Assembly: GCF_006345805.1 (NCBI RefSeq)
Contig: NC_043021.1
Span: 23,560,001-23,624,000 of the forward strand
Length of the DNA: 64,000 nt
Source: Octopus sinensis
Lineage: Eukaryota
Direction: 5' to 3'
In this document: positions 1 to 64,000 of the stretch, piece after piece
Position numbering within the stretch: position 1 is the stretch's first letter
How the letters are laid out: each line of letters starts with the position of its first letter
Program-made: the position numbers and the translations under genes
The notes under the pieces: generated by a model
Seen by the model: only the letters and a program-made list of their open reading frames with translations
The model's database searches: none
What the model was told of the DNA's origin: nothing

Positions 1-1190
1 ATACGTGGGCCTTACAGAGGGTAATTTCAAGGCCAGGTTCAATAACCACACCTTGAGTTTTAGGCACTGGAACAAAAGAAAAGCGACAAAATTATCTAAT
101 CATATTTGGTCTTTAAAATATAAAGGTGTCGATTATAACATCCATTGGAAGATTTTGGCCAAATGTAAGCCCTACACCAACGGCAGCGGAAGGTGCGGTC
201 TATGCGACATGGAGAGATGGCTTATCTGGAAAAGCAGCTTAGATCCTACTACATGTCTAAACTCAAGGACAGAACTTTTCGGATTATGCCCACATGTGAC
301 TAAATTTTGTTACGTTTTTGGTCCCCTAAAGAAAACAGATAGAATTTGCTTTCTATATTATGTCCCAAAAAGTTTTTTTATCTCATTATACCTTTTATTA
401 TTTCATATATTTTTATATTTTCACACATAATTTTTTCTATACTTTTCTATCCTGCATTTTTTCCTGTGCCTATATAGACGTGTATATAGATTCATTTGTA
501 CAGGTGTGTGAATATGTATGAGTGGGCAGTTTTAGATGTGTGCGTGTGTGCGGGCATAAGAATGCACATATATATATAGACGTTTATACTTAGTACTTTT
601 CCATTTTTTTTGTGGGGGGGACATATCTATATTCATTTTTTTTATATGCGTGTGTATGTATGTGTATATAAATATGTGCGGGTATGTACATATATGGGCG
701 TGTGTGTGTATGAGTGCATAGGGGCATGTCCGTATATGAACGTGGTTTTTATGCTTTGTATACTTCCTTATGTTTTTTCTGTCATCTTTAACCATTGTTT
801 TTCTTGTGCCTGTGCGTACATAGACGTATGTATGACTTTTACGGTATGCATGTGTTTGTGTATGAGTTTGTATATATATGCGTATATATTTGGCGAAAAA
901 TGCGAGTGAAGATGTGTACGTTTTCATAGTGACGTATAAGTACGCACGTGGGTTCGCGAGCAGAATTATAATACAGTAATTTCCCTTTATATAACGGTAT
1001 TTTTTCATAGCGTTTTTCAGATGGCCAGATAACCGAAGAGATTGTGTTGTGGATTTCCACTTCGGCATCTGAAACTCAGAGTTTTATCTTGACTATTGAG
1101 TAAATGTAACATATTATTTTATAGATAAATTTCCTCTATTTACATAATATTGAGGTCGCTTTCTTTTGTTATCTTACCGTTTTTACCAAT
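1..1190 (+). mobile_element. Penelope-like element 3' part: GIY-YIG endonuclease C-terminus plus tail
   Basis: YVGLTEGNFKARFNNH...TKLSNHIWSLK...WKILAKCKPY...CGLC...LNSRTELFGLCPH, followed by (TA)n. Confidence 0.85.
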
Positions 1191-1191
1191 A

Positions 1192-1270
<79 letters not shown>

Positions 1271-1414
1271 TGTATGTATATATGTATATTATATCAATTT
1301 ATACATTATAGTCTGACGGCTTGGCCGAGAAGTACCGCTTTGAGTGTATAACTACGTAAAATGTATCTATCGTACATGCATACATACATACATACGTACG
1401 TACATGCATATATA

Positions 1415-1448
<34 letters not shown>

Positions 1449-1469
1449 TCTCTCATTTTTTATTTTCTT

Positions 1470-1627
1470 TCATTTTATTTTCTCTGTTTATTTCTTCGTG
1501 TTCGTTTTCGTTGAGGAGCGTAGGCACGAAACGTAAAAGACGTTCTCAATTTCCCGAGCATCAAACTAATACACTTGATTGTTATTAATACGCCTGTCTT
1601 TGTGTGTTGTTTTCCGTAAATTTCAGC

Positions 1628-1630
<3 letters not shown>
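1470..1630 (+). repeat. PLE pseudo-LTR-type repeat with a degenerate hammerhead motif
   Basis: GAGGAGCGTAGGCACGAAACGTAAAAGAC. Homologous to 50800-50920 and 56940-57150. Ends at (TA)n. Confidence 0.6.
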
Positions 1631-1664
<34 letters not shown>

Positions 1665-1708
1665 ATATGCATGTATGTATGTGTGGGTGTGTATGTGTGC
1701 GTGTCTGT

Positions 1709-1765
<57 letters not shown>

Positions 1766-1784
1766 TATATATATATTATTATAT

Positions 1785-2135
1785 TAGGGTTCTAAGAGAT
1801 ACCATGACATTGGAAACAGCAGCTAAAACTTCATTCTAAAACCACATTAAATATTCATACAGCACCAGGAGAGAAAACAAAAAGACAAAATAAATTTTTT
1901 GCTAGTTTATTTTTGTCTTTTTGCCTTCTCGTACTGATGCTGTATGAACATTTAATATGGCTTTAGAGTCAAGTTTTGGCTGCTATTTCCAACGTGGTGG
2001 TATCTCTTACATGCCCTAAATTATAATTTTAATAATAATTATTACCTTTGAAGATTTTTATTCCCATGCTGGCCACTTGATAGATCGATATTTAAATAAC
2101 GATCTTATCCTTATTTATATAAATTTATATATATG
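1785..2135. repeat. Foldback PLE-terminus-like repeat
   Basis: 1785-2020 is an imperfect palindrome of about 235 nt. 1890-2135 is the reverse complement of about 17705-17960. Confidence 0.65.
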
Positions 2136-2149
2136 CATATATATATATA

Positions 2150-2692
2150 TTGTTATATTTCGGAATGGTCATATTGCCAGTTTAGCCAATAAAAACACAC
2201 GCACTATATATTTGGTGTTATTTTGCTTCAGTGATATTTATTTTTTACATTAATCTTAATCTTATTTCGGCCAGAGTTCTTTCGTCACACTCCTGTGACC
2301 GCATCAGTGGTCCTTTGTTTTCTTCTTTCTTATTTGTTTGTGCCTCTCCTTACTAACCGTCAGCCATTTTGTATTTCTATTGTATGTCTTCATTTGCGCA
2401 TGCTTATATCTCTATGTGCGTCTATGTTTATTTAGCGTGTGTGTGTGGGGGGGGTTCCTGTAATATTTGTATCTTCTGTTTATATACATTCATGTAATTT
2501 GTATTTTGTTTTTATTGTTGTTGCTTTTGTTCTAATTTTGTTCATGTGTTTACATCCACCCATTATTATCATTACATATGCTTGTATGTATGTATAACAA
2601 CAATATTAGTAATAATAATAATAAATCTAATCGAAAAAAAAAATATATAAATATATATATATACACATATATATACACACATATATATATAT

Positions 2693-2743
<51 letters not shown>

Positions 2744-4171
2744 ATACATATACATACATATATACATAGATACATATACATATATATAGTTATTCATTTC
2801 TATTTGTTTATTTATCTGTGTATTTATTATGTTTTCGGGATCCTCTATCGTCATATGTTGTGGTGTGTGCTATTGCTCCATTCTAGTTTTCTATTCAGGC
2901 TTGGTTTATTTTCTATTATATGTGTAGCTTCTGTAATTTGTCTAATTGTTGCATCTGTTCTATGTGTGGACAATAGCTTAATCTCTATGTTATTGATTGA
3001 TCCCCCGTGTTCCTGTTCAGTGTGTTGGTACAGAATCGATGAGCTTTTACCTTCCTTGAGTTGTCTCCAATGTTCATTCACCCGCTCTCCTATGCTTCTT
3101 GCCGTTTCCCCTACGTATGTTATTGTCTTGTTACTGCATCGTCCCTCTATACATCTTATACTATAGACTACATTTCTGGCTTTACAGTTTGTTTGTGGGC
3201 TAAATCTACATACAGTGCAATACTTATCCGTACAGGGGGTTCTACTAAAAGGATATGGTTCTACCAATTATAGATTTGATAGGGTGCCTGACTTTTCAAC
3301 AACCTTAATTCTTAGTTTAAGTTTATCTAGGGGTCCTTCTAAAGCGGTACGCCAGTTCACCTCCAGGGGTGGTGTCAACGAACATGACACTCTGGTATTT
3401 ATGGCTATCATACCAAGAGTTGGCCTTCCCTATTTTCTTTTTTTGTCCTTTCTATAGTGTTCCATGACTTGTTCCTATAGAGTGGGCAAATCCCATTCCT
3501 ATCATTACATTATATATTATCAAATTTCTTCATGGCTCCTTTGTATACTCTGATCGTTTCTTTATGGCTGTAACCTGAGAACTGCATGCGGTGAATGAAA
3601 TACTGTATGTGTCTCTTTAATTCTGTAGGCTCGCACATGCGTGACACATTTCTCATTATTCTGACGAGGTCTGCCATCAAAATATTGAATTTGGCATTGC
3701 CCGCAATGGCTGAGTTCCGGTGGATCAGGTATTTTGAGGCCATAGGTTTGGCATAGTATGAATGAAGGATTTGGGTTTTATTTTTCACAATTTCTAATTT
3801 TTCACAAGTTCAGTGTCTAGTACTGGTAGTCTATGGTTGGGGTGTTTAGTGGGGTAGTCTATTGTGACCTTAATACTCTGGTGGATGGAGTTAGCTATTT
3901 GCTGGATGCTCTCCATAGTATTAGTTTCTATTACTATATCAACATTACTCTCTTGTGGGGGTGCCTTTACCACTATGTTGATATCATCAACATAGCGAGA
4001 GTACATGTTTACGAGTATGGATTTCTGCAGTAGGCGTTCTTTAAGCCTTCTGTCCCACCATACCATGAAAAGGTTTTATTGGCTAAACTGGCAACATGAC
4101 CATTCCGAAATATAACAATATCTGTTTCAACACACATCTTCACATAAAAAATCTTGCACAACAAATATTTA

Positions 4172-4180
<9 letters not shown>
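2150..4180 (-). mobile_element. 5'-truncated Penelope-like element (RT plus C-terminal GIY-YIG) with inverted terminal copy
   Basis: RT YSRYVDDINIVV (3794-4066). EN CTVC...NVVYSIRC...YVGETARSIGERVNEH (2851-3267). The tail end TTTTATTGGCTAAACTGGCAAyATGACCATTCCGAAATATAACA occurs at 2150-2195 (-) and inverted at about 4072-4118. Both ends abut (TA)n. Confidence 0.9.
2269..2313 (-). ncRNA. Hammerhead-like motif in PLE tail (variant core)
   Basis: The minus strand reads GGACCA-CUGAUGC-G-GUCACA-GGAG-UGUGAC-GAAA-GAA-CUC-UGGCC. Stems I and II pair. A9 is replaced by C. Confidence 0.5.
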
Positions 4181-4227
<47 letters not shown>

Positions 4228-4231
4228 TGTA

Positions 4232-4331
<100 letters not shown>

Positions 4332-4336
4332 GTATA

Positions 4337-4383
<47 letters not shown>

Positions 4384-4405
4384 GGTCATACTGCAATACA
4401 CTAAC

Positions 4406-4511
4406 CTTTTTGGGGCTTTTGCTCTGCTTCCCAATCGAGTTCAGTCCGAAAATAAAATCCTTGAGAGGTTAATGCCCATTGCAGTAAAATAATTGAGAAA
4501 AGCTTCCACAT
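4406..4511 (-). CDS. Stanniocalcin-like protein, copy A, exon 1 (rest expected left of the window, or truncated)
   Basis: The reverse complement encodes the same peptide as copy B exon 1 (one synonymous change) with an intact GTTAGT donor. No exon 2 seen in 1-4400. Confidence 0.7.
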
Positions 4512-4675
4512 ACTTCGTATTTCTTTCTCTTCACTTAGATCTAATGTCTTCTGTTGCTAACGACGTGATGTTGCTATCCTTTCTCCAAGTCTATTGATGG
4601 TGTCGGCTGTCAGTGGTTCCGTTTAGCTCTCTCCCGCTATCATGCAGTCATATATAGATATGTGTGAGTTTGTCC

Positions 4676-4720
<45 letters not shown>

Positions 4721-4721
4721 G

Positions 4722-4752
<31 letters not shown>

Positions 4753-5011
4753 TGTGTGTGTGTGTATATACATATACATATACATATTCATATACATAAA
4801 GACTCACACACATATATAATTACATATATATATGTATATACATATACATATATACATTTATAACCAAATATATAGATAAATATAGATATATATTCATATA
4901 TATACATATATATATACTTATATGTACGTATATATATGCATATATATATATATATATATTTCCATATGGAAGTGTGTATGTGTACAAATATGTATGTTTG
5001 TGTGTATGCAT

Positions 5012-5564
<553 letters not shown>

Positions 5565-5851
5565 GACTTTCTTTATTGGCCACACAGTGCTGAATACAGA
5601 GGGGACAAATACAAATGTAGAACATTTCTTGTCGCAAATGAAAATGAAAAAGGGAAAAAAACAAAAAAAAAAGTAAAGTTCCGATGAAAAAGGTCGGGGA
5701 AAGAAAACAAAAGGCGATCAAAAGGGATCGTATCCCAGAAGAATTTTTTTTAATGTAAGAAGCAAGATTAGGTTTATCCGTAGAAAGAAAATCCTGTGGA
5801 AAAGACCACGGTAACTTCAGGCAGGGCGGGAATAAACACATGAGAGCAAAG

Positions 5852-5900
<49 letters not shown>

Positions 5901-6271
5901 TCTCGATTTACCGGATCATGCTCAAAGTGTAAATAGGTCACGAGACGTGACATGACAGGACTATTGTTACTAAGTTCGTCATAGCTGCTGGGGAAGGGAG
6001 AGAGAAAAAGAAGAAAAAATTGTTCTGTTGGACAGGATGTTTACTCCAAGGAGGGGGCGTCTAAGATCTTGGGGAAAAAAGAATTTAAGTTTTGACCATA
6101 CACTCAATAACACTATAAAATGGTCAAAAATTAAATTCTTTTTTCTCCAAGATCTTAGACCCCCCCCCTCCTTGGAGTAAACATCCTGTCCAGCAAAACA
6201 CTTTTTTTCTTCTTTTTCTGTCTCCGTTCCCCTCTTTTTCTTTAACAGAAATACAACAACACACACACATT

Positions 6272-6313
<42 letters not shown>

Positions 6314-6614
6314 TTCTCCCCATCCATCACCCTTTTGTACTGTCTTATATCCCTCCCCACCACTACACCCTCAATAACACTATAAAATGGTCAAAACTTT
6401 TTTCACAGGAACTTAGTTCGATTTGAAAACCCCACTAGAATGGGAGAAAGCGCTAATACATGATCTAAGTTATATGATGTATAAAAACATGTAATATACA
6501 AATAAATATCTGTAAATATAAAACCATCTGAATTTCTGAGTACCTCATTTCTTCTAATATAAAATACCTGTACATCATCTCCAAACCTTCCAATATATAT
6601 ATATATATGTATAT

Positions 6615-7076
6615 ATTTGTGTGTTGTATATGAATAAATGAAAGAATGTAGTCGAACGAAGATGTTAACAAAATTCCTTTACTCTCGACACTAATCTTGC
6701 TAATTCCAACCCATCATACAAGCTTTGTTTACCATGTAGGCAGTCATCGAAATTTTTGTTTGTCTTGTTGTTGAGAGAAGCTCCCTTTCTTTCCTGATGA
6801 GAAGATTTCATAATGCACCCTTTATTCCTTTGGAATGATACCATGTTGTCTTCGAAACATATGTCGAGAGTAAAGGAATTTTGTTAACATCTTCGTTCGA
6901 CTCCATTCTTTCATTTATTCCTATACAACACACAAATTTCTGCACATGAACCCGGAGTTTCTACCCTTGGACAGGTCGCTTCAACCGTGTTTCTGACGTG
7001 AATTTGCTACCCTGGTATCGGTTCAACGAATTTTCCATGCTGACGATAAACATAGGATAATTCATTCACCTATTTA

Positions 7077-7080
<4 letters not shown>
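6615..7080 (+). mobile_element. Solo PLE pseudo-LTR with an upstream inverted partial copy
   Basis: 6615-6690 is the reverse complement of about 6862-6935. 6780-7020 is homologous to the pseudo-LTR at 13385-13670. No ORF. Flanked by (TA)n. Confidence 0.7.
6784..6876 (+). ncRNA. Type I hammerhead ribozyme with long stem II
   Basis: CUUUC-CUGAUGA (6794-6800), stem II GAAGA...UCUUC, GAAA (6854-6857), palindromic stem III ACAUAUGU, GUC at 6863-6865, then GAGAG closing stem I. Confidence 0.8.
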
Positions 7081-7128
<48 letters not shown>

Positions 7129-7131
<3 letters not shown>

Positions 7132-8943
7132 GTAAACCAACGTATAGTAACTGAAAAATTCATATATATTAATACAAACACGAAACTTACAATTACTTAT
7201 TTTGCATTACCTTTGGCTATATTTACAGCGTGTGTCGAAATATTTCTTATTTATTTCTAAAGTGCACTGTAATTAAAAACAAACTTACGAAAAACAGGAA
7301 CCACTTCTCTGTGTGATTATTGTTGCGCAGCTCATGTCAGCCTATCCAAAATGTGGGTCCAAGAAGTTTTAAATTTGGCAGAGGATAACCCTTTTCAGTT
7401 CTAGACATCAGTTTAAGCCATTTTCGTCTCTAGAATAAGCAGAGGGAAGATAGAAAAATGCACACCATGACTGAATTTGCATGTTATTTATCGACCCCCA
7501 TTATAATAAAAAGGGAATGGTTGAGCTTGGCAGGATTTGACCTGAAAGTGGAGGGAACTGAAAATAATTTTGTGAATCATTCAACTCGATGCTTTATCAA
7601 TTCTGCCGGTCCTCTACCTTATGGAAGACGTATCCGTTGTCGAAAATAAGGGCGCAAGCCAGACATTTGTACAAGTCTCAAATTTTGATTCGAAAGCAGC
7701 TATTTTGGTGGGTGGGGGCCAGTCGATTACATCCAGCCCCAGCATCCAACTGGTACTTATTTTATCGACTTCGAAAAGATGAAAGGCTAAGTTGACCCCG
7801 GTGGAATTTGAACTGAGAACATAAAGAGCTGTGAAATACTGCTAGACATTATGTCTGGCGGTGCTGACAATTCTGTCAGGTAACGGGCTTAAGGTACATT
7901 TATACTAAAATATGATTTAAGCTTTAAATAAATATATAATTTGAGCACTGATTGAAGAATAATAGTTTTATTTTACTCAAATTTAGTCATTAGAACCATC
8001 TCTGCTAGGGACATACATAGAATCACAGTGTCTAAACAAGCACTGGTGTCGGAAATAGCCAGTAGGCTTTTAAGATCATTATTAGCGACAGAAGCAGTAT
8101 GAATAGCAAAGAAGGAATATTGATCCTTATTTAAAAGTGGATGTTGTGTTAAAACAAAAATTACTGCGATAGTTACCATGAGAGAACTCTGATATTGGCT
8201 TTTAGTGTATAAAAGCACTCTTCTTTATATTGCGAGCGGGGAGATAACTCACCTGCCATCACCACCACCGAAACTTCCAGATAACGGGATTTCGGTCTTC
8301 ACTGACTTTGTTAATTATAGAAGCTCCACTGCTGGAGTCAGCAGCGATATCTCTGCTAGTGATACTCATAGAATCATAGTGCGTAAACAGGCACTATACT
8401 TACACACACACACACACAAACAAACAAACGCACACACACACAAACATATTCACACAAACACACACACATACACACACACACACGCACACGCACACCCACA
8501 CACACACACACATTCATTCCCAAACACACACATATTTAATTCACAATATACGCATGTATATAATTCGGTGGTAATCACAAAAAAATCCCCTTTAGTGGAC
8601 CAGATCACAAACTACATAGGAAACCAATACGTAGGAGTGTAATGTAGAGTCTTATGCAGTTGTAATGTAGTCAACCTAATGAAGGAGGAGGATTTCAGGA
8701 AGAGTATGTAGACTCTAAAGAAAGTCAGGAGGTACGAGATGAATATATTTATCGCACCACTTGATATCCTTAGGATAACATTCATCTCGCAGTCAACATC
8801 ATGTAGAAATGATTTATTTTAGTGTATAATATATTACTTTACATGCCTGCAATCGTTTGGATGCTATAAAAGAACTATTGTACATTTTATAAACAAACTA
8901 ATACAGATATAGAAGTCTAGCTCAACAGATCAACAAATTATCA
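7129..8943. repeat. Inverted segmental duplication, partner 38788-40799
   Basis: Near-identical reverse-complement sequence, also seen as mirrored ORFs 7458/40470, 7589/40339, 7973/39955 and 8205/39723. Confidence 0.9.
7966..8400. repeat. About 351-nt tandem unit of unknown nature (also 15800-16310, 39290-39965, 48450-48960)
   Basis: ATCTCTGCTAG..GA..CATAGAATCA.AGTG..TAAACA.GCACT recurs at 7998 and 8349. Diverged homologues lie upstream of copies B and C. Confidence 0.7.
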
Positions 8944-8976
8944 TGGTTAATCAAATTTTTAAATTCCTGCTTATAT

Positions 8977-9014
<38 letters not shown>

Positions 9015-9229
9015 TATAAGTAAAAGGGCAGGCAACAGGTTGGTCTGCCGCATAGCGAAAGAATTAGAAATAGCAGTCACAGACTGTTTATTTCCACTTT
9101 CTACAAGTGGGGGCTCCATATACGACATAACCCTGCAATTCACATACGCAAAACAGGAGGAGTAAATAAACGAAAACAATCTCTTACTGTTAATGGTGAA
9201 CATGTTTCTAGATCGGAGGCGAGAAATTG

Positions 9230-10050
9230 CCTAATGTCTTTCTTCAGCACCACCTGATAGGATTATTCGAATCCTGTTTAAGTCAAGTTTTGTTTAAGTC
9301 AAGTTTTGTTCAAGTAGTGAGTTCTTGTTGGGTGAGTTGTATCCAGTTTTGTTCAAGTAGTGAGTTCTTGTTGGGTGAGTTGTATCCAATTATGGGTGGC
9401 TTATCTGGTATTCTTTGAAGGAATCTATCCAGACTCCGTTTAAAGTTGATGGGATCCTTTTCCTCTTTGATCTCCCTCGGGACAATGTTAAATAGGGCAG
9501 GGCCTGTTGAGGAAAAGAAATTATGTTGCAGTGTACATGTATGTTGTGATCTTGAATTGGGCAGGGGACGTATAGCCCGTGGTCCAAGTCTTGGATGAAC
9601 CTTGAAGCTAATGTTTAGGTCGTTTGGGCAAAGTTGGCGGTATATTTTCCACATCGTACAAATGATGTACCGCTCACGGCGACGCTGGAGGGAGTAAAGT
9701 TTCAAGGCTTTAAGGCGATCCCAATAATCGAGAGCAGGCATGCCTTCAACTCGTTTAGTGAGTGCCCTCTGGGGTGACTCAATTCTGGAGATGTTTTGTC
9801 TTGTGTGAGGAGACCACAGTGGGCAGCAGTATTCAAGGTGTGGCCGTACAAAGGAGGAAAAAAGTGGTATGATGACACCTTGTTCTCTGGACTGGAAAGT
9901 TCTTAAGATCCAGGAACTCATCCTACGAGCTATATCGACCTTCTTGTTGATGTGTGCACTCCAACTGAGATCGTCATCAACAATTACACCCAGGTCTCTG
10001 ATATTGTTAGAGGCAGTGAAGGAAGAGAGTATGGTTGTTTTAGTGAGGAA
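9230..10050 (-). mobile_element. CR1/L2-type LINE 3' fragment
   Basis: FVRPHLEYCCPLWSPH...IESPQRALTKRV...YWDRLKALKLYSLQRRRERY is the CR1/L2 RT C-terminus. A 43-nt tandem repeat lies at the 3' end (9303-9388). Cut at its 5' side by PLE sequence. Confidence 0.9.
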
Positions 10051-12699
10051 TTTCTTCCAAAATGCATCAGCTCAAATTTTGAATTAAAAAAATTGAGTTA
10101 ACGCAGGTGTAATCAGTTATTTTTACTTTCGACACATGTTTCGAAAATTCCACTAATACTATTTTATTTTACTTAAATTTAGTCATTAGAACCATCTCTG
10201 CTAGGGAAATACATAGAATCACATACGTTAACTCCATTTTTTATTCATATTATTCAAAATATTCAACGTAAACACGAAGTTTCTACCTTTATAAACAAGG
10301 AGTTACAACACCCTTACTTGTGAGATTTTTGCTGCCCTGGTAACTATTTATTTATTTTTTCCGTGTTAATTGTTAACAAAGTAAAAATACACTCATCTAT
10401 TTATAATGCTTTAATCAGGTTTATTATAACCTGCTAACTGAATAGTTACAGCATATGGAGTTATTGAATATTAACGCATCTCTTAAGGACATTCCTATTC
10501 CACCTAAGAATGTTTTCCTTAAACAACTTGTCAATAAGATAAATTCATTCATCAACCGAATAAGATGGCTTACCTTTTTCTTTGACAAAAATGACACTCA
10601 ACAACACACTAATGATAAAACATCTGAGTTCAACAAGTTATTTAAATCTAAAAATAGTCCGCCGCCTAACCCAAGATTGAAGCAATTTGAAGATGATCTC
10701 TGGTCCATTGTGAGAAATATAAAATTTCAACGATTACCACTAAGAAATAAACATCTGAGGTATCTTCGCAACATCACCAAAGAAATCAATTCTATGGATA
10801 CTATGTTGGTTCAATCTGATAAGACTGGAAAGCTGTACAAACTTTATAAAGACTATTATTTGGAATTACTTAAAAAAGAAATTCAGAAAAAGTATAAAAT
10901 TGCTGATAAAAGAATACTTAAGAAAGCCAACATTTAGGCTATGAAAATGATGGAGAAATATAACCTACAAATGAAGACAGAACCACTTGTTCCTAAGCAA
11001 CCTCGGTTCATTTTGAAGGATCACAAACCAATTTTTTTTACTAACCCATCATTAAGGCTTATATGCCCTTCTAGCTCTGACATCGGTATCCTTAGTAAAA
11101 ATATACTAGATATATATATTCCTAATTTAATCAAAACATTAAAACTTAGTTTATGGACTAATTCGTTTGAAATAGTTGACTGGTTTAGTTCTATTAACAA
11201 TAAGGTGAGTACTAAGTTTATCCAGTTTGATATTTCCAATTTTTATTCATCTATCAATCCAATAGTACTTAATAAGGCACTTTGGCTTGCTCATAACAAA
11301 GCTGGTCTCACCCGAGAAGAAATTAATGTTGTGCTGGCAGCCAGAAGATCTATTATTAAATTTGATGATAAGTTGTGGGTCCGTAAAGACACACCAGATA
11401 GTTTCGATATACCAATGGAAAGTTCTGATTCAGCACAGATAGCTGATTTGGTCTGTATATATATTCTTTTTGAAATGGCTGAAGAGTTCCCTAACATTTA
11501 TGAAGGTCTATATCGTGATGATTGTTTACTTTACCTACAAAATGTTTCCAACCAAAAGGTACAAAAAGTTAAGAATAGTTTAGTTAATTTTTTCAGTAGA
11601 ATGGGCTTAAAAATCGTTTTTGATGACGATATGACGAAGGCCAACTTTTTATATATTACGCTTAATTTACACAGTGACTCTTACCTCCCATATCGTAAAC
11701 CGTTGACCAATCTTAAGTACATTAGCAAATTTAGTAATCATCCTGGAGCGATTACTAAGAACTTAGTTAAGAATAGTTCATTTAGATTATCTAAATTATC
11801 TGCTAATGTTGATATTTTCAATAATAACGCTGAATTCTATAACTCTGCCTTAATCAAAGCAGGTTATACAGAGAAAATTTTCTACATAGATTCTGCTCAG
11901 TCTAATTGTAAATTCAATAATGTAGATAAGATTTCTAGTCGTAAAAGAACTATTGATAACAAACATAACTTACGCACCGATACAAAGCGAATGAAGGCAG
12001 ATAACCCTTATTTAATCCCCTATTATCGATCTAAAAGTAAATATAACACCTTCAAAAGTAATTACGCTATGAATACTAGTAAAAGTATTTGGTTAATATT
12101 TCCTTACGGGAGACAAATTAAATCTAATCTCCCACTGCTGTTTCGTCAAGCCATTGCTAGGAATTTTCCAAACAATTCTAGATATTACTCTATAATCAAT
12201 TCACATAAGGTCAGGATAGGTTTTTCAAACACAAAAAATCTCTTGCAAATTATCTCTTCTCATAATAACAAACTGTTAAATATTAATACATTTACTAATA
12301 CTAACATTAATTTAGCTAATACTATCCAACCCTCTAGAAATATTAATAACAAGGTCATTGTATCTGAAGTCAATTCCAATAGAATTAAATTTATGTCAAG
12401 TAACTCTAAGGTTAAAAATTATATATACCAGTGGTTAATCAGTACTCGTAATAAAGTACGATTTTACATTGGAAGCACATCGTTAGAGTTATCTAAAAGA
12501 ATTTCTATCAATTACTCAACATTTAGGGATAGAAATAAACGGAATAGTACCAGTCTCATCAAACTGATTTGGGATTTAAAAGACGACAATGAACAATTTC
12601 ATTTAGAATGGTTGATTCTCTCAATTTCGATACCATATGACAAAGGCAAGAAATTCTGTCTTCTCTGCAATTCTGAGCTATTTTTTCTAAAAATACTCT

Positions 12700-13113
12700 A
12701 GGAGTGGCTGTGTGGTAAGTAGCTTGCTAACCAGCCACATGGTTCCGGTTTCAGTCCCACTGCGTGGCATCTTGGGCAAGTGTCTTCTGCTATAGCCGCG
12801 GGCTGACCAATGCCTTGTGAGTGGATTTGGTAGACGGAAACTGAAAGAAGTCTGTCGTATATATGTATATATATATATATGTGTGTGTGTGTGATTGTGT
12901 GTCTGTGTTTGTCCCCCTAGCATTGCTTGACAACCGATGCTGGTGTGTTTACGTCCCCGTCACTTAGCGGTTCGGCAAAAGAAATCGATAGAATAAGTAC
13001 TGGGCTTACAAAGAATAAGTCCCGGGGTCGATTTGCTCGACTAAAGGCGGTGCTCCAGCATGGCCGCAGTCAAATGACTGAAACCGGTAAAAGAGTAAAA
13101 GAGTAAAAGAGTA
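12700..13113 (+). mobile_element. tRNA-derived SINE family 1, inserted in the PLE endonuclease
   Basis: Head GGAGTGGCTGTGTGGTAAG...GGTTTCAGTCCC, internal (TA)/(TG) tract, tail (GTAAAAGA)n. Other copies at 30794-31200, 63414-63815, 42600-42900(-), 45870-46080, 20620-20830 and 56200-56360(-). Confidence 0.85.
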
Positions 13114-13384
13114 GTAAACACGTTTATAGAGCGAGCATACAGATGTAAGCATTGGAAGAAACATACATTTAGTGCATATAAGTAGTCTCTATCATTATAT
13201 ATAATTTAAACTTTAATTTCCTTTATATTTAACATTCACTATTAATATCCCTACTCTTTCTGTTAGCTACTTATGACGTTATATCATATAACGTTTTTTT
13301 AAACAAAATTAATAGCGTTCTGTCTATCGCTATACAAATCCATCATTTTTTGCTAAAATGTCTTATTGACGAGTTTCGTTTTTT

Positions 13385-13476
13385 TCACTTTCCTGAGGAG
13401 AAGATTGCATTGTTTATACCATTTATTCTTTTGAATAGTATCAGTGGAATTTTCGAAACATGTGTCGAAAGTAAAA
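13385..13476 (+). ncRNA. Type I hammerhead ribozyme in the PLE pseudo-LTR
   Basis: ACUUUC-CUGAGGA (13393-13399), stem II of about 55 nt, GAAA (13455-13458), ACAUGUGU, GUC at 13464-13466, GAAAGU closing a 6-bp stem I. Confidence 0.8.
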
Positions 13477-13672
13477 ATATTTGATTACACCTGCGTTAAC
13501 TCCATTTTTTTATTCATATTATTCAAAATATTCAACGTAAACACGAAGTTTCTACCTTTATAAACAAGAAGTTACAACACCCTTACTTGTGAGATTTTTG
13601 CTGCCCTGGTAACTATTTATTTATTTTTTCCGTGTTAATCGTTAACAAGGTAAAAATACACTCATCTATTTT

Positions 13673-13776
<104 letters not shown>

Positions 13777-14245
13777 CTTTATATGTTTTGTTCGTATTTG
13801 GATATATGCATATACTTGTGGAATTACAATTATTTTGACGCCAAGCTAGATTCATTGGTCAATGGTTTTATAAATTCCAGATAAAAACTTATCCAGATTG
13901 GAGGGATGGCAAAGTGGGATGGAGTCATGCTTGAAATTTCGAAGTATGAATTGTTGCTTTGCGAGGGGATTAAGTTTTCTCACTAATATTTAAAACATTC
14001 ACTGATTAGGAGATTTAGATCTTCAGTAACGCAGAGGTCGCTTCTGCTGCTCCGTCCCTTGTATTTACTGCACAGAATTGTGTAAGGCTCAGAATATAAG
14101 AGATTTACAGATGAGAGACCCGCACTCAACAGAATCACAGCATGCAAAACGTACATATATACGCTCTTATACATCCATCCATTCACACAAGTGTGTGTGT
14201 GTTTATATATATATATGTATATATGTATGTATGTATACATCAATG

Positions 14246-14276
<31 letters not shown>

Positions 14277-14849
14277 ATACATACAATTTACGGAGATGTA
14301 CTTGCATAACAAGTGACTTGATCTGAGGTCGTGTACTGAAACAAAGAAATTGCAGCGTGGAAGAAGTTTATAAGACATTTAAGAACACACAAAACACCGT
14401 TAGCTTCACTTCAACATTTAAATTTAATTTTTTGTCAAAATAATTTCGTGTGTTTATAAAAATGTACATACGCATAAATTACTCTTCAAAACTATTAAGC
14501 AAGGGCACTATTTTTTTTTTCTGGCGTACTATACTCCTCAAAATCATGACACTCACCTCTAGTTAGGAAATGGAATTAAAGAAGGCATTGCAATATTCAA
14601 ATTTATTGAAATCCAAAAATAAATTGGATAATAATTAAGAAAAATCATACAGTTCCAGAACCTGCCCCTTTCAAAATTATAATGTCTGATTAGATAATGT
14701 TGCAAAAATGATGCAAAACTGGGAAATTATGATATATTTCAATGATATTCTCTTGCAGTGCCTCAAAAATAATGTGCTTGACCACCACTTTTCTGAATTA
14801 CTTCAGACATGCGATTTCATGCTCCCAATGAACTTCTGCACTATCCATA

Positions 14850-15550
14850 AAATGGAAGCCAGCATTTTGTAGGATCACCGCATAACAATTCGGCAACTAG
14901 CCCAAGAAATGAAGATAAGAGCAGAGTCCGTGGAAAAAGTCATTCATGACCATTTGCACATGCGAGAGTTGTCTGCACGATGGATCACCGGATGATCACG
15001 TCTTTCAGAAGCAGGAACGAGGCAATTGCGCCCATGCTCTTTTGACAATGTCAAGAAAACGAGGAGGACTTTTGCAGTAGACTTATCACACAGGATGAAA
15101 CATGGGTCCATCACTATGATTCTGAGACTAAAGTCCAGTCGAGGCAATGGGAACCACAATTAACTGGGCATATTATGCTTTTCTGCTGCAGAAACTGCGG
15201 GACAGCATCGAAGCAGAGGCGTGGCATACTGACCAAAAAATCCCGCCTCCTGTAAGACAATGCCTGTTCACAATGTGCATGTTGTTCAGATAGAAGCAAA
15301 CTCCTGCAGCTGCGAAATCCTTCCTCACCCCCTTATTCTCCCGACCTCGCACCATCGGACTTCCACCTCTTTCCAAACAAGAAATCTTTTTTGAAGGGGA
15401 AGCATTTTTCGGATGATGAACTTATTTCCGAGGTAAAGTCTTAGTTCCAGACGCAACCTACCAACTTCTACAGACGACGTTTTCACAGCTGCATAAAGCG
15501 ATGTGAGAGGTGTGTTTCCATAGGTGGTGGCCATGTAGAGAAAGGCTAAT
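14850..15550 (+). mobile_element. Decayed mariner transposase
   Basis: Frameshifted fragments ITIRQLAQEM, QDETWVHHYD, PPYSPDLAPSDFHLFP. Confidence 0.85.
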
Positions 15551-15719
15551 AATTATGCCAAGTTTCGTTTATCCCAGTCTTTGAGATGTGGGTCGGGAGA
15601 AATCTATAATGAACACCCTCCGTATATATTATACTATATGCATGTGTGGGTATAACAAAGATAATAAAGATATTTAATCTATCTATCTATCCATGTATCT
15701 GTCTGTCTGTCTATCTATG

Positions 15720-15793
<74 letters not shown>

Positions 15794-16409
15794 CTCACAC
15801 ATTTATATACTCATCAAAAGCCCATATGAAAGGTTGTCTTATGGTAATTATTGTGACTTTCGTAGTATTTTGTGTTCTGAAACAACATCCACTTTTAAGT
15901 AGGAATAAATATTACCTTTCGATATTAATACTGCTTTTCAAAATAGTAATTAATTCTTAATAAGCCCACTGGCTATTCTCAACGCCAATGCCTGGTTAGG
16001 TACTGTGATTCTATGTATATCGTTTGCAGAGATATCGCTGTAATCTCCAGGGTAGGAGCGTCTACCATCCACAAAACCAGGGATAGCCAAAATCCCGCGA
16101 TCTGGTAGTCTTAGCGGTGTCGAGGGCGAGTGATTTAGCTCCTCGCTCACGTTATAAAGAAGAGTGAATTTACGCACCGAAAATCAATATGAGAATTTCT
16201 CTCATGATAACTCTCGCAGTATTTTGTGTCCTAACACAACGTCCACTTTTAACAGAGTGATGCACACAAGTTTCCAAGCAGCTAAGACGAACTTAGTAAC
16301 AATAGTCCTGTCCTGTCACGTCTCTACATTTGTATTTGTCCCCTCTGTATTCAGCCCTGTGTAGCCAATAATGAAAGTTATCTACCTATCTATCTATCTA
16401 TCTATCTAC

Positions 16410-16464
<55 letters not shown>

Positions 16465-16816
16465 CCACTTACATAGAAAATAGATAGCAGCCGATTTTGT
16501 CAGTGTTGCTTTGAATTGTATTTATCGCATTGTGCTTAAGTAAACGCAGCACTTCCATATTTTTTCTAAACAACAGATGCAATGACACCAAATGATGGAA
16601 AGCAACTCTATGAATACACAGGTTCCTGAATATCCCTGCGTGAATGCTGAATAATATTGAAGACAGTTGATGGATGGGTCTTCCCCTCTCTCTTTTTCAT
16701 TTTTCCTCTATGAAACATGAGTTACATTTATCTGTAAATTACATCAATTAATATATGATAGTTTGACAGCTTGGCCGAGAAGTACCACCTTTGAATATAT
16801 AACTGCGTAAACATGC

Positions 16817-16907
<91 letters not shown>

Positions 16908-17084
16908 ATGCATACACATATACATGCATATTTATACATATATACACTTCCATAGGTAAATGTATATATATATATATGCATATATATATACATACATATA
17001 GGTATATATATGTGTATAAATATATATACATATATATATATGTGTGTGTGTGTGTGTATGTGAGTCTTTATGTTTATGTATATG

Positions 17085-17145
<61 letters not shown>

Positions 17146-17309
17146 GGACAAACTCTTGCATATCTATATATGACTGCATGATAGCGGGAGAGAGCTAAAC
17201 GGAACCACTGACAGCCGACACCATCAATAGACTTGGAGAAAAGATAGCAACATCACGTCGTTAGCAACAGAGGACATTAAATCTAAGTGAAGAGAAAGAA
17301 GTACGAAGT

Positions 17310-17415
17310 ATGTGGAAGCTTTTCTCAATTATTTTACTGCAATGGGCATTAACCTCTCAAGGATTTTATTTTCGGACTGAACTCGATTGGGAAGCAGAGC
17401 AAAAACCCCAAAAAG
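17310..17415 (+). CDS. Stanniocalcin-like secreted protein, copy B, exon 1 (signal peptide)
   Basis: ATG at 17310 gives [35 protein letters not shown] plus 1 nt, then donor AAG|GTTAGT. Hydrophobic signal peptide. The same 106-nt exon is intact in three copies. Confidence 0.85.
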
Positions 17416-17438
17416 GTTAGTGTATTGCAGTATGACCG

Positions 17439-17710
<272 letters not shown>

Positions 17711-17965
17711 CATATATATAAATTTATATAAATAAGGATATGATCGTTATTTAAATATCGATCTATCAAGTGGCCAGGATAGGAATAAAATCCTTCAAAG
17801 GTAATAATTATTATTAAAATTATGATTTAGGATATTCAAGAGATACCAACACGCTGGAAATAGCAGCCAAAAGTTGACTCTACATTAAATGTTCTTACAA
17901 CACTAGGAGAGAAGACAAAAAGACAAAAATATACTAGCAAAAAATTTATTTTGCCTTTTTGTCGT

Positions 17966-18012
17966 CTCACTTGATGAGAGGCTGGAGGGTACATCAGCCG
18001 AAACGTTGTGTT
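17966..18012 (+). ncRNA. Degenerate hammerhead, same family as 32006-32051
   Basis: UUGAUGAGA-GGCUG-GAGGGUACAU-CAGCC-GAAACGUU-GUGUU, with C3U and one extra base. Confidence 0.55.
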
Positions 18013-18049
18013 AACAGCAAACAAGATGGGGACAAATATCTGTCAAATG

Positions 18050-19840
18050 TCTCATCTCTTAAATATAAAACTTCCTTTGATCACCCTAAACATTACCAAT
18101 GGATGGAAATTGACAACAGGTGGATCGTGCACTACAAATTATTACTGCCTAAAACACTGTAGACCCACGTTAATGTTGAATCATGTAACTCTATAAAAAG
18201 TATTAAATATGTATGCAAATACATCAATAAGAGGTCAGCTATAGCTATTTTGGGACTTGAACAGGAGAGCAGGCAGGCGGATGTAATCCAGAAAAATTGG
18301 ACAGGTATATTTCCTCTAACGAGGGCTTCGAAATTCACCATCACTCTCCAACGGTGGTGAATCTATCTGTACATCTTGAAAATGGCCAGACGCAAGCAAG
18401 TAGCATGCACTGAGGGCTGGAATGAAAATACTGTCTTTAAAAGTGGGGCCAACGGGCGGGTGTACACCGTGCCTCAACCGGAGCAGGCAGCAAAGAATCT
18501 CGTAATTGAATACTTGCGACAAGTGAGTTATTACATCGAGGAAATGACGGCGTATATAGCTGATAAAGAACACAAACTGATGGAGGACAAACACGGTGTT
18601 TATTTTGAGCATTGAAAGTGAAAGAGGTATTTTCTTTCTGAATACTCCAGGTTTAACTGGAAAGACATTTGTCATCAACCTTCTTCTGGCCATACCTCAC
18701 CTAATGAAATACATTACCAAAGCAGTGGTGTCAAGTGGAATAGATGCAACTCTGCTAAGTGGTGGCTGCACAGCTCATTCCTGTTTCAAACTCCCTTTGG
18801 ACCTGTCCCAGAAAGAGAAGGCGAACTACAACGTCAGTCGTGGTTCTATAAAAGGCAAACTTCTGAGTGAATGTATATTGATTATCTGGTATGAGACGAC
18901 AATGAGTCTTAAGGTTTCCTTTGAATCTCTTGATATGGTCCTTCAGGACCTGAGACAGGACGCCAGGCTCATAGGAGGTAACACAGCCTTGCTTGTAGGA
19001 GACTTTAGAAAAACCCTTCCCGTAGTTCCAAAGGGGACAAGAGCTGATGAGATAAGAGCTAGCATAAAGACGTCTTACTTATGGAATAGTTTGCAAAAGC
19101 TGAGACTCACAACCGACATGAGACGACTGCAGTTCAGTGTGGTGAGGATGTAGTCAGAACATTTTCAAAGCAAATATTGGGCGTCATTGCTGGCACTTCG
19201 GTTGGACATATGGTATCTGATTTAAATGAACTAGGGAATAAGGTGTTTCCTAACCGAAGGAATCGGTTTACAGACCACAACTGGCCGAACATCAATTTCT
19301 AGAACGCTTACCACGTTCGCATCACATCTACAATTCTGTTGCCACTGTACTCAACATCGATGAAGCTGAATTCTTGAATAGTCTAACACCACACGGCCTC
19401 CGACCTCACCACTTGCACTTCAAGATTGAGGCACTTGTTATGCTGCTTCGAAACTTTGATCCACCAAAGCTTTGCAATAGCACAGGATTTATGATAAAGA
19501 AGATGATGCTAACAGTCTTGGAGACAACAATCTTGACTAGTAAAGAAAGCGTTGAGCCTATATTCATTCCTAGAATTCCACTTATTCTCTTGGATATGAC
19601 TTTCCTGTACAAACGCTTGCAATTCCCGTTAAAACTGAGCTTTCCAATGAGCATTAACAAGGTCCAGGGGCATTCCATGGATGTGGTAGGTCTGAACCTT
19701 GCGGAACCAGTTTTCTCCCATGACCAACATTATGCTGGATGCTCAAGAGTCGGCAATCCTAATCATTTATTTATTTATGCCTCACAAAGAAAGACCGAAA
19801 ATGTTGTTTATCGAGAAGCTCTGCAAACTAAATAAGATTC
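18050..19840 (+). mobile_element. Decayed Helitron (Rep C-terminus and PIF1-like helicase)
   Basis: NVESCNSIKSIKYVCKYINK; PGLTGKTF; GGCTAHSCFKLP; GDFRKTLPVV; LLRNFDPPKLCN; LQFPLKLSFPMSINKVQG. Confidence 0.9.
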
Positions 19841-21289
19841 ACCAAACCACGAGGTGTTTATTATTTAACTGCAATATTTGTAATTGTTGTAAATGTATTG
19901 ATAATCTACATGTTATTTTATTTATAAATCCATGAGTAAATTTCTATGTCTACTGTAAAACTAAATGTCGGTGTCTGTTTCTACATTCATCGTAAATCTA
20001 TTTCAACACTAGCACCCCTAAGGGTTATATTCTCTGGGAACGCACAAAAGCCCTTTTCAATGTTATTTACTTTGAACTGTTTATGTCTCATATCCGATTA
20101 GCCTGTTATTACGTAACATGCTTCACGATGTTGGTATACATTCGTTATTGGTATTTCCTCATAAGTTCTGCATACTATGGGAACGCATTAAAGTCCTTTT
20201 CAGGCAACTAATTTAAAGTTTTTACGTAACTGACTTCACGGTCGTCCTTGAATGAGGCTGGCCTTCAAGCGACAAATGGCCATTCCTAAAGTGTGGAAAC
20301 CACTCGTAAACTTGTGTTTTGCTCATGGCAGCGCCCTTGTACGCTATCTGAAGCATGACAACTGTTTTGGTCGCCGTTTAACCCAGCAGAAAAAGAAGAA
20401 TCACACGGAAGCACGCTGTTCCTTCGTTTCAGCCATCGCAAAAATCGACGAACAGAGGAGAAGCACCGCAAAACAAAGACGCATCACGTGACAGTAGGAA
20501 ACAAGTCGACGACGTCGGTCGGCAGACTGATGCCTGAGAGTTGCAGCGGAAGCCCGAACTGCAACGGTTTTGTCCCACAGAGAACGTTTCCGGTTACTTT
20601 TGGGTACATCACGTATCTGTGTGTGTGTGTGTGTTTGTTCCCCCCAGCACCGCTTGACATCCAGTGTTGGTGTGTTTACGTCAGTAGCTTAGCATTTTGG
20701 CAAAAAATAGCGATAGAATGAGTACGAGGCTTAAAAAAATCAATTACTAGGATCGATATGTTCAACTACAAATTCTCTGAGGCGGTGCCCCAGTGTTGCC
20801 GTATTCTAATGACTGGAACAAGTAAAAGATACAAAACAATATGTTTCACAGTTCTTCAGGTTCTCTCTCTCTCTCTCTCTCTCGGGTCTCTGTCTCTCTG
20901 TCTCTTCCTATCTCTCCCTTACTCTCCCTCCCTCCCTCCCTCTCCCTCTGTCTGTCTGTCTGTCTATCTGTCTCTCTGAGCTTTGGTTTCCACCAAACCA
21001 CACTTTCCTTAATGTGCCAATGCATCGGTCCAGATGCGTTTTCGACTCTTCTTAGATATATTATTTTTAATGTGCCTATCCTTAACTATATTACCATTCC
21101 TTAAATATAATCAACTGATTATGAAGACAAATTTTATCCGTTCATACCGTGCCATGCTGCCGGTTAAGCTTCGTTGTAGTGATATGCCTTAGAAATATGT
21201 ATGCTTCCTCTAAATCGAACTACACGTACCTGTAATTAATACCATTCAGAAGTTTGGGTCTTCGCTTCTATATACACAGTTTTTTTGCC

Positions 21290-21997
21290 TTAGCTATCAA
21301 ATGATAGTTTATTCAAAGTAGTCGCCTTCAGTTTCCACCACTGCCTGAAGACGTCTCCGGAAGCTAGCTCATGCGTTTCTCTTGGTCACTAGCTCGCCAT
21401 TTTGCTGCCAGCGGTGCAGATGGTATCTTTCTCAACCGCACCCCACACATAATAATCCATGGTATTAAAATTGAGGGAATTAGAAGTCCAGAAATTGGTC
21501 TAGTGAAGTCGTAAAGTTGTAAAGATTCTCCGATTTCAGAATTTCCGGAGGTGTGGCAAGGAATCGAATTCTGTGGGCCACACATATGGCATTTCAGTAG
21601 AATCCTCCCCAGACAGATTTTCAACCACAGTTTCCAGCAGCTTCATATAACCGTCTGAATTGAGCCTAAGGCCCTGTTCTGGCGTGCTGGCGCAGTTAGA
21701 ACGCTTGTTGTGTCGTCCACGTCTTTGTATCTCCGTTGCAGTTGTCCGTCACTTCTTTCAGCCTTTATAATGTTCACAGAGCATTGAGCAGAAGTCATGA
21801 TGTCAGTATTCTGACACCCGGCACGAGTCGTCAATATACAAGGAACTCTTCTCTAATGTTCAAATGGCTTCCAGTCCTCCATATCAGTAAACTTTTTCTC
21901 AACATGCTCACCAACGCCGTTGACTGTTCACTGCTACATTAAGTTGTTCATGGAAAACAGAAGACATAAAAATTGTCAAATTTATCCCGAACACCCT
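21290..21997 (-). mobile_element. Tc1/mariner-type relic, duplicated at 57400-58157
   Basis: MDYYVWGAVEK motif in the second copy, HTH-like N-terminus, TIR-like end AGGGTGTTCGGGATAAATTTGACAATTTT. Confidence 0.7.
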
Positions 21998-22089
21998 ATA
22001 TGTTTGATCAGCGCCGCTTTAGAAGTAACCTCTTATACAACAATAACAACAAGAACAACATCCTACTTTTTCTTTTCTCCATTTTTCAG

Positions 22090-22247
22090 CTGTCACTAAG
22101 GAATGCCTGCAATACAGTAAGGATTTGGACTGCAGGTTCTATGAATGCTTAGAAGAAAGATTTCCCTGTGGACACGGCGTGCAAAGGGGTCAATCGCGTG
22201 CTCATTGTGTGAAAGTCAACGAAAGAGCAAATAAATTGACTGAAGTG
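22090..22247 (+). CDS. Stanniocalcin-like protein, copy B, exon 2
   Basis: Acceptor TTTTTCAG| and donor GTG|GTAGGT, 158 nt, phase 1 to 0, matching exon 1 and exon 3. Reads (A)VTKECLQYSKDLDCRFYECLEERFPCGHGVQRGQSRAHCVKVNERANKLTEV. The C-x-FY-x-CLE-x2-FPCG pattern resembles invertebrate stanniocalcin-like proteins. Confidence 0.9.
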
Positions 22248-22286
22248 GTAGGTCAAACTTCTGATTTGAATCGCGCGTGGGAAATA

Positions 22287-22336
<50 letters not shown>

Positions 22337-22675
22337 CAGGAATTGGGAAAGTGAAAGTGTGAGGGGGAGAGAAAGGGTGAGAGCATGAAGAGAGAGTTAA
22401 GAGGAAGGAGGATGTCATGTGTTATTATCATTATTATATCGTAAGGCGGCAAGCTGGCAGATACTTTAGCACGCCGAACGAAATGCTTTGCGGTATTTCG
22501 TCTGTCTTTTATCGAAAATTTATTGGTGGAATGTGTTCGTAAGTTTCTGTTAATTGTTGTCTCTCTTGTTGTGCCTATTGTTGGACTTATTGTTTAAAAA
22601 TTGTATTACAATTTTCTTTCGAAAGCTATCTGTTGTTTTTCCCTGTGGGGGAAAACATAAATTGCCGGCAAGATG

Positions 22676-23700
22676 CCGAATAGTGTGTCTTCCTCGAGTG
22701 AAGATTCATCGACCGAGCGGGGAGCAAGGAAGATAGAAAGTTTAATTTGTGGTAACATTTCTGATATTTCGGAAAATGAATCCCCAGCACTAACAAAAGT
22801 TACGGATACCAAAAGAAATATAGAAGCAAAGACCTTTGAAAATGAAGAAAGAAAAAGTTTTACGTCAGCAGCTGGTAGTGGAACGCGACAGCTGTCAACT
22901 GACAAAAAGTAATTATCGGAATACAAGGAAATGATAACAGAATGAGATGGAGTGGTAAAAGTGGAAATACCAGGAGAAGAATTAACGGAGGAAAAAACAG
23001 AAAATTATTATTTTTTAAGACATTCTGCATAAAAGCTCGTAGAATTTACAAGATATGTGAGTAAAAAATTGAAAAATTGGCAGGATATTACATATCTAGC
23101 CAGAGGGAAGAAGTTTGGAAATATTGTGGTGAGGTTCAAGAACGCAGAAACGGCAGAACAACACTCTTTAAAATCTTTAGAGTTGGAAGACACAGTGTTA
23201 ATCCCAATTTACATGGGAATGAGAACATCAAAGGTGAGAATACAAAGAATTCCACCCGGAGTAAACCCTATGTGCTTGATGGCGGCAGTCCTGGCAAACG
23301 GAGAAGATAATATTAACCTCCTGCAGGCTACCGTCACAGAGAATACATTTTGGACTGGTCAAAGGCTCAACCTCATACTGCAAGCTGACCAAAAAATTTT
23401 AGAACAGCTCCCAATGATTTAGGAAATAGGGGAGGAGGTTCTAAATATTTTTTGTAAGCCTCGATGTTTCCAGTGTGGCCAACTGGGTCACATTAAAAAT
23501 ATTGTAAAGAAGGTGAAGAAGAATCAGACGGTGAGGAGGAAGAAAGAGAGAGAAAGTGAAGGAAAAATAAACAACGAAAGGACAATGGAAGGCTCGAACC
23601 AGCAAAAGCAGAGCGATCCGAGACCAAAAGAAAAAATAATGAAAGAAACAGCCAAGAGAGATAGATCGAGGATGGCGGAGGGGGTGACGAACAGAGGAAA
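22676..23700 (+). mobile_element. L1/Tx1-like ORF1 relic (RRM-like region and zinc knuckle); partner 58827-59520 is internally deleted
   Basis: KFGNIVVRFKNAETAE...SKVRIQRIPPGV, then PRCFQCGQLGHIK with in-frame stops. Confidence 0.6.
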
Positions 23701-24125
23701 TGGCGCCAGTACGGCAAGTCTACAAAACTTCCGTATAAACAGCATTTTTAGTTTTCCTCTGGGGGATGAAGGTATGTAAACTGTTCCTACTACCCACTCT
23801 TGAGCAGCCAGCGTACAGTTAACCGTGTGAAAAGCCTGGTTCGGCTAAGTAAAGTTCAACGACAGACTGCGACTGACCTGGGACTTATTAATGGATATGA
23901 CGTAACTGAGTCTAATCGGAAACTGCACTCTGCGGAATGTGAACGGTAAGTCAGCAGCCGAAGGTTCAAGCGGAATTCGCGGTATGAAGACGTCTTGACC
24001 TTTACCACAGAAGGTCATAATCGTTGCTTCAATGACATTGGGAAATAATTTTGTGATAACAATGTGTGAACCGTTGCATAACGTCGGTGGAATTCCTTAT
24101 CAGCATAACAGGGTTAACTACTTTA
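23700..24125 (-). mobile_element. Helitron helicase C-terminal fragment, partner 59550-59975
   Basis: LCNG...VFIPRIPLEPSAADLPFTFRRVQFPIRLSY.ISINKSQ. Confidence 0.8.
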
Positions 24126-24135
24126 GGAGTAAGAA

Positions 24136-24534
24136 CTAGCGGTATCGCCCTGCGTTGCTCGGGTTTGTAAGGGAAATAACTATATAAGCATTTTTAGAGA
24201 GTTATAGCCAAGAAAAAGCAAAAAAATGCATTAAAAATGGGAAAAAAATTATGGTAAATTTTTTTTTAAATCGTTGACTCATCGTAGACATATTTAGAGA
24301 GTTACTTCCCTTATATAATAGCGAAAAAAATGCATTAAAATGGGAAAAATAATGGTACTTTATTTTTTTAAATCGTAGACTCATCGTAGACGCGCGCTAA
24401 TACCCAGAAGGGCTCCATATGAATCACGACTATAAGATACCCGGTTTTGGTTAAACTGCACTGCAAAATGTGGGAGTAGTTAGGAATCTAAATCGTAGGA
24501 GACAGACACACAACTTCTCTTTTATATATAAAGA
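24136..24534 (-). mobile_element. Non-autonomous Helitron, partner 59984-60378
   Basis: On the minus strand it begins A|TC, ends CTAG|T, and has a subterminal CCCG-AGCAACG-C(C)GGG hairpin. These are canonical Helitron termini and target. Confidence 0.8.
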
Positions 24535-24940
24535 TATGTGGAGGTACACTTGAAGGCTCCAAGGAATTCAAACTCTGACCCACACACATGCGCACAAACG
24601 AACAAAAAGAACACAGTGTGAATAACGGACAGAGTCAACAACTACTGAAAAGGTTGCAACACGAAACGAAAATTTTAGAAAAATAAAGAAGGAAATAAGT
24701 GGAACGTCTCCCGGTGAGTGTGTTAAATTATAAGGCACTAAAAGAGAATGAACCTCTCCATACACAACATAATATGCTTCAACACACGAACTCACATAAA
24801 GAATCTTGCAAACCAAATCCAAAAACGAAGTATAACTACAACTACTACCACTAAAAATAATAATAATAACAACAACAACAACAACAACAACAATAATAAT
24901 AATAATAATAATATTGATAATGATAATGATGATAATAATA

Positions 24941-27900
24941 AGATTACACCGGGGGACGTTTAAGGTGTAAGAAGGAAAATTCAGAGCTCCGAAATCTATC
25001 CACAAACATCGAAAACAAGGACATCCTATGGAGCCAAAGTTTTGCTAACAAAGAATTGGACTGTATCCGAGTAAGTAATACTAATTGAAATTTATTACTA
25101 TTTTCGAAACGAAATAATGTATTTTGACTCGATATTATCTCCACCTCTAACGCAACACATGTAAACATGCGTGGAACACCACGATCATCCCCGACCTCAA
25201 ACACCATGTACAAAGGAACTACGAAGAAATTAAATGCCACCGATACTATTCAACCCAAGTATAACAATCGAGCGGTACGTACATTAAACCTACAACAAAA
25301 AATGTACGAAAAACTACACGTGCGAAATAATGTGACAACAGAAATAAACGGACCGGTACCCTACGAAAATGACGACCGTCAAAATAATGGGCCGGACGTT
25401 GTACCTCATGTCCCGCAAATAAAACCCAAAAGACGTAAATGGACACGTGAGGAATACATTTCTATCTTACACGCATACTACACAGCAGTACTCTACCCCA
25501 AAAATGAAAATACAACAACACATACATATAAAATATGGAAGGAAAATAATAGAGATATAGACTTGGATACAGCAATGAACCCTAATAAATTAGCTAACGT
25601 ACGAAGATACATTCTCAACACAAAAAAAAATATCAGAAATAGAAATAGAACACCTAAAAGAAAACATACACCAGGAAAATGTAGATAGAAGCCACACAAC
25701 AATGCCCAATAATATAAACACTGAAAATGTAAAACACGAAGACAAACGCAACATTCCCAACAAACACGATGTAAACAACGAAGGGGAGCCTAATGATTAT
25801 GATAATATAAAAAATAAAATAATCAAAGAACTAAAAACCACAGAGCTCAAAATGGACCACCGACCATACCCCCCAAGAATAAAAATAAGCGCAATAAGAA
25901 CACCAATTATAAACAGCATAAACCTAGCCGTCACTGAACTAGCCACTGAAACAAAAAAAAAAAAAAAAAGTGATATCACTGAACTAAATGACTTGATATA
26001 CGCAGCAGCCACTGCAGCCACAAAAGAAGCTGGATACTCACCCAAACCCGCCCAAACAGGAGCACCACCACCCAAACAAACCCTGTGGATAAATAACATC
26101 CAAAACAAAATTTAAAAAATTAGAAAAGACCTGTCGATCCTTAATGAAATCAGCAAAGAATCAACGCTACTGAGCAACAAAAAGAGAACAAAAATGCTCC
26201 ACAAATATAACATCACAGAAAAAGATTTGCCGGAGATAAAAGAAAAGCTGAAGCAAGATATCCTTGCCAAAGCTCAAAGGATCCGCCGGTACGAGAAACG
26301 CCAACGCTTCTTTGAACAGAACAAAAAGTTCAACACCAACCCCAAAAAGTTCTACCAAGATCTGGGAAAAAATTAAATAGAAGTCACTGCAGCACCAACG
26401 GCAGAAGAATTGGAAGAATTCTGGAGAGAAACATGGTCGGCGAACGAACAGCCAAAAAAAAGGAGTATCAAAATAACAAACTCGGCATCTGAACAACTTT
26501 GGACCCCCATAACAACTGAAGAGGTCACCCAGGCACTGCAAAAACTAAGCAACTGGAAGGCACCTGGGCATGACAAGATCCCCAACTTCTGGTTGAAATA
26601 TCTAACAGGAATGCACAAAAAGCTGGCTGAAAACTTTAACAGCATACTAGCAGAGCCAGAGACAATGCCTGAATGGCTCACGAAGGGGAAAACCATCTTA
26701 ATTCCCAAATCAAATGAAACAGCAAAACCAGAAAACTACAGACCAATAACCTGCCTCCCTACTATGTTCAAGGCATTTACTGCAGTGATATCGCAAAGGC
26801 TGAACAAGCACCTGGACGAAAACAAACTGTTCCCAGAAGAGCAGAAAGGATGCCGCAAGGGCTCATATGGCTGTAAAGATCAACTAATGATTAATAAAGC
26901 CGTCACTGAAGACAGCCACAGAAAGAAGAAAGGCCTCAGTATGGCCTGGATTGACTACAAAAAGGCGTTTGATAGCATCCCCCACACATGGATCCTTGAA
27001 ACACTAGCCATTAACAAAGTAGCACCAACAATCATAAAATTCATAGAGCACTCTGTGAATAAATGGCAAACAGTCCTACATCTCCAAACAAAAGAGGGAC
27101 TCATGAAAACCAAAGACATCCCCATCAGAAGAGGAATATTCCAGGGAGACACGCTCTCTCCACTCCTTTTCTGCTTGGCACTGTCACCTCTATCTGATAT
27201 GCTAAATAGAACTGGATGCGGATATAAATGTTACGGCAAAACGATCAGCCACCTTTTATATATGGATGACCTAAAACTATACGCTGCAAATGACAAACAG
27301 CTGGAAACACTATTAAAGACAATTCATGGATTTACCAAAGAAATAGATATGAAATTTGGATTAGAAAAATGCGCCAAAGTAACCATGAAAAGAGGAAAAC
27401 TAGTTAAGAGTAACAACATCACACTAGATAAAACCGATGAAATAAAAGAATTAGACCAAAGCCAAACTTACAAATACTTAGGAATCCATGAACTAGATAA
27501 GACACAACACACACAAATGAAAGAGAAAATAAAAAAAGAATATTATAGACGAGTTAGATCAATACTAAAAACAGAGCTTAATGCTAAAAACAAGATAATA
27601 GGTATCAACACTTTAGCTGTCCCAGTTATAAGTTACAGCTACAATATCCTTAACTGGACACGAAATGAACTGTCCAAAATAGATAGGAAAACAAGAAAAA
27701 TACTGACAGGATCTAGGATGCATCACCCAAAATCTGCCATAGAAAGACTATATATACAACGTATAGAAGGTGGTAGAGGCCTTATACAGATGGAAAACTA
27801 CTATAAAATAACCACCATAGGACTGCAAAAATACCTACTTCAGAAGGAAGGAAAACTGATCCAGATAGCAGCAAAACACGAGCAAAACAAAAAACTGTTC

Positions 27901-28918
27901 TCAGTATTTAAGGAAGCTGACAAATACAAACAAGAAATCATGCCACCTAATAAACACGAAAAAGAAGAAGATGATGAAGAAACAACAAAAGCTATAAAAC
28001 AAATGAAATCCAAACTAAAAATAGAACAGCAACGAACCATGATAAAACGATGGCAAGAAAAGCCCCTTCATGGTAAATACTGCACTAAACTCAACCCAAA
28101 AGAAATAGACAAAGAAAGATCCCAGCAATGGTTGAGAAGCTCAGGACTCAAAGCAGAAACAGAGGGATTTTTAATTGCAGCACAAGACCAAAGCCTCCCC
28201 ACCAGAAATTATCAAAAACATGTAATGAAAAGAAATATTACAAGTAACTGCAGAATATGTGGAGATGGACAAGAAACAATAAATCATATTATCTCTAGCT
28301 GCCCAGTCCTGGCTAAGAAGGAATATATTTACAGACATGACAGAGTTGGAACCTACATACACTGGAAGCTATGTCAACATTATGGAATAACAACAGAAAA
28401 AAGATGGTATAGGCACACACCAGAAAAGGTTACAGAAAACGAGAAAGCAACCATACTCTGGGATATGCCGATACACACAGATAGAGAAATTAAGGCCAAC
28501 AGACCAGATATAGTTGTCAGAGATCATGAAGAAAAAAAATGCTTTCTAATTGATGTATCAATACCGGCAGATGACAACGTGTCTCTAAAAGAAATGGAGA
28601 AACTCTCAAAATACAAAGACCTGGAAATAGAGGTAACTAGAATGTGGAATCTGAAAACAGAAACAATTCCTATCATAGTAGGTGCATTAGGCATGATAAA
28701 AAAATATTCAGACAAATACATAACAAAAACACCAGGACTTACAAACACATATATCATACAAAAAATTGCACTACTAGGCACTGCACACATCCTACGCAGA
28801 GCACTTTCCATACAATAACCATCAGAGCATCACAACAAATCACAGCACATACCCAAGGCACACAGAGCTGCGCTCGGTAGTGAAGTGAAAGCACGCTATA
28901 AAAATAAAACTACTGAAT
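24941..28918 (+). mobile_element. Near full-length Dong/R4-type non-LTR retrotransposon (RT plus restriction-like endonuclease) in (AAT)n
   Basis: N-terminal KRRKWTREE fragment with frameshifts. ORF 26410-28818 has YMDDLKLY, CRICG..ETINHIISSC, RHD, RPDIVV..IDVSIP and EKLSKYKDL. Both ends are in TAA repeats. Absent from the paralogous site near 60855. Confidence 0.92.
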
Positions 28919-29176
28919 AATAATAATAATAATAATAAGTAATATTAATAATAATAAAAACAATAACAATAATAAAGTGAAATGTTAGCATCCCGGGCAA
29001 AATTGTAAGCGGTATTTCGCCCATCTTCACGTTCTGAGTTCAAATTCCGCCAAGGTTGACTTTGCCATTCAGCGTTTCGGGGTCGATAAATTAAGTACCA
29101 GGCAGTCCCATAATTTCAGGGTTTGTGTTTATAGTAGAAAGGATTATTCTTATTAATATTATTATCATTATTATTA

Positions 29177-29230
<54 letters not shown>

Positions 29231-29761
29231 GTTTGTTGAGGCGATGAGCAGGCCAAATCGTTAATACGCCGGGCAAAATGCTGAGCTCAAATTCCGCCGA
29301 GGTCGACTTTGCCTTTCATCCTTTCAGAGTGGATAAAATAAATTCCAGCTGATCATTGGGGTCGATGTAATCGACTAGTTTTCTCCCCCAATATTTCAGG
29401 CTTTGCGCCTGTAATAGAAACGACTATTATTATTTTTGTTTTACTCAATAAATACGTAATTCTACTTCAGTTTTCTAATATTTCCATACATTAAGTATGT
29501 TGACAATCAAATTATCTTTTATTTAACAAGTAGCTGGCAACCCTAACCATTCAGGACACGACCGTCACTCTGAGAGGTACTTTCAAAATACCCGCATCAC
29601 CTTCTTTGTTATGGTACATTTCACTGCTACCATAAACCCATCATTTCTCGTTACTTAGATTTATAACGTTTTTATAAGTCAGGCATTATGCACTGACCGA
29701 GTGTCTCTGTTTTTCCTTTCATCCCTTCACTATTTTTTATAATCAATACATTATCGTATGT

Positions 29762-30090
29762 GAAGGTGCATAGCACAGTGGTTAGAGAGTCGGGCCCACA
29801 AGTATAAGGTAATGAGTTCGACTCCCAGACCGAGGCGTGTGTTGTGTTCTTGTGCAAGACCCTTTATTTCACGTTCCTACAGTTCACTCAGCTGTAGAAA
29901 TGAGTTGCGACCTCAGTGGTGCCAAGCTGTATCGGCTTTTCCTTTGGCATGGAAAAAGGAGGCAGGTATGCATAGCTGACTGCTGATCTTCCATAAACAA
30001 CCCTGCCCATTCTTGTGCTTTGGGGGGGGGGGCAACTTTCTAAGTGCAGACCCATGGTCATTCATGACCGAAGGTTTTTTTTTTACCCTT
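29762..30090 (+). mobile_element. tRNA-derived SINE family 3, partner 62390-62710
   Basis: A-box TAGCACAGTGG and B-box GAGTTCGACTCC in a tRNA-like head. Confidence 0.7.
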
Positions 30091-30323
30091 CCTTCTTCTA
30101 AGCGCCATTATTAACTTATCTATTCCTTACTCCGCCAGATTAGAGAGACAAAGAATTGGGGTCTTTGTTATCTACTTGGCCTCCATTCCTCTCAAAATTA
30201 CTGCTCTTTTGTTAAAAGTAGATAGAATTACTATTCACTCCCCCCCCCCCAAATAAATAAATAAATAAACAATCCCCCAAAAGTCAATTTTTGCATTCAC
30301 TAATCACTGTCTAATATTCACAG

Positions 30324-30550
30324 GGAAAGATCTGGATAAATAGTATTACAAAATGTTTCGTGAAAGAGACAACAAAAATCTACCTACGTCCGTCAATCGA
30401 TTGTAAAGAAGCTAACAATCTTATCCTGAACATACAAAAACATTGTTACACAGACAATGATTTCTGTAATGTTGGCTGGAAGCACCGCAAGGAACTGTGG
30501 AATTTATTCGATAAACCCATAACCACTTCCAAAAAACAATACTATAAAAT
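30324..30550 (+). CDS. Stanniocalcin-like protein, copy B, exon 3
   Basis: Acceptor TTCACAG| and donor AT|GTAAGT, 227 nt, phase 0 to 2. Reads GKIWINSITKCFVKETTKIYLRPSIDCKEANNLILNIQKHCYTDNDFCNVGWKHRKELWNLFDKPITTSKKQYYK. The G-x2-WI-x4-C ... C ... CY-x4-FC pattern is stanniocalcin-like. Confidence 0.9.
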
Positions 30551-31861
30551 GTAAGTATTTGTTAATTTTTTTGTTGTTGGCGGTGGTGTTAGTAATTGAG
30601 GAGGTGGTGGTGATAGTAATAGAGGAGGTGGTGGTGGTCGTGGTGGTGGTATTCGTGATGATGGTTGCATTGATCGAGTGAGGGACATCTTGGTGTTGTG
30701 GAGGGACATGTAATTGTTGGCGGAGACTCAGTTCAATTTTGCTCGAACATTCAGATGGACGGGTGTCGTTCTGGATATCAGGATATAACATATGTGTGGC
30801 TGTGTAGGAAGAAGCTTGCTTCCAAATCACATCGTTCCGGGTTCAGTCCTACTGCATGGCACCTTGGGCAAGTGTCTTCTTCTACAACCTCGAGCCGACC
30901 AAATCCTTGAGTGGATTTGATCGGCAGAACCTGAACGAAGCCCGTCGTTTGTATGTGTGTGTATATGTGTGTGTGTATGTGCGAGTGTATGTGTATCTGT
31001 GTGTGTTTGTTTCCCGTATCTGTGTTTTCCCAACCACAACGCACGACTACCGGTGTTGGTGTGTATACGTCCCCATGAATTAGCGGTTCGGCAAAATAGA
31101 TAGGCTTAAACAATGAGGACTGGTATCGATACGCTCGACTAAAATTCTTCAAGGCGGTGCCACAATATGGCCGCAGCTTAAATGAATGAAACAAGTAAAA
31201 TATTGAAGATGTCTGTGTCTGGCTGAATAACATGCATTTACTACCCATTCCATCGTGGTGTGACGAACCATTGAGGGATATTCTTTGCTGTTACATGTAA
31301 AATTCCCTGCTAACCTCTCAAAGCACCACCTTTGAATATTACGATAACAACGGCATGATAAGTCTATATCTACCAAGCAAGCAAATAACCAATCAACCAA
31401 GATAAAACTATGTAACCACTTAAAGCATGATATTTGTAGTGGAGGAAGTATTTTTTCTCTGCAATATTTTCCCAGCTCCTTTTTCAGTCCTAGTGCCTAT
31501 AGTTGAAGGAATATTTTCTCCATATTTCTATGGATATTGAGCTTTATTAAAGTGTTTTTGTTTTGTTTTTTTTGCTGCTGCTTTGAACGACAATCCTGTC
31601 TTATTTAGGTCGACATTAATCTTGTTTTCCTTTTAGGTAGAGGCAGTCTACGGCATTGTTGATGTAGGCACTTTTTGTACTAGTCAATATCTTTCAGGCT
31701 TTCAGATCAAGGGTTCCGATCTTATAAAACATTCAACCAAGTGGCCGAAATGCTGGAATGCATACTATATTGGTATTGCAAATACATTGTGGTTCATTAA
31801 TTTAACGTATGCAGATTGTTCTGAGATTCATATTTTCTTGTCCGTCTGTTAAATGTTTTAG

Positions 31862-32152
31862 TTACGCGTTCCCTGTTATACAACCATCGTTAGATATGTT
31901 TTCATATACCCCAAGGTACCTGTGACATTCTTCATCAGATATGGCAGACACATTATTTACATTATTTACATTTGACAGATATTTGTCATCATCTTGTTTG
32001 TTGTTAACACAACGTTTCGGCTGATATACCCTCCAGCCTTCATCAGGTGTCTGGGTAAACTTTCGAACATGGGTTCTCATTCTTAAGGTATTTTTCGATG
32101 TTATCATTCTTCTTCTTATTATTATTATTATTAGTATTATTATCATTATTAA

Positions 32153-32213
<61 letters not shown>

Positions 32214-32241
32214 GTTATTATTATTATTAATATTATTATTA

Positions 32242-32318
<77 letters not shown>

Positions 32319-32775
32319 ATTGTTGTTGTTATTATTATTATTATTATTATTACTATTATTCTATGTTTGACTTTTGCTTTATATTTGTACAAGTTGGCTC
32401 CAAGTCTCACCCAGAGACCTCAAGAGACAACAGGTTGGAAGTTCATGTTGTTGTTATGCCTAGTATGCCATATATTTGATTTTTTTGTGGGGGTGTTGTA
32501 CTAGTGAATGTCCAAAAAAAAAACGAAAATTATGTTTGTTTTAAACCTTGAGATTACATAGAAAGTATTTTGCGTAGGATATGAGCAGTTCCCATGAGCA
32601 CTATCTTTTGAATTTCTGCCAATTTTGGATTTCCTGGTATCTGAGTTAGGTAGCAATCATTCCCAGGGCACTTATGACAACAGGTATTGTTTTAGTCTTC
32701 AGGTTCCACATTTTGCTGATTTCTATTTCAAGATCGTTATATTTGCTCAGTTTTTGGTAGGTCTTGACAGATACG
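31862..32775 (-). mobile_element. Fragments of a second Dong/R4-like element around (TAA)n tracts
   Basis: EECHRYLGVYE (31862-31950) and DLEIEISKMWNLKTKTIPVVISALG (about 32650-32740). Confidence 0.7.
32006..32051 (-). ncRNA. Type I hammerhead ribozyme in a PLE-tail unit of about 150 nt
   Basis: GACAC-CUGAUGA-A-GGCUG-GAGGGUAUAU-CAGCC-GAAA-CGUU-GUGUU. Stems I and II pair. Stem III is the ACGU palindrome (dimer-type). Confidence 0.8.
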
Positions 32776-32811
32776 TTTATATCCTATTATTATTATTATT
32801 ATTATTATTAC

Positions 32812-32893
<82 letters not shown>

Positions 32894-32909
32894 ATTATTA
32901 TTATTATTA

Positions 32910-32945
<36 letters not shown>

Positions 32946-32999
32946 TTTTAAAAGGATTGACGTAACTCTTCCCAAAGGTAAACAGTCAAGACGAAGAAC

Positions 33000-34900
33000 G
33001 CGATTCGATTGTAAGGTATTTTATTAGTCGAACGATATTTCAACAGTATATCTGCCTTTGTCAAGTTCAAAATAAGAAGTGATAAAAATTCAAAATTACA
33101 GAAATTTAAGCGTAAAGTATGAACGCGAGCAACCAGCTTACACGCGTTGATGGAATGACATCATCAGATTTTAAGTTACAATTTTATAACAGGCGAAAAG
33201 AAAAAGACAGAAAAAAAAACAGAAAAAAGAAGACGAAAGAAAAAAGGAAAGAAAAAGAGAGAAAGAAGAATATTTAATCAAACAGTTTTGTATAAATTTG
33301 ATGATATTCTCCTGTCATCTTATTCAACCCTCCAGGGCGTGATATTAATAACCCACAAACATATTTCTCCTCATACATTCTGAGAAGTGAAAGTGAAACA
33401 GATTGAGACTATTTTCTGAGAATATGCACTTTAAAGTCTTCTTCAAAATTGTAGCCGCTTGAAACGAAATGTTCAGCAAGTTCTGTCCAACTACTGTTAT
33501 TGCGCCTAGCGTCGAATCTGTGCCCATTAAACATTTCGTTAAATTGTTCTGTTCTACAACCAACATAAATTGTGTTTCGTGCATTCTGCAGCGTACACCA
33601 AATGGGAATCTTTACATATTCCACCCTCTGTATAAATCATATCATTTCTGTTATGATTTCTGATGAAATTCACTTCAATCATGTTGTTGCACAATGAACA
33701 GGGCTTACCTCTCTTGCTAATCTTAGCTATTTCATTTGCTATTTCCTTTAATCGTGATTCACTGTAACCGCGTTTGACATAATGACATACAAAAGCATTT
33801 GCATGTTTCCAGTAGTCCCCTATGCCAGTACGAATCCACTTTTTCCTCACAAATTGGGATTTCGGATTTGACCGAATAAGATGATGTGGATGATCGGAGC
33901 GGCGATGGAGATAAATGTGGGATGACGTGGCTTTGCAAAATAACTGTCATTATTCTGCCTCCAGAAAACTTTGTGTTTAAAAAATTCAACGCTAGTCTTT
34001 GAAAAACTAGAAAAAGTTGTTGATTTCAGATACAAAATCAAAGGTATCCCGTATATATATGAACTTGATCATTTTTTGACGGGGAGTAGAAAGCCATCCA
34101 GCCAATCCGAAATTTGGCCGTGCAGCATTCATATCCGCTGCAAATTGGGCGCATTGGATGAAATCTTTCGAACTTTTTTGTGTATTTTAGGGAGACTAAC
34201 TGAAATAGCCCTTGAGCTAGTTTATTCTTGTCGAAATTCTTAGTGCTTGGGCAAAAATTCAGTCCAAGCTCTAACACTGAGACATCATCGGGCGAAAGTT
34301 TTAGTTTAGATAAGTTTATGTCCGACTTATTCTCTAGTGTGATGGTTTTTTCTCGGGCAAGTGGTTTTCAGATTCTTTTTCTCATTAGATTCCTGACTAT
34401 ATTTTGGGCTTTGCTCGAAATCTTCACTTAAAACACGGAACCTATTAGGTGATAAATTATTTTGTGAATGTTCACGTGAGAAGTTATAATTTTTAGTCGC
34501 CTTTCTAGGGGTAACCCATTTCTGGGTGGGTGATAGACAGTGTCTTCTGTGGTTTTTATAGATATTTGAAAAACCTTTACTTTCGTGAAAGGAACAAATT
34601 TATTGTTTTCGAGGCAAAATCTTAAATGTGCTCGCATTTTTGACTGATCAAATAGAAACTTCCCTGGAGCGTTTCCAATGACCAGTTCAAATGCATACGC
34701 CAGGGCAAAAGGGCCACAATCATATGCGCCAACTTGGGGATTAATTATATGAACTTGTTGAATTGTAGGAGTAATTTTTGTTTGTGGTGAATTAACGTTG
34801 ATTTTGTGCCATTAGTTCCTGCGAAACTGGTAAATTCAAACTGTCATAAATATAAACATCTAAAAAATTGGTTGATAAAACAAAATGATTGTTCCTGGTG
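33000..34900 (-). mobile_element. Internally deleted Penelope-like element (Neptune-like)
   Basis: LELGLNFCPS, RPICSGY, thumb KHANAF..KRGY, CxxC linker KPCSLC, EN LVYAAEC...IYVG...NGH. RT core with YxDD is missing. Degenerate HHR-like hairpin at about 33030-33065. Confidence 0.75.
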
Positions 34901-35528
34901 TGATGAATAAACAGTGTGCGGTGTTGATTGTAGGTTAGAAATTCCGTGTGATTATTATTCAGGTGCTCCACACAGAAATTGTAGGAGCTACTTAGAGATA
35001 TTGCTCGCTCTTCTGTTGGTGGCTAAAACCATGTCAATGTAGGGAATCCCTTTCGTATTCAGCGAGTATCTGAGGGTCGCAAGTGTCTCGCTTCTTAATC
35101 TGTACGCTCTGCCGGAGTTGGGCAACAACAAAAGGGCACGAGGCCACGAGTAATCCCCTGACAAGTGTCTCATCAAATCAGTCCTGAAATGTGGCTTCTT
35201 TCTTCTGATAAAAAACGAGTCCACCAGTCAAATCCACTTGATTCTCCTAAAGTGAGATTTGTTGCAATATAGAAAGCAGGTTCCCTACAGTTGCTTTCGC
35301 CTTTTCTTGCTTCTGGAATTGGTATTTTCCCACCTCTTGCAGAGTTGAATTTGCCTCCAGATTCAAACTGAGTTAGCATTAGACAATAAAAGCAAACCCT
35401 GTTACTGTGTGTGTGTGTTTGTGTCTGTCTATCAGTTTGTCTGATGTCTGCCTATTTGAGTGTGTTTGTCTGAGTGTTATTGACTGAGTGTGTTTGATTA
35501 AGACACCAATATATTTTTTATATTGCAG

Positions 35529-35658
35529 AATGTGGCAAAATTTTGCCAAGATGTCTTCAGAATGCAGTACGACAACTGCTGACCAATTAATACCATGGGT
35601 CAAAGCCCAATTCAACGATGGCGATGATTTGGCAAATATGTGGAAGAAATTACATTAA
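35529..35658 (+). CDS. Stanniocalcin-like protein, copy B, terminal exon 4
   Basis: Acceptor TATATTGCAG|, phase 2 compatible with exon 3. Reads (I)MWQNFAKMSSECSTTTADQLIPWVKAQFNDGDDLANMWKKLH*. Supplies the tenth Cys. Total CDS 621 nt = 206 aa. AATAAA at about 35834. Confidence 0.75.
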
Positions 35659-35734
35659 CATACCTAGTTACTGGGAAGAATTCAAGATTTACTGACTAGT
35701 CGGACTTTGGACTTGGTTACTTAGTATAGCTACC

Positions 35735-35819
<85 letters not shown>

Positions 35820-35965
35820 GTAATAATAGTAATAATAAATGGGGACTGTTTCATTAGTGCAGTATATACTTGTAATCGTGTACATGTATGCACAAACAAA
35901 ACTAGCTTCCATATAGTTATATCTCCTATATTATTCATACATACATACGTACATACATACATACA

Positions 35966-36160
<195 letters not shown>

Positions 36161-38787
36161 CATGCATGTATATTGGTATATCCAAGCAAGGAGGAACATG
36201 CACATATGGAAAGTATCTTTACTATCTGTAGAATAAAAAATAACCAATTAATGATTATGAGAAATAAAGTTTGATGCCACTCCTGCTAGATCATTGCTAT
36301 TTTTACTGTTATTATTGTTTGTGTTTCCTTGTTTAACCCCAGGGCAGCCTCGAAACAGTGTTAACTGACGTTTCAACCGTAACCATCACGAAATGTTTTG
36401 ACTTTAAATAGATTTTCTCAAATTTAACAAATATTTGTTCATTTGTGAATTCGTCCATATTTATTTCGAAACATTTATTTGAATAACACAAAGAGAGGAC
36501 AATCATTTGAATCAACAAAAATACTATGAACATAATAGTAAATGAGTAAAAAGAGTAAAAGAGTAATACAAATATGAAAACGACAACAGCGATACTCCTT
36601 TCTACCATAGGCACAAGGTCTGGATTTTGTGGGGAGGGTCACAGGCGATCACATAGACCACAGTAAACAACTGGTACTTAATTTATCGACACGGAATAGA
36701 TGAAAGGCAAAGTCGACCTCGGCGGGATTTGAACTCAGAACGTAGTGACAGACGAAATACTTCTTTGTTTACAACCCACACGGAGCTAAATACAGAAGGG
36801 ACAAACAAGAACAGACAAACGGATTAAGTCGATCACATCGACTGTAGTGCGTAACTGGTACTTAATTTATCGACCCCGAAAACTGAAGAACTTTAGTCGA
36901 ACGAATCGATTCCAGTACTTTTTTTTAAAGCTTCGTATTTCTTCCAACGGTCCATTTTGCCGAACCACTAAGTTTCGCCGAACCGCTAAGTTACGGGCGC
37001 TTAGTCACAACTACATCGGATTTCAAGTGGTAGTGGGAGTCAAACAGGGACATCACACACCCAGAAACCCACACATCGAAATTCTTTCAGTTTTCGTCTA
37101 CTAAATCCCCTCACAAGGTTTTGCCTTATTGGATTTTCAAAGCATAAAACTAATAATAGCACATATTTAAGTACTGTGTATGTTTATAGAAAATCATAAT
37201 TTTTTTTTCGAATGCTGCATCTCAAAGCAGAGACCCTATCAAAAATAGCAACGAAATATTGGGTTACCTCCATCATTCATTCACTGTCCCGTCACTGTCT
37301 CTCACATAATACCCTTTCTCTGCTACCTCTAATTCATCACTCTTAGCACTGTCTTTTCCATATTTCTTTGATGGATTCGAGACTATAGAAGAAGACATTT
37401 GCCCAAAGTACCACGCCGTGGGAATGAACGCACAACCATGTGGTTGGGAAAGAAGCTTCTTACCACGCAGCTATATAGTGTGAAGGTTTGTGGTCTAGTA
37501 GTGAGAGTATTGCACTCACAATTGCGAGATTGTGGTTTCCATTCCCAGCGTACGTTGTGTTCTTAAATAAAACACTCCGTTTCACGTTGTTCCACTGAAC
37601 TCTAAATGAATAATCCTGATATGGACAGGCGATCCGTTCGAGGGGAATGTTGGCTTGCCTGTCAAACCAGTGAGACAGTATCTTTCAAAAGCTAGAGCCG
37701 TGTGAAGCGCATTGTGACCAGCGGTGTACAATAACATCCGATAATCTGGTCGATACCGCGATGCTGTGATATATAAAACATATATAAAAGCATAACTATA
37801 GCGATCATTAAACTTATAAACTGTGTCTTCTTTGGTGAAGAAATCTTTCATTAGAACATGGACAAGTATAACTAATCACCAAATCACCTTAGCACCAAAT
37901 CCAGAATAACGTCTGTTTCAATATTAGACAGCAAATTAGGTGTTTTGTGATGCTAATAGCTGTAACAGAACAAAATCAAATGTGTGGACTATCTATATTA
38001 AATCACATAGAAAAAATTGAAATATATTATAATAAATATCATTCTAAAAATCACTAAACTGACTACGCGCGTATTAAACTGACTACGCGCGTTTCATGAC
38101 AATATATTTATAACGATAATAATAAAATCGATAATATTAAAATTCGATTTAAAAATACAGCAACTCTTCAGGTCTAAATTAATAAAATAAATGTATGTAT
38201 CTTAACCTATAACAATTAACAAATAAATATAGAAATATATGTATTGTAACAATAAATAATCAAATAAAATGTAACAATATTAATGAAAAATAAAATCATA
38301 ACTTATTTCATTGAAGAATACCAGTTAACTGAAATTTTAAACGTTAAAGTTAGAACCTAGCGTTGCTAAGAAATTTATCACGTGAAAAGATGACGTAAAT
38401 AATAACTATAGAATAAATAAATGGAAATATGTATTCAGCGGTGAAAATAACAAATAAACTAGATTTATTATACCAATTACTGGGAAAAATTCTAAATTCT
38501 CAATAATTTAAAACTAAAACATTATACGTAAAATACATAAAATAAACTAAATTTCGATAAATTAATATATATTCATCAATTTATTTATTCATTTTATAAA
38601 CACCTTGGTTTAATCTTATTCTTGCTAGGTTCATGCACTACATAATCTACGGCTGATTTATACTCATTACGAATTATAACTACATAAATTAGTAACATAA
38701 ATCAGGGTTTATAGATATACACAAATTAGCTAAACTTAATATTTCAGTAATTTAACATATGTCTACATTTAGTATTTCTCCCATCTT

Positions 38788-40799
38788 ATAATTTGTTGAT
38801 CTGATGAGCTAGACTTCTATATCTGCATTGGTGTGTTTATAAAATGTACAATAGTTCTTTTATAGCATCCAAACGATTGCAGGCATGTAAAGTAATATAT
38901 TATACACTAAAATAAATCATTTCTACATGATGTTGACTGCGAGATGAATGTTATCCTAAGGATATCAAGTGGTGCGATAAATATATTCATCTCGTACCTC
39001 CTGACTTTCTTTAGAGTCTACATACTCTTCCTGAAATCCTCCTCCTTCATTAGGTTGACTGCATTACAACTGCATAAGACTCTACATTACACTCCTACGT
39101 ATTGGTTTCCTATGTAGTTTGTGGTCCGGTCCACTAAAGGGGATTTTTTTGTGATTACCACCGAAATATATACATGCGTATATTGTGAATTAAATATGAG
39201 TGTGTTTGGGAATAAATGTGTGTTTGTATGTGTGTGTGTATGCGTGTGTATGTGTGTGAGTGTATATATGTGTATATGTGTAAGTATAGTGCCGGTTTAC
39301 GCACTATGATTCTATGAGTATCACTAGCAGAGATATCGCTGCTGACTCCAGCAGTGGAGCTTCTACCATTAACAGAGAGAAGTCCGAAATCCCGTTCTCT
39401 GTGTGTTTGTATATGAATTTATGTTAGTGTGTGTGTGTGCGTGTGTGTGTGTATGTGTGTGTGTGTTTGTGTGAATATGTTTGTGTGTGTGTGTGCGTGT
39501 TTGTTTGTTTGTGTGTGTGTGTGTGTAACTATAGTGCCTGTTTACGCACTATGATTCTATGAGTATCACTAGCAGAGATATCGCTGCTGACTCCAGCAGT
39601 GGAGCTTCTATAATTAACAAAGTCAGTGAAGACCGAAATCCCGTTATCTGGAAGTTTCGGTGGTGGTGATGGCAGGTGAGTTATCTCCCCGCTCGCAATA
39701 TAAAGAAGAGTGCTTTTATACACTAAAAGCCAATATCAGAGTTCTCTCATGGTAACTATCGCAGTAATTTTTGTTTTAACACAACATCCACTTTTAAATA
39801 AGGATCAATATTCCTTCTTTGCTATTCATACTGCTTCTGTCGCTAATAATGATCTTAAAAGCCTACTGGCTATTTCCGACACCAGTGCTTGTTTAGACAC
39901 TGTGATTCTATGTATGTCCCTAGCAGAGATGGTTCTAATGACTAAATTTGAGTAAAATAAAATCATCATTCTTCAATCAGTGCTCAAATTATATATTTAT
40001 TTAAAGCTTAAATCATATTTTAGTATAAATGTACCTTAAGCCCGTTACCTGACAGAATTGTCAGCACCGCCAGATATAATGTCTAGCAGTATTTCACAGC
40101 TCTTTATGTTCTCAGTTCAAATTCCACCGGGGTCAACTTAGCCTTTCATCTTTTCGAAGTCGATAAAATAAGTACCAGTTGGATGCTGGGGCTGGATGTA
40201 ATCGACTGGCCCCCACCCACCAAAATAGCTGCTTTCGAATCAAAATTTGAGACTTGTACAAATGTCTGGCTTGCGCCCTTATTTTCGACAGCGGATACGT
40301 CTTCCATAAGGTAGAGGACCGGCAGAATTGATAAAGCATCGAGTTGAATGATTCACAAAATTCTTTTCAGTTCCCTCCACTTTCAGGTCAAATCCTGCCA
40401 AGCTCAACCATTCCCTTTTTATTATAATGGGGGTCGATAAATAACATGCAAATTCAGTCATGGAGTGCATTTTTCTCTCTTCCCTCTGCTTATTCTAGAG
40501 ACGAAAATGGCTTAAACTGATGTTTAGAACTGAAAAGGGTTATCCTCTGCCAAATTTAAAACTTCTTGGACCCACATTTTGGATAGGCTGACATGAGCTA
40601 CGCAACAATAATCACACAGAGAAGTGGTTCCTGTTTTTCGTAAGTTTGTTTTTAATTACAGTGCACTTTAGAAATAAATAAGAAATATTTCGACACACGC
40701 TGTAAATATAGCCAAAGGCAATGCAAAATAAGTAATTGTAAGTGTCGTGTTTGTATTAATATGTATGAATTTTTCAGTTTCTATTCGTTGGTTTACGTA
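38788..40799. repeat. Inverted segmental duplication, partner 7129-8943
   Basis: Reverse complement of 7129-8943. Carries an extra partial unit at 39283-39400. Confidence 0.9.
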
Positions 40800-40815
40800 T
40801 ATATATATATATATA

Positions 40816-41839
40816 CTAGCATTAAAGACCCGTCGTTGCCGGGCCGTAGTGCTAGTGCATGTTTATATGTGTATATATATGTGTACATATTACATGTACA
40901 TCTATATATATACATCTACACATAAAATGCCAAATACAAAGTTATATCTTGATATCGCTAGTGATAACAATACTCAAAATATATAACAGACTGGAATTGT
41001 TAGCCCGTCTCTTGTAATTTCGATCAATTGTATCTTGTCCTCCCTTTTGTATAGAAGTGTGGCTACAATCCAGCCTACCTCTACTTCGGGGGGGGGGCAT
41101 TTTAAATTTTTTTCCTGGATGTCCTACGTCCCAGATATAAAGGTAAAAATAAAATATTTCCACTTTGCACGTTCGAGTCGAGTACTCCCTTGCACGCTCC
41201 GTTGACTCGAAACTTGCTTCTATTGTGGCGCATTTACCGCCTCTGATTAGATATCTTTCATAGTCGCACCAAGACACTTTTCGAAGGTGCTTTCCTCCAT
41301 ATGTTCAAATCTTCTTTTTTCTCTACATTGTATACTTTAAAGACAATAGTCTTTTCTTTAATTTAATTTTTTATTATCCATCTGGACTATTCCTTTTCTG
41401 CACGCTAATTTTATTTTTTAATTTATTCCCATTCATGTGAAACCACTTATTCAAGTTCAAATCATTGATGCAATTTTATACCAATTGCTATTTTTACTTT
41501 TGTTATGTTACGATTATATTAAACTTTAGTATGATTTTAATTATTACTTACTACATATAATTCAATTGTTATTATTTTTTTTATTGTTAAAGTGAAAGCA
41601 TCTGAAATAAAATTGAAAAATATTTTTGTTTCACTTTTAACACGTAAAACTGAAATAGTGGAGAATATATGATATTGCTATTGGCTCGCTCTAGTCAAGA
41701 AGTTAACATTTTTTGCCCATGAAATTACTGGAACCTAAGTGAGGCATGTGTAAAATTTGAAAGAAATTGGTTTTGTAGTTCTTAAGTTATAGGGAAACAC
41801 ACAGACAGACACACATTCTCAGATTTATATATATAAAGA
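40816..41839 (-). mobile_element. Non-autonomous Helitron in (TA)n
   Basis: Minus strand starts A|TCTTTATATATA and ends with a CCCG/CGGG hairpin then CTAG|T. Same termini type as 24136-24534. Confidence 0.75.
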
Positions 41840-42159
41840 TATATATATATATGTATATAAAGATTGCCTGAAACCATGCATTGTACAGGAAATACAGTGT
41901 AAATGTTTTTCTTTTTCATTCCCTATATATTAATAATAGTAGGGGTTTTAATAATAGGTATTATGATAATAATGCCTATTAACAAATTAAAAAATTATTC
42001 CATTAATAATAGAGACCAGAATATAATTAATTGTACATGCAGAGATAAGACAAAATGTTAATTTATAAATAAATTTTATTTGGATGATGTAATATGTAAA
42101 CGTGTAGTGAGTTTGATTGATGATAATATTAATAGGATTAATTATAATTTAAATGCGAT

Positions 42160-42480
42160 TTACCTGGGATCAACTTCTAATAAAATTATATTTAAAGGTG
42201 GCTCAACACATGCATCCATATAAGAATAAAACATTGATTAATTTTATTGGCCTTAGCAAATATATATGGGAATTGAAATCTAAAGGAATTAGGTATAATT
42301 TAAATTGGGAGATAATTTGTAAAACTACATCTTATCGAATGGGTCATAATGTTTGTTTATTATGAGCAAATGAATTTATGGAGATATTACTATCTAATAA
42401 TAAAAAATTGATAATTCCCAAGATGGGAGAAATATTAAATATAGACATAGGTTAATTACTTATATAATAAGTTTAGCTAA
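42160..42480 (+). pseudogene. Decayed PLE GIY-YIG C-terminal fragment
   Basis: GLSKYIWELKSKGIRYNLNWEIICKTTSY...CLL, similar to the ENs at 1-330 and 12400-12700. Confidence 0.7.
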
Positions 42481-42899
42481 TTTATGTATATCTATAAACC
42501 CTGATATATGTTACTAATGTGATCGCCTGTGACCCTCCCCACAAGATCCAGACCTTGTGTCTATGGTAGAAAGGAGTATCGCTGTTGTCGTTTTCATACT
42601 TGTAGTACTCTTTTACTCTCTTTACTCATTTACTTGTTTCAGTCATTTGACTGTGGCCATGCTGGAGCACCACCTTTAGTCGAGCAAATCCACCCCAAGA
42701 CTTATTCTTTGTAAGCCTAGTACTTATTCTACCGGTCTATTTTACCGATCCGCTAAGTTACAGAGACGCAAACACACCACCATCGGTTGTCAGGCGATGT
42801 TTGGGGGACAAACACAAAACACATAAACACACACACACATACATATACACATATATATACGACGGGCTTCTTTCAGTTTCCGTCTACCAAATCCACTCA

Positions 42900-45690
42900 G
42901 CAAACCAACCAAAGTACAGACCCTCCACGACAATCCATGTACTACAACCATTTTTAGACGCAAACCAGAGAAACAGATATGTGAAATGGAAACAAATAAA
43001 CAAGTCCAACCGAAAATAATCAACCTGTCAAAGAAAATCCTGAGTTCTACACAAATAAAAATCCTAGCAAGAGGTCTAAAATATACCGAACCCAAATGAA
43101 ATTAAGGACAATACTTTGGACTTCTGCCGAAAATTACGCCTCACAGAAGTTCTTTACAACTATACCAGTGAAGATGACTCAATAGTGAAAAACAAAAGTG
43201 AGAACCATCCTACAAAAGGTAGAAATAAAGCACTTGATGTTTTCTGTGATCACTTCACTTGTTTTCCTTACAATACCATTCCAAAACAACATATCAATTC
43301 CAACCTTAATTTAAACGAATGGAAAGACTTTGTCGAGCTAAAAGAATTACATAAACCTCACTATTAAAGAAGCTGACAAAGGAAGTACGGTAGTATTGAT
43401 GGATACAGAGTACTACAAAAATTTAATACTTTCCATGTTGGAAAATAATGCTTACTATGAAAAACTAACATATTACAACCCACAGAAGACACTGAAAAAT
43501 TTATCCTCCCTACTCCAAACTCATGGAAAGGGTCTTACAACACATGAAATTGACTATCTATCCAATTTCAAATACAGTCTCAGTATATTCTACGGATTAC
43601 CCAAGATACATAAGAATCCACTCATTTGTGAAGCCTGCAAAGTCCTCTACAAGCCTATGCATTAATGTCCCTCCACCTACTGACCTCAAACTCAGGCCCA
43701 TCATAGCTGACCCTTCCTGCGAAACCCACCGTTTGAGTAACTTTCTTGACATACTACTCAAACCTCTTTTAAAATATGTGAAAAGCTACATCAGGGATGA
43801 CCTAGACATGCTGAACCACCTCCCGAAGACAGTAAAGGACGGAACTCTACTGGTGTCTTTCGATGTGGTGAATCTATACACTAATATCCCACACGACTAT
43901 GGTATAGAAGCAATCACATTTTGGCTAGAAAGGCACCCAGAAGAGATCCCAGGACGAATTAACCACAATTTTATAATTGAAGCACTTAAATTCGTCCTGG
44001 GGAACAATCATTTCTTGTTCGATACTAATTACTATCGACAGAAATGCGGAATTGCAACGGGGACCAGAGCCGCTCCAGTTATTGCAAACCTCGTAATGGG
44101 TTACCACGAACTTAAGTTATACCAATCATCACTAGAAAAATATGGCGCCTCTTTCAATTACTACTTAAAGGAGAACTGGAAGAGATATTTAGATGATTGC
44201 TTCATACTTTGGCAAGATAGCATGGATCAACTCCTTGATTTTAAAAGAATGCTCAACAACATACACAGCAATATTCAATTCACTATGGAACACAACAGTA
44301 AGCAACTACCTTTTCTAGACATCTTAATTAGAATAGTTAACAACCACATAGAAACAGACATCTTTTATAAACCCACAGACTCTAAACAATACCTATTATT
44401 TAACTCTTGCCACCCCAAACACATAAAAATCAACATACCCTTTAACCTAGCAAAAAGAATCTGCACCATAGTTTCCGATACATACACTCGTGAACATAGA
44501 CTCCTTGAAATTAGATCTACACTAACTAAAAGACACTACCCAATCTCATTAGTAAATGAAGGCATCAAAAGAGCTAAGTGAATAGATATACAAAGATTAA
44601 GGAAAACTAGCCGAAATACTCAACAAGACTTAAAAATACTCCCGTACATCTCCACACATAACCCCAGAAATAACGAAGCCTTCAACATCATCACCCAAAA
44701 CCTCCCCATCCTCACAGCAGACAAAACAATGAACGAAATTTTAAGCTCATATAAAATTAGAAAAAGCAAAAAGCAACCGAAGTCACTGAAAATAATACTA
44801 ACCAGCGCTAGACTTTACCAACTAACAACTGAGCTAAAAGTGACAAAATGTGGACGTTCTAACTGTGGAACATGCCCCCCACCTTCTGGAGGGTTCAGAA
44901 TTCCATTTCAAACAAGGAGAAATATTTAAGATCAAATCAAATTTCACCTGCGCCTCGGTAAATGTAATATATGTCATGACATGCATAGAGTACGGTAAAC
45001 TCTATATTGGACAAACAGGAATTTCGCTCCGTCAAAGAATCACCATTCACAGAGAGCAAATCCGCCACCCACAATACAGACAGTTAAAGGTGAGTGAACA
45101 CATAGAAAGATGTGCCAGGAATCTTAATCCCAATTTCCAAATATTTCCCTTTTACCAATGCTCACAGAACACCACAATGCAACAAAGGTTGAATAAAGAG
45201 TCATTTTTCATCAACAAATTTCTCTCCCAACTGAATCTGAACACACAACTCAATACAGAACACCACTAACTCTTCAATTTAAACCACTAAACCCTATACA
45301 CTTTCTACATCACTCACATTTCTAATTCCTGAACTACTTACTACCCTTATACATATAATCCAGAACTACTTACCTCCCTTACAAATAAGCACTTTTCTCA
45401 GGAACTATTAGACCTGACACCGTTTACTAACCGGTGTTGTTCAAACGATGAATAGCTAACACGAAAACCAATTGGTTCGTTTCAGTCTCTTACATTATTA
45501 TTATTACTATTATTAACTTCTTATAATCATCAATAATAATGACCTTTTCGACGAATAATACTTTAAATGTATATATTTGTCACTACCTGTCATAAATAGC
45601 CTTTTTATATCTATAATATGCATTTTCGTTGATTCTTCATTTTTACCCTTACATTTCCACGTGGATTTTATATTTTTTTTCAAAACATAT
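42900..45690 (+). mobile_element. Penelope-like element (Neptune-like), frameshifted
   Basis: ILARGLKY N-terminus. RT 43523-44581 with FDVVNLYTNIP and WKRYLDD. Linker KCGRSNCGTC. EN NVIYVMTC..LYIGQT..RITIH. Ends at (TA)n. Confidence 0.92.
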
Positions 45691-45696
45691 TTCTAC

Positions 45697-45832
<136 letters not shown>

Positions 45833-46169
45833 CGTATATGTGCATATATATGTATGTGTCTGTGTATATTTTTGTGTCTGTGTTTGTCCCCCCAACATCG
45901 CTTGACAACTGATGCTGGTGTGTTTACCTCCCCGTGACCTAGCGGTTCGGCAAGAAGTGACCTATAGAATAAGTACTAGGCTTCCAAAGAATAAGTCCTG
46001 GGGTCGATTGCTCGACTAAAGGCGGTGATCCAGCATGGCCACACTCAGATGACTGAAACAAGTAAAAGAGTTAAAGAGTAATGAAATAATTTCCGTCATT
46101 ATTAATATATTTTTAACCATCTATCAGGCAATTTAAATATTCCATCAGCATAAAATTTGATTGGATTTG

Positions 46170-47147
46170 TAGAAAAAATGTTATCCAGATACCTTTCGAC
46201 ACCATCTCAAATCGTTAGATGTTTTTCCTTCCAATGAGTTATGTAGCGAGGAAAACAGGTGGTAATCGGGTGGTGCAATATCAGGAGAATATGGTGGATT
46301 GGGTAAAAGATTCCAGCCAAGTTCATGTAAATTTGTTCCATCAGTCAAAGACACAAGTGATCGGGCATTGTATTGTTTGAACACTACCCTTTCCTGTTGG
46401 CAATCTCCGGCCTCAATTCTTTGATATTTTGTGATTGAAATTAGCCAGCTGACGACAGTACCTATCAGAATTAAGGGTCTGGTTTTGTGGTAGAAGATCA
46501 TAATATATAATGCTTTTATGAGCCCACCAAATACAAGGTATAGATTTTTGGAATGAATATTTGTCTCTGGCTGCTGTTTTGGGCGATCGTTACACAAACT
46601 CCAGGATCTTTTCCGCACTAAGTTTTCGTGCACAATCCATTTTTCATCTCCCGTCACAAGTTGTTTCAAAAAGGCATGCTTTTATTCCGTTTCAAAAGCA
46701 TATCACAAACGGAATACCGGCCCAAGCAATTCTATTCTGAGAGTTTGTGAGGAACCCATACACTACAGCAAGGAATGTATCCTAGCTTCACTAGGTTTTC
46801 AGGGGCCGTACTTTTAGAAACTTCCAACTCCTCTGTAAGTACTCTAGTAGTGATATTTGAGTTTTCTTCGATTTTTGCTTCCAAATCATCTTCATCCAGT
46901 TTTGAAGGTCTTCCACTGCAAATGTCATCTTCCAAGCTAAACTCTCCAGCTTCGAACAGTTGATTCACCAACAGCATCATCACCATAAACTTCACAAACA
47001 CTTTTGCAAGTCTATGAAGCATTTCCCCTTTTTAAAAAAACGAAAAGCGACGCCAAAGTTTTAACTGCGTTACGTATCAGGTGTGGTCAATGAAACGTGG
47101 AAAGACTTAGCTTAAAAATGCTCAAGACTTTCCGGACAAACTAATAT
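46170..47147 (-). mobile_element. Decayed mariner element
   Basis: VTGDEKWIVHEN and PPYSPDIAPPDYHLF. TIR-like TATTAGTTTGTCCGGAAAG at about 47125-47147. Confidence 0.88.
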
Positions 47148-48969
47148 TTATATACAGTTACGTGTGTATGTGTGTGTTGCATTTGTGTTTGCCTCTCGCC
47201 ACACTTCACAACTGGTGTTAGGTTGTCTAAGCCCCCAAGTCCAATATAATAAGTACCAGGCTCAAAAAAAACTGGGGTCAATTTGTTCGACCAAACCGTT
47301 CAGTAGGGTCGTAGTCCAGTGACTGAAACACGTAAAAGGTAAAATATTACATACACAGACACATACACACACACACAGACGCAGACACACACACAGGAAC
47401 AGACACAGACAAAGACACAAAGAGACAGACACTGGCTCACGCGCGCACACATGCATACACAAACACCCACACACACACAGCGTAGTCCAAAAGGAACAAG
47501 TCCATTTTAAATATAATAACTCATTTACAATTGATTTTTCAGTTATTTTGTTTCAGATTATTGACCTGTACTTCTTGGAAAATAATCGTAGAGAAAGTTA
47601 CGATAAAGCAACGAGTAAAAATAATCGAATTTTATCAAGAATATCAACAATCAATTGTGTTAACCCAAAGGATATACATTCGCCATTTTGGATTCTGACA
47701 TTGACCATCAAAGAAGAAGCGATTCTCAGTTTATTCTGACGGTTTGAACCATAGAGGGCTGTAACAGGATTACCACGAACGGAAAGGCTGGGCTCAGGGA
47801 TGTCTCAGAACAACATTCAACGTGTACGGTTGAGCATAGAAGAAAAGCTTTAACCACCAGCCCAATGGCGGTTCCCAGTAGCTTGGTGTATCGCGAAGTT
47901 CACCACAGGGGAGTCAAAGGATACTAAATTTATAAAGTGCAGCTGGTTCAGGAACTAAACCCGGCAGATTATCAGATGCGATTTGTGTATGCTGCCCAGA
48001 AACAACAATTAGCAAAGCAAGAAGGTGATTTTATTCACAACATGATTATGAGTGATAAGGCTCATTTAAATCTAAACGGCTTTGTTATAAATCTGGAATC
48101 TTAAAGACGAGGGAACCAGCTACGACATCAAATGGAAAATCATTTTGAAAACCAGACCCTATATTAATTATTTAAACAAATCTCTTCTATATGATCTCTC
48201 GTGAAACTATATCTCTGAAAGAACTTAAGGTCCTCCAAAGTTTACGTAATTTCCGGAACAAATTTTATTCGTTATATCTGCATTTTAAGAAATACATCTT
48301 AGCCAAATTCAAAAATTTAAAAACAGGCCACCTGACACATCGTTACCACTAATATCTTTGTTGGTCATTTTTCCCTGAGTAGCTGTATTTCACAAGACTT
48401 GTGGTTTTCACAACACGCACACACACACGCACACACATACACACACACACATTTATATACTCATCAAAAGCCCATATGAAAGGTTGTCTCATGGTAATTA
48501 TTGTGACTTTCGTAGTATTTTGTGTTCTGAAACAACATCCACTTTTAAGTAGGAATAAATATTACCTTTCGATATTAATACTGCTTTTCAAAATAGTAAT
48601 TATTTCTTAATAAGCCCACTGGCTATTCTCAACGCCAATGCCTGGTTAGATACCGTGATTCTATGTATATCGTTTGCAGAGATATCGCTGTAATCTCCAG
48701 GGTTGGAGCGTCTACCATCCACAAATCCAGGGATTGCCAAAATCCCGCGATTTGGTAGCCTTAGCGGTGTCGAGGGCGAGTGATTTAGCTCCTCGCTCGC
48801 GATATAAAGAAGAGTGATTTTACGCACCGAAAATCAATATGAGAATTTCTCTCATGATAACTCTCGCAGTATTTTGTGTCCTAACACAACGTCCACTTTT
48901 AACAGATTGATGCACACAAGTTTCCAAGCAGCTATGACGAACTTAGTAACAAAAGTCCTGTCATGTCAC

Positions 48970-49485
48970 GTCACCTATTTCCACAGCGTCTCGGAATTAA
49001 TACGGTTCTTAAGGCCTGGATGAATGAAGTACACAATTGAAGGCCATATATGTTTCAGCAAGACAGCATCTTCTCTACAAGGCTAATTCATCTTGAGAAT
49101 GGTTGCAAGATAATACTTACGATCATGTGACCGGATGACTCTTGGAGATTCTCCAAGAATCATGAGGTTTTAATTCAATGGACTACTAGGATTGGAGTAT
49201 TGTAGAGATCGAAACCAATCGACTCAATTTCCACAGCTTGGCTGAATTTCACCAATACCCGGATGATGCTCGAAATGAATAACCATTTTAGGCAGGCAAG
49301 TGAACGATTGTGTTCGTGCATTAAAGAAGTCGTCGAAGCTGAAGGCGGATTTATAAAATAATCTCATAAGAAAGCTTATCAAGAACATCTGCGCAAATTA
49401 TCTTAAAATATATTCTTTCTTTGCTAGATTAGAGATTGTTTTTTATTAAACCTCCAAATAAGTCCTCAGAAATCTCACACATCTT
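48970..49485 (+). mobile_element. Tc1-like relic present only upstream of copy C
   Basis: Degenerate FQQD... catalytic-domain fragment. It interrupts homology with 16310-16380. Confidence 0.55.
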
Positions 49486-49506
49486 GTTTGTCTGTCTATC
49501 TATCTA

Positions 49507-49613
<107 letters not shown>

Positions 49614-49643
49614 GTATGTCTGTCTATCTATCTATCTATCTAG

Positions 49644-49678
<35 letters not shown>

Positions 49679-49746
49679 ACTATCTATCTATCTGACTCTC
49701 TGTCTATCTATCTATCTATCTATTTATCTATCTATCTGTCGATTTT

Positions 49747-49778
<32 letters not shown>

Positions 49779-50102
49779 CCACTTCCCTAGAAAATAGATA
49801 GCAGCCATTTTTATTAGTAATGTTTTGAACTGAAATTATTGCATTGTGATTGAATAAATGCAGCACTTACATATTTTTCCTATACATCTGATGCAACAGT
49901 TTATCTACTGACACCAAATGATGGAAAGCAACTCAATGAATACACAGGTTCGTGAATATCCCTGCTTGACTCCTGAATACAGTTGATGGATAGGTTTCCC
50001 ACTCTCTCCATTCAAATTGTTCCTCTAAGGAACATGAGTTACGCTTATCATCTATATATTACATTATTTAATATAATATAGACTAACAGCTTGTCATGTC
50101 TG

Positions 50103-50159
<57 letters not shown>

Positions 50160-50516
50160 GTATCTACCTATCTAGCTATCTATCTATGATACACACATAT
50201 ATGCATATTCATACATATCCACATATCCATTGGCAAATATACATATACATATATGTATGTACATATATGTATATATATACGTCTATGTATTTACATAAAT
50301 GCATAAACATGTATATATATTTATGTCTATATATCTATATGCCTATACACACACACGCTTATATATATATATATATATGAAAGCAGGAGAGAGCTAAACG
50401 AAACCACTGACAGCTGACATCATCGATAGACTTGGAGAAAGGAACTTGAAGAGAGAAGATCACGATCTTAGCAACAGAAGACACTGTATCTAAGCGAAGA
50501 GAAAGAAATACGAAGT

Positions 50517-50622
50517 ATGTGGAAGCTTTTCTCAATTATTTTACTGCAATGGGCATTAACCTCTCAAGGATTTTATTTTCGGACTGAACTCGATTGGGAA
50601 GCAGAGGAAAAACCCCAAGCAG
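50517..50622 (+). CDS. Stanniocalcin-like protein, copy C, exon 1
   Basis: [35 protein letters not shown] plus 1 nt, donor CAG|GTTAGT, 106 nt as in copy B. Confidence 0.85.
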
Positions 50623-51128
50623 GTTAGTGTATTGCAGTATGACCGTATGTATATATATATATATATGTTTGTTGAAATGGAAAGATGAATTATCTTGTTA
50701 CGGATTATTCAAAAGTTTAACTGATACCTGGGTAGCAAAAATCACAGCAGAAAAAACATATATATATATAGACGCCATGATAGATCGTTAGCCACTACAC
50801 ACATTTTTTCTCCCCGGGTTTCTCTCCCTTTTTTGTGTCCCTCTCTGTAGAAGAGCGTAGGCTCGAAATGTAAAAGACTTTTCTATTTCTGAGCGTTATA
50901 CTAATATAGCTGTTTGTTCTATACATATCAGTATATATGTATGTAAGTATGCGTAGGTATATGAATATATATTTATGTATATAAGTGTGATTGTGTGTAT
51001 ATGTATATATATATGTATATGCACATGTAACTATAATGATATTCGAGGGGCAGCTGATAATGGAGGTATGTTGGACTGTTGGTATGGCTGATTTTGTATA
51101 TGTAGAATAGTATTACAACACATCCTTT

Positions 51129-51173
<45 letters not shown>

Positions 51174-51908
51174 CATATATATATATATATATTATATATA
51201 CATAACTAACAAGGTTGCAAAAGCAAAGGCAATTTAAAAATATATATATGATAGATGAATGGAAATTAAAACCGGGGCGTGTCAGATATTAAGGCAGTAT
51301 GACTCTCCCAAGACACAAACAAGATTTATAAAAATATACGTATATATATATATATTTATTTAATGTAGTCATTGCTATGGCCGGTCAAAAAGTTATCATT
51401 GATTTCGGGTTTATTATCGTTCTAAGCAATAAAGACGACCTTTGGGCCCAAGGCACATAGCCCCTTTTCCTAATGAAACTAGAATTAGAGTTTTGGCTAG
51501 TCAGTCAAAGAAAAGAAAAACAACAACAAAACCACCTGAAACTAAAGACTTAGTAGCGAAAACTCCTTCCAGACAAGATGGAGGTATCTTCCTTTGATCG
51601 GTTCCAGTTGTGTCACAAAAGATTCAGCTGATATACGATTTCCGTTTACTAATCAACGAGCGGGGAATTTTATATCTCTTTTACAACTGGCTGACCCAGA
51701 CACTATTCTTAGCTCCACAAGTAATAAAGTTATGTACCTCCGACCAGCACCTCTGATGTGTCGTCTATATTGATAAGAAATAATAGACAAGAATCCAATG
51801 GTATCTTTCTGACCGGTCATAAACGATGACTACATAACATAAAATATTACTGCTGAAAAAATGTTTAGAGTGTGCCTTTTTTCCCCACTTATGAACAACT
51901 GAACGATG

Positions 51909-51936
<28 letters not shown>

Positions 51937-51940
<4 letters not shown>

Positions 51941-54050
51941 CAGAAATACTCGGCGTTGTCCGGGTTAAAGAAAACAATCAAATTTTAAAATGCCGTCTAG
52001 ATTACGCAGGTCTCAACAGCTGGTAGCTGAGATACCAGCTTCCTACAACTCTGCAACCCATGCCAGCATGGAATAATAGACGTTAAGTGAAATGTGAAAA
52101 GAAAGTTTTCAACTCCTGTATGTAAAGTAAATACAATTTCGTCTAACTTATTGCGCAACCAAAATCAGTTACAGATTATACACAACGAAAAGCCGTGCGT
52201 AGAGTACACACACACACACTACGAATATATCACGTTATTGTTTCACTTTTATACGCACAGATATACATTGACGCATGTCAGTCGAAAAGTGAAAATGTAA
52301 TAATTTAACACTCAATGGTCTTCTTACATTTCTGTATATGACCAATTCATGTAAGTAAGTCTTCATATACTGTGTCTTTCTGTTCTGTGATGTTTATCAC
52401 TGAGAATGCAAAGGTTCTTTTCATTTCCATCCCCAGAACATCCAACATACAGCTGACCACATGAGAAGCAAGTTTGAAGGAAGTTAAGTCCCACCACCTT
52501 TTGAGATTGACCTTCAGCTTTGTTGATAGACATTGCAAAGCTTAGTTTGACAGGAAACTGCAGTCTCCTGAACTGAAAGTGGAGATCATTTGAGATGACA
52601 AGTATCATTGGAATGAAGACATTCCATGTTGCCATGATGGAGAAGAGGTTTCTCAGCTGCAGAGGAGACTTGCACATTTGTGCCTCTGTCGGAGTGACTT
52701 CCCATTGTGCATCATCTTCCAGAAGACCTCTGAGATGTCGAGCCCGGCGCTATGTTTGACATACTGTGTTATCAACCATATGTAAGGTTGTAAATGATGT
52801 GGGTCCCTTGACATGGTGTAACAGAAGCCTTAGATAGTAGCACTCTGAGTAGTTGGGATGGACAACATAGACCCTGCCAAGTATGTCTGATTTCTAGATT
52901 CCCAGATGATGTATGGGTGCACCAAGAGCACATTTGTTTCGGTACCAGGTATAGAACTGTAGAACTTCATTGTATAGCCGTCTTGTAGCAAATTAATCAT
53001 CTTGACAGAGCTTGAAGAATGATGTGAGTGTGGTATTTTGGGGAACTGCCATTTTTAGTTGGACTGTGTCCGTCAGTGTGCTGTCTCTGAGATGGAGGAC
53101 AATGTCACGCTTGTCATGTTCTTGCCCTATCAGAAGCACAGCTATTTCATTTGCTGTTGGTACATTAAACCTCCCTCCATGCTGACCAGATGGTTTCTTG
53201 TCTGATCTGATATCTACCTTGTAATCCATGGAGTCAGGTGGAATTGTTTCAAGTGCAGTCTTCAAGCTTCTGATCAGGTGTGTTGTTGTTGTTATGCAAC
53301 AGCTTCTGCAGAGACACTACAATGTTCATCCTGATTCCGGAAATGTTCTTACACCTCTCTTACCCTTCTTGTTGAGAATCACCCATAAAAATATATTTGA
53401 AGGAATTATGGTGATTCATTTGACAGAGGTATTAGAGAACCAATCCGATGATACATCTGACCGTGGACCTTAAAAGTTTGCAAGAATCCTGGCTCAGTTA
53501 TATCGCTTGTGGATCTAAATGATGTCATCTGTAGTGCAGCACTGCACTGTCTACTTTCGTTTTGGAAGTGCTTGAGATCTTGGTCAGTTGATGACAACAA
53601 TTTCTTCAATAGCTTTGGAGGTTGGGGGATTGCAGGGAGTTTAACCTTTCCACCACTGCAGCCCAGTGCAGGTGTCTCTCCAGACTACTTCTTTGCTTTA
53701 CAATGTATGCATTCAGTTGTCATTGCACCAATGGAGACTCTAGTGTGATATGCATAATGAACGGCTGGATCATAATTGAAAGCTGCTTCATAGATGTTGC
53801 TCCTCGGAGCTGTTGCAACTCCTCTTCGTTCTGCCGAGGAGATCCTATTCGTTGTTAGTCGTGCATACCACTGTTAATTACTTTGAGATGCGCTGACTTT
53901 TGTAGTGCACAGTCTGTTCATTTCTTGGCACGCTTCAGTTTCTGCCGCTATCTCTTTTTTTCCTCGGCAGAGACATTCTTTTCGCTGACCTTGATATTGT
54001 AGATAATTTGGCATAACTACAGATTTCTAACCCCATCAGACATTGTATGA
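51937..54050 (-). mobile_element. Internally deleted Helitron
   Basis: CCSGGKVKLP; FKVHGQMYHRIGSL; RFNVPTANEIAVL; LQFPVKLSFAMSINKAEGQ. The 3' end is a hairpin then CTAG at 51937-51940. Confidence 0.88.
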
Positions 54051-54119
54051 TCATTACTTTCAGAAAACTGGATATTTTTTAATGAACTTTTCTACGAATA
54101 TGTGATATATCATGTAGAT

Positions 54120-55050
54120 CTCGAATATACAAAATTTTACCTTTGTTATATCAAAACCCATTCACAAATCATCTCTTCGCATAACAATAAGTTGTTAAGT
54201 AATAAAGATAATAGCATTGATATTATTAACACTAACCATTCTTTGAACAATAATAACAACAATATTAGTATTTCTGATATAAATTCGAATCGTATTCGTT
54301 TCCTTCTCAGAAATTCTAAGACTGGAAACACTGCTTATCAATGTAAAATCACTTCCGGTTCTGCTGTCTACTTTTACACATGTAGTTCTTCATCTCGGTC
54401 GTCGAAAAGAATATCTAAGCATTACTCTACATTTAGATATATCAAAAAATGCAACAATACTGGGCTTAGTCAATTAATTTACTCTCTAAAAGAATATAAT
54501 AGAGAATTCCATTTGGAATGAAAAATTCTATCTAGATCCTTCCCATATGACAAAGGCAAATCTTTTTGTCCTCACTGTAACGAAGAACAATTTCTCATCC
54601 TTTTCTCGGAGAAAACTCTTTTAAACACGTTTAAAGAACACGTTTATCGTTGTAAACATTGGTAAAAACATACCTTTAGTTCCTATGAGTAATTTCTACC
54701 AATTTATAACATTCAACCTTTCACTGTCTTCTTACATTTATTTTCCACTACATATAACTATTTCCACACTTTTAAGATTTATTCTCATTCATATACCGTA
54801 CCATGTTTCTCCACTGTTAATTTTCTGTTAATATCTTTCTTTCTTCTCCTTCTCTAAATTACCTTTGACGTTAAATCTATTAACGGGTTTTTTTCTCTTC
54901 TTTTCGCTGACGAGATGACTGCATTGTTATACATCATTTTTATTCCCTCTGGCATAATCTCAATGCTTCTTCGAAACATATGTTAGAAGTAAAAATGGTT
55001 TGAATAACACCTGCGATTGACTCCATTTCTTAATTCATCTGTTATACATT
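54120..55050 (+). mobile_element. 3' fragment of a PLE related to 10050-13672, with pseudo-LTR
   Basis: QIISSHNNKLL...PYDKGKSFCPHC...YRCKH is homologous to 12250-13170. An HHR motif follows. Confidence 0.8.
54899..54995 (+). ncRNA. Long-stem-II hammerhead motif, partly decayed
   Basis: CUGACGA (54907-54913), GCAUUG...CAAUGC, GAAA (54973-54976), ACAUAUGU, GUU. Stem I is imperfect. Confidence 0.6.
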
Positions 55051-55078
55051 TATATATATGTGTGGCTATATGTATGTG

Positions 55079-55165
<87 letters not shown>

Positions 55166-55226
55166 TTACATATACATATATATACGTATATATATATATA
55201 TATATATAGTATATATGTATATATAA

Positions 55227-55273
<47 letters not shown>

Positions 55274-55500
55274 GCGGTGAGCTGGCAGAAACGTTAGCAC
55301 GCCGGGCGAAATGCGTAGCCGTATTTCGTCTGCCGTTACGTTCTGAGTTCAAATTCCGCCGAGGTCGATTTTGACTTTCATCCTTTCGTGGTCGATAAAT
55401 AAAGTACCAGTTACGCACTGGGGTCGATGTAATCGACTTAATCCCTTTGTCTGTCCTTGTTTGTCCCCTCTATGTCTAGCCCCTTGTGGGCAGTAAAGAA

Positions 55501-55502
<2 letters not shown>
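55274..55502 (+). mobile_element. tRNA-derived SINE family 2
   Basis: GCGGTGAGCTGGCAGAA...GAGTTCAAATTCC B-box. Relatives at 7700-7870(-), 28985-29140, 29238-29425, 36660-36870(-), 40060-40230, 61480-61640 and 61870-62060. Confidence 0.8.
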
Positions 55503-55532
<30 letters not shown>

Positions 55533-56162
55533 ATACATGTACACATACATACACATACATACACACACATATATACATACACGTATGTATGTACATATAA
55601 ACATACATACATACATACATACATACATGCATGCATGTATACATACTTGCGTATACATACAGCGATTAAACAAAATGCAAATACCTTACTAAATGGAGGT
55701 TTGTTATTGAATTCGGAGTTAATTGATGTTTGACATCAATCACAACTTTGAAACGTCAAGGAATTGGATCGCACTGGTTCTATCCTGTTGCTAATGAAGT
55801 TTTGAGCTTTAGCTCTTTCAGCGACATGATGGAGGAAGTAGTTCCTACATGCTGCACCAAAATGCAGCATATGTGCAGCGGCATGGCTGTGTGGCCTGAA
55901 ACTTGCTTTCCAATCACGTGGTTCATGGTTTGGTCTCACTGTATGGCACGTGCGTTCATAATCAATCGAAGACTGTTTGATTTCGTTATTTTTCTTCTTT
56001 TTGCCTATGTGAGTTACAAATATTGTTTATCTGTGGAGTCATGTAAGTAGTAAAAAGAAATGAGCAGTCTTCTGGCGGCTATTTCTAAATTTTCGTAATG
56101 CGGTGAAGCAACTTGTTGTTTAACCTTTAATTATATATTATATATATATATATATATATATC

Positions 56163-56214
<52 letters not shown>

Positions 56215-56978
56215 GACGGGCTTCTTTAAGTTTCCGTCTACCACAGCTTTGATCGGGCCGAAGCTAAGTAGAAAACACTTGCCAAACGTGCCATACAGTG
56301 AGACTAAACCATGAACCACGTGATTGGAAAGCAAGTTTCAGGCCACACAGCCATGCCGCTGCACATATGCTGCACTTTGGTGCAGCATGTAGGAACTACT
56401 TCCTCCATCATGTCGCTGAAAGAGCTAAAGCTCAAAACTTCATTAGCAACAGGATAGAACCTCAGGATACATATACAACTAAAAATAAGGGTGCCTGAGA
56501 GACACGACCATGCCGAAATAGCAGTCAAAACCCTGACTTTAAAAACCACGTTAAATGTTCATATCGTACCATGAGATAAGACAGAGGGACAAAATAGACT
56601 AGCAAAAAGATATTATTGAATAATTCAAGATCCAGGATTTCTGGTTTTGCTTTAAATAAGCTTTACCGTCATCGGATGAATATATCAGAAGTTCATAAAT
56701 ACAGATATATATATGCAGAACAAACGTTATACTTACATATACGAACGTCCATACACACATATATATGCACGTTTTTAAAGTCAGGGTTTTGACTGCTATT
56801 TCGGCATGGTGGTGTCTCTCAGACACCCTTATTTTTATTTGTAAAAAAATTATTACCTTTGTACGGTATTTTTTCAATTGATAATATCGATATTCAAATA
56901 TCGATATTATCCTTATTTATAAATATATATATTTTTTTTTTTTTCTCTCTCCTTCTTTCTGTGTTTCTTCTCTGTGTA

Positions 56979-57016
56979 TCTTTCTGCTGAAGAGCGTAGG
57001 CTCGAAACGTTAAAGA
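56979..57016 (+). ncRNA. Minimal hammerhead-like motif with non-canonical core
   Basis: UCUUU-CUGCUGA-A-GAGC-GUAG-GCUC-GAAA-CGUU-AAAGA. Homologues at 1503-1542 and 50840-50877. Confidence 0.55.
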
Positions 57017-57148
57017 CTTGTTTTATTTATACTCCTGAGCGCCATACTAATACAATTGTTTCTTTGTATTCCACCTGCCTTCGTCTTTTGTTTATTTCCG
57101 TAAACCTGCCTTCGTCTTTTGTTTATTTTCATAAAGCTACCCGTTATA

Positions 57149-57210
<62 letters not shown>

Positions 57211-57246
57211 TACAGATATATGTATATATGTATGTATATGTATATG

Positions 57247-57278
<32 letters not shown>

Positions 57279-58250
57279 CATATGTTTATGTATGTGTATG
57301 TGTATGTGTGTGTGTGCGTGCGTGTGTTTGTGTCTGTTGTCGCACACCACCCAACACCATTCAGAAGTTTGGGTCTTCGCTTCTATATACTACATAGTTT
57401 TTGTTGCCTTAGATATGAAATAATGGTTTATTCAAAGTAGTCGCCCTCATTTTCCACCACGGCCTCAAGACGACTCCAAAGCCTAGCGCATGCGTCAACT
57501 CACTGAGTCTGTGGGAAGATCTTCAAGCACTTTCTTGAACTTGGTCACTAGCTCGGCCATGGTGCTACAGGCGGTGCAGATGGTATCTTTCTCAACCGCT
57601 CCCCACACATAATAATCCATGGTATTAAAATTGAGGGAATTAGAAGTCCAGAAATTGGGTCTGGTGAAGTCGTAAAGTTGTAAAGGTTCTCCGATTTCAG
57701 ACTTTCCGGAGGTGTGGCAAGGAATCGCATTCTGTGGGCCACACATATGGCATTTCAGTAGAACCCTCCCAAGACAGATTTTCAACCACAGTTTCCAGCA
57801 GCTTCATATAAGCGTCTGAATTGAGCCTAAGGCCCTGTTCTGGCGTGCTGGCGCAGTTAGAACGCTTGTTGTGTCGTCCACGTCTTTGTATCTCCGTTGC
57901 AGTTGTCCGTCACTTCTTTCAGCCTTTATAATGTTCACAGAGCATTGAGCAGAAGTCATGATGTCAGTATTCTGACACCCGGCACGAGTCGTCAATATAC
58001 AGGGAACTCTTCTCTAATGTTCAAATGGCTTCCAGTCCTCCATATCAGTAAACTTTTTCTCAACATGCTCACCAACGCCGTTGACTGTTCACTGCTACAT
58101 TAAGTTGTTCATGGAAAACAGAAGACATAAAAATTGTCAAATTTACCCCGAACACCCTATATGTTTGATCAGCGCCGCTTTAGAAGTAACCTCTAATACA
58201 ACAATAACAACAAGAACAACATCCTACTTTTTCTTTTCTCCATTTTTCAG

Positions 58251-58408
58251 ATGTCACTAAGGAATGCTTGCAATACAGTAAGGATTTGGACTGCAGGTTC
58301 TATGAATGCTTAGAAGAAAGATTTCCCTGTGGACACGGCGTGCAAAAGGGTCAATCGCGTGCTCATTGTGTGAAAATCAACGAAAGAGCAAATAAATTGA
58401 CTGAAGTG
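58251..58408 (+). CDS. Stanniocalcin-like protein, copy C, exon 2
   Basis: Same splice sites and length as copy B exon 2. Reads (D)VTKECLQYSKDLDCRFYECLEERFPCGHGVQKGQSRAHCVKINERANKLTEV. Confidence 0.9.
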
Positions 58409-60713
58409 GTAGGTCAAACTTCTGATTTGAATCGTGCGTGAGAAATAGTAAGAGAGAGAGTGAGAGAGAGTGAGAGAGAGAGAGAGAGACAGGAATAGGG
58501 AAAGTGAAAGTGTGAGGGGGAGAGATAGGGTGAGAGCATGAAGAGAGAGTTAAGAGGAAGGAGGATGTCATGTTTTATTATCATTATTATATCGTGAGGC
58601 GGCAAGCTGGCAGATACTTTAGCACGCCGAACGAAATGCTTTGCGGTATTTCGTCTGTCTTTTATCGAAAATTTATTGGTGGAATGTGTTCGTAAGTTTC
58701 TGTTAATTGTTGTCTCTCTTGTTGTGCCTATTGTTGGACTTATTGTTTAAAAATTGTATTATAATTTTCTTTCGAAAGCTATCTGTGGTTTTTCCCTGTA
58801 GAGGAATACATAAATTGCCGGCAAGATGCCTAAAGTGTGTCTTCCTCGGGTGAAGATTCATCGACCGAGCGGGGAGCAAGGAAGATAGAAAGTTTAATTT
58901 GTGATAACATTTCTGATGTTTCGGAAAATGAATTCCCTGCACTAACAAAAGTTACGGATACCAAAAGAAATATAGAAGCAAAGACCATTGAAAATGAAGA
59001 AAGAAAAAGTTTTACGTCAGCAGCTGGTAGTGGAACGCGACAGCTGTCAACTGACAAAAAAGAATTATCAAAATACAAGGAAATGATAACAGAATGAGAT
59101 GGAGTGATAAAAGTGGAAATACCAGGAGAAGAATTAACGGAGGAAAAAATAGAAAATTATTATTTTTTAAGATATTCTGCATAAAAGCTCGTAGAATTTA
59201 CAAGATATGTGAGTAAAAAAAATTTTAAAATGTTTAAAACCCATCTGGCAGGACATTACATATCTAGCCAGAGGGAAGAAGTTTGGAAATATCGTGGTGA
59301 GGTTCAAGAACGCAGAAACGGCACAACAACACTCTGTAAAATCTTTAGAGTCGGAAGACACAAAGTTAATCCTAATTTACATGGGAATGAGAACATCAAA
59401 GGTGAGAACACAAAGAATTCCACCTGGATTAAACCGAGACCAAAAGAAAAAATAATTAAAAAAGCAGCCAAGAGAGATACATCGAGGATGGCGGAGGGGG
59501 TGACGAAAGGAGGAATTGCTGCACTATAATAATAATAATACTGGAATATGGCGCCAGTACGGCAAGTCTACAAAACTTCCGTATAAACTGCATTTTTAGT
59601 TTTTCTCTGGGGGATGAAGGTATGTAAACTGTTCCTACTACCCACTCTTGAGCAGCCAGCGTACAGTTAGCCGTGTGAAAAGCCTGGTTCGTCTAAGTAA
59701 AGTTCAACGACAGACTGCGACTGACCTGGGACTTATTAATGGATATGACGTAACTGAGTCTAATCGGAAACTGCACTCTGCGGAATGTGAACGGTAAGTC
59801 AGCAGCCGAAGGTTCAAGCGGAATTCGCGGTATGAAGACGTTTTGACCTTTACCACAGAAAGTCATAATCGTTGCTTCAATGACATTGGGAAATAATTTT
59901 GTGATAACAGTGTCTGAACCGTTGCATAACATCGGTGGAATTCCTTATCAGCATAACAGGGTTAACTACTTTAAGAGTAAGAACTAGCAGTATCGCCCGG
60001 CGTTGCTCGGGTTTCTAAGGGAAATAACAATATAAGCATTTTTAGAGAGTTATAGCCAAGAAAACCCAAAAAATGCATTAAAATGGGAAAAAAATTATGG
60101 TAAATTTTTTTAAATCGTTGACTCATCGTAGACATTTTTAGAGAGTTACTTCCCTTATATAATAGCGAAAAAATGCATTAAAATGGAAAAAAATGATGGT
60201 AATTTATTTTTTTAAATCGTAGACTCATCGTAGACGCGCGCTAATACCCAGAAGGGCCCGATATAAATCACGACTATAAGATACCCGGTTTTGGTTAAAC
60301 TGCACTGCAAAATGTGGGAGTAGTTAGGAATCTAAATCGTAGGAGACAGACACACAACTTCTCTTTTATATATAAAGATATGTGGAATTACAGCCGAAGG
60401 CTCCAAGGAATTCAAACTCTGACCCACACACATGCGCACGAACGAACAAAAAGAACACAGTGTGAATAACGGACAGAGTCAACAACTACTGAAAAGGTTG
60501 CAACACGTAACAAAAATTTTAGAAAAATAAAAAGGAAATAAGTGGAACGTCTCCCGGTGAGTGTGTTAAATTATAAGGCACTAAAAGAGAATGAACCTCT
60601 CCATACACAACATAATATGCTTCAACACACGAACTCACATAAAGAATCTTGCAAACCAAATCCAAAAACGAAGTATTACTACTACTACTACCACTAAAAA
60701 TAATAATAATAAT

Positions 60714-60746
<33 letters not shown>

Positions 60747-60759
60747 AATAATAATAATG

Positions 60760-60804
<45 letters not shown>

Positions 60805-60857
60805 TTGATAATAATAATAATATTAATAATAATTATAATTATAATTATAATAATAGA

Positions 60858-61412
60858 CCTGATGTAGAACCAGGCAGTAGCTCTCGTGGCTTCTGATCTT
60901 AACTGATTGGAAGTGTTATCATATACATTATTTTGTCTTGGTATAAAATATGGGCTATAGCAAATATTCTGCTCAATACCACAGACTTGCTTGTCAGTTG
61001 TTTGACCTTAACCAGTTGAGCATGTCCCTTAGTGGCTGACGATATGTGCATCTCTGATCACGAGCAGAAGTAGTGGGAGAGCATCATAGCCATGTGTTGA
61101 GAGGGATTCTTTGGGGTCTGAATAATTCACCTCTGGAAACATGGGTGGTTCTTTCAACATCCTTAAACAACCCTTATTCAGGGACCGTTTGAGCGGGATG
61201 GGCTACTCAACCTGAAGAAAATTCTAACTGGGCCCCACCTGCAAGGTCATGTGCTGTTTATCTTGATATGAGATCACCATGTCGCGCACATATGGTTGTG
61301 ATGCATGTGCCTTGTGTACCCTTATCAGACGGGTAGCCATGATGGGTATATTGGGCTTCGTATATTTTACCCCGGTGTCACTTTGATGGCATGCACAGCT
61401 CTCTCACTCAAT
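60858..61412. mobile_element. Unclassified insertion of about 550 nt in (AAT)n, copy C only
   Basis: Unique sequence between two TAA tracts at the site paralogous to the Dong insertion. Class not determined. Confidence 0.5.
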
Positions 61413-61475
<63 letters not shown>

Positions 61476-61718
61476 GTGGCGAATCGTTAGCATCCCGTGC
61501 AAAATTTTAAGCGGTATTTCGCCCATCTTCACGTCCTGAGTTCAAATTCCACCGAGGTTGATTTTGCCATTCATCGTTTCGGGGTCGATAAATTAAGTAC
61601 CAGTCAAGTCCCATAATTTCAGGGTTTGTGTTTATAGTAGAAAGGATTATTATTATTATTAATATTATTATCATTATTATTATTTTTATTATTATTATTA
61701 CTATTATTTTTATTATTA

Positions 61719-61773
<55 letters not shown>

Positions 61774-62941
61774 CATCATTATTATTATTATCATTATTAA
61801 TATTATTATTATTAGTAGTAGTAGTAGTAGTAGTAGTAGTAGAAGTAGTAGTAGTATATTAGTTTGTTAAGGCGATGAGCTGGCCAAATCGTTAATACGC
61901 CGGGCAAAATGCTGAGCTAAAATTCCGCCGAGGTCGACTTTGCCTTTCATCCTTTCAGAGTGGATAAATAAATTCCAGCTGATCATTGGGGTCGATGTAA
62001 TCGACTAGTTTTCTCCCCCAATATTTCAAGCTTTGCGCCTGTAATAGAACGACTATTATTATTTTTGTTTTACTCAATAAATACGTAATTCTACTTCAGT
62101 TTTCTAATATTCCATACATTAAGTATGTTGACAATCAAATTATCTTTTATTTAACAAGTAGGTGGCAACCCTAACCATTCAGGACACGGCCGTCACTCTG
62201 AGAGGTACTTTCAAAATACCCGCATCACCTTCTTTGTTATGGTACATTTCACTGCTACCATAAACCCATCATTTCTCGTTACTTAGATTTATAACGTTTT
62301 TATAAGTCAGGCATTATGCACTGACCGAGTGTCTCTGTTTTTCCATTCATCCCTTCACTATTTTTTATAATCAATACATTATCGTATGAGAAGGTGCATA
62401 GCACAGTGGTTAGAGAGTCGGGCCCACAAGCATGAGGTAGTGAGTTCGACTCCCAGACCGAGGCGTGTGTTGTGTTCTTGTGCAAGACCCTTTATTTCAC
62501 GTTCCTACAGTTCACTCAGCTGTAGAAATGAGTTGCGACCTCAGTGGTGCCAAGCTGTATCGGCTTTTCCTTTGGCATGGAAAAAGGAGGCAGGTATGCA
62601 TAGCTGACTGCTTATCTTCCATAAACAACCCTGCCCATTCTTGTGCTTTGGGGGGGGGGCAACTTTCTAAGTGCAGACCCATGGTCATTCATGACCGAAG
62701 GTTTTTTTTTACCCTTCCTTCTACGCGCCATCATTAACTTATCTATTCTTTACTCCGCCAGATTAGAGAGACAAAGAATTGGGGTCTTTGTTATCTACTT
62801 GGCCTCCATTCCTCTCAAAATTACTGCTCTTTTGTTAAAAGTAGATAGAATTACTATTCACTCCCCCCAAATAAATAAATAAATAAACAATCCCCCAAAA
62901 GTCAATTTTTGCATTCACTAATCACTGTCTAATATTCACAG

Positions 62942-63168
62942 GGTAAGATCTGGATAAATAGTATCACAAAATGTTTTGTGAAAGAGGCAACAAAAATCTA
63001 CCAACGTCCGTCAATCGATTGTAAAGAAGCTAACAAAATTGTCCTGGACATACAACAAAAATGTTATACAGACAATGATTTCTGTAATGTTGGCTGGAAG
63101 CACCGCAATGATCTGTGGAGAATATTCAGTAAACCCATAACCACGGCCAAAACACAATACTATAAAAT
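62942..63168 (+). CDS. Stanniocalcin-like protein, copy C, exon 3 (exon 4 expected beyond the window)
   Basis: Acceptor TTCACAG| and donor |GTAAGT, 227 nt open. Reads GKIWINSITKCFVKEATKIYQRPSIDCKEANKIVLDIQQKCYTDNDFCNVGWKHRNDLWRIFSKPITTAKTQYYK with all Cys kept. Confidence 0.9.
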
Positions 63169-64000
63169 GTAAGTATTTGTTATTTTTGTTATTGTTGTTG
63201 GCGGTGGTGATAGTAATAGAGGAGGTGGTCGTGGTGGTGGTGGTGGTCGTGGTGGTGGTCGTAGTGGTGGTATTCGTGATGATGGTTGCATTGATCGAGT
63301 GAGGGACATCTTGGTGTTGTGGAGGGACATGTAATTGTTGGCGGAGACTCAGTTCAATTTTGCTCGAACATTCAGATGGACGGGTGTCGTTCTGGATATC
63401 AGGATATAACATATGTGTGGCTGTGTAGGAAGAAGCTTGCTTCCAAATCACATCGTTCCGGGTTCAGTCCTACTGCATGGCACCTTGGGCAAGTGTCTTC
63501 TTCTACAACCTCGAGCCGACCAAATCCTTGAGTGGATTTGATCGGCAGAACCTGAACGAAGCCCGTCGTTTGTATGTGTGTGTATATGTGTGTGTATGTG
63601 CGAGTGTATGTGTATCTGTGTGTGTTTGTTTCCCGTATCTGTGTTTTCCCAACCACAACGCACGACTACCGGTGTTGGTGTGTATACGTCCGCATGAATT
63701 AGCGGTTCGGCAAAATAGATAGGCTTAAACAATGAGGACTGGTATCGATACTCTCGACTAAAATTCTTCAAGGCGGTGCCACAATATGGCCGCAGCTTAA
63801 ATGAATGAAACAAGTAAAATATTGAAGATGTCTGTGTCTGGCTGAATAACATGCATTTACTACCCATTCCATCGTGGTGTGACGAATCATTGAGGGATAT
63901 TCTTTGCTGTTACATGTAAAATTCCCTGCTAACCTCTCAAAGCACCACCTTTGAATATTACGATAACAACGGCATGATAAGTCTATATCTACCAAGCAAG

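Follow-up and report, generated by a model that had tools for sequence, protein, structure and literature searches.

Exon 3 was found to be more diverged than its adjoining introns between two tandem paralogues of Octopus sinensis, referred to as genes B and C, and this excess of exonic over intronic divergence was confirmed in the present analysis. The window, i.e., the whole stretch of 64,000 nucleotides that was analyzed, corresponds to CM016883.1:23560001-23624000. The variable parts were blocks inside the exons, lying between invariant cysteines, rather than whole exons, and they occurred throughout the family. The pattern is probably explained by the exchange of variable segments among paralogues in short tracts, retained by selection, against non-coding DNA that was recently duplicated or homogenized. 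Steady hypermutation of exons and positive selection acting purely on new mutations are disfavored.

The stanniocalcin-like genes A, B and C are arranged in a tandem cluster, only part of which lies inside the window. The genes of the cluster consist of four exons each, the first coding for a conserved putative signal peptide and exons 2-4 for a predicted helical, disulfide-rich secreted protein. The mature protein has approximately 170 residues, and exons 3 and 4 supply most of its coding sequence in B and C. Genes A and B are arranged head-to-head. Only exon 1 of gene A, which encodes the putative signal peptide, was inside the window (4406-4511, minus strand; GT donor; 100% identity to B exon 1 in tblastn), the remainder lying left of the window edge. 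Gene A is the orthologue of gene E (P0151) of O. vulgaris, and positions 1-14503 of the window were collinear, in inverted orientation, with positions 14423-1 of the O. vulgaris sequence L002 at 97-98% identity. Gene B, on the plus strand, comprises exon 1 (17310-17415; ATG, putative signal peptide, phase-1 donor), exon 2 (22090-22247; four of the conserved cysteines, with a variable block at exon nucleotides 56-150), exon 3 (30324-30550) and the coding part of exon 4 including the stop codon (35529-35658), whose counterpart in C is outside the window at L001:28902-29031. Gene C (LOC118767949), also on the plus strand, is represented by exon 1 (50517-50622), exon 2 (58251-58408) and exon 3 (62942-63168), the partner of B exon 3. 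According to self-BLAST, together with a comparison of the region downstream of B with L001, the duplicated unit of B spans 15758-37879 on the plus strand; the partner unit of C runs from 48409 beyond the window end to approximately L001:32602. The homologous blocks of the two units are broken up by copy-specific insertions. The shift in the B/C alignment offset between HSPs placed one B-specific insertion, not in C, at 24942-29142 in intron 2, and a LINE-type reverse-transcriptase ORF was located within it at 26410-28818 (Pfam RVT_1, E=1.7e-32).

The annotation of both genes was corrected. Gene B is complete, yet it was missing among the annotated proteins that were recovered, and it is to be regarded as a full gene. 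The translation of C exons 1-3 was exactly P0152, and the annotated model of C, which is without the last exon, needs that exon. A transcript retaining intron 3 would end early, at a stop codon overlapping the exon 3 donor. A screen for acceptor-plus-ORF combinations requiring at least two cysteines missed exon 4, which was located with homologue peptides.

The genes A, B and C were assigned as stanniocalcin-like and are candidate venom-gland genes. The full-length proteins of B and C matched Pfam PF03298 with 41.5 bits (E=1.3e-10) and 38.5 bits, respectively, at a cut-off of 23, and B exon 3 alone scored 24.7 bits (E=1.7e-5). Exon 3 by itself gave no match as the query of a protein word-index search, and an exhaustive HMMER search was needed. 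The octopus family profile retrieved the human STC2 chains 8a7d, 8a7e and 7y5q with E of about 5e-10. All nine cysteines of exons 2 and 3 were invariant in eight octopus genes, and each was paired with an STC2 cysteine in the HMMER alignment; one more cysteine is encoded in exon 4. Paralogue E (P0151), as modelled with AlphaFold2, was all-helical at a mean pLDDT of 69, and the best four Foldseek matches of this model in the PDB were STC2 chains (probability 0.93-0.98, TM 0.47-0.56), with E-values of only 0.1-0.3. The hydrophobic N-terminus from exon 1, a putative signal peptide, was conserved in all copies. The O. bimaculoides proteins P0001 and P0160 had 61-64% identity to B.

The divergence of B and C was evaluated in a global MAFFT alignment of 29143-31381 with 61769-64000. 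Exon 3 differed by 23 substitutions in 227 nt with no indels (30324-30550 versus 62942-63168); 15 of 75 residues were changed, five of the differences were synonymous and every cysteine was kept, as had been counted by hand in the first-pass annotation. The low divergence that it had described for the flanks was also reproduced, with 0/197 substitutions upstream and 3/739 downstream. The upstream segment (30127-30323, plus strand) is the 3' end of intron 2 and matched C except for the length of one homopolymer, a C-run; the downstream segment (30643-31381, plus strand) is the proximal part of intron 3. Another three substitutions were found at 30100-30126. A GGT-rich microsatellite (30565-30642), which starts 15 nt past the exon 3 donor and varies in length among all paralogues, was not reliably alignable and was the source of apparent substitutions just downstream. 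The ten-fold contrast that had been claimed between exon and introns was valid for the immediate flanks only; against the gene-wide background, the excess was approximately 3.7-fold. Divergence was lower in the immediate flanks (9/911, masked) than elsewhere in the duplicate (248/8493, p=2e-4), and the repeat-masked non-coding total for B and C was 257/9404, or 2.73%. In Fisher tests, the excess in exon 3 was significant against the clean flanks (p=2.8e-14) and against all repeat-masked non-coding B-C DNA (p=4e-7). The corresponding values for the synonymous sites of exon 3 alone (5/42) were p=6e-6 against the flanks and p=0.006 against the broad non-coding DNA. The NG86 estimates for exon 3 were dS=0.130, dN=0.105 and omega=0.81, in agreement with the earlier statement that dS was raised and dN/dS was near 1; the dS of 0.13 compares with 0.003-0.027 in non-coding DNA.

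Other exons were divergent as well. The coding part of exon 4 differed between B and C at 17/130 nt (13%) and 14/42 residues; the preceding 89 nt were identical, and the excess stopped at the stop codon. Exon 1 differed at 3/106 nt, and exon 2 at only 4/158 nt. Exon 2 of B differed from that of E, D and X at 27-35/158 nt, whereas the 400 nt upstream differed at only 3-6/400; for paralogue pairs other than B/C, 17-25% of exon 2 differed and 0-1.5% of the upstream intron. Hence, the view that exon 3 is uniquely special was rejected, because the coding part of exon 4 had the same excess between B and C and exon 2 had it between other paralogues.

The high non-coding identity of B and C (97.3%) might also be expected if the assembly had set two haplotypes, or a repeat that was collapsed and expanded, one after the other, in which case the divergence would be allelic. 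This reading is extremely improbable. The 4.2-kb insertion with its LINE in B intron 2 is not in C, the content of intron 1 differs between the copies, and the units lie approximately 10 kb apart, with unrelated DNA that contains a further RT element between them. Moreover, there is no N in the window, and changes at 15/75 and 14/42 residues are unlike those between alleles. The same pattern recurred in tandem arrays of O. vulgaris (E, X and D) and O. bimaculoides (three copies), which were assembled independently.

Exon 2 was variable only at nucleotides 56-150, and its first 55 nt were conserved like the introns. The variable blocks of exon 3 were separated by conserved ones, namely, the first ~23 nt and ~40 nt of Cys-to-Trp motif codons, in which conservation was intron-like. 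The differences between B and C clustered in two predicted helices (residues 120-128 and 144-149) with a spacing of i, i+3/4 and i+7. Across the family, variability was periodic on the predicted helix 140-150 (p=0.013), and the periodicity on helix 118-131 was not significant (p=0.10). Synonymous differences were found near non-synonymous ones (12.6% versus 4.9% of codons), which is only suggestive at p=0.07 with non-independent pairs. The NG86 omega of exon 2 was 1.2-3.4 for most pairs of paralogue groups in O. sinensis and O. vulgaris. For exon 3, the pairwise omega was 0.6-1.4, i.e., about 1, and dN/dS is confounded by recombination.

These features bear on a classic course of accelerated evolution, in which B and C were recently duplicated and positive selection fixed new point mutations in the exons of the mature peptide with no exchange between genes. 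The clustering on two predicted helices with helical spacing, the omega above 1 in exon 2 for most O. sinensis and O. vulgaris paralogue groups, the invariant cysteine scaffold and the precedent in toxin families are all in its favor, and 15 of the 23 exon 3 differences were unique to B or C. Nevertheless, such a course is unlikely. Synonymous sites were raised as much as non-synonymous ones, and the unique changes themselves included synonymous substitutions (four, versus 14 non-synonymous, in B; three versus five in C). Furthermore, eight sites in exon 3 and six in exon 4 had states common to other paralogues, nearly all differences of a second pair, D and X, can be pre-existing variants, and the X orthologues were without acceleration.

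Between O. sinensis and O. vulgaris, the orthologues of X differed at 1/227 nt in exon 3 and 1/111 nt in exon 4, and their introns differed by 1.3-3.4%. Constitutive hypermutation of exons was rejected on the basis of these near-unchanged exons. In exon 3, D and X of O. vulgaris differed at 14/227 nt; X of O. sinensis was identical to X of O. vulgaris at every one of these 14 sites, and D had the C-type state at 12 of them. The intron upstream of exon 3 differed at 1/400 between D and X within O. vulgaris, whereas the distance to O. sinensis X was 7/397 for O. vulgaris X and 8/397 for D. This contrast indicates that the introns of the D/X pair were homogenized after speciation, and the option of intron homogenization raised in the first-pass annotation was thereby borne out. 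The last 400 nt of intron 1 differed by 0-1.5% among six genes of the two species and by 9-16% from O. bimaculoides. Purifying selection was rejected as the cause of the intron similarity, because the same intron segments were 9-16% diverged from that species. For intron 2 at -400 to -100, the same paralogue groups were 12-18% apart, and C intron 3 was, in its distal part, nearer to E than to B.

Gene conversion between paralogues was supported at the sequence level by a runs test, by the C-type states in D and by mosaic introns. Among the 23 exon 3 sites at which B and C differ, 10 had a state unique to B, five had a state unique to C, and at eight both states were present in other paralogues; in exon 4, both states were present in other paralogues at six of the 17 sites. 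A contiguous block of exon 3 (30423-30441) had C identical to D and B identical to E. A Sawyer-type runs test found a shared run of 18/72 polymorphic sites between C and D in exon 3 (p=0.0002) and a significant result for C and E over exons 2-4 (p=0.003), the test being based on few sequences and ignoring rate variation among sites. The earlier suggestion that an exon-limited conversion tract fits as well as selection was thus supported by the C-D tract, the shared states at 8/23 sites and the C-type states of the D/X comparison. The states unique to C comprised three synonymous and five non-synonymous ones. Those unique to B numbered 10 in exon 3 and eight in exon 4 (four synonymous and 14 non-synonymous), and no donor for these 18 was found among the compared sequences (seven for exon 3 and four for exon 4). 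Hence, they must come either from a paralogue outside the sample or from B exons that have long evolved separately. The B-unique states of exon 3 include those at 30326, 30347, 30385, 30419-20, 30441-43, 30510, 30527 and 30535. LOC118767950 (L007) was rejected as a donor because its exon 3, at 46% identity, is too distant. No O. vulgaris orthologue of B or C was found in L002-L004.

The splice acceptors and the stop codon marked, to within a few nucleotides, the limits of the substitutions unique to B in exons 3 and 4. Three synonymous differences between B and C lay within 36 nt of the exon 3 acceptor, and the adjoining 197 intron nt had none. Such synonymous differences beside an unchanged intron are not predicted by a smooth model of selection against conversion, and they count against the preferred explanation. 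An exon-aware mutational mechanism would stop at exon edges, either as episodic hypermutation restricted to coding sequence or as repair that uses a paralogue's spliced RNA, or its cDNA, as the template. The sharp step at the exon 3 acceptor, the unchanged 89 nt before exon 4, the end of the excess at the stop codon and the 18 B-unique states without a known donor, four of them synonymous, are compatible with such a mechanism, which is nonetheless very unlikely. Exons 3 and 4 of X were almost unchanged between species, which argues against a constitutive process; the variable blocks fill the exons incompletely, with intron-like conservation at the start of exon 2 (55 nt) and over ~40 nt of exon 3; and the introns were retained. 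Near-identical intron flanks would also make ordinary DNA conversion tracts look exon-bounded. It is equally doubtful that the 18 B-unique substitutions reflect an episodic exon-recognizing process distinct from conversion by an unsampled copy.

In the preferred explanation, exchange retained by selection, B and C are young duplicates with approximately 2.7% divergence in non-coding DNA, and the variable blocks of exons 3 and 4, coding for loops and surfaces, would have a different, older history than the surrounding DNA. This older history would account for the 10% and 13% divergence of exon 3 and the exon 4 coding part between B and C. Pre-existing variants of the family would be shuttled between paralogues by interlocus gene conversion in patches of tens of nucleotides, and changes confined to one copy would add to the exchanged variants. 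Through recent duplication and longer conversion tracts, non-coding DNA and conserved coding blocks would stay alike, and selection for varied secreted proteins would protect the coding differences from erasure. The contrast may look exon-bounded because all paralogues are near-identical beside the splice sites, so that a tract entering the intron leaves no trace. Since the pairwise omega of exon 3 is about 1, we infer selection as the retaining force rather than observe it; the direction of each transfer and a role in venom are likewise inferred.

This kind of pattern is already known from accelerated toxin evolution, including accelerated segment switching, and from divergence peaks of the opsin type; the octopus stanniocalcin-like family is a new instance. 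In snake toxin genes, accelerated segment switching in exons was described under the name ASSET, and the mechanism was left open (Doley et al. 2008, PMC2474615; 2009, PMC2711939). The octopus genes resemble this system in forming a multigene family, arranged in tandem, for small secreted proteins rich in disulfides; the introns of paralogues are highly similar, discrete exon segments are radically different, and the scaffold, the cysteines and the signal-peptide exon are conserved. They differ in the cephalopod host and the putative stanniocalcin fold and in being candidate toxins only. Moreover, the switched segments of octopus are partly traceable to other paralogues, which points to gene conversion as the mechanism. 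Peaks of divergence kept by selection despite gene conversion were reviewed for human red/green opsin exon 5 and for RHCE/RHD (Fawcett and Innan 2011, PMC3924837). As in those genes, the introns of the octopus duplicates are more alike than a particular exon, there is statistical evidence of conversion, and non-coding DNA is closer between paralogues within a species than between orthologues of two species, the last being the case for the D/X pair (1/400 versus 7-8/397). Unlike those genes, more than two octopus copies exchange sequence and their exons are mosaic rather than unconverted; many sites differ, compared with one or two tuning sites, and divergence changes more abruptly at the exon edge than it would if it simply decayed away from a selected site. 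Conotoxin genes have a conserved signal sequence and conserved introns, with a hypervariable exon for the mature toxin. The octopus family likewise belongs to a venomous mollusc and combines a conserved signal exon with hypervariable downstream coding sequence for the mature peptide, in which the cysteines are invariant, but the protein is large and of hormone-family origin, and its variability extends over three exons.

The closest counterpart by family is SF5, the 'stanniocalcin doppelganger toxins', which a preprint presents as stanniocalcin-like, highly expressed in octopod venom glands and reported from the posterior salivary glands of O. bimaculoides and Hapalochlaena maculosa (bioRxiv 10.64898/2026.02.02.703354). 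The loci in the window are likened to SF5 by family, as genes for stanniocalcin-like secreted proteins of octopods. In the main text of the preprint, no analysis of genomic organization, exon/intron divergence or gene conversion was found for SF5 (bioRxiv 10.64898/2026.02.02.703354). Studies of cephalopod venom genes at the level of gene structure hardly exist. With a sister species and several paralogues available, part of the 'accelerated' change could be traced to exchanged segments that existed beforehand, which the classic cases for the most part did not offer. A hormone-derived, stanniocalcin family of octopus thus evolves like the toxin arrays of snakes and cone snails, and the three assemblies with at least six genes provide a concrete system for how conversion and diversifying selection may build varied secreted proteins.

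The window was identical over 23,484 nt to CM016883.1 of Octopus sinensis (GCA_006345805.1) and corresponded to positions 23560001-23624000. Exon 3 matched the Pfam Stanniocalcin family. Octopus relatives were found by an exhaustive HMMER search with exons 2 and 3 as the query, and exons 1 and 4 were then located with the peptides of these relatives. Gene B was complete (exons 17310-17415, 22090-22247, 30324-30550 and 35529-35658), with canonical splice sites, an intact frame and a 206-residue product. Neither A nor B was recovered as an annotated protein; because the collection searched held no protein identical to B, the O. sinensis annotation appears to lack this gene. Gene C (LOC118767949) had exons at 50517-50622, 58251-58408 and 62942-63168, and its fourth exon lay beyond the window, at L001:28902-29031. 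The RefSeq product of C (P0152, 164 aa) terminated at a TAA stop overlapping the exon 3 splice donor (63166-63174), and hence the model did not include exon 4, which was conserved approximately 6.2 kb downstream of the model's end. The short model may be an artefact of annotation or, alternatively, a genuine short form in which the intron is retained. The donor-overlapping stop was common to all paralogues, and two O. bimaculoides models likewise ended at or just past it.

Of gene A, the window contained only exon 1, on the minus strand at 4511-4406. The gene faced B head-to-head at a distance of approximately 12.8 kb. An inverted duplication (4175-5621 against 17648-16323, 90-95% identity) spanned exon 1 and its upstream region. 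Positions 1-14503 aligned collinearly but in inverted orientation, with 97-98% identity, to positions 14423-1 of L002, which carries E (P0151) of O. vulgaris; A is therefore the orthologue of E. In the O. sinensis assembly the A/E block was inverted relative to the neighbouring genes of the O. vulgaris assembly, where E, X and D were all on one strand. Either the two sister species differ by a real inversion, or one of the assemblies is misoriented here. The cluster extended over at least 23.39-23.89 Mb. The other genes were Xv (P0158, L004) and Dv (P0153, L003) of O. vulgaris, Xs (LOC118767948; P0159, L005) and the more distant LOC118767950 (P0004, L007) of O. sinensis, and three tandem copies, b1, b2 and b3, of O. 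bimaculoides (fused model P0161, L006). The Xs product (228 aa) had a 24-residue C-terminal extension compared with other family members (L005:29927-30038), and its orthologue Xv ended at the usual position. The usual signal-peptide exon 1 of Xv was degenerate (60% identity over 25 residues, L004:24159-24233) and the annotated model started with a different first exon, whereas Xs retained a normal exon 1.

Mobile elements were also present. An 802-codon ORF at 26410-28818 with RVT_1 (E=1.7e-32) and zf-RVT domains belonged to a LINE-type insertion in B intron 2 that C lacked, and a second reverse-transcriptase ORF (43523-44581; RVT_1, E=1.9e-7) lay in the spacer DNA separating unit B from unit C. 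A pair of inverted repeats of approximately 1.8 kb (7113-8941 and 40815-38788, 95-98% identical), with copies in the O. vulgaris loci, is probably a transposable element.

The divergence between B and C was evaluated by global alignment (MAFFT) of 29143-31381 with 61769-64000. Exon 3 carried 23 substitutions in 227 nt and no indels, altering 15 of 75 residues with five synonymous changes, and thus the counts of the first-pass annotation were borne out. The intron immediately 5' of the acceptor had no substitutions in 197 nt, 30100-30126 had three, and 30643-31381 had three in 739 nt; the apparent substitutions in the GGT-rich microsatellite at 30565-30642 were alignment noise. Exon 3 was more diverged than the clean flanks (Fisher p=2.8e-14) and than the entire repeat-masked non-coding B-C alignment (257/9404, 2.73%; Fisher p=4e-7). 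The ten-fold contrast proposed earlier held against the immediate neighbours (approximately 10-30 times) and fell to only about 3.7 times against the gene-wide background, because the masked immediate flanks (9/911) were themselves less diverged than the remaining duplicate (p=2e-4).

The pattern was not special to exon 3. Past the window end, B and C remained collinear across intron 3 and on past exon 4 (95-99% identity), and the coding part of exon 4 differed at 17 of 130 nt and 14 of 42 residues. No differences occurred in the 89 nt preceding the exon 4 acceptor, and only scattered ones followed the stop. In exons 1 and 2, B and C differed at background level (3/106 and 4/158). Between the groups {B,C}, {E} and {D,X}, exon 2 differed at 27-39 of 158 nt, with the variable part confined to nt 56-150. 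The 400 nt of intron preceding it (21690-22089 and counterparts in C and L002-L005) showed 0-6 differences among six genes of two species, below typical orthologous divergence, and were 9-16% diverged from O. bimaculoides. The contrast between exon 2 and its upstream intron between paralogue groups thus exceeded the B/C contrast. In exon 3, the first 23 nt or so and the Cys-to-Trp motif codons were conserved, with the variation lying between these blocks.

Several readings were limited by comparison. Constraint on the introns was rejected, since the same segments were 9-16% diverged from O. bimaculoides. Generally fast mutation of the exons was also rejected, since Xs and Xv differed at 1/227 in exon 3 and 1/111 in exon 4, with introns at 1.3-3.4%. 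The synonymous divergence of exon 3 (5/42 sites, dS 0.13 by NG86) was far above the divergence of non-coding DNA, both in the flanks (p=6e-6) and in the broad background (p=0.006), and dN/dS (omega) was 0.81, in agreement with the earlier suggestion of a raised dS and a ratio near 1. Moreover, the B-unique changes were 4 synonymous and 14 non-synonymous and the C-unique changes 3 and 5, with no replacement enrichment. Positive selection acting on new mutations cannot explain the pattern by itself.

Exchange between paralogues was explored by polarising the B/C differences against seven other sequences for exon 3 and four for exon 4. The 23 sites of exon 3 comprised 10 unique to B, 5 unique to C and 8 with both states elsewhere; the corresponding values for the 17 sites of exon 4 were 8, 3 and 6. 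In a contiguous block of exon 3 (30423-30441), C equalled D and B equalled E, and in exon 4 the E state was present in C at 12 sites. The distal part of C intron 3 resembled E (97.4-98.1%, despite the species difference) more closely than B. In a Sawyer-type permutation test restricted to polymorphic positions, C and D shared 18 consecutive sites out of 72 in exon 3 (p=0.0002), and C and E gave p=0.003 across exons 2-4. The clearest case was an independent replicate, D and X of O. vulgaris, with differences at 14/227 in exon 3 against 1/400 in the intron preceding it. Xs agreed with Xv at all 14 sites, indicating that the X state predates speciation, and D carried the C state at 12 of them. 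In that intron, either gene differed from the O. sinensis X orthologue at 7-8/397; hence the D-X intron was homogenised, or duplicated, after speciation. Furthermore, the apparent ages of the paralogue groups were inconsistent along the gene (approximately 1% at the 3' end of intron 1, 12-18% at -400 to -100 of intron 2, and approximately 20% in exons), for which recombination or conversion is the sole possible source. The last 400 nt of intron 1 point to homogenisation across the family not long before O. sinensis and O. vulgaris diverged. The alternatives named in the first-pass annotation, import of diverged exon segments and homogenisation of introns, were both demonstrable in the family, so its observation is confirmed and its hedged interpretation supported.

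All paralogues were near-identical for tens of nt on the intron side of every splice site, and a conversion tract may therefore enter the intron without trace. Inside the variable blocks every exchange would be visible, so that edges would look exon-bounded; the putative exchange patches would be short (tens of nt) and internal to exons. No donor was found among the genes compared for the 18 states unique to B, four of them synonymous. The first 36 nt of exon 3 held three synonymous B/C differences, adjoining 197 identical intron bases on the other side of the acceptor. An episodic process recognising exons is a very improbable source of the B-unique states; most simply, they would stem from a paralogue outside the sample, or a B-type exon would have evolved separately for a long time before its flanks were homogenised.

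The family assignment was supported by full-length scores of 41.5 bits for B and 38.5 bits for C (Pfam threshold 23), and a PDB search with the family profile retrieved human STC2 (E about 5e-10). Each of the nine Cys in exons 2-3 was invariant across eight genes and aligned to a Cys of STC2. The AlphaFold2 model of E was helical (pLDDT 69), and its four best PDB matches, at E-values of only 0.1-0.3, were STC2 chains. The next-best relatives after the octopus genes were Branchiostoma (amphioxus) proteins (P0005-P0007) of unusual architecture, in which two stanniocalcin-like domains accompany a phospholipase A2-like domain and some members also carry a lysozyme g domain. Stanniocalcin-like "doppelganger toxins" (SF5) are reported to be highly expressed in the venom gland of O. 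bimaculoides and H. maculosa (bioRxiv 10.64898/2026.02.02.703354). No genomic analysis of SF5 was found in the main text of this February 2026 preprint, and its sequences may correspond to genes of this cluster.

Omega was close to 1 or exceeded it, and the scaffold of the protein was invariant. The variability was periodic on one predicted helix (p=0.013), with p=0.10 for the other. From these features and the venom-gland context, we infer that selection retained diversity. The octopus array recalls the conotoxin pattern. Its anatomy matched the "accelerated evolution" and ASSET of snake toxin genes, in which introns are alike, discrete exon segments are switched and the scaffold is kept (PMC2474615), as well as the selection-maintained divergence peaks of converting duplicates, such as red/green opsin exon 5 and RHCE/RHD (PMC3924837). 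What is new is that such an array occurs in an octopus and in a stanniocalcin-like family, and that part of the "accelerated" change was traceable to pre-existing paralogue variants.
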